Shown: in pieces, positions 1-64,000 of the stretch
Layout: each line of letters begins with the position of its first letter
Numbering within the stretch: position 1 is the stretch's first letter
Origin: an uncultured Acidimicrobiia bacterium
Lineage (GTDB): Bacteria; Acidobacteriota; Terriglobia; Versatilivoradales; Versatilivoraceae
Length of the DNA: 64,000 nucleotides
Reading direction: 5' to 3'
NCBI GenBank assembly: GCA_963786955.1
Contig: CAWBAT010000005.1
Span: 608,001-672,000 of the forward strand
The notes under the pieces: model-generated
The model's input: the letters and a program-made list of their open reading frames with translations, nothing else
The model's database searches: none
Told to the model about the DNA's origin: nothing
Program-made: the position numbers and the translations under genes

Positions 1-830
1 AGCGGCTTACGGGTATGTAGACATGGGGGGATGGATTGGGGGGCAGGCGGAGTATGTGATGGTACCGTATGCGGACTTCAACCTGTTGAAGTTTCCCGAC
101 AAGGCGCGGGCGATGACGAAGATCCGGGATTTGACGCTGTTTGTCGGACATTTTTCCGACGGGGTATCACGGGGCGGTGAGTGCGGGGACCGGGCCGGGA
201 TCGGTGGTGTATATCGCAGGGGCGGGGCCGGTAGGGTTGGCCAGTGCGGCCTCGGCACAGTTACTGGGAGCGGCCTGTGTGATTGTGGGAGATTTGATCC
301 CGGAGCGGTTGGCGCAGGCGAAGAGTTTCGGGTGTGAAGTGGTGGATGTGTCGAAGAAGGCGACGATTGCCGAGCAGATTGAGCAGATTGTGGGAGTCCC
401 GGAAGTGGATTGTGCGGTGGACTGCGTAGGGTTTGAAGCACGGGGACATGGATCGGACTCGGGGAAAGAAGCGCCGGCGACGGTCTTGAACTCGTTGATG
501 GAGATTACGCGGGCAGGCGGAGCGCTGGGCATTCCGGGGTTGTATGTGACGGGAGATCCGGGCGGAGTGGATGAGAACGCCAAAGTCGGACGGTTGAGCA
601 TCCGGATCGGATTAGGCTGGGCGAAGTCGCATTTCTTCACGACAGGACAATGCCCGGTGATGAAATACAACCGGGCGTTGATGACGGCGATTCTCTACGA
701 CAAGATTCAGATCGCCAAGGCGGTAAACGTGACGGTGATTTCACTGGATGAGGCGCCGCAAGGGTACAAGGATTTCGACAAAGGCGCGGCCAAGAAGTTT
801 GTCATCGATCCGCACAAATCGGTCAAGTAA
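1..830 (+). CDS. fdhA: Glutathione-independent formaldehyde dehydrogenase (Zn-MDR); 5' truncated by window edge, +1 frameshift near 140
   Basis: GYVDMGGWIGGQAEYVMVPYADFNLLKFP...DLTL joins LSDIFPTGYHGA, GAGPVG, GQCPVMKYNR, KKFVIDPH; one extra T in ctgtttgtcg. Confidence 0.9.
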
Positions 831-850
831 TCACAGATCGCTCCGGTTAA

Positions 851-899
851 AAACAAAAACGCCGCAGATCGGGAAATTCGGTCTGCGGCGTTTTTGTTT
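851..899. terminator. Bidirectional intrinsic terminator
   Basis: aaacaaaaacgccgcagatcgg-gaaa-ttcggtctgcggcgtttttgttt right after the fdhA stop. Confidence 0.85.
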
Positions 900-904
900 A
901 GGTT

Positions 905-1316
905 GTAGGGAACGCTCGCCGTAGCGTTCCAGGCAGTCACGGCCCACCATTGTCTCTCGCAAAGGCTCAATGAACGCGAGGTGGAGCGGACGCATGGGAC
1001 ACCGTCCCCCTGCGCAGGCTTGAAGGAGATTGGGAGGAGTAAGTGCAGACGCCACCTCCCTGAAATCTCCCCCTGTGCAAGGGGGGACCACTGTGGGCTG
1101 CGGGGGATGTCTTGCTGCAGCAATCCTATTTGTCATTTGTCAATTCCCATTTGCCATTTTTGATTTAAGCTTTTCAATGGAAAATGATAAATGAACAATC
1201 AACAATGACAAATTACTCTTCTTTAGAAGTCGCTCACCCCCAACCCTTCTCCCGCGTTGGGGCCAGGGGGGACCGTCGCTGGCATAATGAACGCGCGACG
1301 GAGCGCGCATTCCACC
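905..1316. repeat. Cluster of REP-like palindromes and inverted heptamer array
   Basis: GTAG-GGAACGCT..AGCGTTCC (905-930); ccccctgtgcaagggggg; CATTTGT-type heptamers 1128-1214; GTGG-type REP 1286-1316 also found at 61491-61525. Confidence 0.7.
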
Positions 1317-1353
1317 CGGGGGCAGGGGGAGCCGATGCTGGGAGCTCGGTGCT

Positions 1354-2487
1354 TTATTCCCCTCCCGTGGCTTCCGAAGGCGCAGTTCTATTCCCTACCT
1401 GCTCAGGAACCGCTGACATTCGCCGTTCCCATTCCTGTTTTTCTTCGTAGAGGATTCTAAATACTGCCTGGGTCACGGAAAAGATGACAGGCCCAGCAAA
1501 AAGACCAAGCAGCCCAAAGGCCTGCACTCCTCCCATTAATGCAAAGAAGATCATGAGCGTGTTTAGCTCCACGCCTTTCTTGAGCAGCAGGGGACGAATG
1601 ACGTTATCGACCATTCCTACTAGAACCGCGCTCCATATCAAAAGAAATACGGCTTTGCCATATGACCCGGCAACGACTAATGTGATCACACCCGGCACCC
1701 ATACCAGGGCAGTGCCCACGAGAGGAATCAACGAGGCAAATGAGGCCATCGTCCCCCAGATTATCGGAGACGGAAGACTGGCGATGGCAAAACCAACTCC
1801 CACCAATATTCCTTGCAATCCGGCGACCGCTACCATGCCGTACAAATTGGCGACAATCGCATTGGCCATGAGATTTAGCAGCTCGTTGGTCCGATCGTGT
1901 CCCAGCGGGACATAGGTTATGAGCAATCGGTAGAAATCACTTCCACTCCTGAATAGGAAGAACATGATAAAAAGGACCAGGAGCACCATGCCGATGGTGC
2001 TGGCAATATTACTGAACAGAGAGCTAGCCCACGATATGGAAGCCGTGCTCATTGCCTTTATCCTAGAAAGAAGCATGACCCGAAGGTCCGGCGCGGCGAC
2101 ACCTGTCTTTTTCGCCACCCACTCCACGGGTCCCTCTACCAAATGATTGTACAAATTGGTCCACCCCCCTTCTTGCTGGCTTTGTGCCTCGAGTTGGTAG
2201 TAGAGTTCGCGCCCTTCATTCGCTCCTTTGACTCCCAAATAAGCCAAAGGGCCCAATACCACCAAGACCATCAACAAAATGGTCAGTAGGGCCGATCCGC
2301 TTGGATTACGGATCCGAGTCTGAATCAGCCGGAACACCGGCTGGAAGGAAAGTGTCAAAAGGATCGCCCACAGGATCGGTTTTGAAAAAGGCAGGACTAT
2401 CAGATACACCCCATACAAGAGCAGGAACAGAAGCCCGATCAGGCAGAACAAGGAGAAACTTTTCTTGGGTTCAAGGCCTGGCGTCAT
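1354..2487 (-). CDS. AI-2E (PerM/TqsA) family transporter
   Basis: Multi-TM; LIPLVGTALVWVP, DNVIRPLL, GGVQAFGLLGLFAGP. Confidence 0.9.
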   Translation of the reverse strand: MTPGLEPKKSFSLFCLIGLLFLLLYGVYLIVLPFSKPILWAILLTLSFQPVFRLIQTRIRNPSGSALLTILLMVLVVLGPLAYLGVKGANEGRELYYQLEAQSQQEGGWTNLYNHLVEGPVEWVAKKTGVAAPDLRVMLLSRIKAMSTASISWASSLFSNIASTIGMVLLVLFIMFFLFRSGSDFYRLLITYVPLGHDRTNELLNLMANAIVANLYGMVAVAGLQGILVGVGFAIASLPSPIIWGTMASFASLIPLVGTALVWVPGVITLVVAGSYGKAVFLLIWSAVLVGMVDNVIRPLLLKKGVELNTLMIFFALMGGVQAFGLLGLFAGPVIFSVTQAVFRILYEEKQEWERRMSAVPEQVGNRTAPSEATGGE

Positions 2488-2765
2488 CTAAGATCTCCTC
2501 ACTCAATGCGAATCACTGGTCTGGTTTTTCTGAATATCTCGACTGTACCCTAGCAAAACGAATGCCGGGATTCAAGTGATGCCTGGAACGCTCGAACTTT
2601 TCTTGCTTTCTTCTTTCCCTAAAAAGAGTTAGTTTTTTATCGCACCGCTATTTCCTACCCGGGCCGTTCTGGTCTTGAGTTGGCATAAGTCTCATCAGCC
2701 TTCGAACAGCTTTCTTAAGATCGTAATCAGAGGATTGAAACCATGCAACGACACGCTGCAACTCC

Positions 2766-4154
2766 ATGCGAGGAAAAATGACTCCACCCTTTAAGACAGC
2801 CCTTCGTCAACCAGAAGGGAAACCACATGAAGGCAGTCTCGTTTTCGTTTACCTGGTCTCTATCGTGGCTGCTGTAGGAGGGTTTCTGTTTGGTTTTGAT
2901 ACAGCCGTGATTAATGGCGCATTGCCATTTTTGAGGGAAACTTTTCAGCTGACCGATGTACAGATCGAAATTGCAGCCAGCAGCCTGTTGCTCGGATGTG
3001 TCATCGGCGTCAGTTTCGCCGGCTCGCTGAGCGATCGCTATGGACGAAAGCGGATTCTGTTTCTGGCGGCAGGACTTTTCTTTCTCTCCGCGGTTGGAGC
3101 TGCCATTCCCAGCAACCTGGCTCAATTCATTGCCGCGCGCTTTGTTGGAGGGCTCGCCATTGGCGTGGCCTCGATGCTCTCTCCCCTGTATATCGCCGAA
3201 ATCGCCCCGGCAGAGATCCGGGGACGACTGGTTTCGTTAAATCAAATGGCGATCATCACTGGGATTACCTGTTCTTATTTTGTGAGTTGGGTGCTCTCTG
3301 GTATCGGCGTCTCCAGCTGGCGCTGGATGTTTGGAGTCGCCGGGGTTCCTTCGTTGCTCTTTGCCCTGGGAATATTGTCTATGCCGGAAAGTCCACGCTG
3401 GCTGGTCAAGCAGGGAAAGTTTGAGCTGGCCGGAAAGATCCTCTCGCAAGTCAGTGGAAAGAGGCAGGCTCAGCTAGAATTGGAAGAGATTAAGGAAGCG
3501 ATTGCACAGGAGGAAGGCTCAATTGTTCAACTCTTCCAGCCGGGCCTGAGGCGACCGATGCTGATAGCCATTGCTCTCGCTATTCTTCAACAAGTTACCG
3601 GGATCAATACGATCCTCTATTACAGCTCCATCATCTTGACCCGGAACAATGCCTCATCTGCCAGTGATGCTCTACGGGCTAACGTCGTCGTTGGGCTGAT
3701 TAGTTTTGTGGCTACCCTGATGGCGCTCTGGATCATCGATAAGGTAGGACGAAAACCCTTGCTGCTGACAGCCTCTGGAGGCATGGCCCTATCTTTGATT
3801 GGATTGGGAATCGCCTTCCACGGAGCCTCTCCGCCCCAACTCTTAATCCTGGTGATGATTTTTTCTTACGTGGCATTTTTTTCAGTGGGGATGGGTCCTG
3901 GCGTGTGGGTTATCATTTCTGAGTTGTTTCCCACGAGTGTTCGCGGAAGAGCCATGGCCATTGCCACCGTCTTCTTGTGGGCCGCCTGCTTGTTGGTGAC
4001 CTTGTCGTTCTTGTCTTTGATGAATGTTCTCACACCTTCTGGCACGTTCTGGCTTTATGCCTTCCTCTGCGTCATCACACTCGTATTCATCTGGAGATTT
4101 CTCCCGGAGACAAAAGGAAAGACCCTGGAGGAAATTGAGAAGTGGTGGAGATAG
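2766..4154 (+). CDS. Sugar porter family MFS transporter
   Basis: GGFLFGFDTAVING, DRYGRK, PESPRWL, QQVTGINTILYY, PETKGKTLEEIE. Confidence 0.95.
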   Translation: MRGKMTPPFKTALRQPEGKPHEGSLVFVYLVSIVAAVGGFLFGFDTAVINGALPFLRETFQLTDVQIEIAASSLLLGCVIGVSFAGSLSDRYGRKRILFLAAGLFFLSAVGAAIPSNLAQFIAARFVGGLAIGVASMLSPLYIAEIAPAEIRGRLVSLNQMAIITGITCSYFVSWVLSGIGVSSWRWMFGVAGVPSLLFALGILSMPESPRWLVKQGKFELAGKILSQVSGKRQAQLELEEIKEAIAQEEGSIVQLFQPGLRRPMLIAIALAILQQVTGINTILYYSSIILTRNNASSASDALRANVVVGLISFVATLMALWIIDKVGRKPLLLTASGGMALSLIGLGIAFHGASPPQLLILVMIFSYVAFFSVGMGPGVWVIISELFPTSVRGRAMAIATVFLWAACLLVTLSFLSLMNVLTPSGTFWLYAFLCVITLVFIWRFLPETKGKTLEEIEKWWR

Positions 4155-4182
4155 CTTGAGCGGCGGGAAGCGAGAAAGAGGA

Positions 4183-4230
4183 AATTATTGGTCATTGGTC
4201 ATTGGCCATCGTTCATTGTTCATTTGATAT
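4183..4230. repeat. Heptamer tandem array (CATTGGT/CATTGTT)
   Basis: ttggtcattggtcattggccatcgttcattgttcatttg. Confidence 0.7.
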
Positions 4231-4747
4231 TTGTGATTGGCTTTGGCTATTCTAAATTTGATTGACTCGTGAAATCCAAAATACCTCAGACATCTGAGGA
4301 GTCTGCGCTACTCATTTTCTCGCTTATTCGCGTTCATTCGCGTATATCTGCGGCTCTCATTCTTATCGTTTCTAAGAGAAAGCCATGATCTTTGCCCATT
4401 TGATATCGGTGATTTATCAGCTATTTTCGACCTGTTCGCGGAGGAACCAAAGTGATGGATCGTTGCACTAATTTCGGTTGGCAGGTGTCTCAAAATCGTT
4501 GACACTCTCCGCTGCCTTAGACAATCATACCCGACATTCGGAATCGGAAAATGGTAGGGCCGATCGAGTGTCATAAAGGTATCTTTGCATGGTGGGGGTA
4601 TCTTTCGACTCGAAGGCGTGCAGCTCGTGGAGGGGTCCGTTGTTGGGAAAGGGCTCAGTCTGGTGCAAAGTTTGGCGGTGCGTAATGATAAGTGGAATGT
4701 AGGCGTGATGTGACGTTAAGAGCGCAAAGGCTCCCACGATCATCATT

Positions 4748-4890
4748 GTGAACAGCTACCGAGTCAAGCCCGAGTCGTATGGCACCTTGAAGGAAATCAC
4801 CGACGTTCTGAGGGAAAACGCGGAGCTCAAGGTCCTGATCTTGGACCATACGGAGTCGGACGGCATAGCGGAAATCCGGCTCGAAGTAAA
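4748..4890 (+). pseudogene. OmpA C-terminal domain remnant
   Basis: RVKPESYGTLKEITDVLRENAELKVLILDHTESDG resembles the OmpA-like ..GHTD.. segment; rest of domain absent. Confidence 0.55.
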
Positions 4891-4908
4891 TCATAGCGGA
4901 GGCGAGAT

Positions 4909-5727
4909 TTGGTCAGAAGCAGTCGGAGAACGTCGGCATCTGTCGCGATTGCCGCCATCGTCATAGCAAGTGGCGCGCTGTTGGCAGAGGGCGCGCTCGT
5001 GCAACTCGGCCTCACGGAGGCCGCCGCGCGCAAGTTTTTGTTCGATGAAATCAAGAGTCCCGCATCGAGCCGCAGAAGCGAGATTGTGGTCGCCGGCAAT
5101 CGGGCGTTTCTCAAGCTTCCGCCCTCCGCTCGCGGCCCGGCTGCCACGGCTCTGTTTACCTGGGCTAAGGCCTACGTCAACTCGCCTACGTTCAAGACCC
5201 TCTATACCAACTACCGCAGAGACGTGGGAGTGCCGCCAAAGCAGCTCACTGTCGACGAGGAAGTTCGGAAAACCCTGGACGACATGCTGGCCGGAGTGGA
5301 GCAGGCTAAGCGGATGGCGGCCTTGATGCCCCCTGCTGACCGTGCCGGCGCTCTCGAACAGATCAATCACGGCGAGGCCATCGCACGGGATCCTGAGACC
5401 TTTAAGAAGCTCAAAGCTCAGATGGAAGCTGCTCGGGGCCAGTCGGCTGGAAACGGCGCGCTTGCCAAAGACGCGGAAGAGGCGCTTCCCGCCGACCCTC
5501 AGAAGCTCTTCGCGCGCCGATTGCGCGAGTTCCTGAAGGCGACGGCCGACACCAACTTCTCGGCCAGGACCATCAGCCTCACTGGCGGCGCCGACGGCAT
5601 CGAGTTCGTCGATCCCGCCGACAGGAAAAAGTCGTGGGTTTGGCAGGCAGCAGTCATCGCGGGCCAGGAGGCCTCCACGGCAGCCCGCGCTGCGGCCGAG
5701 TCCTGGCTGAAGGAGATCGAGAAATGA
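4909..5727 (+). CDS. Secreted helical hypothetical protein
   Basis: 272 aa, GGAGG RBS, signal peptide, ATGA overlap with next gene. Confidence 0.8.
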   Translation: MVRSSRRTSASVAIAAIVIASGALLAEGALVQLGLTEAAARKFLFDEIKSPASSRRSEIVVAGNRAFLKLPPSARGPAATALFTWAKAYVNSPTFKTLYTNYRRDVGVPPKQLTVDEEVRKTLDDMLAGVEQAKRMAALMPPADRAGALEQINHGEAIARDPETFKKLKAQMEAARGQSAGNGALAKDAEEALPADPQKLFARRLREFLKATADTNFSARTISLTGGADGIEFVDPADRKKSWVWQAAVIAGQEASTAARAAAESWLKEIEK

Positions 5728-6980
5728 ATCGACGACGCGCGCTCACGCTTTTGGCCGCTTCCCCTTGGGTTGCCTCACGTGCCTGGGCACAAATCCGTCC
5801 CTCAGCAAAATGCCGCGTATTCCTCGGAACTCATGGACTGCTCCTCGAACCGGGAGGGACGCTCAGAACTTGGCTCATACAGGAACGAAGCGATGGCTTG
5901 GCGCCAGATTGGCTTGGCCTTGGGCACAACAAGCCCTTGAGCGCGTTCACTCTGGTGGCGGTTCCGGGCCTCACCAACGTCGTCAAAGCGGCGGCCGGAA
6001 ACGCATGCTCCTTCGCGGTGCTCGCCGATGGCCGGCTGCTCTCCTGGGGCTGGAACGCCGGCAGCGGCCGCCTCGGCACCACACCGCTATCGGTGGTTGA
6101 AGCGACGGCCTCCTGGGCACCGAACTCGAATCTGCCAGTGCCTTTGGCGACGAAATTTGACGCCGTCGATGTTTCCTCGCAGGACTCCCACGTTCTGGCG
6201 CTAGCCCGCGACGGCAGCGTCTATGCGTGGGGCAAAGGAGACAGAGGACAGCTCGGCATTGGTCCGTTGCCCATCATCAAGTTCAAAACCCATACGCCGT
6301 CTGCAATGACGTATGTGCCGTTTCCCGTGCGCATTCCGAATTTGACGGACGTCGCGGCCATCAGCGCCGGGCGCGAACACTCGCTGGCGTTGCTCAAGGA
6401 TGGAACGGTTAGAGGTTGGGGTAGCAATAAGCTCGGAGAGGTCGGTGATGGCACGACCATCGATCGCGACCGGCCAGTGCCGGTTCAGGGTGTTCGCAAT
6501 GCGGTGGCACTTGCCACCGGCGGCGATGGGTTCTCGGCGGCCCTTCTGGCCGACGGCACCGTAATGACCTGGGGAAGCTCAGCCAACGGGGCACTTGGCC
6601 GGGCGCCGTGGGTCGGTGAGAGCGCCCCTAGCCCGACACCTGCACTCGTGCCTGGGGTGCAAGGCATTCGGGCTATCGGGGCCGGACTTCGTCACATGAT
6701 CGCACTGACCGAAACCGGAACCATCATCTCGTGGGGAGACGACACGTACGGCAACCTGGGCCGAGACAACAATAAGACAAACGTGCCGGGTGTCATCAAG
6801 TCGCTGACGGGTGTTCAGTCCATCTTCACGATTAATTCGGTCTGCTTTGCGGTCCTCGCGAGTGGCCGCATCATGAACTGGGGTGGCGGGGTGCGTCCCT
6901 GGACGCGGCCTGGCGGTGGAATGAACTGGATCAGTCGCTCGCCGATCCTGCTCTGGCTCGACGGACTGGATCAACCGTAG
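5724..6980 (+). CDS. RCC1/BLIP-II repeat beta-propeller protein, Tat-like signal
   Basis: MNRRRALTLL signal; repeats HVLALARDGSVYAWGKGDRGQLG, HSLALLKDGTVRGWGSNKLGEVG. Confidence 0.9.
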   Translation: MNRRRALTLLAASPWVASRAWAQIRPSAKCRVFLGTHGLLLEPGGTLRTWLIQERSDGLAPDWLGLGHNKPLSAFTLVAVPGLTNVVKAAAGNACSFAVLADGRLLSWGWNAGSGRLGTTPLSVVEATASWAPNSNLPVPLATKFDAVDVSSQDSHVLALARDGSVYAWGKGDRGQLGIGPLPIIKFKTHTPSAMTYVPFPVRIPNLTDVAAISAGREHSLALLKDGTVRGWGSNKLGEVGDGTTIDRDRPVPVQGVRNAVALATGGDGFSAALLADGTVMTWGSSANGALGRAPWVGESAPSPTPALVPGVQGIRAIGAGLRHMIALTETGTIISWGDDTYGNLGRDNNKTNVPGVIKSLTGVQSIFTINSVCFAVLASGRIMNWGGGVRPWTRPGGGMNWISRSPILLWLDGLDQP

Positions 6981-7050
6981 GAACTTGATTCGCTGCGCGC
7001 CAAGTCGAGAACCTGGAAACGAACGTTCTCTGCGGTCCAAAGAGGAAACC

Positions 7051-8133
7051 ATGATCAAGAGGACATTTCTTATCGTCATTCTGTTCCTTGCCGTTTTTCG
7101 TTCCGCAGTATTCGCCGAGACCACGGTCTGCGATGATGCCGCAATCATGTCGCTGAAGGGGAAATGGGTAACCCAGCATGCCCCTCGGCCCTCACCCAAG
7201 GAGGTCACAAACGAGCAGTACTTGCAGATCACAAAGCGCGCGGATGCCGTTCATCCCTTGCTGTTGGAGACCTACCCGGAACTGGTGGGCATACAGGAAG
7301 GACGATGGTGGCACGGAGGTGGTGCGCCGAGTTCTTTCGCCCCAGGACTTCTTGCCTATTACTATGTTGGCGGCCTCAGTCAGTACTTCTGCGCGCCTAA
7401 CGCATCACCGGATTCCATCTTAGGGAAATTGGGGGCGCCCTTTAATCCCGTCTATGTCCGTGGAGCAGCCGAGACGAATCTGATGGTGACTTTCAACGGC
7501 GGGTTCCCGATGACGACGGCGGGAATGACCGTGGACGGACTCCAGGTGTTCCATCGTCTGCGCCCGGCAGGCACCTGGAAAGGCTACGAGCTGTACGTTC
7601 CACAGCAGAATGCAATCGAAAAGGGAGGCCTGGTGCTGTTGACCCGAAAGGGCATGCTGCCCTATCGCCCGGTCACGCGGAAGCAGTATCTCGATTACAA
7701 GATCGCAGAAATCCAGCGTTTTTACGACGACACTACCGCTGCCGCAAATGAGATCTTGAAAAATCCGGATGCGTCACGCGTGCCGGAATTCGTAGAAGGA
7801 GCAAAGCGGAGCCTTGCCGACGCAGCCAGGATGAGAGATGAACGCACCGCACCGTTTCAGGAGGAGTTGAAGAAGAACACGGCTGACAAGACACTCGGCT
7901 CCCTGGCGATCGTGGAAGGAGAGGGTCCCGACATCTTCACAACCGAGGAGAAAGGGGGCAAGGCACTCGTGACTGTGAACCAGGACTACTTTCGGAAGGA
8001 TCTCCCACCCTACGTGCCGCAGTTCATCGTGGTCCAATGGCAATTGCAGGTGGGTGTGGCGTCCAGCTACTTTAAGAAGATGGTAGAAGCCAACCTTCCG
8101 ATTGAGAAGTTCCAGGCCATGATCGACAGGTAG
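7051..8133 (+). CDS. Secreted hypothetical protein (paralog A)
   Basis: GAGG RBS, signal peptide, strong similarity to 8308..9423. Confidence 0.85.
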   Translation: MIKRTFLIVILFLAVFRSAVFAETTVCDDAAIMSLKGKWVTQHAPRPSPKEVTNEQYLQITKRADAVHPLLLETYPELVGIQEGRWWHGGGAPSSFAPGLLAYYYVGGLSQYFCAPNASPDSILGKLGAPFNPVYVRGAAETNLMVTFNGGFPMTTAGMTVDGLQVFHRLRPAGTWKGYELYVPQQNAIEKGGLVLLTRKGMLPYRPVTRKQYLDYKIAEIQRFYDDTTAAANEILKNPDASRVPEFVEGAKRSLADAARMRDERTAPFQEELKKNTADKTLGSLAIVEGEGPDIFTTEEKGGKALVTVNQDYFRKDLPPYVPQFIVVQWQLQVGVASSYFKKMVEANLPIEKFQAMIDR

Positions 8134-8307
8134 GACATGATGACACTCCTTGTCCTGCCGTTAATTTCGAGTCATGCCCTGAAGACTTTCCAATCGGGTA
8201 TCGCTTAAGTAAGAGGGCATTCAATGCTGGTAGCAACGGGCTTTAGCCGGGCCGCCTAAAGGCGGTACTACGAACGGGACCATCGTCTGCGGTCCGAAGA
8301 GGAAACC

Positions 8308-9423
8308 ATGATCAAGAGAACCGTTCTTACCGCCGTTCTTTGCCTCGGCATCTGCAACTCCGCAGCGTTCGCCCAGGCACCGCCCATCTGCAACGACTCG
8401 ATGATCATGGCGACCAAGGGAAAATGGAAAGCTCCTTCTAACAGCCTACGGCCCCCACGAGAGTTAGTCACCAATGAACATTACCGGGAGGTCACAAACC
8501 GCATCGACGCCGTCCATCCGTTGCTGCTGGAGGCCTATCCGGACCTGTCGGGCATGGAGGCAAGGTGGATGAGGGATGGTCCTGTGACATCTCGCTACAG
8601 CGCAGAAATTATCAAGTATGAGTATTCCTACTTCGCCACCCTCTACAATTACTCCTGTTTGCTGGACGCGAGACCAGGGTCACCCGCAGCGCTGGCGGGC
8701 GCGCCTTTCAGACCCCTCCTCAACGGAGAGACCGGTACCTATTTCATAGTGAAGTTCAATGGGGGGTTCTTGTCGGAGGACATCAACCCGAAGTTCACGG
8801 TAAACGGACGCCGGGTGCTCCTTCTTGAGCGCCCGACAGAAACCTGGAAAGGCTACGACGTGTATAGAACCCCTACCGAAGTCGGCAAGCCTGTACATGG
8901 CAAGGTGATACTGACCCGAAAGGGCATGCGGCCCTATCGCCCGATCACCCGTAAGCAATACCTCGATTACATGATCGAGACGGTGCATCGTCAATTCGAC
9001 GACATGATCGCGGGCGCGAAGAAGACTCTCCAAATGCCAGAAGATCCACTCGGTATAAAGGACGGGGTACGGCAGATGCTTGCCGACGCAACCAAGGCCA
9101 GGGAGTCCATCAGCGCACGGTTTCAGGAAGAGTTGAAGGAGAATGAGGCCGACAAAACGCTCAACTCCCCTGCGATCGTGGATGGGATAGAAAAAACAAG
9201 ATTCTTTGAGAGCCCCAACGTCTTCACGACCGAGGAAAAGGGCGGCCAGGCGCTTGTGACTGTGAACCCAGACTACTTTCGGAAGAATCTCCCGCCTTAT
9301 GTGCCGCAGGTCATCGTGGTCCATTGGATATGGGAGGAGCAGTATGTGGCGAAAACGTACTATGGGAAGAAAGTGGAAGCCAACCTTCCGATTGAGAAAT
9401 TCCAAGCCATGATCGACAAGTAG
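8308..9423 (+). CDS. Secreted hypothetical protein (paralog B)
   Basis: Shares LTRKGMxPYRPxTRKQYLDY and VEANLPIEKFQAMID with paralog A. Confidence 0.85.
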   Translation: MIKRTVLTAVLCLGICNSAAFAQAPPICNDSMIMATKGKWKAPSNSLRPPRELVTNEHYREVTNRIDAVHPLLLEAYPDLSGMEARWMRDGPVTSRYSAEIIKYEYSYFATLYNYSCLLDARPGSPAALAGAPFRPLLNGETGTYFIVKFNGGFLSEDINPKFTVNGRRVLLLERPTETWKGYDVYRTPTEVGKPVHGKVILTRKGMRPYRPITRKQYLDYMIETVHRQFDDMIAGAKKTLQMPEDPLGIKDGVRQMLADATKARESISARFQEELKENEADKTLNSPAIVDGIEKTRFFESPNVFTTEEKGGQALVTVNPDYFRKNLPPYVPQVIVVHWIWEEQYVAKTYYGKKVEANLPIEKFQAMIDK

Positions 9424-9495
9424 GGCAATGAAGATCGCCCTTCTCCTGCCGTTCGCCGCTGAGGACAGCGGCTCCCACTCTCTGTTTATCTGCGG

Positions 9496-10530
9496 CTAGT
9501 CGGATTTATCTTCTTCGAGATTTTGCACAAACTGCCAGCCGAAGCGGCCTTTGATGCAGAGATTTCCATGAGTGACGTCGTGGTCGAGGGGTGAAGTGGC
9601 TTTGACAATACGATTGTCTTGAACGTGCAGCGTTAAGTTGCACCCGACACCGCAGTAAGGGCAAATGGTTTGAGTCTGGGTTTGTTGTGATTCATCCCAG
9701 GTCCCGGCCTGCCGCATCTCATATTCACTGAGAAACATCAAAGCCCCGGTCGGACAAACTCCAATACAGTTGCCGCAATAGACGCAGGCTGATTCAGGCA
9801 GAGGGACGGCATGCTCGGTGGAGATGCGGGCCTCGAAGCCTCGCCCCGCAACTGCAATGGCAAACGTGTTCTGAGCATCCACTCCGCAAGCTTCAACGCA
9901 CTTATAACAAAGGATACATTTCCCGTAGTCGCGCACATAGAGTTCGTTATCGAACTTCGTGGGCTGTGCCACGGTGGCAGCCTGTCTTCCGCCATTCCCC
10001 GGCGGGGTATGAATGCCAGGCCGGGCCGCGTCACGCTCTCCTGTTTCCGCTGGAACGGCCTTGGTTCCAAAACGTTCCGGACGCGCTCCGTATTGCTTCA
10101 TATAATGCTGCAACTCCGGCGCGGTCGACACGTCAACCGAGGAGGCCAGAAATTCCAAGACCAGCCGCCGACTCAGCCGGACGCGCTCCGTTTCTGTTTT
10201 CACGATCATTCCCGCCTCAGCCTTTCGGGAACAGGCAGGCACTAAAGTTCGAGAACCTTCCACCTCGACGACACAAATTCGACACACATTCACAGGCGTG
10301 AGGTTCTCCAGGTAACAAAGCGTTGGCGTATCGATATTCAGCTGGCGGCAGGCTTGCAAAAGAGTTGTGCCTTCAGGGACCGAAATGACCTGACCATTGA
10401 CGGTTAAACTCACCGGACGTTTCTCGGGGGGGGCCGGGATTTCCGGCAGCGGTCCACGCGGAACCGGGTTAATGGAAGGCCCCTTCCAATTAGGGGGTAA
10501 TGGATTATTTTTATGAGAATGAACGGACAT
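9496..10530 (-). CDS. Formate dehydrogenase Fe-S subunit (NuoG-N-like 2Fe-2S + 2x4Fe-4S + C-terminal molybdopterin Fe4S4 domain)
   Basis: PTLCY..CRICVVE..PACS; CILCYKCVEAC; CVYCGNCIGVCP; TICPYCGVGC..LCIKGRFG. Confidence 0.9.
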   Translation of the reverse strand: MSVHSHKNNPLPPNWKGPSINPVPRGPLPEIPAPPEKRPVSLTVNGQVISVPEGTTLLQACRQLNIDTPTLCYLENLTPVNVCRICVVEVEGSRTLVPACSRKAEAGMIVKTETERVRLSRRLVLEFLASSVDVSTAPELQHYMKQYGARPERFGTKAVPAETGERDAARPGIHTPPGNGGRQAATVAQPTKFDNELYVRDYGKCILCYKCVEACGVDAQNTFAIAVAGRGFEARISTEHAVPLPESACVYCGNCIGVCPTGALMFLSEYEMRQAGTWDESQQTQTQTICPYCGVGCNLTLHVQDNRIVKATSPLDHDVTHGNLCIKGRFGWQFVQNLEEDKSD

Positions 10531-10642
10531 TTATGATTTCTGGATTATTCGAATTTGAGCATGGAGACACAATAACAGGAACAACGTACGCAGTTCCAAA
10601 AACGACGACTTTTCCAGTTTGGGTTTTCCCGTTTTCCTCGAT

Positions 10643-10853
10643 GAACCCACCCCTACACCCCTCCGGCGGAGGGGAATTAGGACAAGTCCCCCTTGGAAGG
10701 GGGCAGCAGCCCTAGGCTGCGGGGGATGTCTTGGGCGCATTAATGAACCCCAGTACAAAGCATTGTTCATTGCCCATTGGTCATTTGTCATTGAGTTAAA
10801 TTTTCATTCCAAAAAATGTTAAATGGCAAATGAACGATGAGAAATGAACAATT
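10643..10853. repeat. Composite intergenic repeat (GC hairpins + inverted heptamer arrays)
   Basis: acccacccctacacccctccg also near 16984; ggctgcgggggatgtcttg also near 1096; heptamer arrays 10761-10853. Confidence 0.7.
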
Positions 10854-10923
10854 TTCTTCCTCTAATGTGAACCAAAATACACGAAGCCCGATCCCTTAAG
10901 TATTTGGACACTCTCTTCCTGAT

Positions 10924-12792
10924 TCATTCAAACAGCTTCCAACGCGCCATCGCTGATTCCATGGCACTGGATGCCGTCTGCCCTAATCCGCAGATGGAGG
11001 CATCGCGCATGGCCTGGCTGACTTCTTTGAAGAGAATCAACTCGTCCTGCATCGTGCCAATGAGAGTTCCGTGACTTAAACGATGCAGTAACTCTTCCTG
11101 TCGCACCGTCCCAACTCGACAAGGAACACACTGACCACAGGACTCGTCCCGGAAGAAAGCGGCAATGCGAGACAAAGTCCCTTTCAAGTTCACGCTACTG
11201 TCGAATAAAAGGACGACACCCGAACCCAACGTGGCGCCAATGGTTCGAGTCCCTTCAAATGTCAGAGGAACATCCAACTCTTGGGGAGAAACAAAAGCTC
11301 CAGCAGCGCCGCCGAGCAAAACCGCCTGCAGTTTTCCGTTGCCTCCAACCCCACCGGCCAGTTCGATCAATTGTCGGAGAGTCGCACCAAATACGAGTTC
11401 ATAGACTCCGGGGCGATTCACATGTCCGGAAAGGCAGAACAGTTTAGAGCCGGTTGAGCGCTCCGTCCCGCAGCCGGCATAGCCAGCACCACCTTCCTTG
11501 ATCACCTCCAAGACGTTCACCAAAGTTTCTACATTATTGACCACTGTGGGCTTACCAAACAAACCGTGTTGGGTTGGGAAAGGAGGCTTGTTCCGTGGTT
11601 CGCCTCGGTACCCTTCAATCGAGTTGAACAAGGCGGTCTCTTCTCCGCAAATGTAAGCTCCCGCTCCCCGCCGAATTTCAATCTCGAAGGAAATACCCTG
11701 ATCGAGAATGTTAGAGCCGAGCAAGCCGCGGGATCTCGCCACCTCAATCGCATGCGCCAATCGTTCGGTAGCTAGGGGATATTCTCCGCGGACATAGAGA
11801 AAGCCCTTCTCACAACCCGTCGCAAATCCGGCAATCGTCATGGCCTCAACGAGAGCAAACGGGTCTCCTTCCATAATCACTCGATCCTTAAACGTGCCGG
11901 GCTCGGACTCATCGGCATTGCACACGAGGTAGTGTGGCTGTTCGGCAGCATGAGCCACCGCTTCCCACTTCTTCCCCGTTGGGAAAGCCGCTCCACCGCG
12001 GCCCACCAGCCGGGAGTCGATCACTTCCCGGACTACGGGATCGGCGCCCATTTCCAAAGCCCGGCGCAATGCCGCATAGCCTCCGTGGGCCTGGTATTCA
12101 TCGATGCTTTCGGGGTTCACCGTTCCGACACGGCTCAAAAGCCGCAATCCTGCCTGGCCAGCCTGGGGGACAGAGCGTTTCAAGTCATGGTCATCCACAG
12201 GGGAATGATTTAGGTTCCGGCTCTCTTTTAGAATAGACGCGATTCTGTCAGACGCCACCGGAGCCAGAACTCTTTCCTGAGGCTGGGTTCCGCCTACTGA
12301 AAGCAGCGCTGCTGGAGCACGCTCGCAGAGGCCCAGACAGGGACTGCGCAACCAGGTTGTCCTTCCATCCGAGCTGGGTGTTCCTGCGTCTCCGAGGCTG
12401 CGCTTTAAACGGTCGCACAGGTTTTCGGCTCCGGCAGTTTGGCAGGCAATATCATCACAAACATGAACAACAACCGGCGGGCGAAGTGTCATGGAGAAAA
12501 GACCGTAAAAACTGGCCACTCCATAGGCCTCCGCAGGAGGAATGTCTAATCTCCGGCAGGCATAATTAAAAGCTCCAGTCGCAATCCAGCCAAAACGAGC
12601 TTGGATGGCATGTAATACCGGCAAAAGCAGGTGACGCTGTAATCGCGCACTGGGTCCGCCAAAGGCAACATGCCCTTCCAAATCGATGCGGCGCTCTCCT
12701 CCCCACCAGCCTGAATTGGAAGGTCCCAAAACTTTGTCGACGGATTCTATTTCTTCCGGTGTCGCGACAATATCAGCAAATCGAAGATCCAA
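10924..12792 (-). CDS. NuoE-NuoF fusion, NAD(H)/FMN diaphorase subunit of formate dehydrogenase
   Basis: CDDIAC, CLGLC; GRGGAAFPTG, NADESEPGTFKDR, GAGAYICGEETAL, ESCGQCVPCRVG. Confidence 0.92.
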   Translation of the reverse strand: MDLRFADIVATPEEIESVDKVLGPSNSGWWGGERRIDLEGHVAFGGPSARLQRHLLLPVLHAIQARFGWIATGAFNYACRRLDIPPAEAYGVASFYGLFSMTLRPPVVVHVCDDIACQTAGAENLCDRLKRSLGDAGTPSSDGRTTWLRSPCLGLCERAPAALLSVGGTQPQERVLAPVASDRIASILKESRNLNHSPVDDHDLKRSVPQAGQAGLRLLSRVGTVNPESIDEYQAHGGYAALRRALEMGADPVVREVIDSRLVGRGGAAFPTGKKWEAVAHAAEQPHYLVCNADESEPGTFKDRVIMEGDPFALVEAMTIAGFATGCEKGFLYVRGEYPLATERLAHAIEVARSRGLLGSNILDQGISFEIEIRRGAGAYICGEETALFNSIEGYRGEPRNKPPFPTQHGLFGKPTVVNNVETLVNVLEVIKEGGAGYAGCGTERSTGSKLFCLSGHVNRPGVYELVFGATLRQLIELAGGVGGNGKLQAVLLGGAAGAFVSPQELDVPLTFEGTRTIGATLGSGVVLLFDSSVNLKGTLSRIAAFFRDESCGQCVPCRVGTVRQEELLHRLSHGTLIGTMQDELILFKEVSQAMRDASICGLGQTASSAMESAMARWKLFE

Positions 12793-12859
12793 TCAGGACT
12801 CCTCGGGATGAAACATCTCATTATTTTTCTTATTATTTGCGATCGGCTATTTTCAATTT

Positions 12860-14806
12860 CTAACTGACTTTGACGCCTTCCGCAACCGATGCGATTTCGT
12901 AGTCTTTCTCAGCAACTACCTTGTCGATTCGGATCGCCGCGGCCTTGAATTCCGATGTGCCAGACTTGGGGTCCACGGCGTCAATGGTCAAAAAATTGGT
13001 AGCGACTTCATCAGGAAAATGCATCGTCATAAAAGTGAGGCCGGGACGTAAAGAGGAATCATAGCGCACCGCGACGAGCAAAGATCCCCGGCGGGAACTG
13101 ACCCTGACTAATTCACCCTCAGCTATCGCATAGCGGATCCCGTCTTCGGGTGAGACGTCCAGAGTCTCACTCCGACGAAGCGGAGACGTAAAGCCGCCCG
13201 TCTGAACCCCCGTATTATAAGAGTCGAGGCGACGACCGGTGGTCAAACGGAGCGGATACTGCTCATCCAGAGGGTCGACAGGCGGAACGAATTCAACAGC
13301 ATTAAAGGATGCAGCGGGGCCCACTCTGGGTTTCTGCCAAAGGCGGCTGTGGAGGAACAACTCACCTGGATGCGTTTCGTCGTAACAAGGCCACTGCAAG
13401 CCTCCCATCGCCTCCAGTCGGACATAACTCATCCCTGCATGGACCGGGCTTAGAGAGCGCAATTCATTCCACAAATCCTCGGCAGAGGGACTCCCCCAAT
13501 CTTTCCCCAGGCGGCGTGCCAACTCGCAGAGGATTTCGAGATCATCCTTCGCATCGGAAGGAGGATCCATTGCCCGTCGGACTCTTTGGACGCGGCGCTC
13601 GCTGTTGGTCACGGTTCCTTCAGACTCATTCCATCCGGATGCCGCCGGCAGAACGACATCGGCCATTTCGGCAGTCGCGGTTAAGAGGATGTCCTGCACC
13701 ACCAAGATATCCAGGCTCTTCAGGAGCCGGACGGCCCGTTCTTGGTCTGCTTCTGATTGGGCCGGGTTTTCCCCAATGACGTAAAGTGCCTTGAATTCTC
13801 CTCGATCCATTGCATCAAACATACCGCTCAAGTGCATTCCCCGTTGGGGGGGGATTCTGGCATTCCAGGCTTGCTCAAACTTGGCTCGGAGCCCTTCATT
13901 CTCGACATGTTGAAAGCCAGGAAGCCGATCGGGAATCGCCCCCATGTCTCCCCCTCCCTGCACGTTGTTCTGCCCACGCAAAGGATTGAGTCCAGATCCG
14001 TAGCGCCCGACATGCCCGGTGAGAAGCCCCAGATTCAGCAAGGCAAGAACATTATCCACCGCGTTATGATGCTCGGTAATCCCAAGAGTCCAGCAAATCA
14101 TGGCTCGATCGGCGCGAGCATAAGCATGTGCCACGTCGCGAATGACCGCTGCCGGAACTCCCGTTATCTTCTCGGCAAATTCCAGAGTATAGCGGTCCAC
14201 CGATTGGCGAAATTCCTCAAATCCGGTGGTGGCATTCTCTATAAATGACTGATGTTGCAAGCCTCCAACAATGATCTCCCTTGCCATGGCGTTGGCCAAG
14301 GCAATGTCTGACCCCACGTCCAGACCCAGCCACACATCGGCCCACTGGGCGGAACTGGTCCGTCTGGGATCAACTACATACAACCGGGCCCCGTTATGAA
14401 TCCCCTTCAAGACATGGTGGAAAAAAATCGGATGAGTTTCGCGCGCATTCGATCCCCAGAGAATAATCAGATCCGTCTCTTCGGTCTCGCGATAGGAACT
14501 CGTCCCCCCTCCCACACCGAAAACCGTCGCCAGACCGACGACGCTAGGGGCATGTCAGGTACGGTTGCAACTATCGATGTTGTTGGTCCCGATGACCGTG
14601 CGAGCAAACTTTTGCGCGAGATAGTTCATCTCGTTCGTTGTCTTCGAGCAGCTGAAGATTCCGAAGTTCTCGGGTCCATGTTTTTCCATGGCCGCCCGAA
14701 ATCCCTGGGCGGCTCGATCTAATGCCTCTTCCCAGGTAGCCGGACGGAGGCTGCCGTTTTCACGGACCAGTGGTTGGGTCAATCGGGTCTTGCGCCTTTT
14801 CATCAT
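12860..14806 (-). CDS. fdhF: Selenocysteine-containing formate dehydrogenase catalytic (Mo/W-bisPGD) subunit; UGA at 14557-14555
   Basis: NNIDSCNRT-UGA-HAPSVVGL is in frame with the 12860..14515 ORF; PLRGQNNVQG. Confidence 0.9.
14518..14554 (-). promoter_or_regulatory. Bacterial SECIS element
   Basis: After UGA: CATGCCCCTAG-CGTCGTCGGTCTGGCGACG, stem-loop with apical GGUCU about 11 nt downstream, as in the E. coli fdhF SECIS. Confidence 0.8.
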
Positions 14807-15113
14807 TACCTCTCGAAATCACTCTGGAGTTCTGTAAATTCCTACCAGAAGTAATCACCACGAAACTCAACGATTAATTGATGAGTTGTGCTTACTCACA
14901 GCTCAGATCCAACCGTTCTCGCCTTGCAAGTCCTTTTCCTTCTAACGAATGGCAGTGTACCGTCAATCCGGAGGGTTGACAAGTCGCTATTTCAGACCGG
15001 CTCAGCGAAGGTGAAAGCTGGAAATGGAGAATGAATCGTAAACAATGAACACTCAATCTGGATCTGTTTTCATTCTCTTGGACTACCTTTTCCTCTTAGT
15101 AGCTTATGGCAAT

Positions 15114-15755
15114 TCAGCGGCGTCCAATCTCAAGGATCTGTGCCTGGATTAGTTCGATACGCTCTCTAGGCTGACTGTTTTTCCCTGTTGGCACTGAGGC
15201 AATCTTGTTCACTGTCTCCATCCCGGAATAGACCTTTCCGAAGATGGTGTATTGGTTGTCCAGCTTTGGCTGTGGGGCAAGGCAAATAAAGAAAGAGGTA
15301 GACGCACTTCCCGGTTTATCGCCGTGCGCCATAGAAAGAGTCCCGGCCAGATGTTTCAAGCGGCTGAATTCTGGCTGCAGCGGACGCACGGCAGATTCAT
15401 ACTCTTGTATTTCAAGAGGTGGGTGCCGAGTCCCCAGATCCCCTCCTTGAATCACGAAGTTTCGGACGACTCGATGCCAGGCCGTGTGGTCGTAAAACCC
15501 AAGCTGACAGAGCCCAAGAAATGTGCGCACATGCACGGGAGCGACATCTGGGAAAAACTCCAGTTCAATTTCCCCCAGCGAGGTCTTCAGAACGACGCGA
15601 TAATTTTTCAGCTCCTCTCTCGATTTCACGGAAAAAGAGACCCATGTTGGGGCGATCTTTTCTTTGGGTCTATCTCCCGGGAGGTTGTTCTGCCGGTTTT
15701 CTCCGCACGCCAATAAAAAAAACATGGCCGGAAGGAATATACTTTTTCTCTTCAC
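15114..15755 (-). CDS. Cyclophilin-type peptidyl-prolyl isomerase, probable lipoprotein
   Basis: WHRVVRNFVIQGGD, GTLSMAH, TSFFIC, YTIFGKV; LLAC lipobox; GTG start inferred. Confidence 0.88.
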   Translation of the reverse strand: MKRKSIFLPAMFFLLACGENRQNNLPGDRPKEKIAPTWVSFSVKSREELKNYRVVLKTSLGEIELEFFPDVAPVHVRTFLGLCQLGFYDHTAWHRVVRNFVIQGGDLGTRHPPLEIQEYESAVRPLQPEFSRLKHLAGTLSMAHGDKPGSASTSFFICLAPQPKLDNQYTIFGKVYSGMETVNKIASVPTGKNSQPRERIELIQAQILEIGRR

Positions 15756-15795
15756 AAGGATTTTCTCCTTGAATGGACTATAATCCTGAAAAATC

Positions 15796-16797
15796 ATGCC
15801 TCAATTGGAGGTCTCAGTGGAACAAGATCTTTCTCGTGAATTCCTGAAAGTGGTCGAAGAAGCGGCCATTGCTTCAGCCAGAACAATGGGTTTTGGGGAA
15901 CGAAAAGTCTCGGATCATGCCGCCGTCCAAGCCATGCGCAAAGTGATGGACACCATTCCCATGAATGGGACAATCGTCATCGGCGAAGGCGAACGCGACG
16001 AGGCTCCCATGCTCTACATTGGAGAAAGAGTTGGGAGGAGCGGGCCCGACCAGGCTCAAAATCATGAAGTCGATATCGCTGTCGATCCTCTGGAAGGCAC
16101 CAATCTATGCGCCATGGGCACTGCGGGAGCGATAACAGTTTTGGCCTGCTCTGAGAAGGGTGGGTTGTTGCACGCGCCGGATTGCTACATGGAAAAAATC
16201 ATCGTGGGGCCTTCCTGTAAGGGAGCTATCGATCTGAATGCCCCGGTGAAAGACAACCTGCGCGCCATTGCCAAAAGGTTGGACCGGGACATTGAAAATC
16301 TGGTAATCGTGATTTTGGACAGGCCTCGACATGCGCAGCTGATTGCCGAGATTCGCGCAGCCGGAGCACGAATTCGCCTCATTTCCGATGGGGACCTTTC
16401 GGCTGGAATCAGCGTGGCCTTGCGCGGCACAGGCGTTCACGCCGTCATGGGAAGCGGCGGGGCTCCGGAAGGAGTGCTGACGGCGGCGGCACTCCGATGC
16501 CTGAATGGGGAAATTCAGGGGCGTCTGGTGATCAAAGATGAAAGACAGGCCGAACGCATGACCCAAATGGGAATTCGAGATCTCAAGAAGATTTACTCGA
16601 CAACGGATCTGGCGTCGGCCAAGAACATTATTTTCGCAGCCACCGGGGTCACGGATGGAACCCTGCTCAAAGGAGTGCGTTTTTTTGCTGTTGGAGTGCG
16701 AACCCAGTCACTTTTGATGAACCTGGCCCACCGGACGGTGCGATTTGTGGATACAGTCCATCTTTCCGACCGGCCAGACGTGCAAGTGAGGTTCTAG
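15796..16797 (+). CDS. glpX: Class II fructose-1,6-bisphosphatase
   Basis: [49 protein letters not shown]. Confidence 0.96.
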
Positions 16798-16844
16798 ACT
16801 TTGAAGGGCCCTCTCAGAGGAGCACTGGAATTACGATAAAACCC

Positions 16845-17060
16845 ACCTTGGGTGAAGGATCGAGAGAAGTCCTCTCTTGGGAGGGGAGTGCAGCTTTGAG
16901 AAAGCTGCACGCTCCAGCCCTTAGGGGTGGGTGCGGTTCCCGCTGGGAGCGCGAGTATCCTACCCGCATTTCGTCAATAACAAACCCACCCCTACGCCCC
17001 TCCGACGGAAAGGAATCACAACAATACCTGTCTTGTGGGGGTAGATACGCCCCGCACAAA
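16845..17060. repeat. GC-rich palindromic intergenic repeat
   Basis: aggggtgggt...acccacccct inverted pair; related to the 10643 element. Confidence 0.55.
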
Positions 17061-17199
17061 TGTTCTAGCACGAAAATAAGACAACAAAAACCGATGGGGA
17101 GTCCCCGATTGACTAAACGCTGGTATCAGGCATAATCAACTCAAGTCGTCAAAAGCCTCGAGGCAACGAGGACGAATTTTTCTCAGCCTAATTATTCAA

Positions 17200-18696
17200 A
17201 TGACAGAAGAACTTCTTTCACCCTCCGAGAATTCTCGCAAGCGTGTCGTCCTAGTCGGAGCCGGAGACGCGGCCCTGGGTCTGGCTAAGGAACTTGCATT
17301 GAACCCTAACCTAGGGGTTCACCCCGTGGCAATCGTAGATGATGATTCGTGCAAGCACGGTACGACGATCTGCAATGTACCCGTTGTGGGGTTTATCCAT
17401 GAGCTTGAGAAACTTGTCAGAAACAACGAAGTCGATGAGGTCTTTATCTGTATTCCAAGCGCCACTCGTTCCGAGATCAGCAAGATACTGGCTATCTGCT
17501 TGAGCTGTGGAATCCCAGTCCGGACGTTGCCTTCCCTGGGCGAGTTGATCAACAAACGCACGAGTTGGCGAGAGTTACGCCAGCCTTGCATTGAAGACAT
17601 TCTCCAGCGCGCCGAGATTCTTTTTGAAACCAACACAGTTTGTGAAGTGATTCGCGGAACGACAGTCCTAGTAAGTGGCGCCGGTGGCAGTATTGGTTCA
17701 GAGTTATGCCGTCAGATTGCAGCAGCAGATCCTCGCTGCCTCTTGCTTCTTGATAAGTCGGAAAACAGTTTGTTTTATAGGAACTTAGAGATACGCGACC
17801 ATTTTCCCAACCTTCGAACCCATCCATTGCTCTTGGATGTCGTCCAAAGGCAGCAAGTTGAAAGGGTATTCCGCGAATTCCGCCCGGAATTGGTCTTCCA
17901 TGCAGCTGCATTTAAGCACGTCGGTTTGTGCGAGGGTCATCCCGTCCAGACAATGCAGAACAACGTCATAGGGACTCGCAATATCGCCATGGCGGCTGCG
18001 AGCGCAGGAGTCCATCGATTCGTCAATATTTCCACGGATAAAGCGGTCAAGCCTACGACAATCATGGGCCTGAGCAAAAAATTGACAGAATTGTCTATCC
18101 AGGAGATATCCAGGTCCTATCCCGGACGATTTTCCAGTGTCCGTTTCGGGAATGTGGCTGGAAGCACTGGAAGCGTCATTCGTTTGTTCTGGGACCAAAT
18201 CCAAAAAGGCGGACCTTTACGAATCACAGACTCGAGAGCCACCAGATACTTCATCGCCATTCCCGAGGCCGTGTATTTAATTATCCGGGCTGCTCAACTC
18301 TGCAGAGGCGGTGAAACATTCGTATTTGATATGGGAAAGCCCATAAGCATTCTTGAACTCGCAAAGACTCTCTGCTTACTTTCAGGGCTCAAACCCTACG
18401 TGGACATCCCGATTGAGTTCGTTGGCATTCAAGAGGGTGAGAAGATAAACGAAGAGCTTTGGGAGGACTGGGAAAAACCCCGGAGAACTTCAACCGACGA
18501 GATTTTGGTCATTGCAGAGCGAGATCCAAGATCTTTTGGAATTCTCAAGGCTATTGAGAAACTCGATAGTTACATAGAAGAAAATAATGCCATCGAACTC
18601 GTGGAGTGCGCGCGACACCTCTGTACTGATGTCAGGAGAACATCGGAGGATCCCGATGCGCAGCGCCAGTGCCTGGTCGCGAGGAGCAAAGCATGA
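17200..18696 (+). CDS. CapD/PglF-like UDP-sugar 4,6-dehydratase (no N-terminal TM region)
   Basis: VGAGDAA, GAGGSIGSELCRQ, FHAAAFKHV, ISTDKAV, VRFGNV. Confidence 0.92.
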   Translation: MTEELLSPSENSRKRVVLVGAGDAALGLAKELALNPNLGVHPVAIVDDDSCKHGTTICNVPVVGFIHELEKLVRNNEVDEVFICIPSATRSEISKILAICLSCGIPVRTLPSLGELINKRTSWRELRQPCIEDILQRAEILFETNTVCEVIRGTTVLVSGAGGSIGSELCRQIAAADPRCLLLLDKSENSLFYRNLEIRDHFPNLRTHPLLLDVVQRQQVERVFREFRPELVFHAAAFKHVGLCEGHPVQTMQNNVIGTRNIAMAAASAGVHRFVNISTDKAVKPTTIMGLSKKLTELSIQEISRSYPGRFSSVRFGNVAGSTGSVIRLFWDQIQKGGPLRITDSRATRYFIAIPEAVYLIIRAAQLCRGGETFVFDMGKPISILELAKTLCLLSGLKPYVDIPIEFVGIQEGEKINEELWEDWEKPRRTSTDEILVIAERDPRSFGILKAIEKLDSYIEENNAIELVECARHLCTDVRRTSEDPDAQRQCLVARSKA

Positions 18697-19904
18697 ATGT
18701 CCCTCTCTCTCTCCCTGATATTGGCGATTTGGAGGTTCAATATGTAACGGATGTCTTACGCAGCGGGCATTTAAGCATGGGCCCACGTTTAAGAGAGTTT
18801 GAAGATAAGTTTGCCAGCTATGTGGGGACACGCTTCGCGGTTGCCACAAATAGTGGCACGTCTGCTTTGCACCTTATTATGCGGGCGCTTGAAATTGGCC
18901 CCGAAGACGAAGTCATCACCACATCCTTCAGCTTTTTTGCCTCTGCTGCATGTATTTTGTATGAGCGAGCCTTACCTGTTTTTGTCGATATTGACCCTTT
19001 CACGTTGAACATAGATCCCACCCAGATTCGCTCCTTCCTTGAAGAACGATGTTTCAAAGACCCGCATTCGGAGGGCTACATCGATCGTCTTACGAGCAGA
19101 AAGGTCAAGGCGATTTTACCTGTTCATCTATTTGGGCTACCGTCTGAGATGGAGCCGATCCTGGACCTCGCGGCGGAGTATGGATTGTCCGTGATTGAGG
19201 ATGCATGCGAGGCGTTGGGGGCGAAATACCGTGGCCGTAACGTCGGCACATTTGGCCGAGCGGCGGCTTTCGCCTTTTACCCTAATAAGCAGCTGACCAC
19301 TGCTGAAGGGGGCATGATCGTGACCGATGATGAGCCGATTGCATTGCTCGCGAGAAGCATGCGGAATCAAGGTCGTGACACCGATTCCGGTTGGTTGCAG
19401 CACGTGCGGCTGGGATACAACTACCGTTTGAGTGATGTTCACTGCGCCATTGGCATCGCCCAGCTGGAAAGACTCCCCGAGTTGCTGGAGCTGCGGTCAC
19501 ACGTGGCCGACCGTTACGATCATTCCCTGGCGGGAGTAACCGGCCTGACGCTGCCCTATACACCCCCGTGGTGCGACCGAAGCTGGTTTGTTTACGTCAT
19601 CCGGTTCGACGGCTGCGCTCACTCATCGAGAGCAGTTCAACGCGACCGGGTCATGCAGGCGCTAAGAGCTCAAAACATAGGATGCCAGCCCTATTTCCCT
19701 GCCATTCACCGACAACCCTATTTTCAGGAAATCGGGAGTTGCGAATATGGGCGCTTAGCCAATACGGAAACTGCCGCTGACAGTTGCTTGGCTTTGCCGA
19801 TGTTTTCAAAGGCCAGCCCAGAGCAAATTGGTTACGTTTGCGAAAATCTGCTCAGCGTCCTCAAAGAAGAACCGGTGGAACTAATTCGTCCACATTCGAA
19901 ATAA
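18693..19904 (+). CDS. DegT/DnrJ/EryC1/StrS PLP sugar aminotransferase
   Basis: NSGTSALH, PVHLFG, IEDACEA, FYPNKQLTTAEGG, GYNYRLSD. Confidence 0.95.
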   Translation: MNVPLSLPDIGDLEVQYVTDVLRSGHLSMGPRLREFEDKFASYVGTRFAVATNSGTSALHLIMRALEIGPEDEVITTSFSFFASAACILYERALPVFVDIDPFTLNIDPTQIRSFLEERCFKDPHSEGYIDRLTSRKVKAILPVHLFGLPSEMEPILDLAAEYGLSVIEDACEALGAKYRGRNVGTFGRAAAFAFYPNKQLTTAEGGMIVTDDEPIALLARSMRNQGRDTDSGWLQHVRLGYNYRLSDVHCAIGIAQLERLPELLELRSHVADRYDHSLAGVTGLTLPYTPPWCDRSWFVYVIRFDGCAHSSRAVQRDRVMQALRAQNIGCQPYFPAIHRQPYFQEIGSCEYGRLANTETAADSCLALPMFSKASPEQIGYVCENLLSVLKEEPVELIRPHSK

Positions 19905-19980
19905 AGATGATTTCCAGCGCCTAGACATTATTGGCACCAGGGTTGGTCAAAGGATCCTCTCCGTTGGCTCTCCTACGCTA

Positions 19981-20176
19981 CCTGCCAGGTAATGGGTTGG
20001 TTATGGGGGGATTACAGCATCGGTAGCCACGCGGAATTCACTTTCAAATTCGTCGTGGGTTATCCGGACGCCAGGAAAAGCCCACGGCGAGCGACAGCGG
20101 TCGCGCAGAAAAGCGCTCGCCGAGGCTACCCAAGCAGAACCCAATCCCCCCGATAATTAACCCATTACCCGGCAGG
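19981..20176. mobile_element. MITE-like element with ~33 bp terminal inverted repeats
   Basis: cctgccaggtaatgggttggttatggggggatt ... aatccccccgataattaacccattacccggcagg with nested internal palindromes. Confidence 0.65.
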
Positions 20177-20222
20177 ATGCATCCAACTTGCCCATCCAGT
20201 TCGTTCAGTTTATTCTGTGTGA

Positions 20223-22656
20223 ATGATAATCAGGGCCAACGATAAATCCAATCCGCGAGGAAAAGCAGCTACGCTGCTTCTCGTCTGCCTTTTCGTTATC
20301 TTATTTGGACTCAATGGTTCCAACGATTCATATGCCCAAGCTAAGCTCGGTCGATTGCTGGTTCATCTGGCGGATGAGACGGGCAATGCCGTTCCCGGAG
20401 TTGAGGTATTGATCGAGAGCGCAGAAATTCACATCCAGCAAAAATCCGTTTCAAACGATTCCGGCGAGGTATTTTTTCGCGGCCTTCCCTACAGCGCGTA
20501 TTGGATCGCGATCGAAGATACCCGCTTTGAACCCCTCCGGAAGTCGCTGTCCGTCGCCAGTGAGGTTTCCAAAGAACTTCGAATTGAATTAAAGATTCAC
20601 ACGTTGGTGCAAAACCTGACCATTTCAGATCTTCCGCCATTGATGGATCCGCAGAAAACTAACGGCAGCCTCTATCGTGGGGAAGATCAGATCCAGCGCC
20701 GTTTCGCAAGCTTACCCAACCGGGATGCGATTAATATGGTGGCCTCCATGCCAGGATGGGTTCTGGAGAATAACGGCGTCTTGCATCCTCGCGGTTCGGA
20801 ATATCAGACTCAATACGTGCTGGATGGCATCCCGGTGCTGGACAATCGTTCTCCGGCCTTCGCTTCGGGTCCGTTAATGGACTCCACAGAATCCTTCGAA
20901 GTCATAACGGGGGGGATCCCCGCCGAATATGGACGTAAACTGGGAGGAGTGATTAACGTTGCATCCCGCCCCGGGAATCCTCTGACGCACGGTTCCGTAG
21001 GCGTCTTCGGGGGAAGCCACAGCCTGCTGGGCGGGGGATTCCTATTCGGTGACAAGAAAGAGCACTGGGACTATTCGGCTGCCCTCAGTGGCTCCCACAG
21101 CGCCCGCTATCTCGACCCCCCTAATATTGAAAACCTCCACAACCAGGGCAATTCGGCAGCCGGTTCTTTTCGATTGGATTATTTCCCTCAACCCTCCGAT
21201 GCACTCCATTTCTTTACCTGGGCCAATGGAACCGGCTTGGAAGTCCCGAATGAGGTTTTCCAGGAACAAGCCGGTCAAGATCAAACCAGGACGAACCGGG
21301 ACACGAGTTTCAGCGTCGCTTGGGATCATTATCAATCAGCCCACGCGATGAGCAGCGTGGTGGCCTATGCCCGCAATGTCTCTTCTGATTTAAGCAGCAA
21401 TCCTTTTTCGACTCCAGTCATCAGTCAACAGCGCCGGGGTTTTCAATCTTACGGGGCCATGGGTTCTTACAACTGGATCGTTCACAATCACCAACTGAAA
21501 GTGGGGGGGGGATGTGCTGCTCACCCCCGTAAACGAACTTTTTGATTTCACCCTCTCAGATCCTGAGTTCTTTGACAGCAGGGACCTCACAGCCACTTCG
21601 ACTCCTTCCTTGGTCTCGCAAATCTTAAATGGCGAGCCATTCAATTTCTTTGGCAGACGATCCAGCTTGGAATCGTCTGGTTATTTTCAAGATCACTTCA
21701 ATTGGAAACACTGGTCTTTCAACTTGGGCGTGCGGTACGACAACTACCGCTTCTTGATTCACGATTCAGCCTGGAGTCCAAGAGTCGGGATCGCTTATTT
21801 CATACGCAAGACCCAAACACGATTCCATTTTTCCTATGATCGAGCCTATCAGACCCCCAGCATTGAAAACTTGCTGCTGTCCTCGTCCTTGCAAGCGCAG
21901 AACCTGAGCCCTCGACGCGCACTCGACCAACCGGGAGGTTTGGGAGTGCCGACCAGCCGGGCAGATTTCTATGAAGCGGGTATCTCGCAAGCACTGGGAA
22001 GACGGGCACGATTGGATGTCGAGTATTTCCGCCGGAAAATTGGGAATTTTGCAGATGACGATATTTTCTTCAACACCGGAATCAATTTTCCTATTTCACT
22101 CTATGGAGCGCGGATTAAAGGTGCCGAAGCCCGGCTCGAATTGCAGAACTGGCAAGGATTTTCGGGCTTCGTCAGTTATTCCTATCTGCAGGGTTTTGCT
22201 TTGTCTCCGGTGACCGGTGGCCTGTTTCTCGGCGACAGTGCTTCGGAACTGATCCAGCCTGGATTGCGATTCCCGATAAGTCAGGACCAGAGAAATACGG
22301 TCCATAGCCAAATCCAATTCCAGCGTCCGTCCAGCCGCTGGTGGCTGGCAGCAGGCCATACCTATGAAAGTGGATTGCCCGTGGACCTGGACGAAGCATC
22401 CAGCGGTGGAATGATCGTGGATCCGCGGATCTTGAATCAGGTCAACTTTGAACGCGGGCGAGTTAAGCCCCGCCATTTATGGGATCTGTCGGCTGGGGCA
22501 CATTTATGGGGGGAGGAGCGACAGCGAATTACCGTGCAAGTCGACTGGATCAACGTTGCCAATCGATTTTATCTCATCAACTACAGTGGACTGTTTTCAC
22601 AAACCACAGTCGGGCTGCCTTCAACTGTGACGGCAAAACTCACGTATCAGTTTTGA
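20223..22656 (+). CDS. TonB-dependent receptor with carboxypeptidase-regulatory-like N-terminus; frameshift in G9 run 21503-21511
   Basis: Plug motifs HPRGSEYQTQYVLDGIPV, PAEYGRKLGGVIN; NLGVRYD, WSPRVG; C-terminal Phe. Confidence 0.88.
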
Positions 22657-22734
22657 CGTGTTCTAAGAGCGAAAATTTTTAAGTCGGGCGCTCTGAAAGT
22701 TGGTGCAGCAACCCTGCCAGGAAGGCTGAGTTTT

Positions 22735-22912
22735 TAGGCGGAGTCCGCCGTGCGGCAGACTTCACCCTCCACAGTTGTGCAGTCCCCCTGCACCTCTCCC
22801 TCGTTGGGGCGAGGGGAGCCGAAAATTCATTATCTGGTCTGGGGGGATGAGTTCCACAAGGCTGCTCTTGTCGTCGTCGTGCTCCCTTGCACAAGGGGGA
22901 CTTCAGGGGGGT
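22735..22912. repeat. GC palindromic intergenic repeats
   Basis: cctctccctcgttggggcgagggg (cf. ~1240); cccttgcacaaggggg (cf. ~1070). Confidence 0.55.
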
Positions 22913-22981
22913 GAATAACCAACTACCAACAATCAATGGGTCTGCTTTTGGCTGGCAGGTTGCCCGCGCTCCCAGGTGCCC

Positions 22982-23773
22982 TTATCCCCTCACAAACTGC
23001 TCAATTGAAGTGCAAATTTCTTCGGGCACCTCAAAAAGCGGGAAATGACTTTGGGTTTTCAGCTTCTCTACGTAAAACCAAGCATGGGTTTCCGCAAAGA
23101 TCTGTTGGGCCGTGAAATATTCCAGAGCTTGCGGTTGAGCATAGAGGTGTAATACAGGCACCGAAGGACTCAGTCCCAACAGGGCTTTTAAAGGGTTTCC
23201 GGCTTTGGTATAGGCAGCCTTAATCTCGCGAGCGGCTCGAGACCACATTTCGAAACCATACGCCCCCATCTCCTCTCTCACAAATCGGGTCAGTTTAGGA
23301 TTCTCTACTCCATGGAGCCAGAGATCAAAGGTCAGGTTGATGGTCTGACTCCAGCTTTCGGTAGATTGCATTCCGTTCAGGGATTGAAGAAATGCTGCCG
23401 GAGGATCCAACATCAGCCAGTCAAGATGCACGAGCTTGGGGATTCGTGCTCCCAACCGCTGCCGGAGTTTAATCGCAACCCAACCCGCATGGGCCAGTGA
23501 CACGGGAACAACCTGCGACGCGCGACTAGCTGCGATGACCGATAAGGCGTCCTCAATTAATTGTTCTTCCCCGAACTCACCACCCGCAGGCCCAGATTCG
23601 CCATGTCCCCGCCAATCCAACGATAAAGCACGGCGATGATGACTGCAGCGGGAGAGCAGATCCTGAAAGATTGTGCGATTCGCACACCACCCGGGCATGA
23701 ACAAAAGAGCTGGTTCCCCCTGCCCTAGGTCATCATAAACAATTGAAACGCCCTGAGAACTCGTGATTGCCAA
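22982..23773 (-). CDS. Alpha/beta-hydrolase-fold protein, Hod/Qdo/AqdC-type 3-hydroxy-4-quinolone 2,4-dioxygenase family
   Basis: PGWC, DWRGHG, PVSLAHAGW, LDWLM, FDLWL, EEMGAYG..W.R, H.YAQP, SHFP. Confidence 0.8.
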   Translation of the reverse strand: MAITSSQGVSIVYDDLGQGEPALLFMPGWCANRTIFQDLLSRCSHHRRALSLDWRGHGESGPAGGEFGEEQLIEDALSVIAASRASQVVPVSLAHAGWVAIKLRQRLGARIPKLVHLDWLMLDPPAAFLQSLNGMQSTESWSQTINLTFDLWLHGVENPKLTRFVREEMGAYGFEMWSRAAREIKAAYTKAGNPLKALLGLSPSVPVLHLYAQPQALEYFTAQQIFAETHAWFYVEKLKTQSHFPLFEVPEEICTSIEQFVRG

Positions 23774-23777
23774 GCAT

Positions 23778-24684
23778 TCATCTCCAGTTCAGAATCTTTT
23801 CGAGCCTTTGCCTGGCTTCCTCAATGAGTTCGGTCTCCGCCGACTGGCCGAGCAAGTGCTCATAGAGCTTCTCGGCAGGTTCAAAGTCCCCCAGGTTCTC
23901 ATAATGTTTTGCTAAATAGAAATAAGCTTCTCCAAAAGGCCGGATCAAGGGCAATGGTTTTTTCAAACTCCCGGATCGCCAAATCGTCGTAACCTTCATC
24001 TGCGAGCAGGTTTGCCAAGAAATAATGTCCGTCCCGGTCATCGGGTTTAAGGATGACAAATCGCCGCAACTGTTCAAGGGCCTTGTCGATTAGTCCGAGT
24101 TGGGCGAGAGTAACCCCAAAATTAAAACAAGCATCGGCATCACTTGGATTTTTTGCGACCTTCTCTGCTTCCGCACACAATACTTCTGACGTCAATGCCT
24201 TGTTGAAATAGTAATCCTCCTTGTACGGCGGGAATCCCGATTTCCAGAACTCCAGGGTCCTTTGCCTGTCGACAAAGCTAACACCCGGCTCGGACCTCAG
24301 CAAAGACTGTAACTCGTCTTCAACTGCGGCTTCCTGGGAGTCTTCCGGGATTGAATTTCGCTGAATGAGCAAATCGTTGTAGGCAGCGCTCCCCTCCTCT
24401 AACTTGGAAATCGCAACATTCAAATAGTACCGCGCCTTCCTGAGGTCCCCCGACCTTAGGGCCTCCTGTACGCTGAACTCCGCGTTTTCCTGTTCCTTGG
24501 CTGCAATCCGGTCCAGGATCGTTTTCAATTCCTCTTGTGAAGCCGGGTCTTGATGCTCAATCAGTTCTGCTGCTCGCTCGCATTCCAGGCGGGCCATTCC
24601 CAATTTTCCGAGCTGTTCATATTTTCGGGCCCTTTGAATGTAAGCTCCCGCATCCATCCCTAACAGCTTTCTCAAGAACGACAT
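23778..24684 (-). CDS. Tetratricopeptide repeat protein; frameshift near 23940
   Basis: NPSDADACFNFGVTLAQLG, KPDDRDGHYFLA, ALDPAF/GEAYFYLAKHYENLG; AGGAGG RBS. Confidence 0.85.
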
Positions 24685-24700
24685 GTTGCCTCCTTTGCCC

Positions 24701-25891
24701 TCAATAGACAAACTCCTTAATATCATACAAGGAGACCTTCGGTTTTTGCAGCTCTTCGAAGTTCAGCGCGCAGCGGATGGCATTCAGCTGGGATTCGCGC
24801 TCTTGTTCGGTTAATGAGCCAATGCCCGCTTCGGCCGCTCGTAGAGAATATTCCATCGAGGTGGATTCGAGAAAAGGTGAAAAATAAAGGATATCCCCAA
24901 CCCCCAGTCCCATCAAATTTACCAGATCCGCAGTTTGTTCAATGTGTCGATGCAAGAAGCGACTTCCTCCGATGCCGATCATGATGATGACTCCCAGACT
25001 CAAGCCGGCTCCTTTGACCGCCAAACAGACCTCCAGCGTTTGCTTCGCTGTAGCGGGTTTGTTCAAAAAACGCAGTAACTCATCACAGCCCGTTTCAACT
25101 CCGACATAGACACGCCGTAAATTCCTTTCTCTCAACTGTCCAAAGTCCTTTTCGGTCTTCTTGTCACCGGTAAAGACATCGAGAAAGGAGTAAATCCCAC
25201 GAAACCCTTGCGATTCGTGGTCACCAGAATGGGGAGCACTCATCGGAAAAGTTTCATTGATCCGGTCCATCATTTTGAGCAATTTTGATTGCGGGAGGAC
25301 TAAGGCATTGGCATCACCTAGAAAAATCGATTGCCGTAAACGGATGGCCGCTCCGAAGAAGTCCTTTGCGGCTTGAAGGTGTTTCTCGAATTCATTCTCT
25401 GACTTTATCCGGAAAGAAGTTTTGCGGTAAAAGTGGCAAAAGGTGCAATGATTCCAATGACAACCTTCCGTTGCTTGAAGGACTAAAGCAAGATATTGGT
25501 CTGGAGGAAGAATGGTGACGGGAGAATAAACGGCTCGGAATCGTTTTCGTTCATCTTCCAACCGTGCATAATCCCAGTCCACAACAAGTTTCAACCAGCT
25601 CTTGACTTGGCCGAGAGCCTGTTGTCGACTTGGCTCATCACTCCAGGATTCGACCTCCTCTTTTTCAAGGCGTCTCAGGATGTCACTGCAATGATCACCA
25701 ATTCTCTCAATGACAGCTCGTTTCTCCGACTTCTCCAACTCCCGAATATTCTTCCAGGTCCCATATCGGTTCGACAGTCTTTTCTTCTTGATGATCCGAT
25801 TGTCGAGTGTTCGGATGTAGGTGCCGCCTTCGTTCCAGAGCGAAAGGAGTTTCCCGGTAAGATCAAAGGAATAGACTTCCTTCTCATCCAT
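24701..25891 (-). CDS. Radical SAM protein
   Basis: QATEGCHWNHCTFC (CX3CX2C), FLGDANAL, YVGVETG. Confidence 0.92.
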   Translation of the reverse strand: MDEKEVYSFDLTGKLLSLWNEGGTYIRTLDNRIIKKKRLSNRYGTWKNIRELEKSEKRAVIERIGDHCSDILRRLEKEEVESWSDEPSRQQALGQVKSWLKLVVDWDYARLEDERKRFRAVYSPVTILPPDQYLALVLQATEGCHWNHCTFCHFYRKTSFRIKSENEFEKHLQAAKDFFGAAIRLRQSIFLGDANALVLPQSKLLKMMDRINETFPMSAPHSGDHESQGFRGIYSFLDVFTGDKKTEKDFGQLRERNLRRVYVGVETGCDELLRFLNKPATAKQTLEVCLAVKGAGLSLGVIIMIGIGGSRFLHRHIEQTADLVNLMGLGVGDILYFSPFLESTSMEYSLRAAEAGIGSLTEQERESQLNAIRCALNFEELQKPKVSLYDIKEFVY

Positions 25892-26020
25892 GCTCAGGGA
25901 GAAAGAAGACGATTTGAGACTAAAAAGAATCGCTCCCCGGTCGGAGTGAGACGAAATTCGGCGAGCACCTGGATGTTCCTCCCTGACATCTAATCCGTGC
26001 CGATCTGCTCGAACGAGCCA

Positions 26021-26365
26021 CTATCCTTGAGCCTTCAGCACGCTCCGAATTTCTTTTTGAACAAAGTCTTTGGCGGAATCAAGAGCTTGGAACACCCCCT
26101 GCTGTGTTTTCTCTGTCCATTGCCGGCTTCGGCCAATCCCTTCCTGAACTTCTTCCATGACTTTGTCCGTCCAGTCTTCGCAAGCGTGAGACAACTGCAG
26201 CTGAAGGGCCTCGGCTTTATTCTTGGCTATTTTTCCCAGATGGACAATATCGCGCCTTGTCTTCTTCCCGGATTGGGGTGCCAGGAGTAAAGCGATTCCC
26301 GCCCCCAAGAGGCTGCCGGCCACAAACGAGCTGATCGGTATGAGTTTCGAATGGTTGTTTTCCAT
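26021..26365 (-). CDS. YtxH-domain protein
   Basis: FVAGSLLGAGIALLLAPQSGKKTR. Confidence 0.9.
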   Translation of the reverse strand: MENNHSKLIPISSFVAGSLLGAGIALLLAPQSGKKTRRDIVHLGKIAKNKAEALQLQLSHACEDWTDKVMEEVQEGIGRSRQWTEKTQQGVFQALDSAKDFVQKEIRSVLKAQG

Positions 26366-26533
26366 GATAGACCTCCTCAAAGTTAATCCTTCTCTGAATT
26401 GAGAAATTCCCTTCTACAACGACCCGTCTGCGATCCTTGCTAACGCCACAGGCGTTAAGTTATTTCCTTGCTAACGGCAATTGCTACCTCTCTTTGATTG
26501 TAGTGGAAACTCCAAAATCGTCACATGGACCGC

Positions 26534-26974
26534 CTAATTGATGGCTTCTGGCGGAACAAATTTGTAGTGAGACTGGAGGAACGCAACCAGATCGATTAGC
26601 TGCTGGACGGTCATGGTGCTATTAAAATTAAGCATCTTGGACTTTCCATCTGTTTCCACAGCTTCTTTCGGATAGCCACGAATGATTCGATGCGAAGGAT
26701 TGATAATCGAAGTGACCAAATCCCCGTAAGTGTGGATCTGGTAAGTGTCTCCCCCGAGCATTACCATGACCTGCGCACTCCCGGGGGGAGAAGGCAACTC
26801 GACGCCTTTGACCGTATGGCATTCGTGGCATTTGAGATCGGTGAAAGCGATTTTGCCTTTTTCCGGATCACCATCAGGCATGCGAAACCCTCGTCCTGAC
26901 TTGGCCCCGCCGCCGCAATGGATCAAGAGAATCAAGAAAATAACGACCAAAATGATAAAGAGCTTGTGCCGCAT
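26534..26974 (-). CDS. Monoheme c-type cytochrome (lipoprotein-like)
   Basis: CHECH; LVTSIINPSH; SKM candidate Met ligand. Confidence 0.85.
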   Translation of the reverse strand: MRHKLFIILVVIFLILLIHCGGGAKSGRGFRMPDGDPEKGKIAFTDLKCHECHTVKGVELPSPPGSAQVMVMLGGDTYQIHTYGDLVTSIINPSHRIIRGYPKEAVETDGKSKMLNFNSTMTVQQLIDLVAFLQSHYKFVPPEAIN

Positions 26975-27008
26975 AGGTCCTCCTTCAGCTCAGTTGAGAC
27001 GTATCGCC

Positions 27009-27443
27009 TTACTTCACTGGTGGCAAAATTATTTCGTATTGAGACTGGAGGAAAGCCACCAAATTGATCATCTGGCGAACGGTCATGACTTGAGTGTAGT
27101 CCGTCATCCGGGACTTTCCATCAACCGAAATCAACTCTTTCTTATAACCCTTGGCTAAGCGGTGAGAAGGATTAATGATCGAGGTCACCAGCTCTCCGTA
27201 GGTCTTTACATTGCGCACTTGCCCTCCCAGATTGACCACCACTGGAGGAACCACTTCCAGAGGAGGCAGTTCAACTCCTGCCACCGTATGGCAAAAATTG
27301 CATTTTAGCTCCACAAAGGCTGCTTTCCCCTCTTCGATGTCGCCGTTTGGCAACCGGAAGCCCATTGATGACTTAGGCCCGGCATCGCATGCCGCCATTG
27401 ACAGTGCGAAGAATACGGGGACGATGGCCATCAATATTTTCAT
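27009..27443 (-). CDS. Monoheme c-type cytochrome (paralog of 26534..26974)
   Basis: MAAC lipobox; CNFCH; LVTSIINPSH; SRM. Confidence 0.85.
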   Translation of the reverse strand: MKILMAIVPVFFALSMAACDAGPKSSMGFRLPNGDIEEGKAAFVELKCNFCHTVAGVELPPLEVVPPVVVNLGGQVRNVKTYGELVTSIINPSHRLAKGYKKELISVDGKSRMTDYTQVMTVRQMINLVAFLQSQYEIILPPVK

Positions 27444-27848
27444 CGCTAACCTCCTTCATTCCTCCTTCCCCTGCAACACATCCGATCAACCTTCTTGGTT
27501 TGGGTATTCAAATTGGGTATGGTCTCGCAGGATGCATCATGAAGCTCTGCCCAAAGCACCTTCCTCCTCAATTGCATGATCCCTACCAAACTTAGAAGTC
27601 CGCCAATCTCCCCCCTACAGATCAAAAAAAGGCGCAAGATGAAGGATTTGCATCTTCATTGGCCCTCGTCTGCTCCTGGGAATTCTCCCGTAATGATGGG
27701 GGGAGGGAGGACGGTGAAAGGGGAATGTGGCTAAAGACCCGTGGCTGGGTGAAATAATCCGATCGACACCAAATCCCTACTGCTCAGGCTTGCGTGAAAT
27801 TGCTAAGATAATCAATGAGTGAGCCGACGGCTCGTCAAAATTATTTCA

Positions 27849-27864
27849 TGGCACGTACCTTGCT
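27849..27864 (+). promoter_or_regulatory. Sigma54 -24/-12 promoter
   Basis: TGGCACGTACCTTGCT matches TGGCACG-N4-TTGCW, about 55 bp before the ATG. Confidence 0.75.
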
Positions 27865-27917
27865 GCATCTTATGAGAACTGCTCGTTGCCGACCATCGAC
27901 CTAAAGAGGAGCTCATC

Positions 27918-28889
27918 ATGAATAGACGGAATTTCCTGAAAGGAGTCCCCCCACTGACAGCGTTGTTAGGTGTATTTCCGGCATCCCTTTCCGCTATCGA
28001 GCGAGAAGAAACTCCAGGGAAACTGGAACGCCGTTCCCTGGGTCGCACCGGTGAGAAGCTCTCAATTCTTGGCTTTGGAGGCATTGTTGTCATGAATGCC
28101 ACTCCTCAGGAAGCATCCCGACGCGTCGGCGAAGCCATTGATGCTGGTATCAACTACTTTGACGTAGCCCCAAGTTACGGCAACGCAGAGGAGAGGCTGG
28201 GCCCTGCACTGGAAACTTACCGAAAAAATGTATTTGTCGCCTGCAAGACGACCCAACGCAGCAAAGCGGGTGCTGCGGCAGAGCTTGAAAACTCCTTAAA
28301 GAAGATGCGAACCGATCATTTTAACCTGTACCAGCTTCATGCGGTCGCTAAACTCGAGGAGGTCGAACAAATCCTCAAGCCTGGTGGTGCGTTGGAGGCT
28401 TTCTTGGAAGCGAAGAAAGCTGGGAAAATTCATTTCATTGGCTTTTCAGCGCATTCTGTGGAAGCTGCTTTAGCCCTAATGGATCGATTCGAGTTTGACA
28501 CGATCCTGTTTCCAATTAACTTTGCAACCTGGTATGCCGGGAATTTCGGCCCTCAAGTGCTGGCAAAAGCTCAGGAGAAGAAAATGGGGATTCTGGCATT
28601 GAAGGCAATGGCCAATCGGCCTTGGCCTGAGGGGGCAACAAAGACCTTTTCGAAGTGCTGGTACGAACCCCTCTCGGAACCCTCTGAGGCAATGCTTGGA
28701 CTGCGTTTTACGCTCTCCCATCCCATTACGGCGGCGATACCTCCTGGAGATGAAAATCTGTTCCGGATGGCTCTGCAATTGGCAGCCAGCTTCACCCCAC
28801 TGTCTCCCTCAGAAGCAGAGAAACTTAAACAAAAAGGGATGAAGTCGGAGCCCATATTCAAGTATCCACAGCCGGGAGTAAATGCTTGA
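27918..28889 (+). CDS. Aldo/keto reductase with Tat signal
   Basis: MNRRNFLK; LGRTG, GINYFDVAPSYG, LYQLH, IGFSAH. Confidence 0.92.
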   Translation: MNRRNFLKGVPPLTALLGVFPASLSAIEREETPGKLERRSLGRTGEKLSILGFGGIVVMNATPQEASRRVGEAIDAGINYFDVAPSYGNAEERLGPALETYRKNVFVACKTTQRSKAGAAAELENSLKKMRTDHFNLYQLHAVAKLEEVEQILKPGGALEAFLEAKKAGKIHFIGFSAHSVEAALALMDRFEFDTILFPINFATWYAGNFGPQVLAKAQEKKMGILALKAMANRPWPEGATKTFSKCWYEPLSEPSEAMLGLRFTLSHPITAAIPPGDENLFRMALQLAASFTPLSPSEAEKLKQKGMKSEPIFKYPQPGVNA

Positions 28890-28966
28890 TGTAAAACATT
28901 CGGTTGACTCAACCCCTGTGCCTTTCCTATGGAGTCGCTGGAAACGATTGATCCAGGAGGTGGCGT

Positions 28967-29164
28967 ATGATCAACCTGGAGTTATCAGAAGAAGAACAAC
29001 TAACACTGATCATTGTTCTTGAGGAGAGTATTTCAGACCTTAGAGGAGAGATTGTCCATACGGAAAGAATGGACTTCAAAGAGGATTTGAAACGGAAAAG
29101 AACGACCCTGGCTCATGTCTTGCAGATGCTAAAGGGCGTGGCCGCAAGCTCAGCCACTACCTAA
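28967..29164 (+). CDS. Small helical hypothetical protein
   Basis: AGGAGG RBS; LEESISDLRGEIVHTERMDFKEDLK. Confidence 0.7.
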   Translation: MINLELSEEEQLTLIIVLEESISDLRGEIVHTERMDFKEDLKRKRTTLAHVLQMLKGVAASSATT

Positions 29165-29291
29165 GTACTGCTATTCGTAAATACGGTGACGTTAACGCCG
29201 GGTCGGTGACCCGGCCTACAACTTTGTAGGCCGCGTGACCCCACGCGGCGCCTAAACTCAGGAACGCCACCGTATTTATGAAATGCAGTAC
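29165..29291. mobile_element. 127 bp MITE-like element carrying a GTAG REP doublet (copy 1)
   Basis: TIR gtactgctattcgtaaatacggtg / caccgtatttatgaaatgcagtac, TAA on both sides. Confidence 0.8.
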
Positions 29292-29830
29292 TAAGTTAGT
29301 TTCGGCGTCCAGATCGAACAGTTCTTTACCGTTACTGAATAAGTTCGTCGCTCTTTGACTATTGCTCCATATGCACTCGCTTCGTAACTCCAAAGAGGAC
29401 TGATTGCCCTTACCTAAATGGAACGGATTCATGACTTCCTGAAGGAAGATGATTCCCGAAGAATGATGGATCTGCAACCACTCCGGGCTATCAAACAGTG
29501 GCTCGGCCATCACTCGCCTAAACAATTCTGAAACTTCATTGGAACCCGCTCTACGTTCCAACACACCGTTGACAATAGAGGTGACGTTGGAATACCACGT
29601 CTTTCCCCTAAGCCTAGCTGCGGCGCGATGAGCTAGATTTCTTCCCTTTTGGAAACCGAAGTGCTTTGCGCTATTCAGCTAAGAGGTCTCGTCAAAGAGA
29701 GGATAAATTAAGAGGGGAAATTTACATGAAAGGAGGAGGTCGACAGCTTTGGCGCGCCTGAAGAATTTAGGGCCGTAAAAGGACGGGGCCGTTTTTCGAA
29801 GCAGCGCTGAAAACTGAAGGCTAAGAGGAT

Positions 29831-30916
29831 ATGGCCACCAAGAATTTGAACTACGATAGACTCAAATTCCTTTTCCTGTTAATGATGTTGCTGGCTCTGG
29901 CTCTCTCTTGGGTTGGGATGAGAGATATTCCAACAATGCCCTTTTCAGGATATCAGGTGAGCTCGGACTACCGGGTGGTTCAGCTGAACCCAAGCGGTCC
30001 AGCTGCCCTCTCAGGAATGAGGCTCGACGACAAAGTCACTGAGGTCAACGGAATCCAGACCGAAAGACTGTATCAGATCTGGCGTCAACCCGAGCCGATG
30101 ATTGGAGATACTGTGAGTTTAAAAGTTAGGCGGGCCGACACCGAGTTTGCGATCACTTTCAAACTGTTCCCTTTACCGGCGCAACAGGCAACCCTGACTT
30201 GGATTTATCAAATTACGGCGGTTTTCATGCTAGTCGGAGGTCTCTTGGTTTTCTGGAGGAAGCCCAGGAAGGAAACTTTGCTGTTTTATTTGAGCAGCAC
30301 CTTCATCGCCCTCGGTTTGATGACTCCTCCTCATCTGAAGTCCTTCTTCCTCCGCGATCTGGTAGCGCTAAATTCCTTGCTCTTCTTGCTCCTCGGGCTG
30401 GCGTTCTTTCTCCATTTAACCATCATTTTCCCAAGACCTAAATTGTCTGTGCTAGAGACTCCTGTTGAGATCTTCATTTACTTGCCGGTACCCGTCATGG
30501 TGTTTCTCTACTTGGCTCTTGGCCTGTTCCAGCCATGGGAAAATCTTCGGTTGAATCAGACACTCCATTATGTTTTCGGGTTATGCGTCCTATATTGCCT
30601 GGGACTAGCCCTGGCAGCAGTTGTTCATAGCTTCTGGAAAGCAAGATCGACACCACAGCAATGGAACTGGCTGCTGGTAGGCTCGCTTTTGGGCCTCTTA
30701 CCTCCGGCCCTATTGGTGTTCAGAAATAGCTTTCTCCCGAACCTGCCTCTCCCGGGAAGCTCTTTTTACACCCTGATGATCTTGCTTACCTACTTTACTT
30801 TCAGCTGGGCGCTCTTAAGAGAGGAACCGAAGACAGGATTCAGATCTATTCATGAAAGCGGCTTAGAGTCAGATGAGAAGGCCTGGCTCTACGCTACTTG
30901 GGAAAGGGGCAGGTAG
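29831..30916 (+). CDS. PDZ-domain multi-pass membrane protein
   Basis: PSGPAALSGMRLDDKVTEVNG followed by ~6-7 TM helices. Confidence 0.8.
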   Translation: MATKNLNYDRLKFLFLLMMLLALALSWVGMRDIPTMPFSGYQVSSDYRVVQLNPSGPAALSGMRLDDKVTEVNGIQTERLYQIWRQPEPMIGDTVSLKVRRADTEFAITFKLFPLPAQQATLTWIYQITAVFMLVGGLLVFWRKPRKETLLFYLSSTFIALGLMTPPHLKSFFLRDLVALNSLLFLLLGLAFFLHLTIIFPRPKLSVLETPVEIFIYLPVPVMVFLYLALGLFQPWENLRLNQTLHYVFGLCVLYCLGLALAAVVHSFWKARSTPQQWNWLLVGSLLGLLPPALLVFRNSFLPNLPLPGSSFYTLMILLTYFTFSWALLREEPKTGFRSIHESGLESDEKAWLYATWERGR

Positions 30917-30978
30917 AGCTTCAGTTCTCACTACGACTGGCACATAGAAAATAATCGCATATGCGCACCGGCCTTTCA

Positions 30979-32163
30979 TCATAATGCTCCGACCAACGCT
31001 TCAACTGCGGCAGCTTTTCGTGCGGAGGTTCGCAACATTGCCCCAATGCCTTCACACTCTTTGAGTCTGGCGGCAGCCACCTCACGGACACATTTTGCTT
31101 TGCCTTCATTTCGGAACACCCGATGAATCAACAATTCGAGCAGATCGGAAACGGGGGTGAGTGTTAGATGACAGGCGTTACAGGAAGTCTGCCGCTCCCG
31201 GAAGAGTCTATTACAGCCTGGGCATTGCTTTCCCGGTAGGACTATTCCTGCACCATAAACGAGATTCCAGATCATATCCCGGTCAAGAGCTTTCAAGATT
31301 TCTGCCAATCCAACGACCGCCCCAGCTTGTTTCGAAGCCGCAACCTGTATCTTTTCAACCAGTATGGTTTCTTCTTTCCGGAGAGTTTCGCAGATGACTC
31401 TTGCGGTTGTCTCCAGCACCAAAGCGGTATCGGCCTGAACTGGAAGGGCAACCGGATCCGCAGCGATATTGGCTAAGCGTTTCGGGAGTAGTCGTTGCAT
31501 ATAACCAACAACCTCTGAAGGGCCCCCCAGAATGAGATAATGATACGGATGAGAATCAAGCATGCGATCCGCAAATTCCACTACTTCCTTCAAATGCCAA
31601 TGAGCATGGACCTCGGCTTTCCTTTGAAAATTCATTTGAGACCGGATATGGTCAGAACCCGACTTTTTAGAGTGTTTTACATTCGCTTCTGACACAGTGC
31701 TAAAATGCATTTCGGCTTCACCCTGGACGATTCTCAAGATCCTTCCCTGATGCCGATCAACCAGCACGACGAGATAAGGTTGACCTTCATCCAGAGCCTC
31801 TAATAGAGGACGCAAATAGGGTTCAACACCCCAAAAAACATTGTTGTGTAAAGGCAAATGGAGGCTCCAGGACCCAAGGGGTTTGCCCATCCCGTCCGAG
31901 AAATAGACCAAGCTTCGAGCCGTGGGTTGATAGTTCGAGACAAAACTCTGGATGATTTTTGTCTGATGCAGAAAGTCCTGTCGCTCCTGGCCGGGTTGGA
32001 TTCTGGATTCCATGGATCTAAACATTTCTCTGAGCGCTGAATGATATCCGTGATTCAGGTTGGATTCACGAGACTGGTCGACATCCAGGTAGACAGTCAA
32101 AACATGTCGACCCGCTGCACCACCAAACCTCGCGAGAAATTCCAAGTCCTTTGCCGTTATCAT
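30979..32163 (-). CDS. Bacterial aeRF1-like (baeRF) release-factor family protein
   Basis: LTVYLDVD, PYLRPLLEALDE, catalytic-loop SQ..FQRKA, LILGG, Zn knuckle CPGC..CNAC, GIGAMLR. Confidence 0.8.
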   Translation of the reverse strand: MITAKDLEFLARFGGAAGRHVLTVYLDVDQSRESNLNHGYHSALREMFRSMESRIQPGQERQDFLHQTKIIQSFVSNYQPTARSLVYFSDGMGKPLGSWSLHLPLHNNVFWGVEPYLRPLLEALDEGQPYLVVLVDRHQGRILRIVQGEAEMHFSTVSEANVKHSKKSGSDHIRSQMNFQRKAEVHAHWHLKEVVEFADRMLDSHPYHYLILGGPSEVVGYMQRLLPKRLANIAADPVALPVQADTALVLETTARVICETLRKEETILVEKIQVAASKQAGAVVGLAEILKALDRDMIWNLVYGAGIVLPGKQCPGCNRLFRERQTSCNACHLTLTPVSDLLELLIHRVFRNEGKAKCVREVAAARLKECEGIGAMLRTSARKAAAVEALVGAL

Positions 32164-32459
32164 GCGTGACCTCCTCGTGTCAGCCATAGGGTGATGGGTT
32201 CCGTCTCCAGACGATAAATACTAAGTTCCTGTTGGCTTCCCAAGTGGCCCGATGTCACTAAGACATGACCCTTAATCCATCGATGATAGGCTCAATAGAC
32301 TGCCCTCTTCAAGCTTTCGAAATCTCTTCCAACAATAGGCGTCAATAATTAATTGTTAAGAGCCGATTCTGCAGTGCCCAGCCAGAAATTTTCACAGCTC
32401 TCCCTCATCTCGCGAAGCCAGACAACAAAACAAATGGCGGAAGGCTATACGGCCCTTGG

Positions 32460-32939
32460 TCATCCCTTACTTGTAGAGAGGCACAAATCAACAACTTGTG
32501 GTTTAACCAAGGCCTCAAAGTCCTCGTATTTCATGCGAATCGTGTTGGCATGAGTTCCGGCATTGAAGACGATCTCCTTGTCCTCGGACAGAGTCCGGTC
32601 GACAAAGACAGGCAGATTATAGAGATTCCCAAAGGGCGGCATTGCCCCGACTTCGGAGTCTGGGAAAAGCCAGGCAAACTCGTATTCTGTGGCAAATGCA
32701 ATTTCCTTATAGGGAAGCTCTTCTTTTAATACTTTGAGATCGATTCTCTGGGTCGCTGGAACTACGATCATTGCAAAATCTTGATCGACTCTGAGGATAA
32801 TGGTCTTCGCCATTTCACGTCCAGGCACATGCTGGGCGGCAGCAATCTCTTGAGCAGTATAGGCCCTTGGATGGGTCATCGGGACAAACCAGACCTTATT
32901 TTGTTCCAGATACTCGATCAAGCGGCTGGCAAATTTCAT
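32460..32939 (-). CDS. YbaK/EbsC aminoacyl-tRNA deacylase family
   Basis: HPRAYTAQE, MAKTII, GAMPPFG, FNAGTH. Confidence 0.92.
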   Translation of the reverse strand: MKFASRLIEYLEQNKVWFVPMTHPRAYTAQEIAAAQHVPGREMAKTIILRVDQDFAMIVVPATQRIDLKVLKEELPYKEIAFATEYEFAWLFPDSEVGAMPPFGNLYNLPVFVDRTLSEDKEIVFNAGTHANTIRMKYEDFEALVKPQVVDLCLSTSKG

Positions 32940-33556
32940 AAGTGCACCTCCGTTCAGATCCCTCCGATGCAATTAAAGAATACTGTTCCCCCTGGAGGCT
33001 TCGACCCTGCCTCAAAGCGAACAGACTGAATTGGTTGAAGGAAATTTCTGAGGTGGGACTTTTAGTGGACCTTCTCGTTTGCGCGTCTTGAAGTATAAAA
33101 TAGGCGGGTAAGACTCTTACTTCGCCGTTCAGTCTGTTCGCTGAGCTTTTAAAAACCTTTGAGAAAATCTCCTGGGGTTACTTTAGGTTGATCAGGGAGG
33201 CCAGCACAGCCTTATGCGGAAGGCTTTGGACCTATTTGATGTCACGTGCTGGCCAAATCTTGTTCCCTGATCAACTTCTTAGCACCCACTTATTCTTGAG
33301 CAATTCTCTCACCAGCGCATTCCACATTACCGTTCAGGGTCGAGTTAGGAATTAAATATCTACAGAAGAATAACTTATACTTAAGTCGATGTTACCAAGT
33401 CGAAGCGCAGCACCCGCTGCCGAAGAGAAATTTACCGGTCATTGGGGGATAACTCCCAGAAGCGGCTCTCTTCGCCCAAGTAGATTTGACCGCTCGAAAA
33501 TAGTGGGGGGATGGAGCGCAATCCGGAAGGATTGCAACGCAGCGAAGCTTTACTAA

Positions 33557-33683
33557 GTACTGCATTTTGTAAATACGGTAACGTTAACGCCGGGTCGGTG
33601 ACCCGGCCTACAACTTTGTAGGCCGCGTGACCCCACGCGGCGCCTATCCTAAGATACGTCACCGCAATTACGAAAAGCAGTAT
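33557..33683. mobile_element. MITE-like REP-carrying element (copy 2)
   Basis: Core identical to 29165..29291. Confidence 0.8.
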
Positions 33684-33747
33684 TTAGTAGAAAAACCTGC
33701 CTCGGGTTAACGTTTTCCAACAGCAGGCATTATGGTTGGAGTAAGGA

Positions 33748-34863
33748 CTACGGCACTAAGCGAGTCATAGTCAAGAAAGTGACCTGTTTCTGAGACTCAG
33801 CCCGTGCCATCGGGGAATAGTAATATTTCAATGTTGCCGTAATGCGAGTCTGAGCGCCCTGCGGGATGGGGAATGAGAAAGATTCAGTCCGTTTCTCATC
33901 CGGGGCTAGGCGAGTGTCTGTCAACACCTTGGCACCTTTAAGAAACGCCAGGTGCTCCACGGATACAGGATTACCTTGCTGATCGGCTACCGTCCGCCGA
34001 TAAATCCGCTCTTCCCGGAACTGCTTTCCTCCACCAGCATCAGCACGGACCTCCATGATGAGTTGGCGCAACGGGGATCCAGTCGGGACGTAATGTCCTG
34101 CTCCCTTATTGGAGATTTGAACGGTAACCTGCAATTGCCCATTCTTCCTGGACGTGTTCAGTGTCAGCAGCACCGTCTTGGTCAAGAGGTCCAAGGAATG
34201 GCTCCCTGGCATCTGGTGCAAGTTGATTTTTGCCAAATTCGTTCGCTGGATCCGTGGATCCACTACGTCCCCTGCCACCCGCGACATGTGACAGGATTGG
34301 CATTGGGTCCCTTCTTTTCCGTAGCGGCTGTTCTTCCATTCGGAGTAAGTGGTAAGAACGGAAAGCCCCTGCGCATTTTGATACTCGTGGCAGGGCGCAC
34401 AAATCAGAGCAGAAACGTGGACCTCGGAAAATTCTGTGCCGTGAGCCGTCGAGCTGGCATCTTTTAAGGGTCCGCTCTTAACCAACGTGTAGGTTACGGA
34501 CGCTTTGGGATTCGGTCCACTCAATGAGACTTGTCGAACGGAATGGCAATAATCGCAGGTCACTCCCTCCCAACTGATCTTTTTCTGCAAATTCCAATCT
34601 CCGACTGCCACTCCGACCGGTGAATGGCATTTAAGGCAAGTCTTGCGCCCGTTGGCGCCAAATTCCGTCTCTGCGAGCTCCATCGCATCCTGAAAAATTC
34701 GGCTTTCCATGGCCTGGGCGTGGGAAGAGGTTTTCCAGGCTTCAAAGATTGCTCGATGGCAACGGCCGCAGAGTTCAGCACTGGAAGGCGGATCGAGTTG
34801 CACGGCTTGGGCAGCGCCACAAAAGCTCAGGATGAAGAGAGATAACCCGGCCAATCGCTTCAT
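33748..34863 (-). CDS. Pentaheme c-type cytochrome (c554/c552-like) with C-terminal beta domain
   Basis: CGRCH, CLKCH, CDYCH, CAPCH, CQSCH; signal peptide; GHYVPTG. Confidence 0.88.
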   Translation of the reverse strand: MKRLAGLSLFILSFCGAAQAVQLDPPSSAELCGRCHRAIFEAWKTSSHAQAMESRIFQDAMELAETEFGANGRKTCLKCHSPVGVAVGDWNLQKKISWEGVTCDYCHSVRQVSLSGPNPKASVTYTLVKSGPLKDASSTAHGTEFSEVHVSALICAPCHEYQNAQGLSVLTTYSEWKNSRYGKEGTQCQSCHMSRVAGDVVDPRIQRTNLAKINLHQMPGSHSLDLLTKTVLLTLNTSRKNGQLQVTVQISNKGAGHYVPTGSPLRQLIMEVRADAGGGKQFREERIYRRTVADQQGNPVSVEHLAFLKGAKVLTDTRLAPDEKRTESFSFPIPQGAQTRITATLKYYYSPMARAESQKQVTFLTMTRLVP

Positions 34864-36123
34864 GCCTTCCCTCCGCTTTGGTCGGAAGGCTTGGCCTCAA
34901 TGGAACGAATGGTTAACCAAAGACCACCCATCGTGACCAAAATCGTCAATAACGAAAATGCTAGTCCCACACGGCGGAATCTCCGTTCCTTTAGCGCGTC
35001 CGACCCCGGCCTGATGAGTTTCGGCAGAAATCTTCAGACCCTCATTCACAGGGAGTGCAATCTGAGAAACCTGAAAGGCATGGACCGCCACTCTCGCCTT
35101 GACCAGCGACTCCTTAGCTTCCTGTTGACGCAATAAGGCTTCCGAGACCTCCATACCGGAGCGTCTCGCGACAGTCAGAATCTCATCGGAGCGTTGCAGA
35201 GCAGACTCAAGGCTATGGATCTTTCCCGCCATTTCGACAGACGCTTTTCCTCCTGCCGAATCCCCATCGTGACATTGGCTGCAGACGGCATCAGGCCCAG
35301 CCAACATTTGCTCAGAGGGTTTGAGGACAGCGTGGTTACTATGACAAACAACGCAACCTCCCATTCCCATCTCCGCGAATACCGGCTGATGCGGGCTCTT
35401 ACGGTAAAGATCTTCGAACAACGCGTGGCATGTTCCGCACACGGCAGCCACCGAGCTGACTTGAGGCGGCGCAGCCCCGTGGTTCCCATGGCAGGATGCA
35501 CAACTGGGAGCCGAGATGTCGCCACGTTTGGCCAGTGCTTCCCAATGAACGCTCTTTCGATATTCTGCGAATTGGTTCGTGGGAATCTTGTACTTGCTCA
35601 TGTGGGAAGCGTCCGCATGGCAACGCGCACACGTTTCGGGTAGGCGCAGAGGATAAACCGGGGAGCGCGGATCCTTGACTTCGCGAATGTCGTGGACACT
35701 GTGACAATCGACACAATTAGCTGCCGCAGCATCTCCGGCGGCGATTCTCTTGCCATGGACACTGGTGAGATACTGAGCATATTGATCCACCCGCTGCTGC
35801 GGCTTGAACTTGTGAATGAGGTTCGCGTCACTATGGCAACGGGCGCAAAGCTTGGGGACATCCACACGCTTGATTTTTCCAACAAAACCACGCGCCCGGC
35901 TCATCGCCGCTTCCGGGTCGTCCTGATTCGAATCCCCTCCGTGGCAGTCCACACAACTGAAACCGCGATGCTGATGAATATCTGTCGGGAAAGCCAGCGC
36001 CGGCGCCTGCAGATTATCTTCGAGTGCCGCGTGGCACTCGATGCAAGAATCCTTTGCCCCAAGACTCTGACTAAACACTGCCATCCAAAATATAATGATC
36101 AGTGGGTATCGGTAAGTGATCAT
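34860..36123 (-). CDS. Nonaheme c-type cytochrome with C-terminal membrane anchor; frameshift near 35000
   Basis: 9 CxxCH; shifted frame gives ALKERRFRRVGLAFSLLTILVTMGGLWL, ending in an ATGA overlap with the next gene. Confidence 0.85.
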
Positions 36124-37215
36124 CGATAGTATCCCAAAAGTGAGAAACTTATGAGGTAGACGAGCAATGCAAGACCTAAGGCAGTCACCCATCGTTTTCG
36201 ATCAACTCCTTCTCGATTGGTCCCCCAGAAAGGCAAAGTCACCCACCAAATCGCGAGAACGCCAAAACCGAAAAGACCTAGCAATTCACCTTCGAAAAAC
36301 CAAACATGACTGGGGATCAGCTTCAAGGTATAGAAAGGAGCTAGAAAATACCATTCAGGCCGGATGCCGGCAGGGGCTGAGGCGAAGGGGTCTGCTTTTT
36401 CTCCCAACTCCCAAGGAAACAATGCAGCCAGCGCAGCCTAGCACCCCCAGAGCACCGTACCAGGCCATCAATTCCCGAAGGAAAAAATTGGGGAAGAAGG
36501 GCATTTGCGGGATGGGGGTCCGCCTGCGCTGGTATTCCTTTTCTACCCGGGGAGGAGAACTCATCCCAAATTTTTGAATCAGAACCAAGTGCACAACCAG
36601 ACACAGAGTCGCTAATCCAGGAAGAACTGCAACATGAAAGCCGAAAAACCGCGTCAGGGTTGCGCCGCCTACCTCATCGCCGCCACGCAAAAACCTCGCC
36701 AGGTAAGGTCCAACCCACGGGACGCTGGCAGCCATGTCAGTTCCTACTTTGGTGGCAAAATAGGAGACCGTATTCCAAGGAAGCAGATATCCACTAAACC
36801 CGAACCCTAATGCCAAACCGAGTAATGCAATCCCGCTTAGCCAGGTAACTTCGCGAGGTCGGCGGTAGGCTCGCAGAAATACCACACTGAACATATGGAT
36901 GAACGCAGCCAGAATCATCAAATTGGCAGACCAACTATGGACGGATCGGACCAACCAGCCAAACTGCACCCTCGTCACAATGAATTGCACGCTCTCATAG
37001 GCTTCCGTCGGAGTGGGTCTATAGTAGAGGAGTAACAAAACGCCTGTGAGAACTTGAATGACAAACAAAAAAAGAGTGATCCCGCCGAAGTAATACCAGA
37101 TCGTCGAGGAGTGCACCGGCACGGTCTTATGGCTCATGAATTCTTGAACCGATTCAAGACCTAACCGCTCCTCAAACCATTCCTTTACACGTTGTGTCGT
37201 TGCCTTGGCAGTCAC
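36120..37215 (-). CDS. petB: Cytochrome b of a Rieske/cytb complex; frameshift near 36435
   Basis: [36 protein letters not shown]. Confidence 0.92.
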
Positions 37216-37234
37216 AAGTACCCTTTCCTATAAA

Positions 37235-37666
37235 TTAGGCTCTCTTGGATATAACAATTTCATCACCCCGGACGTGGACGGCATATTCTTCCAGAGGTCT
37301 GGGCGGGGGGCCGGACACTACTTTTCCGTTCATGTCATAGAATCCATTGTGACAGGCACACCAGATTTGATGAGTAGACTCCTGAAATTGGACGGTGCAG
37401 TTCAAGTGGGTGCAGATGGCAGAGAAAGCACGCCATTCTGTATCGCTGGTCCGAATCAGTAAGGCAGGGCGGCTGCCGAACTTCACGATCTTGCCCGAAT
37501 TCGGTTTAAGATCCTGAACCTTTCCTGCAGCAACCTCATTCGTCGAGGCCTCTGGAACCGCGGGTGGGAGCATGAATTTGGACGCTGGATAAAGGAACGA
37601 AATGATTGAAGCCAGGAAGCCACCTCCCAGGATCCACCCGACAAAGTTCCGGCGGTATTCAGCCAT
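37235..37666 (-). CDS. Rieske 2Fe-2S protein
   Basis: RRNF Tat motif; CTHLNC and CACH; GPPPRPL. Confidence 0.93.
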   Translation of the reverse strand: MAEYRRNFVGWILGGGFLASIISFLYPASKFMLPPAVPEASTNEVAAGKVQDLKPNSGKIVKFGSRPALLIRTSDTEWRAFSAICTHLNCTVQFQESTHQIWCACHNGFYDMNGKVVSGPPPRPLEEYAVHVRGDEIVISKRA

Positions 37667-38129
37667 TGCCCCCTCCAGCGTCAGCCCCACCCACTCAGTG
37701 GGAACGGAAATGAGATAACTTCAAGAAATTACATCAAGAACAAATTATCCGAACAACCTCTTTTGAACAGCAGCCAGCACCCGCTTATTTTTACCTGGTC
37801 GAATGAGGAGAGTAGCACGATCAATACCATAGTCCGAGGGAGCAGCAATTCCAAGGCTCTGGAAAACCAGAGCCAGTGTTCGAGAATTTAGTCTGGCTCC
37901 TTTAAAAACTCAGAAGTGCTGCTTAAATAGAGCGTAAGCGACTCACTTTAATGGTGCTTTGTTACCGCATCATTCAACACCGGAAATTTCAAACCGATGG
38001 AGGTTCCTTGAGGGCCGGACTCTGGGGGATGTCATCCAATGATTGTGGCAATTCACCCATATTGTTCATTTGGATGGAACTATTTTCCGCACCTCTGACG
38101 TCGGATTAAGCGGGTGAGATGCCAGCACT

Positions 38130-39554
38130 TTACATGACACAATAATTCCGGCCCATTTCGAGAGCTTCTCGATTCAACTGGCGGAGTCGATCGTTTGGCA
38201 GGTTTTCATCAATCGCCAGATGGATGGATTCCTGGCTCAGAAACGGAATCCTTGCCATCAGGGCACCTAACAGAACAATGTTGGCGACTTTGGTTTCCCC
38301 CAGATCATAGGCCAACTGACTGGCCGGGACTCCGACCGCTCCTGCCTTAAGGTCGCGTGGAGGCACCTTGATAAGTGAACTATCGTACAGGATCAGTCCC
38401 CCTGCTTTGACCTGACTATGAAAACGCACCAGGGAAGGGCTGTTCATGACTACCAGGATCTCAGGCGAGTCAGCCAGCGGACAACCTATTTCTTTGGGAG
38501 AAAGGATGACATTGCAGTAGGCGGTCCCTCCCCGCATCTCAGGGCCGTAAGAAGGGAGCCAACTGGTCCGGTAACCTTCTCTCATCGCCGCCGTGGCCAG
38601 GATCACGCCTAGGGATAGGACTCCCTGACCGCCAAATCCTGCAATTTTGATCGCATGAAACTGCAATTCGGTGGTTTTCTTCCCCTTTTCCAGAGAGCCG
38701 TTGTTCCCGTTCGACTTTAGATCCAGACACGATGGAATGTCAGGAGAAGGGACAACTATAGACCCCCCTAGCGGAATGGAGGGCTTCACATCCGTATCCT
38801 TGAAGACTGCGAGGGGAAAGACAGGCAACATCTTTTCTTCTATCCAGCGCCAAGCATCCGCCGGTTTAAGTTTCCATCCAGTCGGGCAGGCAGACAGAAC
38901 CTCAATGAGTGAAAACCCGCGCCCTTCTATTTGGTAACGAATTGCTTTTCGAACAGCCGCGCGCGCTTTCATGTGGTTCTTAGGCCCTGCGAGCGCAACA
39001 CGCTCCAGGTAGGTGGTTCCTTCAAGCGAGCTTAACATCTCACAAATCTTTAGGGGGAATCCTTGCTGCATCGCATTTCGGCCCAGCGGGGTCGTGGATG
39101 TTTTCTGTCCCAGCAGAGTCGTTGGGGCCATCTGGCCACCTGTCATCCCGTAGATGGCGTTATTCACAAAAAACACGGTGATATTCTCTCCCCGGTTGGC
39201 GGCATGGATAATTTCTGCGGTCCCGATGGAGGCTAGGTCTCCATCGCCTTGATAGCTGAGGACGATGCTTTCGGGCCGGCTACGCTTGATCCCGGTAGCA
39301 ACGGCAGGCGCCCGGCCATGAGCCGATTGAACGTTGCCAACGTCGAAATAATGGTAGGCGAAAACCGAGCAGCCCACCGGGCCGACCAGGATGGTGCGGT
39401 CTTGAATGCCCAGGTCGTCGATGGCTTCAGCGATAAATTTATGCAGAGCGCCATGTCCACAACCCGGACAGTAATGGGTAACGGACGGGTCGCCATCCTT
39501 CAATGCAAACAATGGGAAAAAACTCTCTGATTTTCGGTGAGCAACGGTATACAT
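38130..39554 (-). CDS. 2-oxoacid:ferredoxin oxidoreductase fused beta-gamma subunit
   Basis: YCPGCGH, HGRAPAVATG, GDGD..NN, GGQMAPTT; AGFGGQG, PSYGPEMRGG. Confidence 0.93.
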   Translation of the reverse strand: MYTVAHRKSESFFPLFALKDGDPSVTHYCPGCGHGALHKFIAEAIDDLGIQDRTILVGPVGCSVFAYHYFDVGNVQSAHGRAPAVATGIKRSRPESIVLSYQGDGDLASIGTAEIIHAANRGENITVFFVNNAIYGMTGGQMAPTTLLGQKTSTTPLGRNAMQQGFPLKICEMLSSLEGTTYLERVALAGPKNHMKARAAVRKAIRYQIEGRGFSLIEVLSACPTGWKLKPADAWRWIEEKMLPVFPLAVFKDTDVKPSIPLGGSIVVPSPDIPSCLDLKSNGNNGSLEKGKKTTELQFHAIKIAGFGGQGVLSLGVILATAAMREGYRTSWLPSYGPEMRGGTAYCNVILSPKEIGCPLADSPEILVVMNSPSLVRFHSQVKAGGLILYDSSLIKVPPRDLKAGAVGVPASQLAYDLGETKVANIVLLGALMARIPFLSQESIHLAIDENLPNDRLRQLNREALEMGRNYCVM

Positions 39555-39555
39555 C

Positions 39556-40641
39556 TTAGCCTCTCATATTCATCATCAGGCTCGGTCGGACCGAAAATTC
39601 CGGCAGCCCCCAGACCTTATCCAAAATTTCTTCCGGACTCGGAACCATGCCACCCTTGCGTCCGTAGAAGTGGACCGGCACGCGATCCCCAACCACTAAC
39701 CGGACATCTTCCACCATTTGTCCCCAGCTCAATTCGCACACCAACACCGCTTTAAGCCTCGCAGTGAGTGCCTTGAGTTCCCTTTTCGGGAACGGCCACA
39801 GAGAAATCGGACGAAGAAGGCCGAGTTTGACACCATGAGCCCGGCCCAGTTCCACCACAGAATGAAGGATCCGCGAAACGATCCCATAACCCACCAACAA
39901 GATTTCAGCATCCTGGAGATGAAAGCCCTCGAATAGGACACAACAGTCTTCCGCCTTGGTATATTTTTCTTCCAGGTGATTCACATGGGTTTCGAGATCT
40001 TCATGTCGAAGGTAGATCGAACTGATCCAATGGCTTCGAGTCTGCGCATTGCCTTGAACGGCCCAGTCACTGACCGGAGGCTCCAAAGCAACATCCGGGA
40101 AGGTCACCGGCTCCATCATCTGTCCAATGAATCCGTCGGCCAGGATCACCACCGGATTGCGAAAACGATCGGCAATCTCAAAGCCTTGCATCGTAAGGTC
40201 GCACATTTCCTGAGCGGAATTCGGTGCCAGAACGATCGTTCGATAATTGCCATGTCCCCCACCTTTGACCATTTGAAAATAATCTCCCTGCTCGGGTCCA
40301 AGGTTTCCTAGTCCCGGTCCTCCTCGCATAATATCCACGATGACGCAGGGGAGTTCGGCCCCGGCCAGATAGGAAATGCCCTCTTGCATCAGGCTGAGTC
40401 CTGGGCCGGAAGAAGCGGTCATCACACGGGTCCCGGTCGCCGCTGCCCCATAGACCATATTAATGGCTGCAACTTCACTCTCGGCCTGAACAAAATTGCC
40501 CCCGATTCTGGGAAAGTAAAGGGCTGCGGCTTCTGCAATTTCACTGGCAGGGGTAATGGGGTAACCATAGTATGCCCGGCATCCCGCCAGGATTGCGCCT
40601 TTCACGGCTGCGGTATTACCTTTGATGAGTTGTTTTGCCAT
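39556..40641 (-). CDS. 2-oxoacid:ferredoxin oxidoreductase alpha subunit (VorB-like)
   Basis: [33 protein letters not shown]. Confidence 0.93.
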
Positions 40642-40669
40642 GGCTGTCTTTCTCAAGCATTCGTTTTCG

Positions 40670-41014
40670 TTAAGTCCTTTCATTAGCCAAAATCTCACTG
40701 ACTCCTCGCGCGGCCCCTTTGGAGATGACCACAGACCCCTCTTGGAACCCATCCTTGACTAAGGAGGGCCGAGGTGACGGGACAAGCGTATAGACTGTCA
40801 GAGCCCCTGGTTCAGGGCATACATAGAAGCAAATGCCGCAACCGGTGCAACCCTGCCCCGAATAATGAATCGGGTTATATCCCATGATGTTCAATGAGTC
40901 AGAAATCTCGAGACAGTGAACCGGACAGGTGATGACACAAAGCCCGCATCCTTTGCATTCATCAACTCGAATCTCGATTTGTCCACGATCCGGTTTCGAT
41001 TCCTTGGAATTCAT
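40670..41014 (-). CDS. 2x[4Fe-4S] delta subunit/ferredoxin
   Basis: [12 protein letters not shown]; [12 protein letters not shown]. Confidence 0.9.
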
Positions 41015-41026
41015 TGCTCTAGGGCC

Positions 41027-42349
41027 TCAACCCACATGAGAGATTTTCTTCGAACTAAGGAAATATTGCTGACAGGCAAACTCATGAAGCTCCTCGCGGA
41101 ATTGGGGGTGAGCGATTTCGATCAGGGCCTCCGCCCGTTCTCGAATGGTCTTACCATGGAGATACGCCACCCCAAACTCCGTCACAACATAATGCACGTC
41201 CCCTCGAGACGTCACGACTCCGGAGCCCGGATAAAGACTTGGGACAATTCTTGAAATGGCTCCTTCTTTGGCGGTGGAGGGAAGGGCGATGATCGGCTTT
41301 CCACCTCTGGAACGCGCGGCTCCCCGGATGAAATCCAGTTGCCCCCCAATACCGCTATAGAAGAAGTTCCCCATGGAATCGGAGCAGACCTGCCCGGTCA
41401 AATCAATCTGCAATGCCGAATTGATCGCCACCATCTTGGAGTTCTGGCTGATGATGAAAGGATCGTTGACATACTCTGAGGGATGGAATTCGATGGCTGG
41501 ATTATTGTGAATGAATCGGAATAAGCGATGGGACCCCAATACGAAGGAAGCAATCGTTTTCCCCCGGTGCAGTGTTTTGCGGTCCCCGGTAATCACACCC
41601 GATTCTATCAATGGGATCACACCATCGGAAAACATCTCGGTATGAATTCCCAAGTCCCGATGATTTCCTAAGAAAGAAAGGACAGAGTCCGGTATCCCAC
41701 CAATCCCCATCTGCAGGGTTGACCCGTCCTCGATCAACTCAGCGATGTGCTTGCCGATCTGCATTTGAACAGGAGAAACTGGATGTTGCGGAAGTTCCAG
41801 CAGAGGATGATCCGATTCGACCAGGATATCAATCTTGCTCAGGTGGATGAAGGCGTCTCCCAGGACGCGGGGCATTTGTGGATTCACTTCGGCAATGACG
41901 GTGCGCGCCACTTGAGACGCCGTCTTGGTACATTCTACTGCCACCCCAAAGGAACAATAGCCATGAAGGTCCGGCGGAGAAACTTGAATCAGACATACAT
42001 CGATGGGAAGTTGGCCGGTAACAAACAGGGACGACAACTCTGAAAGAAAGATGGGGGTATAGTCGGCGCGACCGGAGTTGATGGCGTCGCGCACATTGGA
42101 GCCGATAAAGAAAGCATTGTGACGGAAGTGCCCCTCCATCTCGGGCATGACATAGTCCGCGTTACCAAAAGTCATCAGGTGGAGAATTTCAACGTCTCTT
42201 AATTCCTGTCCCCGTTCGAGCAACGCCTTGACCAGGTGTTCGGGTTCGGCACAACCGGAGTGAATATAAACGCGATCCCCAGATTGAACGAGTGAGATCG
42301 CTTCCTTTGCGCTCATGAGTTTTTGATGATAAGAAGAAGAGTCTTCCAC
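41027..42349 (-). CDS. Acetyl-CoA hydrolase/4-hydroxybutyrate CoA-transferase family
   Basis: TLQMGIGGIP, HTEMFSDG, SGIGGQLDF, IAHPQFREEL. Confidence 0.93.
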   Translation of the reverse strand: MEDSSSYHQKLMSAKEAISLVQSGDRVYIHSGCAEPEHLVKALLERGQELRDVEILHLMTFGNADYVMPEMEGHFRHNAFFIGSNVRDAINSGRADYTPIFLSELSSLFVTGQLPIDVCLIQVSPPDLHGYCSFGVAVECTKTASQVARTVIAEVNPQMPRVLGDAFIHLSKIDILVESDHPLLELPQHPVSPVQMQIGKHIAELIEDGSTLQMGIGGIPDSVLSFLGNHRDLGIHTEMFSDGVIPLIESGVITGDRKTLHRGKTIASFVLGSHRLFRFIHNNPAIEFHPSEYVNDPFIISQNSKMVAINSALQIDLTGQVCSDSMGNFFYSGIGGQLDFIRGAARSRGGKPIIALPSTAKEGAISRIVPSLYPGSGVVTSRGDVHYVVTEFGVAYLHGKTIRERAEALIEIAHPQFREELHEFACQQYFLSSKKISHVG

Positions 42350-42359
42350 GGACCGATTC

Positions 42360-43136
42360 CTAATAATGGATTCGAAAATTGACCGTTATCGAGAGAATCA
42401 CGCTGACGGGTTCATTGTTTAGCCGTGTTGGTTCGTAAACCCACTGGCTTGCGGCTTCCATAGCGGCTTGAACGAGCATGGGATGGCCGCTAATGAGTCT
42501 TATGCTGGAGACCCTGCCTTCCTTCGTGAGGATGGCATCCAGGACGACGGTCCCTTCGATTCGCGCTTGTTTGGCAAAGCTCGGATAAACCGGTTCAACC
42601 CGGGTGATGATACGAGGCTCCCGAACCATTCCCCCCACGCGAAGCGGCGCGTCGACCGGGGGGGCCTGCACTTTAGGTGGAGGAGGAGGGGGCGGGGCAA
42701 CCGGAACTGTCGAGACGGCTCCCCCGATAACACCTCCAATCACGCCACCGAGTGTCCCTCCGGGGACACCGCCCGGGACACCACCCGGCACTCCGCCTGA
42801 GGCCGAGGCTTCCGCTATTGGCTCATCGACAACCATTGCAATCTCTCGAGGGATAGTTACGGGAGCCATAATCCTTCCGCTCACTGTGGGAATCGATTTG
42901 GCCATCTGGGCAGCTTTGGGAGTAGCTGCCGGCGGCGGAGGAGGAGGAGGAGGAGGGGGCGGGGGAGCCACAAGATAGGTAACGAACTTTTCCGGATTCA
43001 AAGTTTCCGTGAAAAACAGCGGAACTATGATCGCTACGATGAGAACCAAGGAATGGAGAATGGTCGAAACGATCAATGGAAATATTTTCTTTTGGATTCG
43101 AATGTTGGGATTACTCTCAATGAGAAGGTCAAACAT
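42360..43136 (-). CDS. tonB: Energy transducer TonB
   Basis: N-terminal TM, poly-Pro, (GGVP)n, PVYPSFAKQARIEGTV. Confidence 0.92.
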   Translation of the reverse strand: MFDLLIESNPNIRIQKKIFPLIVSTILHSLVLIVAIIVPLFFTETLNPEKFVTYLVAPPPPPPPPPPPPAATPKAAQMAKSIPTVSGRIMAPVTIPREIAMVVDEPIAEASASGGVPGGVPGGVPGGTLGGVIGGVIGGAVSTVPVAPPPPPPPKVQAPPVDAPLRVGGMVREPRIITRVEPVYPSFAKQARIEGTVVLDAILTKEGRVSSIRLISGHPMLVQAAMEAASQWVYEPTRLNNEPVSVILSITVNFRIHY

Positions 43137-43234
43137 TTCATCCTCCTTCTAGAAGGAGTTTGTTCGAGGCGGGCGATGCTGAGTCGAAACCGCTTCCTAT
43201 CCCATTCCTTCCCCCAGCCCACTTGACACAAATT

Positions 43235-43696
43235 TCAGGTCACGAAATCATGTTCTGGATGTTTCACTGTCAAAACTGGACAGGGCGCCAATCGAACAAC
43301 TTTTTCGGCGGTCGAGCCAAACACGAGATGGCTGATCCCCTTGTGCCCGTGAGTCGCAAGGGTAATCACATCGATATCCATTTCTTTAGCGCAATTGACA
43401 ATTTCCAGATACGCCTTCCCGGTCACAAAAAGAGGTTCAGCGTCAATGTTCTTGGCACGTAATTCTTCTGTAATCTGCTCAAGGGTCTTCTTTTCCTGTT
43501 CTTGTACCTCAGCACTAAACTCGGGCACCGCGAAATGGTAAGCCTCCATACCCGCCCCAACAAACGGATGCTCACAGGCATGCATGACATATAATTTCGC
43601 CTTGAAGCTTTCCGCAAGGGCGGCGGCATACCGAAGTGCATGTTGCGAGTATTCTGAAAAGTCCGTCGGAAACAAAATCTTTCGGATTTCAATCAT
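43235..43696 (-). CDS. Universal stress protein
   Basis: ILFPTDFS, ATHG..GSTAEKVVRLAPCPVLTV. Confidence 0.95.
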   Translation of the reverse strand: MIEIRKILFPTDFSEYSQHALRYAAALAESFKAKLYVMHACEHPFVGAGMEAYHFAVPEFSAEVQEQEKKTLEQITEELRAKNIDAEPLFVTGKAYLEIVNCAKEMDIDVITLATHGHKGISHLVFGSTAEKVVRLAPCPVLTVKHPEHDFVT

Positions 43697-44125
43697 AGGA
43701 GCCTCCTTGCGGGAGCGAGACTAACCTCATTCAATCGGCTCAGCGGCCTTATCAATAGGTGTGCATGATGGATACCAAAACAAAACATGAAGGGACAGGT
43801 TCGAGATCGGAAGACAGATAAAGCTTTGGAGTAGGCAGCAGAAGAGCAGCTCTCTGCGGTAATTCACCCGCCTTGGGGCAAAAGAGCCGATGGTTTGATA
43901 AGCCGAATTGTGCTATGAAGATATGGAGCACGGAAGGAGTTCCCGCAAGAAGGAGGGTTGTTCACTGATAGCTCCTTGCCGCTTCACCGCCTGCCGGGGA
44001 ATAGAGCTAAGGACTTTGACACGAGGATTGGCGGATAGACAAGACCATCCCGCCAACTGGAAGTTTGCATGCCTAACCTGGCGAGTGTGAATCATTGGAG
44101 ACCCGCTCTTGGTTTGAAATTTAAT

Positions 44126-44139
44126 TTGAGGTTCATCAA
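44126..44139. promoter_or_regulatory. FNR/CRP-type box
   Basis: TTGAG-GTTC-ATCAA, one mismatch to TTGAT-N4-ATCAA, about 55 bp before the ATG. Confidence 0.55.
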
Positions 44140-44194
44140 ATGATATCGCTTTCGAAGCGCCTGAATAGAGGCCCGTCACCATCTTAATTTACTG

Positions 44195-45658
44195 ATGCGG
44201 CTGGCGAAAAATCCCATTTCGCTTCTCGGAATTATCATCACTACGGTCAGCGGCATCCTGATATTCATCCTGACCATCATGGGGTTTCTCGAGTACCTGG
44301 CTAACCCCTACGTCGGGATCATCACCTTCCTCATCCTGCCTGCCTTCTTCATTACAGGTTTACTTCTCATTCCGATAGGGATCTGGCGGATCAAGCGCCT
44401 CCGCCTCCGCCTGCTGGCCGCCGGGAGCACCGTTCCAGAACTTCAGTTTCCGATCTGGAATTTCAATGATGCACGGGTTCGAAGGATTGCAACATTTGTC
44501 ATCATCGCTTCCGTCGTGAATGTGCTCATCCTATCGACGGCTACCTATAAAGGGATTCACTACATGGAGGGTGTCGCTTTCTGTGGAACGGTCTGTCATG
44601 CCGTGATGAAGCCGGAGCACACAAGCCATGAAAACTCACCGCACTCCCGCGTAACCTGCGCCAGTTGCCATATCGGACCCGGGGCACCCTGGTTTGTAAA
44701 ATCAAAGCTTTCCGGAGTTCGTCAGGTTTTCGCGGTCGCACTCCATACCTATAGCACGCCTATCGAAACACCTGTCCGGAATCTGCGTCCTGCACGGGAT
44801 ACTTGCGAGCAGTGTCATTGGCCTGAAAAATTTCATGACGACCGAGTAAAAGTGATTCAAAAATATAAGGACGATGAAAAAAATACCCCCATCACAACGG
44901 CATTGTTGTTAAAGGTGGGAGGATCCCGGGACAATGCTCGGAAATGGCAGCGGAATTCACTGGTGGCATATGGCTCAAGTCAATAAAGTGACCTATATCG
45001 CCGACGAGAAGCGGGAAAAGATTTTCTGGGTTGAACACCAGAACATGAAAGGAGAGGACACTGTCTTTGAATTAGAAAACTCCGGCATCTCACCCCAGGA
45101 ACTCAGCAAATATGAAAAGAGGGTCATGGATTGTGTTGACTGTCATAACCGTCCGACGCATATTTACAAACTTCCCGAAGAGGCAGTTGACCAGGCGATC
45201 AGTGCTCATCAGATCGACGAAAGCCTCCCTTTTATCAAGAAGGAGGGGGTGGTTTTGCTCAGAGGCAAACTATCCGAGTGACGTGGAGGCGAAACGCCAA
45301 ATTGAGTCCGGAATGATGAGTTATTATCAAAAACTATACCCGCAGGTCTATGAGACCCAGAAAGTCCAAATTCAACAGGCAATCACGGCTTTGCAGAACA
45401 TATACTCCCGGAATGTGTTCCCTGAAATGAAAGTTGCATGGGGTACCTATCCAAACCATCTTGGGTCATGAGAACTTTCCGGGCTGTTTTAGGTGCCATG
45501 ACGACAGTCATAAGAGTAAGAGTGGCAAAACGATCACGCAAGATTGTAGTGCATGCCACGATCTCCTCGCGGTCGAGGAAGAGAAGCCACTCGCTATTTC
45601 TGAAATTTTGCAGGGTAAGAATCCCCGCAATAAATTCCTGGATGGCCCACGGACTTAG
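44195..45658 (+). CDS. ImcH-like inner-membrane multiheme cytochrome (NapC/NirT-related); three frameshifts (~44935, ~45270, ~45462)
   Basis: 3 TM helices; CGTVCH, CASCH, CEQCH, GIHWWH, MDCVDCHNRPTH, GCFRCH, CSACH. Confidence 0.8.
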
Positions 45659-45836
45659 TACTCCATTTCATAAATACGGTGATGTATCTTAGTACTGCTA
45701 TTCGTAATTGCGGTGACGTATCTTAAGAATAGGCGCCGCGTGGGGTTGAGGCTTTGAGAAAGCCTCAACGGCCTACAAAGTTGCAGGCCGGGTCACCGAC
45801 CCGGCGTTAACGTGATCGAATTTCTGAAAGCCAGAC
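45658..45836. mobile_element. MITE-like REP element (copy 3, inverted, with duplicated end)
   Basis: Two gtact..taa.t.cggtga ends (45658, 45692); ggcgccgcgtgggg..ggcctaca..aggccgggtcaccgacccggc. Confidence 0.7.
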
Positions 45837-46163
45837 CAAAGTACATCCAAAAATTTGCCAGACGACACTAAAGCCAGAGTTTACAGGTATGAGGGTCAAT
45901 TTTTGGTGCAAGTCACCGCTGGACAGAGAAGGCTTCTTGCGCTAAATTAATCAACACAATCGGATTAATTTGCAGATTTTCTCAACACAATCCGATTCAA
46001 TCAGTTAATAATTGTTTACTTGCTCTGCATTCGTAACTGTGGGGGAAATAACCGGCTTTGGATTAAAACTCCCTCTCCAAGTTCTTTCACAGAAAAAATC
46101 TAGCAATCATTTAACCTATTCATAAATAACTATTTAATAGAAAATATTTATTTTTTTTACCTT

Positions 46164-46192
46164 TGGCAGGAAGCTTGCGAAATTATTCACCA
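46164..46192 (+). promoter_or_regulatory. Sigma54 promoter overlapped by a Rex-like palindrome
   Basis: TGGCAGGAAGCTTGC (GG-N10-GC); TTGCGAA-ATTA-TTCACCA; AT-rich tract upstream. Confidence 0.6.
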
Positions 46193-46223
46193 GACAAGTA
46201 GGGATAGAAGGGAGAAGGTTGAC

Positions 46224-47183
46224 TTGAAAAGGAATCGTGTAATTGTCATTTTTTTATTCGTTTTTGCGGCAACCTCGGGAACATGGCTGCTGTTTCATCG
46301 AGCTCCACGCCCAGGTTCTCTATCGGATGTCAAGAAACGCCCTGAACTCCGTCCGTATTTTTTGTCGGCCTTGAAACTAGACCAGCCCATAGCTAAGGTT
46401 GGGTCAAATGAACTCAAGACTGATGAATTACGCGATTACCTGCTGTTGACATTTCAGGGCCAGATGACCCAGGTTTCTATCCCCCAGCCCGATCTGGTGG
46501 CAAAAATTTCTGGGGCTCTAGACCGGTTGATTGACGAAGAACTGCTGGCGCAAGCCGCGCAAAAGGAAGGCCTGAAAAGCTCTTTAGAGGGAGTCGAGAG
46601 GAAGCAAGACTTGGCGAAGAAGTATCTTGAAAGCCAGCTCGCAAAAGAGCCGCCCGTAAGCGACGTTCAGATGCGCGACTTTTACAGAAACCATGGTGAG
46701 AAGTTTTTGATTCCAGCCGGGGTTCAACTCCGAGAATTTTTCATACCTTTCACAGGGGAGAAGAGCAAAACGGGTAAAAAAGATTCTGCTTTTGATCTGG
46801 CCAAGGATCTAGCCGATCGAGTCACTAAAGGTGATTCAATCGAAGAGCTCAGTAAGAAATATGTTTCAGAAGAGTATCGGGAGAGAACCCAAATTCACCT
46901 CTACAAAGGCGGCGTGACAGAACCAGTCGATGATCAGAAGGTGCTGGCGCTCCGACCGGGTCAAAGCGCCGGGCCTTTCCGTACCGAAGGCGGGTATTCC
47001 GTTTTTCAAGGGATCTCCCAGGAACGAAGTCGGTTTATTCCGTTTTACGAAGCCAAGGCTAAGATTCAATTATTTCTGGAAGCACGTCGGGTCGAGAATT
47101 TGAGGCAAAAGCTCGTGGATCAACTGAAGCAGCAGATTCCGATCGAGCGATACGAAATTGATAAACTGATCACAGTCAGTTGA
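46224..47183 (+). CDS. Parvulin/PrsA-SurA-like periplasmic chaperone-PPIase
   Basis: N-terminal TM; LDRLIDEELLAQAA, GPFRTEGGY. Confidence 0.75.
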   Translation: MKRNRVIVIFLFVFAATSGTWLLFHRAPRPGSLSDVKKRPELRPYFLSALKLDQPIAKVGSNELKTDELRDYLLLTFQGQMTQVSIPQPDLVAKISGALDRLIDEELLAQAAQKEGLKSSLEGVERKQDLAKKYLESQLAKEPPVSDVQMRDFYRNHGEKFLIPAGVQLREFFIPFTGEKSKTGKKDSAFDLAKDLADRVTKGDSIEELSKKYVSEEYRERTQIHLYKGGVTEPVDDQKVLALRPGQSAGPFRTEGGYSVFQGISQERSRFIPFYEAKAKIQLFLEARRVENLRQKLVDQLKQQIPIERYEIDKLITVS

Positions 47184-47376
47184 ATTATGCGAAAGAAAGA
47201 TCTCGATAAAACAGGTTCCAACGTCTGGGAAGGTTTAGAGTTGTCAGAGAGTAAGTGGGTCAGGGAGTAGGATGTGGAAACATATTGGGAAGTCGCAGAG
47301 AAGATTAAGATTCTTGGCCCAGCGAAGGAATGGTTGTACGAATTCTTAACATTTACGCCCTTTAACGGAGGATGTT

Positions 47377-49435
47377 ATGGTTAGATCCATATCAAGCCGG
47401 GTAGTCATCATATGCACGCTCCTCTTCCTGTTCCTAGTCTGGATATCCATCCCAGTCTGGGGAAGTACGGTAGGGGACACGAAGCAAGGAGTCCAATTTA
47501 ACAAGCATGAGCTGAGCTATTATCTCGACCAAAGCCAGGTCAATTTTGTCCGCCCTGGACTAAAATTCACGATTAAGGCGGTCACGATTAGCGGCGACTA
47601 ATAGGATTATCGTCACCTTCTTGATTACCGACAACAATGGCTTGCCTCTGGATCGATTAGGTGTCTCTACACCGGGGGTGGTCAGCACTAGTTTCATAGC
47701 CGCATATATTCCCAAGGATCAATCGCAATATACTGCTTACACAACTCGAATACAAACTAGTCCTATCAACGGAGTAAAGGCTGTGCAAGCCGGTACGGAT
47801 TCAGGTGGAACTTATGCACAATTGTCTGATGGCCTGTATACATACACTTTCAATACGGTGCTGCCCTCAAATTTTGATCGAAACATGACTCATACTGTGG
47901 CTCTCTATGGTTCACGCAACCTCAGCGAATTCGATCTTGGGATTCAATATGATAACAAAACAATTGACTGGGTCCCGAGCGGTGCTCCGGTCACTGTCGT
48001 ACGCGACGTTGTCGTCACAGCGACCTGTAACCAATGCCACGATCCTTTGGCACTTCATGGAGGATCACGACGGGAAATCAAGGTCTGCGTGACCTGTCAC
48101 ACCCCTCAAACTACCGATCCGGATACCGGGAACACAGTTGACATGAAGGTCATGGTCCACAAGATCCATGCCGGACCCAACTTGCCTAGTGTCAAGGCTG
48201 GGAAACCGTATATTATTATTGGCAATAGGCAATCGGTGAATGACTATTCTAATGTAACTTTTCCCCAAGAGCTCAACCACTGCGAGGGCTGCCATACTGG
48301 CAAAGGCACTCAAGTCAACAACTGGCTCTTGAAACCCTCTCGTGCGAGTTGCGGCTCCTGTCATGACGATGTGAATTTTGCAACAGGTGATAAACATGCC
48401 GGCGGCCCGCAGCCGTCGGACAACCTTTGCGCCAATTGTCATGTTCCTGAAGGAGAAGTGGATTTCGACGCGTCCATTAAAGGCGCTCATGTGATCCCAA
48501 CATTATCCAAGGATTTGCCTGGGGTCAATTTTGAAATTTTGAACGTCAAAGACACCAAGCCCGGCAACAAACCGACAGTTACACTGAAGATCACGGATGA
48601 CGACGGTTTCCCAATCGAAACCTCTCAGATGAACAGTTTAAGCTTAGTATTGGCCGGTCCGACTACTGACTACGCAGGCTTTGTGTCTGAAAATGCGCTT
48701 ACAACTAAAAGCCAGGGTGGCATCCTGAACTATACATTCCTGAAGGCTATCCCTGCGGACGCCAAAGGTAGCTATGCCATCTCTGTCCAGGGATACAGAA
48801 ACATAACGCTTCAACCGGGAACCACTAGTGAGGTCAAGGACGTTCGCGATGCAGGATTCAACCCAGTTGTCTATGTAGCGGTGACGGATAGCAAGCCTGT
48901 GCCCCGTCGCCAGGCTGTCTCTCAAGAGAACTGCAACAGTTGCCATGCTCACCTGGCGCTCCATGGAGGGTCCCGTCAAAATGTTATGTATTGTGTCATG
49001 TGCCACAATGCAAATTGGGATGACAAGGCGCGCCGGCCAGCCGACAAACTGCCAGTCGAATCCATCCACATGAAAACCATGATCCATAAGATCCACACTG
49101 GGGAAGAATTGGAGAATGATTTTACGATCTACGGATTCGGAAATGTTCCGGTCAACTTCAATGAAGTAACTTTCCCTGGAGATCGTCGCAATTGTGAGAA
49201 GTGCCATGTCAATGAATCTCAACAGCTACCGTTAGCGAAGGGAGTATTGCCTTCGGTGGCGCCGCGAGATTACATCAACCCGATGAAACCGGCGACAGCT
49301 GCTTGTCTCACTTGCCATACCTCTCAAGAAGCTGCTTCCCATGCGCTCTTGAATACCTCCACCCTTGGAGAATCCTGCAGTGTTTGTCACGGAACAACAT
49401 CCGAATTCTCCGTTGACAAGGTTCACGCGCGGTAA
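47377..49435 (+). CDS. MtrC/OmcA-family decaheme cytochrome; one extra base at 47599
   Basis: GGAGG RBS; 10 CxxCH in two 5-heme blocks separated by beta domains; MVHKIH/MIHKIH; removing T47599 fuses the 74 aa and 604 aa ORFs. Confidence 0.88.
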
Positions 49436-49454
49436 GTCGTTCGCTCGACCCTTA

Positions 49455-49492
49455 TCCAGCCGCTCTTCGCAGGGCGGCTGGAGTTTCTTGTT
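49455..49492 (+). terminator. Hairpin/terminator after the mtrC-like gene
   Basis: TCCAGCCGCTCT-TCGC-AGGGCGGCTGGA then GTTTCTTGTT. Confidence 0.6.
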
Positions 49493-49542
49493 GTGTGAAT
49501 GAAAGGTATCTTCTCACCCCGACCCCTGGAGGTGAGAAGAAA

Positions 49543-49618
49543 TTGTAGCGGCGCTCTATGAGCGCCGACCAAGCCGTTGAGATGAAAAGAAGACGGCGGT
49601 CACAGACCGCCGCTACAA
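49543..49618. repeat. GTAG REP doublet
   Basis: tgtagcggcgctctatgagcgccg ... cggcggtcacagaccgccgctaca. Confidence 0.8.
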
Positions 49619-49783
49619 CCAATTCTTTCACGCCTTCCCTCTCCACTTGGTGAGGGGAACGAATTGAGGATGACCTGAAAGTGTAACTTTACTTCATGCG
49701 TTTGTACGAGACACAAGGACGGAAAGAAGAGGATGCAATCGCTTGCCAACCCATTGTCATCAACCGGAAAGGGTGTGAATGTT

Positions 49784-50737
49784 ATGCCCGTTCGTCTCTC
49801 TAGGAATGCCGCTTTCATCCTGGCGTTCATGTTGACTTTGGTTTTCCCCAGTTTTGCCAAAACGCCCAAAAGTCAGCAAGCCGCGCAAGAGCCGAGCCCC
49901 AAAGCCATCGTGGCTGAGGCAAAGAACGACTATGTCAGCTCAGCTACCTGCTCTTCCTGTCATGAGGCTCAAACGACGAAATTCGCAACCAACCCCCACC
50001 AAATCCTTGATATGAAGGCGGATAAGGGTTGGAAAGATCGTGCCTGTGAAGCCTGCCACGGTCCTGGACAAGCCCATGTCGATGCTGGAGATGGAAGTCA
50101 TGTCGTTCTTCTTAAAAGCAGCTCGACGAACGCCGAAATCAACAAGACCTGTCTCAGTTGCCACGCGGACAGCAACACGCAGGCAGGGGGGCCCAACAAC
50201 TTGCATCGAAAGGAAAACCTGGCCTGCACAGAATGCCACTCAATTCACGAACCCAAGCAGAAGCAGCATTTGCTGACAGCAAGCGTCGATCGAGTTTGCA
50301 CGGCCTGCCATAAGGATGTTTTAGCAGCGTTCTATATGCCCTTTCATCATCGATTACTCGAAGGGGCTATTCACTGTGTAGATTGTCACCAGCCGCACAG
50401 CGGCCTGATGCCCAAGATGGCCAGACTTTCTTTTGGAAATGAATCGCCCTGCGTCAAATGCCATTCCGACAAGCGGGGGCCCTTTGCCTTCGAGCATCCC
50501 GTGATGCGCCTCGAAGGATGTATGGCATGCCACGCACCTCATGGTTCCATTAACTCCAAGATGCTCATTCGGACGCAACTCAGCTTGATGTGTCTGGAAT
50601 GTCACACTTTTACCCCTGGAGTTTTGGCCAGTCAGCCTCCATCGTTCCATGATTTGCGTAGTGCCCGGTTTCGGAATTGTACGACTTGTCACGTCAAGAT
50701 CCATGGTTCCAATGTGGACCGATTCTTAAGGCACTAA
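49784..50737 (+). CDS. MtrA/DmsE-family periplasmic decaheme cytochrome
   Basis: 10 CxxCH; CEACHGPG..H, GPFAFEHP, terminal CHVKIHGSN. Confidence 0.92.
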   Translation: MPVRLSRNAAFILAFMLTLVFPSFAKTPKSQQAAQEPSPKAIVAEAKNDYVSSATCSSCHEAQTTKFATNPHQILDMKADKGWKDRACEACHGPGQAHVDAGDGSHVVLLKSSSTNAEINKTCLSCHADSNTQAGGPNNLHRKENLACTECHSIHEPKQKQHLLTASVDRVCTACHKDVLAAFYMPFHHRLLEGAIHCVDCHQPHSGLMPKMARLSFGNESPCVKCHSDKRGPFAFEHPVMRLEGCMACHAPHGSINSKMLIRTQLSLMCLECHTFTPGVLASQPPSFHDLRSARFRNCTTCHVKIHGSNVDRFLRH

Positions 50738-50749
50738 CAGAGCTAATCC

Positions 50750-52842
50750 ATGCGAAACCTGAGAAAAATGCGCCAGACGGTTCCTCAGTTCTTTACAGGT
50801 TGGGTTCCTCTACGTCTCCATACCCAGCGGCGACGGGGCCCAGGAATGTTTTTCTTCTTGCTCATACTGAGCTTCGGGGGGAGTTTTCTTCACGCGCAAG
50901 AGCGACCGTTTGAAAATCCCAAGTCGGCCCCGGACACTGGCAATCCGGTTCTGATTCGTGGGATGGAGGCTACCGGGGTCGTCGATGTGGGTTATCGCAG
51001 TATTGCCGGATTTAACGGGAGTCAAGACTACTATCGGAGTGTTGTCAACCTGGGTAATGGCCCACGCCTTCTCTTCGCGAATATGGATTTTCAGAGCCCA
51101 CTGGGGACCAAGAAATATTTCGACAAGCTTCATTTCGATGCGTCGGCTTGGGGTGGTGATCCTTACAACACCATTCGCGTCTATGCGCAAAAAGCCGGAG
51201 TTTATGAGTTCAATTTCAATTACCGGAACGTGGATTACTATAATTATATCCCCACTTTTGCCAACCCTCTGCTGCTCGAAGGAGTCCTGGTAGGTCAGCA
51301 TTCATATGATACGGCGATTCGCACTATGGATTTTGATTTGACCCTTCGTCCGGGAAAGAAAATCTCTCCATATTTTTGCCTACTCTCGATCTTCTGGTTT
51401 TGGCCCGGGAATCACCACATTCACCGGAGCCGGCAACGAATTCCCCGTTAACAACAATGTGAGCAACAGTAGTAACTATTATCGTGGTGGTGTGACACTG
51501 AATCTTCGCAAGACTAATCTGATCTTCGAACAGGGCGTCGTGTCGTTTAAAGACGATCAAACGGTTTACTGGCAGGGAGGAGTGAATAAGGGAAACCGTA
51601 AAACACCCCTGCTTGGTGAAACAACCTATCTGGATCAACTCGACGAGTACTATCATGTACGTGGGACAACTCCAGTCAGCCGATTTCAAATCGTATCGAC
51701 ACCATGGGAAAAATTGACTGTCACCGGCCGGTTCGTCTATACCCAGCCGAATTTAGAATTTTGATTATAACCAACGCTCTGCCGGGAATTTTGTTTCTTT
51801 TGAGGTGGCAAGGATTTTCACCGGCGATGTCTCTAATGCCGTTTCAGACGGAAAGTTGCCGCACATTCTGGGAAACGTATCCGTTGAATATCGACCTTGG
51901 GAAAGGGTTCGGATAATCGACAATCTGATCACGGACCGATTTCATACCGACCCCAGTTCTACTCTCGGGCGCACCTTGACTGGTACCGATCCTCTGTCTG
52001 GCTCTCCGGACCCTGACGGGACGTTTAGCTATACCACGACAGATTCGAATCGTCTGGCTGTGAATCTGAATCAAAATCAGTTGGAGGGAATCGTCGATCT
52101 CACCTCCAAACTCTCAGTACGAGGCGGTTATCGCTACGTGTGGTCTGATACCCAATTAGTCTCATTCAATCTGGAGGGCGAAAACCAGGCCATTAGCATC
52201 AACCGCAATGTGGCGATAGCAGGGTTTAATTACCGGCTGCAACGTAAGGCCAGCCTGGGGCTGGATTTAGAGATTGGCCAGGGGAACCGAGTCTTTTCTC
52301 GAACGGACATTCTCGATTACCAGAAAGTTCGCATCCGTGGGCGTTACAAGATCTGGAACCCCCTGGTGATTAGTGGATCCTATTTTCTGCTGAACTACCA
52401 AAACGGCCAGCGGGATATCGATTACAATTTCAATAGTTACGGTTACAGCCTTTCCGCCATTGTGGCTCCCAAAGGCGGGAAGCGATTCATGGCGACCTTG
52501 GACTATTCCAAAGGCGATCTTAATTCGGATATTCTAATCCTGATTCCTCAAACTCTGACGAGGAGTCAATCCATTTATATTGAAAACAGTAATTTCGGAA
52601 ACTTGAACCTTGATTTCGGGATCTACCGGGGTTTTCGATTTAATTTGGGCGGTTCGGTGATGACAACCTCCGGGAATCGTCCGCTGAATTATTATCAGCC
52701 CCACGCCGGTTTTCTCATTCCCCTGGGTAGCAAGTTGTATTGGACAACCGAATGGCGTTATTACGACTTCAATGATAAAGAATTTGCTTTCCAGGATTTT
52801 AGAGTTCACCTGATTACCGCCGGAATTCGATTCCGCTATTGA
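50750..52842 (+). CDS. MtrB/PioB-like outer-membrane beta-barrel; frameshifts near 51380-51410 and 51760
   Basis: Amphipathic beta strands, Tyr/Asn-rich, C-terminal GIRFRY; directly after the MtrA-like gene. Confidence 0.75.
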
Positions 52843-52912
52843 TTTTTCCGATATGACGCATGGTCCATTTGCCTGCATAGAGCGCATCCTGCACTCGAGG
52901 AGAGGTGCAAGT

Positions 52913-54079
52913 ATGAGAGTAGCTGCTGCCATACTGATTGGCCTGTTGGGGACGCTTTCGTCCCTGGGACAAACACCTCAGAAGGTGAAGCTTTCTGATT
53001 TCAAGCTCGCTTCGAGTTGCCAGCCCTGCCACGAGGAGATTTATGCTCAGTGGCAAACCTCGACCCATTCCAAGGCATTTGTCGATCCTTTATACCAAGC
53101 AGTTGTCCGTAAAGCCGTCGAGGAAAGCAAAGGGGGCTTAACCCAATTTTGTGTTTCCTGCCACGCACCCCTGGCGACCGTCACCAGTTCCATTCCACCC
53201 GATCTGTTTCAGAAAGAGCAGATAGACCCACGGATTGAGAACGGGGTAACCTGCGAGTTCTGCCACACGATCTCTGGTAACAGAAGTGAACCTTAACAAA
53301 CTCAGTCTCGGGGCTTTCCTTTTCCCAAGAGCTATCCAAACGAAAATTCTTTACGGACGGCATGCGGATGCTACCAACGATGCGCATCCGACCCAACCCT
53401 CGCCGTTTCTTGTTGTCCCGGAATTATGCGGGACCTGCCATCGATTTGGACACCCCGTTTCAGGGATGCCGGTTCAAGACACCTATCAGGAATGGAAGCA
53501 AAGTCCCTATGCCGCAAAAGGGACCCGATGTCAGGATTGCCATATGCCCTCGTATCAGGGGAAAGTGTCTGAGTCAGGCAAAGAACGTTCTGAAATTCAT
53601 GCCCACATTTTTAGGGGCGGACACACGGAAATGATACGACAGGCGGCCATCGTCAATATCACGGCTAATCGAGACTACATCGAACCCCTAGATGCGTCGG
53701 TGGTAGTCACTAATGTCGGAGCCGGCCATATGATCCCGACCGGACTCCCTGCTGTCCGTGAGATGTGGTTAGAGGTTACAGTCCAGAGCCAAGGGAAAAT
53801 CTTGAGTACTCAAAAGAGGGTTTTCGGCCTGGAAGTTCTCAATGCGGAAGGGAAGCCGGCTTTGCCGTGGGAAGCCACGAAGCTCGGGAAAGACACCCGG
53901 ATTGCCCCTAAGAAATCCCGTTTAGAGAAGTTTCGATTCGAGGTTTCCGGTTCGGAAAACATTCGCATTGAAGCCAAGCTCCAGGAACAATTATTGTCCG
54001 ACCAGGCCGCCAAATTTGCTGGCATTCCGCCCACTCCGCCTCAATCGATGGCAGAAACATCGATCTCCTGCCTCAATGA
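52913..54079 (+). CDS. Pentaheme c-type cytochrome (paralog of 33748..34863); frameshifts ~53285 and ~54065
   Basis: CQPCH, CVSCH, CEFCH, CGTCH, CQDCH; GHMIPTG; DTRIAP. Confidence 0.82.
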
Positions 54080-55005
54080 GTTCAGCTCCGGGTACCGAGG
54101 AGAATTTCCCTCTCCAACAGTTCGCGATGCGGCTTTCTTTGGCCGTGGGCTTTTTCATGCTCGTGACCAAAACCTTCGCCTACTGGCTGACTGGGTCGGC
54201 CGCAATCCTCTCTGATGCTGCAGAATCCGTCGTCCATGTCGTTGCCGTTTCCTTTGCGGCTTACAGTCTTGGCTCAGTGTCAAACCGGCGGACCGCAGCC
54301 ATCTGTACGGACATGATAAGATCAGTTTCTTCTCGGCGGGGTTTGAAGGGGCGATGATCATCATCGCCGCTTTCTATATCATCTATGTTTCAATTGAAAA
54401 ATGGATTTCAGGGCTGAGGCTGGAGCACCTTGGCACGGGAACGGGCCTGACCTTATCTGGCCTCTGATCAACGGCGGCTTAGGTCTTTATCTGGTCACCA
54501 TTGGGAAGAAGAAACCACTCTCTAATTCTTGAGGCCAACGGGAAACATGTCCTCACGGATTGCTGGACAAGTCTGGGCGTTGTCGTCGGCCTGTTCCTGG
54601 CCATGATCACGGGCTGGTTGGTTCTGGATCCGATTATCGCGATCCTGGTAGCTTTAAATATCCTGTGGACCGGCGGTCAATTAATCCGCCGATCCATCGG
54701 TGGTTTAATGGATGAGGTGGATCCGGAAACAGAGGCAAGAATCAAGAGCATGCTTGACCCGATTACCAAACCCAAGGCATCGAATACCATAGTCTGCGAC
54801 ACCGGAACACGGGAAGTACGCTCTGGATCGAACTGCATATGCTTTTCCCCAAAGGGATCCTGCTGGAAAACGCTCACGCGATCGCCACCCAGATTGAAAA
54901 CCGTTTAAAGACAACCTTCCCACTAAGACCGAAGTAACCACCCATTTGGAAACCCTCGAAGACCATGCGGATATTCATACCGACCGGCACGACCAAGGAA
55001 CGTGA
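54076..55005 (+). CDS. Cation diffusion facilitator (FieF-like); several frameshifts
   Basis: TGSAAILSDAAES, HLYGHDK, ANGKHVLTD, LDPIIAI, LENAH, THLETLE. Confidence 0.85.
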
Positions 55006-55250
55006 GCACGAAATCGGAAGGTTAAGATGAGCGGTAAGAGAGTGACCTTTTAAAGTCACAGGATCTGCACCTCCATCTCCCCACTCGATACGATGACCCG
55101 TAAAAATCGGATGACTCACGAATTGTCCAGCTGGAATTACAGATAAGTCCAATCATGTCCGAGACCTCCTCCTTGATCTTCAGACCGTCCATTTGTGCAT
55201 CGACTATCATTTTGTGATCGTTTCATTTTACGAATGGCACTTCGCAGAAC

Positions 55251-55896
55251 ATGTCCTTCTCGAAAGAGCGCCCACAATCGCTGGGAGAGGAAATCGCAAA
55301 CAGCATAAGCCACGGAGTTGGCCTGCTGGCAGCAACTCTCGCGATCCCAGTGCTCGTGATTGGGGCTATCCGACGAGGAGGCATTGGCACCTTGATCGGC
55401 GCGAGTGTCTTCGGGGTCACCATGTTGCTACTGTACTCAGCCTCCACCCTTTACCACGCGTTGGCCCGTAACCGTGCCAAACGCGTGTTTCAGGTCCTCG
55501 ACCACAGCGCGATTTACTCTATTAATCGCCGGCACCTACACTCCATTTGCTCTCGGTGTGCTCCGGGGTGCTTGGGGGTAGACGCTGCTCGTTCTGGTTT
55601 GGAGCCTGGCACTTACAGGTGTCATGTTGAAAGCTACGGGTAACATGCGGCATCCGATCTATTCGACCTCCCTTTACCTGGGATGGGCTGGCTTGTCATT
55701 GTCGCGTTCAAGCCCCTCTACATCCATGTGCCAGCATGGGGTCTGTTCTGGCTCTTGGCAGGTGGCATTGGATACACAGCGGGGATTGGATTTTTCGCGG
55801 CCGCGACGGCTTCGCTATAGCCACTTCATTTGGCACCTTTTCGTCATGGCAGGTACAGCCTGTCATTTCATCGCAGTCTTGCGGTTTGCATTCTGA
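55251..55896 (+). CDS. Hemolysin III/PAQR family membrane protein; frameshifts and in-frame TAG at 55579-55581 (possible pseudogene)
   Basis: EEIANSISHG, STLYH, DHSAIY..AGTYTPF, HFIWHLFV..H. Confidence 0.85.
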
Positions 55897-56299
55897 CAGC
55901 AGAGAGCATTTGCGGGCTTGGAAAAATCAAATCACTGTACTGAAGTCAGATTTGAAAGAACCGACCAACCCCTTTCTAATCCCCTCCAAAGGGCGGAGTG
56001 TCGAGAGCTTCTGGCAAAGGATAAATCCGGCCAAGGAGACAATTCCCAGCTTTCACCCCCTCTCTCATATCGCTTTTGTCTTGAAAAAGACTCCTTCCTT
56101 GCGTATTCTTTGGCATGCCAATGGCTTTTGCAGTCTCCGCGCAGGCCACGAGGGACCCCGAGGGGATGTCCCTTCTTGAAATTGTCACTCCCCGCTCGAA
56201 ATTTGCTTATCTTCTTGAAGAGTTCAGTCGTTTCGGGAAAATCGGACTCCAGGTGATTCCATTTTGAGTCGTCAAAGTCCACTCTCAAAACCTGACAAC

Positions 56300-58732
56300 A
56301 TGGATCCTAATCTGGTCTTTGTACGTGTTGAAGGTGATGTTTTGTCTCTGCGCCCATTCCGCATACTGGCTCACTATGCGCGGAATGCTCAGGCCTTTAC
56401 AGAGCGGGCCTTCCGACTCCCTGCCGTCGACTCTCATGACTCTCCTGCGGCCGGCCTTATCCGTTGAAAATCCTGTTCTGGGGACTCGACTGCTCTATCT
56501 GCCACTTCGCGGAATGAGCCGCGACAGACTCGATCTTCTGGGCGAAGAATATTTCAACTATGTTTTGTCTTCCCGATTAAGAAAGGAAGGGATTCGCCAT
56601 ATCGAAGAATTGCACGCGATGGGCAAAGAAGATCGTATTCGTGAGCGATCAATTGGATCATCTCATCCGACCTCTGGCACTCCACCTTAAAGCCCATTTT
56701 CTCGCTACGAATCGCCTCGAATTTCGGGATGATCTGGCAACAGGGAGGCTTCTTGAACCTGTCATCCCCGCTTTGGGGGTCACCGCCGGTTTAACCTCGA
56801 CGGAACGGAAAGAGTCCACCGGCTGGAAGGCCTTCGAAAAGGAGGTGGGGCCCCAAGAATTCTCGACGGTGAATCCTCTTTCGATTCTCCCCGTGCACCG
56901 CCGAATCCGGGCGATCCATCATCCTATGGTCCAGTTCGCAAGACGGGATTCCACACTGAAGCCGTTGTCGGTCCGTGGAAGTTTATCCGGCAAAAAGATT
57001 CTTTTAATCGGCTGCACCGGATTCATCGGGAAGGTATGGCTGACCATGCTGCTGAAGGATTTACCCGAAATCGGCCGCGTCTTCTTGCTGATCCGGCGTC
57101 ATGGAAAACGGTCGGCACTGCAACGATTTGAAAAAATTGTTGCACGAGTCTCCGACCTTCAAACCCTTTCATGAATCCTATGGCAATCAGCTGGGTGAGT
57201 TTCTCGCTGAACGGATTGAGGTTATCGAGGGAGACGTTTCAGAGCCCCACCTAGGCCTTAACCCACAAACCGCTCGGCGCCTGTATGGCGAGCTCGATCT
57301 CATTGTCAATTCAGCAGGTTTGACAGATTTCAATCCGGACCTCCGGCTGGCCCTTTCGACCAATGCGGACAGCGTGTTGCACCTGATCGAGTTTCTCAAC
57401 AATTCGCAGAAGGCAGGGCTAGTCCATATTTCCACGTGTTTTGTTAACGGTCGCACCGACGGCCGGGTCCCTGAAGAATTGCGGCGCAATTACACACCGA
57501 AAGGCAGAGTTGAATTTGACGCCATCTCAGAATGGAAGTTTCTGCACCAGGAAATCAAACGGGTCGAAGAAGAATCTGAAAGCCCTTCACTCAACGAACA
57601 ATTCCGAACCCAGGTGGTTTCCCGTTGGAAGGATGGGGAAGAAGCAGGTCCCGGACAGAAAGGTATTCAGAACCGGATCCGCAATTTGCGGACTCGCTGG
57701 GTGCGTGATCAGTTGATCGAAATGGGAGTGCAACGAGCTCAATATTGGGGATGGCCTAACATCTATACCTTTACCAAGAGCCTTGGAGAATCCCTCCTGG
57801 AAAACAAAGGAGCCAGGCTCCCCTTCAGTATCGCACGGCCCTCCATAGTGGAATCCTCGGTTTTTCAGCCGTTTCGAGGCTGGAATGAGGGAGTGAATAC
57901 GACAGCCCCGCTTTCCTATCTGCTCGGCACCTATTTTCGTCAGCTTCCGTCCAACAAGCGAAAGCGGCTCGATGTCATACCGGTCGACTTGGTCTGCAGA
58001 GGGATAACCCTGATTGCCGCCGCGCTAGTGCAACGAGGTCATGAAAAAGTTTATCAGCTTGCAACCTCTGCGACGAACCCGGCGAACATGCGACGGACGA
58101 TTGAGTTGACCGCGTTAGCCCATCGTAAGCATTATCGTTCTTTGGAGGGGCTAGAACATTGGCTTCGGGCCCGGTTCGACGCGATTGCCGTTTCGAAAAC
58201 CCGCTACAAATACGTGTCCCTGCCAAGATTAAAAGGATTGCTACAAAGCGCTGAGAGCGTCCTTTCGCTCTTGCCATTCAAAGGGGACACTCTGGTGCGA
58301 AAGCAAAGGGCCCTGGACCGAGTGCAAAAAGTCATCGGACTTTACGAGCCTTTCATCTTGGATAATGACTACTTCTTTGCCGCCGATCATATCAAGGCGC
58401 TGGCCGAGTCGCTGCCGGATGAGGAGGCTCAAACGTTTGGTTACGATGTCTCTTCGATCGATTGGTATGACTACTGGATCGATCTCCATGTCCCGGCCTT
58501 GAGACGATGGACTTATCCTTTAATCGAAGGGCGTCGCCCGGAAACAGGCTTGTTACCGCGAAATTTCAAGCTCCCGGTAAAAGAAGAAGGTCATACTTCC
58601 GAGCTTTCGGAATCACTCGACCCAGCCTCAGCTAAGCCAGCAACTTCTTTGCTTCCATCCGAAAATTTGGGCAATGCTGCCGGGGCACCGGCAGGAGATA
58701 ATTTTCAGGTGGCTGACCAGGATGGTAATTGA
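56300..58732 (+). CDS. Degenerate HAD-like domain fused to fatty acyl-CoA reductase (FAR/male-sterility); frameshifts ~56430, ~56630, ~57140
   Basis: LRGMSRDRLDLLGEEYF, NRLEFRDDLATGRL; GCTGFIGKV, NSAGLTDF, HISTCFV, WPNIYTFTKSLGE, RPSIVES. Confidence 0.82.
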
Positions 58733-58740
58733 GCATAACT

Positions 58741-59878
58741 ATGGCTACTTTTGTTACAGGCTCAACAGGATATCTTGGGGCCCATGTTGCTTCGGAGCTG
58801 CTCTCAAAACATAACTCTAAGTTAAGCCTCCTGGTGCGAGCCAAAGATCACCGGGGGGCTGAGTTGAAACTTTGGAAGGCCATGCAATTACACCTCGGAT
58901 TTTCCGAGTTTGTCCATTGGCTAGAAACAAACATCGAAATCTTTCTTGGCGACATTACTCTCCCCCGCTTTCGGGTTAGATGAAGAACAGTACGTCCAGC
59001 TGCTCAAGAAGACTGATTCGGTCCTTCATATCGCGGCATCGCTAAATCGTCGCTCCGAGAAATCCTGCCTGAACGTAAATCTTCGCGGCACGCTGGAAGT
59101 GCTTCAGTTCGCCCGGAGAGTTAGTTCCTATCATGGCCTTCGGCGTTTCAGCCACGTGAGCACAGTCGCCGTCGCGGGAGCACGAAGCAACGAAGTTGTC
59201 AAAGAGGACGAATCCATTGATTGGAACCGGTCGGATTTTGACCCGTATGCGAGAACCAAGAAGTTCAGCGAGCTGATGATTCGGGAATTGCTTCCTGATA
59301 TCCCCTTGACCATCTTCCGTCCTAGCATTGTTTTGGGGGATAGCCGCTATGGCGCGACAACCCAATTCGACATGGTGGAGGCATTCGTCTTCTTAGCGAA
59401 ATTAGGGTTGCTTCCACTGCGACCTCACGATCGTTTGGACATCGTGAACGTCGATTTTGTCGCCAATTCCATTGTCTCTCTCCATCAAAAGGAGAAAACC
59501 TTATACGATACCTACCATTTATCTTCTGGCGTTCATTCCCCTACCTGCCGGCAGATTACTGAGGCGCTCAGCGCCGCTCGACAGAGGAAGGGGCCCTTCT
59601 ACCTGCCATCTCTCGCAAATCCTTTTAAGGGAATCGTGAACTGGATGGCAAATCGTCGTGGAACTTCTGTGGGGCACCTGGGATCATTACTCAAGGTTTT
59701 CTTACCTTATCTCTTATGGAACACCGTATTCGACAATCAACGAGCGGTTCAAGAAGTCGGCCAGCATCCTGTACCTTTTCCTGAGTACTGCTACCCTTTG
59801 TACAATTTCTCGGTCAAGCACAATTTTGCTTATCCTTACCAGGACTGGCCGGCGCTTGAAGGGAGTTCCACCGCATGA
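58741..59878 (+). CDS. Extended SDR / thioester-reductase-like oxidoreductase; frameshift ~58970
   Basis: [37 protein letters not shown]. Confidence 0.88.
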
Positions 59879-61284
59879 TGGATCCATTGCTGGAGCTTTG
59901 GGTTGCGGGACTGGTAGAGCTGGCAAAGACCCGATGGATCCTGGGCTTCGGTCAGGCTTGGACCCCAGGCTCTCCTCTCCGACTCCTCTTTGCAGGATAC
60001 AATGGAAACCGTAACACCGGCGCCGATGTCCGGGTCGAGGAAATGATCCGTCAAATTCGCCGAGTTCTGGGGGATGAGCATATTGACCTCAGTGTTCTCT
60101 CGCATAACCTAGAACTTTCGAAAGGTTATTTCCCCACCGTCCAACAGGTTAAGCTTCCGGATGTGTTTCCGCCCTTCTTATTTCGAGAAATACCCCGCTA
60201 TCACGGCGTCATCACCTGTGAGGGATCGATGTTTAAGAGCAAGTTTGCCAATGCCCTAACGACGATGATGATCGGGGCCCTGGGCATTGCCACGGCCGAA
60301 AATAAAGTCTCGATCGGGTACGGCGCAGAAGCCGGATCGATGGATCGCCTGCTGCAGAGCATGTGTCGCCGCTATTGCGCCAGTTCGCTGGTTGTGACAC
60401 GCAACGAAGAGTCTCAAAAAGTGTTGGGAGATTTAGGAATCCAAACGGAATTGGGAACGGATACGGCGTGGACATTTGAACCGCACGGGTTAGATTATGG
60501 GAGAAAAGTTTTACTCGATGCCGGCTGGGACGGTCGTACCCCCATCTTGGGTTTGTGTCCGATCAATCCTTTCTGGTGGCCGGTAAAACCATCAATTCTG
60601 AAACTGCTGATGAATAAGTCGGCAGGCTTTTATCGGGATAGCCATTATCGCTCGATTTATTTCCATAACGATGGAAAAGAAGTCAACGCAGCCTTCTTCC
60701 GTTATCTTGAAGCATTCGTCGCTGGGATCCAAGAGTTTCGAAAAGAGCACGCCGTCTTCCCCGTATTGATCGGGATGGAGGCATTAGATCGCCGTGCTTG
60801 CGAAATCATGGGACAGAAGCTTGATCGAGTCCCTCTATTCATTTCAGATCAATATGACATGTACCAATTGGTCAGTATTCTGCGCAATTGCCACCTTTTG
60901 CTCTCTTCCCGTTATCACGGTATCGTGACATGCATGCCCACACTGGTTGCATCAGCCGGAGTGACCATGGATGAGCGTATTCGCAACCTCATGCGTGAAA
61001 GAGGTCACACGGATCTGTTACTGGAGGTAGATGATCCGGACCTTTCATCAAAACTGGTGATCGTGTTGCGAAGACTCATCAAGAATTCTGAAGAAATCCG
61101 ACAGGGGATTGGAAAAACCGTGGTCAGGAATCTGAAGATGATGTCGAGGATGGGTATTTATCTTCAGCAAAACGTCCAAGAACGATATCCGGAATTCCCC
61201 GTCCGGACAGGACACTATTCCTGGGAAGACTATCTGCCATCCTTGAGCCCAACTCTGCAGAAACTGATAGAAGAGTTTGAGTAA
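59875..61284 (+). CDS. Polysaccharide pyruvyltransferase-like protein
   Basis: [28 protein letters not shown]. Confidence 0.75.
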
Positions 61285-61490
61285 AGAACTGGCGTGAGCT
61301 GTAGCTGCGGTCCTCGAGCATCAGATAACTGACAAAGTCATGGGATCCGGCAGCCATAAACTGTCGCCTCCGTCGGTTTATCCCGAATTCCGAAGTTGGG
61401 CGAGGGGGATTTCTATCTATTTACTGATTTACATGAGACTTGCAAGACGCTCAGGAAAGGGAAAATGTATACTGATGGCCTGCGGATTCA

Positions 61491-61565
61491 GGTGGAACGC
61501 GCGCTCCGCCGCGCGTTCATTGAGCGTGCCCGGGGGGACAGCGGTCCCACGCGCACGCTCCACCT
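61491..61565. repeat. GTGG-type REP
   Basis: ggtggaacgcgcgctccgccgcgcgttcattgagc; reverse complement near 965-990 and 1286-1316. Confidence 0.7.
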
Positions 61566-61649
61566 TGCGACGCTCACGCACTTTCGGAATTCGAGTTTAT
61601 CCGAGCTTGAAAGGAACGATTAAAGATTGCAACAGGCAAAGACGCAGCG

Positions 61650-63353
61650 ATGAATTTCTTAGAGACTATTTTCGAGAACCTGTCCAGCGCTCCACAGAAG
61701 CCAATCTTGCAGGAAATACGCCGAGGCCACCTCGTTTCGTGCACGGGTGAAGAGTTGCTGGGCTACATTCAGCAGGCTCGCTACGCCTTGAGGGAAGCCG
61801 GATTACACGCAGGCGACCGATGTGCATTATTGGCACCCAATAGCATTCAGTGGGTTGCCGTTGATCTGGCCATCATGGCGGAGGGAGGAATCGTTGTTCC
61901 TCTCTATTCGAGGCAGTCCCCTTCCGAACTGGTTCAGATGATGAAAGATTCTTCTCCGCGTTTCCTTTGTTGCGCGAACGTGGAACTGCGAGACGCCATC
62001 TCTGCAGTCTGGGCCGAGGTCCCTGCCACTCTCTTGTTTGAAAAAATTTTCTCAACCGTTCTTTCCCCCTCCACTCCGGATCTAAAGAAAGACTCAACTG
62101 CTGAGACAAAATACCTGGCTGGCTTGACTGATTCGTCATGGGTAACGATCATCTATACTTCGGGAACTTCGGGAGATTCGAAGGGAGTTGTTCTGACGGC
62201 AGGAAACATCACGTTCATGCTGCAGCGCACCACGGGGCGACTTGTTGAACTCATGCAAAACGTCAAGAAGAGTAGTGATGACCGGGTCTTTCATTACCTT
62301 CCTTTCTGTTTTGCAGGATCCTGGATTCTTTTACTCTCAAACCTCTACCGAAACAACGCTCTGATCCTTTCCACGGATCTCAACAAGCTGACTGAAGAAC
62401 TTCAGATCGCCCAACCCCACTATTTTTTAAATGTTCCTGCGCTGTTAGAACGGATACGCAACGGCATACAAGATCAGCTTCGCAAGAGAGGGAAAGTGGT
62501 CCACCGTTTATTTGCGAGAGCACAAAAGGCCTGGCTCGCTCAGAACCACGGCGAGGCTGGAATCGTAGATTCGCTCGGACTCTCACTCACACGGTTCCTG
62601 ATTTTTCCCAAAATCAAACAAACGATCAGCCCAAACCTTCGAGCACTAATCTGTGGCTCTGCTTCCCTCTCTGAAGAGACTCAACTCTTTTTCCAGATGA
62701 TCGGTATTCCTGTTTTACAGGTTTATGGGCTCACAGAAACCACGGGAATCTGTACGATGGACGATGTTCATGAAGTCAGCGCAGGGCGAGTCGGCCCCGC
62801 CATTCCCGGGATTGAAATGAAGCTGGGCGCAAATGATGAGATTCTCGTACGGGGTCCCAACGTGTTTCCCGGCTATTGGAACCGACCTGAAGCAACCGCC
62901 GAAGTGATCAAAGATGGATGGTTTCATACAGGGGATCAGGGTGAGGTTGATGGGAACGGAAATTGGAAGATTGTTGGACGATTGAAAAATTTGATCATTC
63001 CGACTTCAGGTCACAATGTCAGCCCGGAACCTCTTGAACAAAAACTGCTCAGCTTCCTCCCGGAGGCCGAATATGCGATGGTCTGCGGGAACGGCCGGAA
63101 GTTTCTTTTGGCCATCATCAGTGGGAATGCAACGAGGGAAAGAGTTGAGGTAGCCCTTCAAGCCCTCAATCAAGAATTGCCGCATTACAAGCAAGTTCGG
63201 AAATTCTACCTGACCCCAGAACCTTTTAGCGCCGAAAACGGACTGTTGACCACGAACCGAAAGATCAAACGCGCAGCCATCGAATCACTCTACAGGAGCG
63301 CCATCGAAGAGCTATACCGGGATCCGGCAACACAGGTTAAGGACCGGCCCTAA
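61650..63353 (+). CDS. Long-chain fatty acid-CoA ligase (AMP-binding)
   Basis: YTSGTSGDSKG, YGLTE, GWFHTGD, GRLKNLI. Confidence 0.93.
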   Translation: MNFLETIFENLSSAPQKPILQEIRRGHLVSCTGEELLGYIQQARYALREAGLHAGDRCALLAPNSIQWVAVDLAIMAEGGIVVPLYSRQSPSELVQMMKDSSPRFLCCANVELRDAISAVWAEVPATLLFEKIFSTVLSPSTPDLKKDSTAETKYLAGLTDSSWVTIIYTSGTSGDSKGVVLTAGNITFMLQRTTGRLVELMQNVKKSSDDRVFHYLPFCFAGSWILLLSNLYRNNALILSTDLNKLTEELQIAQPHYFLNVPALLERIRNGIQDQLRKRGKVVHRLFARAQKAWLAQNHGEAGIVDSLGLSLTRFLIFPKIKQTISPNLRALICGSASLSEETQLFFQMIGIPVLQVYGLTETTGICTMDDVHEVSAGRVGPAIPGIEMKLGANDEILVRGPNVFPGYWNRPEATAEVIKDGWFHTGDQGEVDGNGNWKIVGRLKNLIIPTSGHNVSPEPLEQKLLSFLPEAEYAMVCGNGRKFLLAIISGNATRERVEVALQALNQELPHYKQVRKFYLTPEPFSAENGLLTTNRKIKRAAIESLYRSAIEELYRDPATQVKDRP

Positions 63354-63358
63354 AGCCC

Positions 63359-64000
63359 ATGATTCCATTGCCCCTAGCCAGAAGACTTGTTCGAGCATTG
63401 ATGACCTGGGTGGTTTTGATGGCACTGATGCTTTCAGCCTGGGGATGGAATCGGCTCGCCGGATTCGGGGCGGAATGGCCAAGACTCCTCTTGCCTTTTG
63501 TATGGCTCATTTTCTCACTTTACGGAGCGTGGAGGGACACGCAAACCAGCAGTTCGGAGGGGAAGAATGAGGTGCGCAACCACCGGCGAATGCTCCTGTT
63601 TTTTCTACCGGTCTTTGTCTTGTGGTTTTTCTACCTTCCTTATTCGGATCAAAGAGATGGCCCCGCCTTTTCTTCCACTCCCTTACGCTGGGTTGGGCTG
63701 GTTTTTTTTGCAATCGCTCTGTTGCTCCGGATTGAAGCAATCCGAGCGCAAGGCAAGCAATTCAGTTATGCTGTGACGATTCAAGACGGCCACCAACTGG
63801 CACTTCAAGGCCCGTACCGATGGATCCGTCACCCGGCTTACCTGGGAGTTATCGGGATGTTTTGCGGACTCTCTTGGGTATTCGCAAGATTTGAGCTGGG
63901 GCTCCTGATGGCACTTTTGGTATGGTTGTGGATGGAATCGCGCATCCGGGATGAAGAGAAATTGTTGCTTGAGGAATTTGGAAGAGATTACGCTCATTAT
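63359..64000 (+). CDS. ICMT/PEMT-family membrane methyltransferase; frameshifted, runs off window end
   Basis: C-terminal frame QFSYAVTIQDGHQL..GPYRWIRHPAYLG..RIRDEEKLL..FGRDY..Y; not called in the ORF track. Confidence 0.8.
   Translation, partial: MIPLPLARRLVRALMTWVVLMALMLSAWGWNRLAGFGAEWPRLLLPFVWLIFSLYGAWRDTQTSSSEGKNEVRNHRRMLLFFLPVFVLWFFYLPYSDQRDGPAFSSTPLRWVGLVFFAIALLLRIEAIRAQGKQFSYAVTIQDGHQLALQGPYRWIRHPAYLGVIGMFCGLSWVFARFELGLLMALLVWLWMESRIRDEEKLLLEEFGRDYAHY

Follow-up and report, generated by a model that had tools for sequence, protein, structure and literature searches.

The porin-cytochrome conduit of Shewanella, MtrCAB (PDB 6R2Q), combines an outer-membrane beta-barrel with two cytochromes of ten haems each, is encoded in the order mtrC, mtrA, mtrB, and has CymA, CctA and FccA as partners. 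CymA belongs to the NapC/NirT superfamily and takes the quinol-oxidising role at the start of the Mtr pathway; it is a short tetrahaem protein with one transmembrane (TM) helix. In the survey of PMC6295460, CymA homologues are confined to Proteobacteria, and homologues of the Geobacter inner-membrane cytochrome ImcH are, outside that phylum, most numerous in Acidobacteria (19 of 71). ImcH of Geobacter sulfurreducens (GSU3259) has three TM helices, with CX3CH as its first haem motif directly behind TM3, and its gene is described as monocistronic (PMC4251993). MtrCAB is known from Acidobacteriia (PMC8805035). In Group 5 of that source (Acidobacteriia/Bryobacterales; Baker et al. 2022), a tetrahaem gene lies directly 3′ of mtrB, and the account given there places no inner-membrane quinone oxidoreductase near mtrCAB.

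A locus with parts of both kinds lies at 44195–54079 on the plus strand of the window, the 64,000-nt stretch of DNA analysed here. An earlier note had read this region as consecutive same-strand genes for a 3-TM cytochrome of about six haems, a PPIase, two decahaem cytochromes, a beta-barrel and a pentahaem cytochrome. All six genes were found there in the ORF lists and translations, in the order ImcH-family cytochrome, SurA/parvulin-like protein, OmcA/MtrC decahaem, DmsE/MtrA decahaem, MtrB-like barrel and five-haem cytochrome, and each named component was upheld when tested separately (family scores, ImcH features, barrel model). The region is probably a working, or only very recently broken, extracellular electron transfer (EET) locus of a Terriglobia-like acidobacterium, in which the ImcH-like protein, the conduit and the five-haem carrier together could send respiratory electrons to minerals outside the cell. 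Its description as a hybrid of a Geobacter entry and a Shewanella exit is a label of history and not of origin: ImcH homologues and MtrCAB were both already known from Acidobacteria. The contig is of soil-type acidobacterial character.

The ImcH-like cytochrome and the adjoining PPIase-like gene

The imcH-like gene (gene 1; 44195..45658, + strand) lies in four pieces (44195-44986, 44934-45281, 45112-45471 and 45434-45658) that run through frames 1, 2, 0 and 1. They contain six haem motifs, a CX3CH (CGTVCH) followed by CASCH, CEQCH, CVDCH, CFRCH and CSACH, and match Pfam Cytochrom_NNT (35.3 bits, cut-off 24.1) and NrfH-like proteins (E 5e-11); the NrfH structure 2j7a_C aligns with residues 120–227. 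Unbroken orthologues are present in two syntenic public MAG contigs, L001 (6705-8195, 496 aa) and L002 (6719-8212, 497 aa), with TM helices at 28–46, 59–77 and 116–134, CX3CH at 148 and CX2CH at 173, 222, 331, 448 and 468.

As in GSU3259, there are three N-terminal TM helices, the first haem motif is a CX3CH sitting directly behind TM3, and a NapC/NirT/NrfH-like region is present. The motif spacing of 25/49/109/117/20 is nearly that of the first six motifs of GSU3259 (24/49/106/117/20) and of several acidobacterial ImcH homologues (24/49/109/117/20; PMC6295460, Table S3). At −5, +41, +47 and +56 from the first Cys, the positions of the residues E127, K173, Q179 and Y188 reported as conserved in ImcH (10.1101/2023.05.03.539133), the product of gene 1 carries E, K, Q and Y, the same acidic, Lys, Gln and Tyr residues around haem 1. 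Among homologues of gene 1, the CX3CH plus five CX2CH arrangement occurs in 133 of 135, and the conserved K and Q vary in none of 134. In its sequence, gene 1 thus shows the anatomy of the ImcH family, the NapC/NirT-type menaquinol-oxidising inner-membrane cytochromes, in full, a placement based on coordinates and residue numbers taken from publications. The ImcH identity proposed earlier for the 44195 protein is not refuted, all published sequence features (TM helices, motifs, spacing, residues) being present. GSU3259 has seven haem motifs and the window protein six, without the C-terminal seventh; Solibacter, Geothrix and Anaeromyxobacter homologues with six motifs, given in Table S3 of PMC6295460, likewise lack it. 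Whereas Geobacter imcH is described as a transcription unit of its own, gene 1 adjoins an Mtr-type conduit, and with 496 aa, 3 TM helices and 6 haems its product differs from the one-TM tetrahaem CymA.

A 565-nt spacer (45659..46223), including 182 nt (45657-45838) with no counterpart in the aligned L001, separates gene 1 from gene 2 (46224..47183, + strand). The latter is intact and encodes a putative membrane-anchored SurA/PrsA-like protein of 319 aa with a parvulin-type PPIase domain, which might aid in folding or inserting envelope parts. It scores 22.8 bits against Pfam Rotamase (cut-off 21.7), 26.4 against Rotamase_2 (27), 21.6 against SurA_N_3 (27.2) and 37 against NCBIfam PRK00059 (303). 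Its naming as a chaperone/PPIase relies on scores that hover at their curated cut-offs or fall under them, and the gene belongs to this lineage only, with homologues in just L001 and L002 among 49 loci.

The decahaem cytochromes and the barrel

The mtrC/omcA-family gene (gene 3; 47377..49435, + strand, two pieces) and the mtrA/dmsE-family gene (gene 4; 49733..50737, + strand, intact) encode putative extracellular and periplasmic cytochromes, each with 10 CXXCH motifs; gene 4 likely starts at the Met at 49784, preceding a signal peptide. In the family HMM checks suggested by the earlier note, gene 3 scored 527.3 bits against TIGR03507 (cut-off 209.3, E 6e-158) and gene 4 scored 239.2 bits against TIGR03508 (cut-off 192.2, E 5e-71). 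Both matches are far beyond chance and, as family assignments from sequence, identify the products as OmcA/MtrC and DmsE/MtrA decahaem family members. PDB sequence searches matched gene 3 to MtrF (3pmq, E 4e-28), OmcA (4lmh) and MtrC (6r2q_C), and gene 4 to 6r2q chain A (E 1e-31). All ten CXXCH of gene 4 are invariant across 13 homologues. No canonical lipobox was seen in the translated N-terminus of the gene 3 product. A terminator-like hairpin (49455..49482, + strand; consensus match only), with a 12-bp stem, 8 GC pairs and a T-rich tail, lies 20 nt past the mtrC stop; this and the 565-nt spacer after gene 1 mean that a single transcript is not assured.

The mtrB-like gene (gene 5; 50750..52842, + strand, three pieces, likely start Met at 50846) encodes a predicted outer-membrane beta-barrel without a haem motif. 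The barrel is weak at the sequence level. A search with Pfam MtrB_PioB, also proposed earlier, matched 3 of 17 rows (14 intact homologues of 616–789 aa and the three window pieces), one of them the C-terminal piece of the window, but the window scored 19.3 bits, under the cut-off of 23. A profile of the 17 rows had no match among PDB sequences at E<=1. At the level of fold, an AlphaFold2 model of the homologue at locus L028 (pLDDT 81, pTM 0.73) contains 28 DSSP strand elements, and its best PDB match is MtrB itself (6r2q_B, E 6e-13, TM 0.62/0.67), albeit at 13% identity; the next matches are 22-strand TonB receptors, with TM of about 0.4. Complex prediction for the L028 MtrB and MtrA scored 0.89 in three runs, against 0.00 for the best of 3 controls. 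Of 157 solved complexes 116 attained that level, as did 2 of 215 mismatched pairs. The three runs had at least 83% of contacts in common and partner pLDDT of at least 80. The score may reflect memory, since the like complex 6R2Q is already solved, and both fold and complex were computed on L028, whose barrel is 33–40% identical to the window pieces. The expectation of a porin of about 26–28 strands fitting MtrA is thus not refuted: the modelled family member, from L028, is a barrel of 26–28 elements that folds like MtrB and, by prediction, encloses its own MtrA.

The pentahaem cytochrome, linkage and electron flow

Gene 6 (52853..54079, + strand; two pieces with 3+2 CXXCH, likely start Met at 52913, preceding a signal peptide) encodes a five-haem c552/ExtKL-like (PHC-type) cytochrome with a C-terminal Ig-like domain; an intact orthologue lies at 15291-16517 of L001. 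Its TGA stop (54077-54079) shares bases with the start codon (ATG) of the gene that follows. The end previously assigned, 54079, is this stop; without the base missing at about 54068 the frame extends to 54215, and the homologues, at 387–394 aa, fit the shorter end. Thermochromatium tepidum c552 (5ZE8), the PHC family and MccSep/ExtKL (9WT8) share with gene 6 the five CXXCH, the order of haem domain and Ig-like domain, and a conserved G-x-G-H-x-x-P-T-G loop. The model (pLDDT 88.9) is closest in the PDB to 5ze8 (TM 0.68), as is the family profile (E 2e-38). The solved relative c552 is described in PMC11976967 with no assigned function.

The six neighbours might not form one chain. The ImcH-like protein could feed another periplasmic reductase, or the pentahaem could act as a terminal reductase, in the manner of MccSep, which reduces polysulfide and selenite, with MtrCAB fed from elsewhere, for example by the upstream Rieske/cytochrome b module at 33.7–37.7 kb. 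The family profile does match MccSep (9wt8, E 3e-17), the upstream module is a second quinol-oxidising unit that has a nonahaem of its own and a paralogue of the pentahaem, the genes are separated by spacers and a hairpin, and at other loci a CbcL-like gene adjoins the imcH-like gene. Yet MccSep depends on Sec325 and Cys239, both reported as essential (10.1101/2025.11.18.688581), and gene 6 has Leu at the U325 site and no C239-bearing insert; a Cys at the Sec site occurs in 0 of 47 aligned pentahaem rows. With neither Sec nor Cys at U325 and without the C239 insert, the pentahaem falls outside the MccSep reductase family as that preprint defines it; its score against NF040886 ExtKL is 94.8 bits (cut-off 250). 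We infer, by analogy, that it may be a periplasmic carrier.

Gene order argues further against separate pathways, which we regard as quite improbable. In the synteny comparison that the earlier note had called for, 14 of the 49 loci have an imcH-like gene no more than 10 kb from mtrC; they fall under three phylum-level labels, and the frequency is far above the roughly 1% estimated by chance for a few-copy gene. Of the 28 acidobacterial-type loci 11 have the linkage, as do 3 of the 21 others; among the 18 acidobacterial-type loci in which mtrA is also seen, the count is 10. The Group 5 tetrahaem gene 3′ of mtrB was seen in L003, L008, L009, L026 and L028. Contrary to the statement on Group 5 in PMC8805035, a gene for such an oxidoreductase follows just 3′ of it in L026 and L028; in L028 the order is mtrB, tetrahaem gene, imcH-like gene, with a 4-nt overlap at each junction. 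Unlike Group 5, the window, L001 and L002 have imcH-like and PPIase-like genes ahead of mtrC, and an unrelated pentahaem (BLASTP E 0.11) replaces the CcoP-like tetrahaem. The parts of the locus were already known and the linkage is the new part: no description of it was found in the literature searched, and it contradicts statements in two published surveys.

In the proposed chain, haem 1 of the ImcH-like protein would be the site of menaquinol oxidation, and its periplasmic haems would pass electrons to a soluble carrier, most obviously the pentahaem encoded at the same locus; inner-membrane partner and periplasmic candidates thus differ from those of Shewanella. The carrier would supply MtrA, threaded through the barrel, and then MtrC outside the cell, with Fe(III)/Mn(IV) minerals, humics or electrodes as final acceptors. 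The chain was earlier called complete, a reading drawn from gene content. Cultured Acidobacteria with mtrA/mtrB candidates are judged in PMC5900883 to have no Shewanella- or Geobacter-like Fe(III) reduction, which counts against an active-EET reading.

Electrons might instead run inward, being taken up from Fe(II), reduced humics or a cathode as in MtoAB/PioAB. Mtr conduits can work in either direction, Fe(II) oxidisers have homologues of them (PMC6295460, PMC8805035), and the sequence holds nothing that fixes direction. This reading appears very unlikely: in the 2018 survey (PMC6295460), ImcH homologues were confined to Fe(III) reducers, and family searches of the window found no mtoC/mtoD-like or Cyc2-like gene. 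The window does encode an extracellular MtrC-family decahaem, and we know of no MtoAB/PioAB system that has one.

The gene overlapping the pentahaem stop (ATGA; 54076..55008, + strand, in pieces) encodes a predicted cation-diffusion-facilitator (CDF) exporter of the Mn/Fe type and may belong to the same operon; such a coupled pump would expel the Fe(II)/Mn(II) formed. Its pieces match Pfam Cation_efflux, and the intact L001 gene (16514-17446) scores 221 bits for the CDF superfamily (cut-off 82), 241 for MntE and 146 for FieF.

Frame breaks: consensus error or decay

As assembled, four of the six genes are untranslatable. Alignment to L001 reveals eight single-base frame breaks within 9.9 kb: seven extra bases, at about 44937, 45263 and 45460 (gene 1), 47598 (gene 3), 51372 and 51755 (gene 5) and 53278 (gene 6), and one missing base at about 54068, four codons ahead of the gene 6 TGA. 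Each site is read through by L001, L002 or both (both at the mtrC site, 47598).

These breaks could be real, marking a recently decayed pseudogene cluster in an organism that no longer makes the conduit. Further breaks follow in the next 5 kb, L001 has its own in the same 15-kb stretch, and L002 likewise has one in mtrC. An indel-dense zone begins at about 43.8 kb in the window and L001 alike, and the preceding 5.5 kb of coding DNA is clean in both; plain random consensus error does not explain this boundary, which fits relaxed selection on a dispensable island. Even so, decay seems unlikely. The gene pieces show no in-frame nonsense codon, large deletion or insertion element. Of the eight breaks, seven insert one base outside any homopolymer, a change that is unusual as a natural frameshift. 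Every piece appears to be under strong purifying selection, with dN/dS against L001 of 0.04–0.15 in 13 of 13 pieces, including those behind breaks (0.04–0.19 in five intact flank genes), a measure blind to decay younger than about 1% neutral divergence. None of the eight is common to L001 or L002. Frame breaks in mtrC or mtrA occur in 5 of 49 loci (by script) and in L001 (by ORF list), and five of these six broken loci fall among the 13 of one long-read series, against one among the other 36. Since these breaks occur in this assembly alone and others like them cluster in one long-read series, they are most likely consensus errors of the assembly rather than biology.

Gene order and frame breaks

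Six consecutive genes lie on the forward strand between nt 44195 and 54079 once the frame changes that cut four of them are bridged. Open reading frames and haem motifs agree on this arrangement, which had been proposed in an earlier note on this DNA. An imcH-like gene (44195–45658, +; frames 1, 2, 0, 1) with six haem motifs, one CX3CH and five CX2CH, is followed by an intact SurA/parvulin-like gene (46224–47183, +), mtrC (47377–49435, +; frames 0, 1; 10 haem motifs), an intact mtrA (49733–50737, +; 10 haem motifs), a gene for an MtrB-like barrel (50750–52842, +; frames 1, 2, 0; no haem motifs) and a pentahaem cytochrome gene (52853 onward, +; frames 1, 2; five haem motifs).

Related loci were sought with the MtrC-like protein in one genome per species, giving 49 loci, two of which are syntenic with the window. 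The first, L001, is 88–90% identical to it at the DNA level across about 22 kb. The second, L002, is a Terriglobia MAG contig, 72–76% identical, that stops within the spacer after mtrA. The alignment to L002 covers the flanks as well as the locus; the attribution to a probable acidobacterium is therefore supported by more than the electron-transfer genes themselves. Another 27 loci are labelled acidobacterial (Bryobacteraceae, Solibacter, Paludibaculum, Thermoanaerobaculia and others). The L001 record, so close to the window and with a Terriglobia MAG as next relative, is labelled uncultured Acidimicrobiia, a label that may be wrong.

Pairwise alignment shows that the window, relative to L001, has seven single-base insertions, near 44937, 45263, 45460, 47598, 51372, 51755 and 53278, none of them in a homopolymer, and one missing base at about 54068. 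When this base is restored, the pentahaem gene ends at a TGA (54077–54079) overlapping the ATG of the next gene, as in L001, and this end agrees with the lengths of pentahaem homologues (387–394 aa). The end coordinate of the locus, 54079, is thus accounted for. The imcH-like gene is unbroken in both syntenic relatives (single ORFs of 496 aa in L001 and 497 aa in L002), and in L001 the pentahaem gene and the gene after it are also single ORFs (408 and 310 aa). The indels of L001 differ from those of the window: a compensated pair garbles about 18 residues of its imcH-like gene, a stretch where the window agrees with L002.

Nei-Gojobori dN/dS between the window and L001 is 0.04–0.15 in all 13 pieces, including those behind breaks, and 0.04–0.19 in five intact flank genes. 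Long-standing decay is therefore excluded, the test being blind to decay younger than about 1% divergence. Frame breaks in mtrC or mtrA matches were found by script in 5 of the 49 loci, and a sixth case, L001, emerges from its ORF list. Of these six, five come from a single long-read series, which contributes 13 of the 49 loci; the remaining one, L002, belongs to the other 36. The breaks are therefore most likely consensus errors of assembly. Between the window and L001, the 5529 coding nt left of 43.7 kb differ by two indels of a length not divisible by three (a compensating pair), and the roughly 13.7 kb of coding sequence from 44.2 to 59.5 kb by 45. The dense zone begins at about 43.8 kb, at the same boundary in both assemblies, and extends past the electron-transfer genes, a distribution that random consensus error by itself does not account for. 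Programmed frameshifting or four-base decoding was also considered and dropped, the contexts of the break sites having no sequence in common. As a practical point, long-read contigs full of frameshifts can conceal such loci from gene callers.

A putative ImcH-type quinol oxidase

The published marks of ImcH are three transmembrane (TM) helices, a NapC/NirT-like region and a first haem motif of the form CXXXCH followed by CX2CH motifs (PMC4251993, PMC6295460). By a Kyte-Doolittle scan, the unbroken orthologues of the imcH-like gene have TM helices at residues 28–46, 59–77 and 116–134. Entries in Table S3 of PMC6295460 place those of Geobacter sulfurreducens ImcH (GSU3259) at 13–35, 45–67 and 100–122, and those of a Solibacter protein at 20–42, 57–79 and 110–132. 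The CX3CH motif (CGTVCH) lies in the window piece 44195–44986 and at residue 148 in the orthologues, directly after the membrane domain, and the CX2CH motifs follow at 173, 222, 331, 448 and 468. Family members have five to nine such further motifs; here there are five, with the spacing of the family. The motifs are separated by 25/49/109/117/20 residues, compared with 24/49/106/117/20/38 for GSU3259 and 24/49/109/117/20 for several acidobacterial entries in Table S3 of PMC6295460. All 134 six-motif homologues have first, second and fifth spacings of 25, 49 and 20, and a third of 102–120; the fourth is 117 in 119 of them and 118, 121 or 122 in the other 15. The offset of one residue in the first spacing is uniform over the 134; it seems to stem from how the published table numbers residues.

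On Pfam PF03264, the model of the NapC/NirT N-terminal region, the protein reaches 35.3 bits (cut-off 24.1). The NrfH model TIGR03153 matches residues 120–227, i.e., TM helix 3 and the first haems (E 3e-12), and the only solved relative detected by sequence, NrfH 2j7a_C (E 4e-5), covers the same residues. The surroundings of haem 1 point the same way. A preprint on ImcH (10.1101/2023.05.03.539133) names H137 and Q179 as proximal and distal ligands of this haem, with E127, K173 and Y188 conserved. If the first Cys of GSU3259 is residue 132, as Table S3 and the proximal ligand H137 indicate, the corresponding positions at −5, +41, +47 and +56 are occupied by E, K, Q and Y in the window piece and the orthologues. 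The K and Q are invariant in all 134 homologues, and the −5 residue is D or E.

With six haem motifs, the window protein and its orthologues lack the seventh one that the Geobacter clade has at the C-terminus. Since Table S3 of PMC6295460 counts six-motif proteins as ImcH homologues, the seventh motif marks the Geobacter clade rather than the ImcH family. Judged by published coordinates and residue numbers, the protein carries every published mark of the family, and its proposed identification as ImcH-like stands at the level of sequence features. Its predicted activity would be the oxidation of menaquinol, which in ImcH is needed for extracellular acceptors of high potential. None of the Table S3 accessions occurred among the cluster members of 10 of the 120 homologue hits listed, and comparison of the stored homologues with the Table S3 entries by length and motif positions gave no match. 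Look-alikes in the ESM Atlas came only from clusters with the unspecific name 'NapC/NirT family cytochrome c', which occur most often in Acidobacteriota, Pseudomonadota, Thermodesulfobacteriota and Chloroflexota; these are a lead, not a test of ImcH identity.

CymA, the inner-membrane quinol dehydrogenase of Shewanella, is of a different size and has a single TM helix, whereas the protein described here has three in 496 aa. CymA is also a tetraheme cytochrome (PMC6295460, PMC8805035, PMC4251993), in contrast to the six haem motifs of the present protein.

A predicted outer-membrane conduit and the pentahaem cytochrome

Family models place the two decahaem cytochromes where the earlier note had put them, each with ten CXXCH motifs and a score above the cut-off. 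The mtrC product scores 527.3 bits on TIGR03507 (OmcA/MtrC; cut-off 209.3) and 173.9 bits on PF22113 (cut-off 30), and its PDB sequence matches are the solved Shewanella proteins MtrF, OmcA and MtrC. Shewanella MtrC has a lipoprotein signal with a lipobox Cys, but inspection of the N-terminus of the window protein (MVRSISSRVVIICTLLFLFLVWISIPVWGST) found no such residue: its single Cys lies within the hydrophobic core and is not preceded by a small residue. The mtrA product scores 239.2 bits on TIGR03508 (DmsE/MtrA; cut-off 192.2), matches 6r2q_A at E 1e-31, and fits the DmsE/MtrA pattern of ten CXXCH in about 300 aa; all ten are invariant across 13 homologues.

The barrel is weaker by sequence. 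The window piece scores 19.3 bits on PF11854 (MtrB/PioB) against a cut-off of 23. In an alignment of 17 rows (14 homologues and three window pieces), three rows reach E ≤ 0.01 on this model (best 4e-8), one of them the window's own piece, and the 17-row profile found no PDB sequence at E ≤ 1. For this reason an intact homologue was modelled from the same alignment, that of locus L028 (14360–16480), which is 33–40% identical to the window pieces. The model (pLDDT 81, pTM 0.73) has 28 DSSP strand elements, two of which are possibly one strand. Its best fold match in the PDB is MtrB of the solved Shewanella MtrCAB complex (6r2q_B; E 6e-13, TM 0.62/0.67), and the next are 22-strand TonB receptors at a TM of about 0.4. 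A barrel of MtrB fold and strand number, as had been suggested, is thus predicted for this homologue. In three prediction runs, L028 MtrB (83–706) and L028 MtrA (140–420) gave a complex score of 0.89, compared with 0.00 for the best of three controls; this mark is reached by 116 of 157 solved complexes and by 2 of 215 mismatched pairs. The runs had at least 83% of contacts in common and a partner pLDDT of at least 80, with contacts on strands all round the barrel. MtrA would accordingly sit inside the barrel, as the earlier note had envisaged, but the prediction may reflect the solved complex 6R2Q and, for that reason, indicates a likeness rather than binding by the window copy.

The pentahaem cytochrome belongs to a family of 605 matches, named at most 'multiheme c-type cytochrome'. 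Its model, from a 47-row alignment, has a pLDDT of 88.9 and resembles cytochrome c552 of Thermochromatium tepidum (5ze8) with a TM of 0.68; the family profile detects 5ze8 (E 2e-38) and MccSep, a selenoprotein of Geobacter also called ExtKL (9wt8; E 3e-17). A preprint (10.1101/2025.11.18.688581) describes MccSep as a reductase of polysulfide that depends for its activity on Sec325 and on Cys239 at haem 2. Membership in this reductase family was weighed and rejected. On the ExtKL model NF040886, the L001 orthologue reaches 94.8 bits, far under the cut-off of 250. The Sec325 of MccSep lies in a D-G-U-P loop (P-D-G-X-P), whereas HMMER aligns P-T-G-L-P there, with Leu at the Sec position. Across the 47 aligned rows this column holds L (20), I (19), V (4), M (2), S (1) and one gap, and no C. 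Cys239, the distal ligand of haem 2 in MccSep, sits as 'cc' in an insert that the window protein lacks, and no Cys was found in this stretch in the 20 of the 47 aligned rows printed. The tetrahaem protein encoded after mtrB in loci of the Group 5 type, the acidobacterial mtrCAB class of PMC8805035, was likewise rejected as a counterpart: it is CcoP-like and unrelated (E 0.11).

A paralogue of the pentahaem gene (30% identity, E 7e-46) lies elsewhere in the window at 33748–34863 (−). It is the last gene of a second respiratory module (33748–37690, −) that encodes a Rieske protein (37235–37690), cytochrome b (36355–37215 plus 36120–36422) and a nonahaem cytochrome (34897–36192). Because both copies stand beside a predicted quinol-oxidising module, we propose that the pentahaem would act as a periplasmic carrier, which offers a testable role for this c552/ExtKL-like family.

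Association of imcH-like genes with mtrCAB

In 14 of the 49 loci, mtrC has an imcH-like gene no more than 10 kb away. Loci of acidobacterial type (L001 included) account for 11 of these, out of 28, and the remaining 3 of 21 are two gammaproteobacterial MAGs and one spirochaete MAG. Among acidobacterial-type loci that also show mtrA, the proportion is 10 of 18, and among those with full flanks 5 of 11. In L028 there are 4-nt overlaps between mtrB and the tetrahaem gene and between that gene and the imcH-like gene. In L025 (6352–8109, −) and L036 (64–2010, +), the imcH-like gene near mtrCAB is directly preceded by a gene for a CbcL-like protein, with 9–11 haem motifs and a formate-dehydrogenase-gamma-like (FdnI-like) b-type membrane domain. 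The same order probably occurs in L018, L026 and L038, the family scan itself covering L025 and L036.

That Mtr conduits take differing inner-membrane partners is an established idea (PMC8805035), and the component families are known. The text of PMC6295460 states that no mtrAB or mtoAB was found adjacent to imcH, and that of PMC8805035 describes Group 5 Acidobacteriia as having no inner-membrane quinone oxidoreductase near mtrCAB. Homologues of ImcH, CbcL and Mtr are reported as expressed in one Desulfuromonas, at separate accession numbers (PMC12133095). A search of freely accessible article text on imcH, mtrCAB and Acidobacteria returned no description of imcH next to mtrCAB. Against the literature searched, the ImcH-like partner, the c552/ExtKL-type pentahaem and their recurrence are new, and two published generalisations are corrected, namely that imcH is never adjacent to mtrAB and that the mtrCAB clusters of acidobacteria lack a neighbouring gene for an inner-membrane partner.

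It is conceivable, though we hold it at somewhat less than even chances, that a large branch of MtrCAB conduits outside Shewanella has ImcH-family cytochromes, at times paired with CbcL-like proteins, as its native point of entry in the inner membrane, with cytochrome and conduit travelling together as a single cassette in Acidobacteriota, in some Gammaproteobacteria and in a spirochaete. In the same tentative proposal, the pentahaem of this lineage, from a family with no assigned role beyond the MccSep reductases, would shuttle electrons through the periplasm to MtrA from the quinol oxidases, i.e., the ImcH-like protein and the upstream Rieske/cytochrome b module. Acidobacteriota rank among the commonest soil bacteria, yet little is known of what they contribute to the respiration of iron, manganese and humics. 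A single compact locus uniting an ImcH-type quinol oxidase with an Mtr-type conduit of the outer membrane would give them a self-contained route to extracellular acceptors.

Two genes of the neighbourhood scarcely recur in the 49 loci. The chaperone or PPIase assignment of the second gene of the locus is borne out by parvulin and SurA-N matches in kind, but their scores are only at or just under the cut-offs. The gene after the pentahaem (54076–55008, +), which starts with an ATG overlapping the stop of the pentahaem gene, encodes a CDF exporter with MntE and FieF as its nearest families; it is broken in the window and intact in L001. In Shewanella, a ferrous-iron CDF exporter aids iron respiration. 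Among the ORFs of the 49 loci, the PPIase-like gene was found only in L001 and L002, and the CDF gene in L001 and in none of the other 48, and both were rejected as conserved parts of a cassette.

Lineage-specific inserts occupy spacers at 45657–45838 and 49582–49653 in the window and at 13094–13234 in L001. Two of them contain short G+C-rich palindromes, and that of the window (CCCTCTCC..GGTGAGGG) occurs there once. The region 44000–48000, which spans the imcH-like and PPIase-like genes and early mtrC, has a G+C content of 0.46–0.48, compared with 0.50–0.55 for the greater part of the window; the difference hints weakly at a foreign origin.

An Rfam scan of the whole window returned nothing at gathering scores. 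A formate-dehydrogenase/NuoG-like gene (9496–14515, −) was considered for selenocysteine read-through at 9496, which was rejected as the stop is not TGA. The gene looks permuted, with the Fe-S N-terminal part at 9496–10530 and the molybdopterin part (from profile position 103) at 12860–14515, across a NuoF-like gene.
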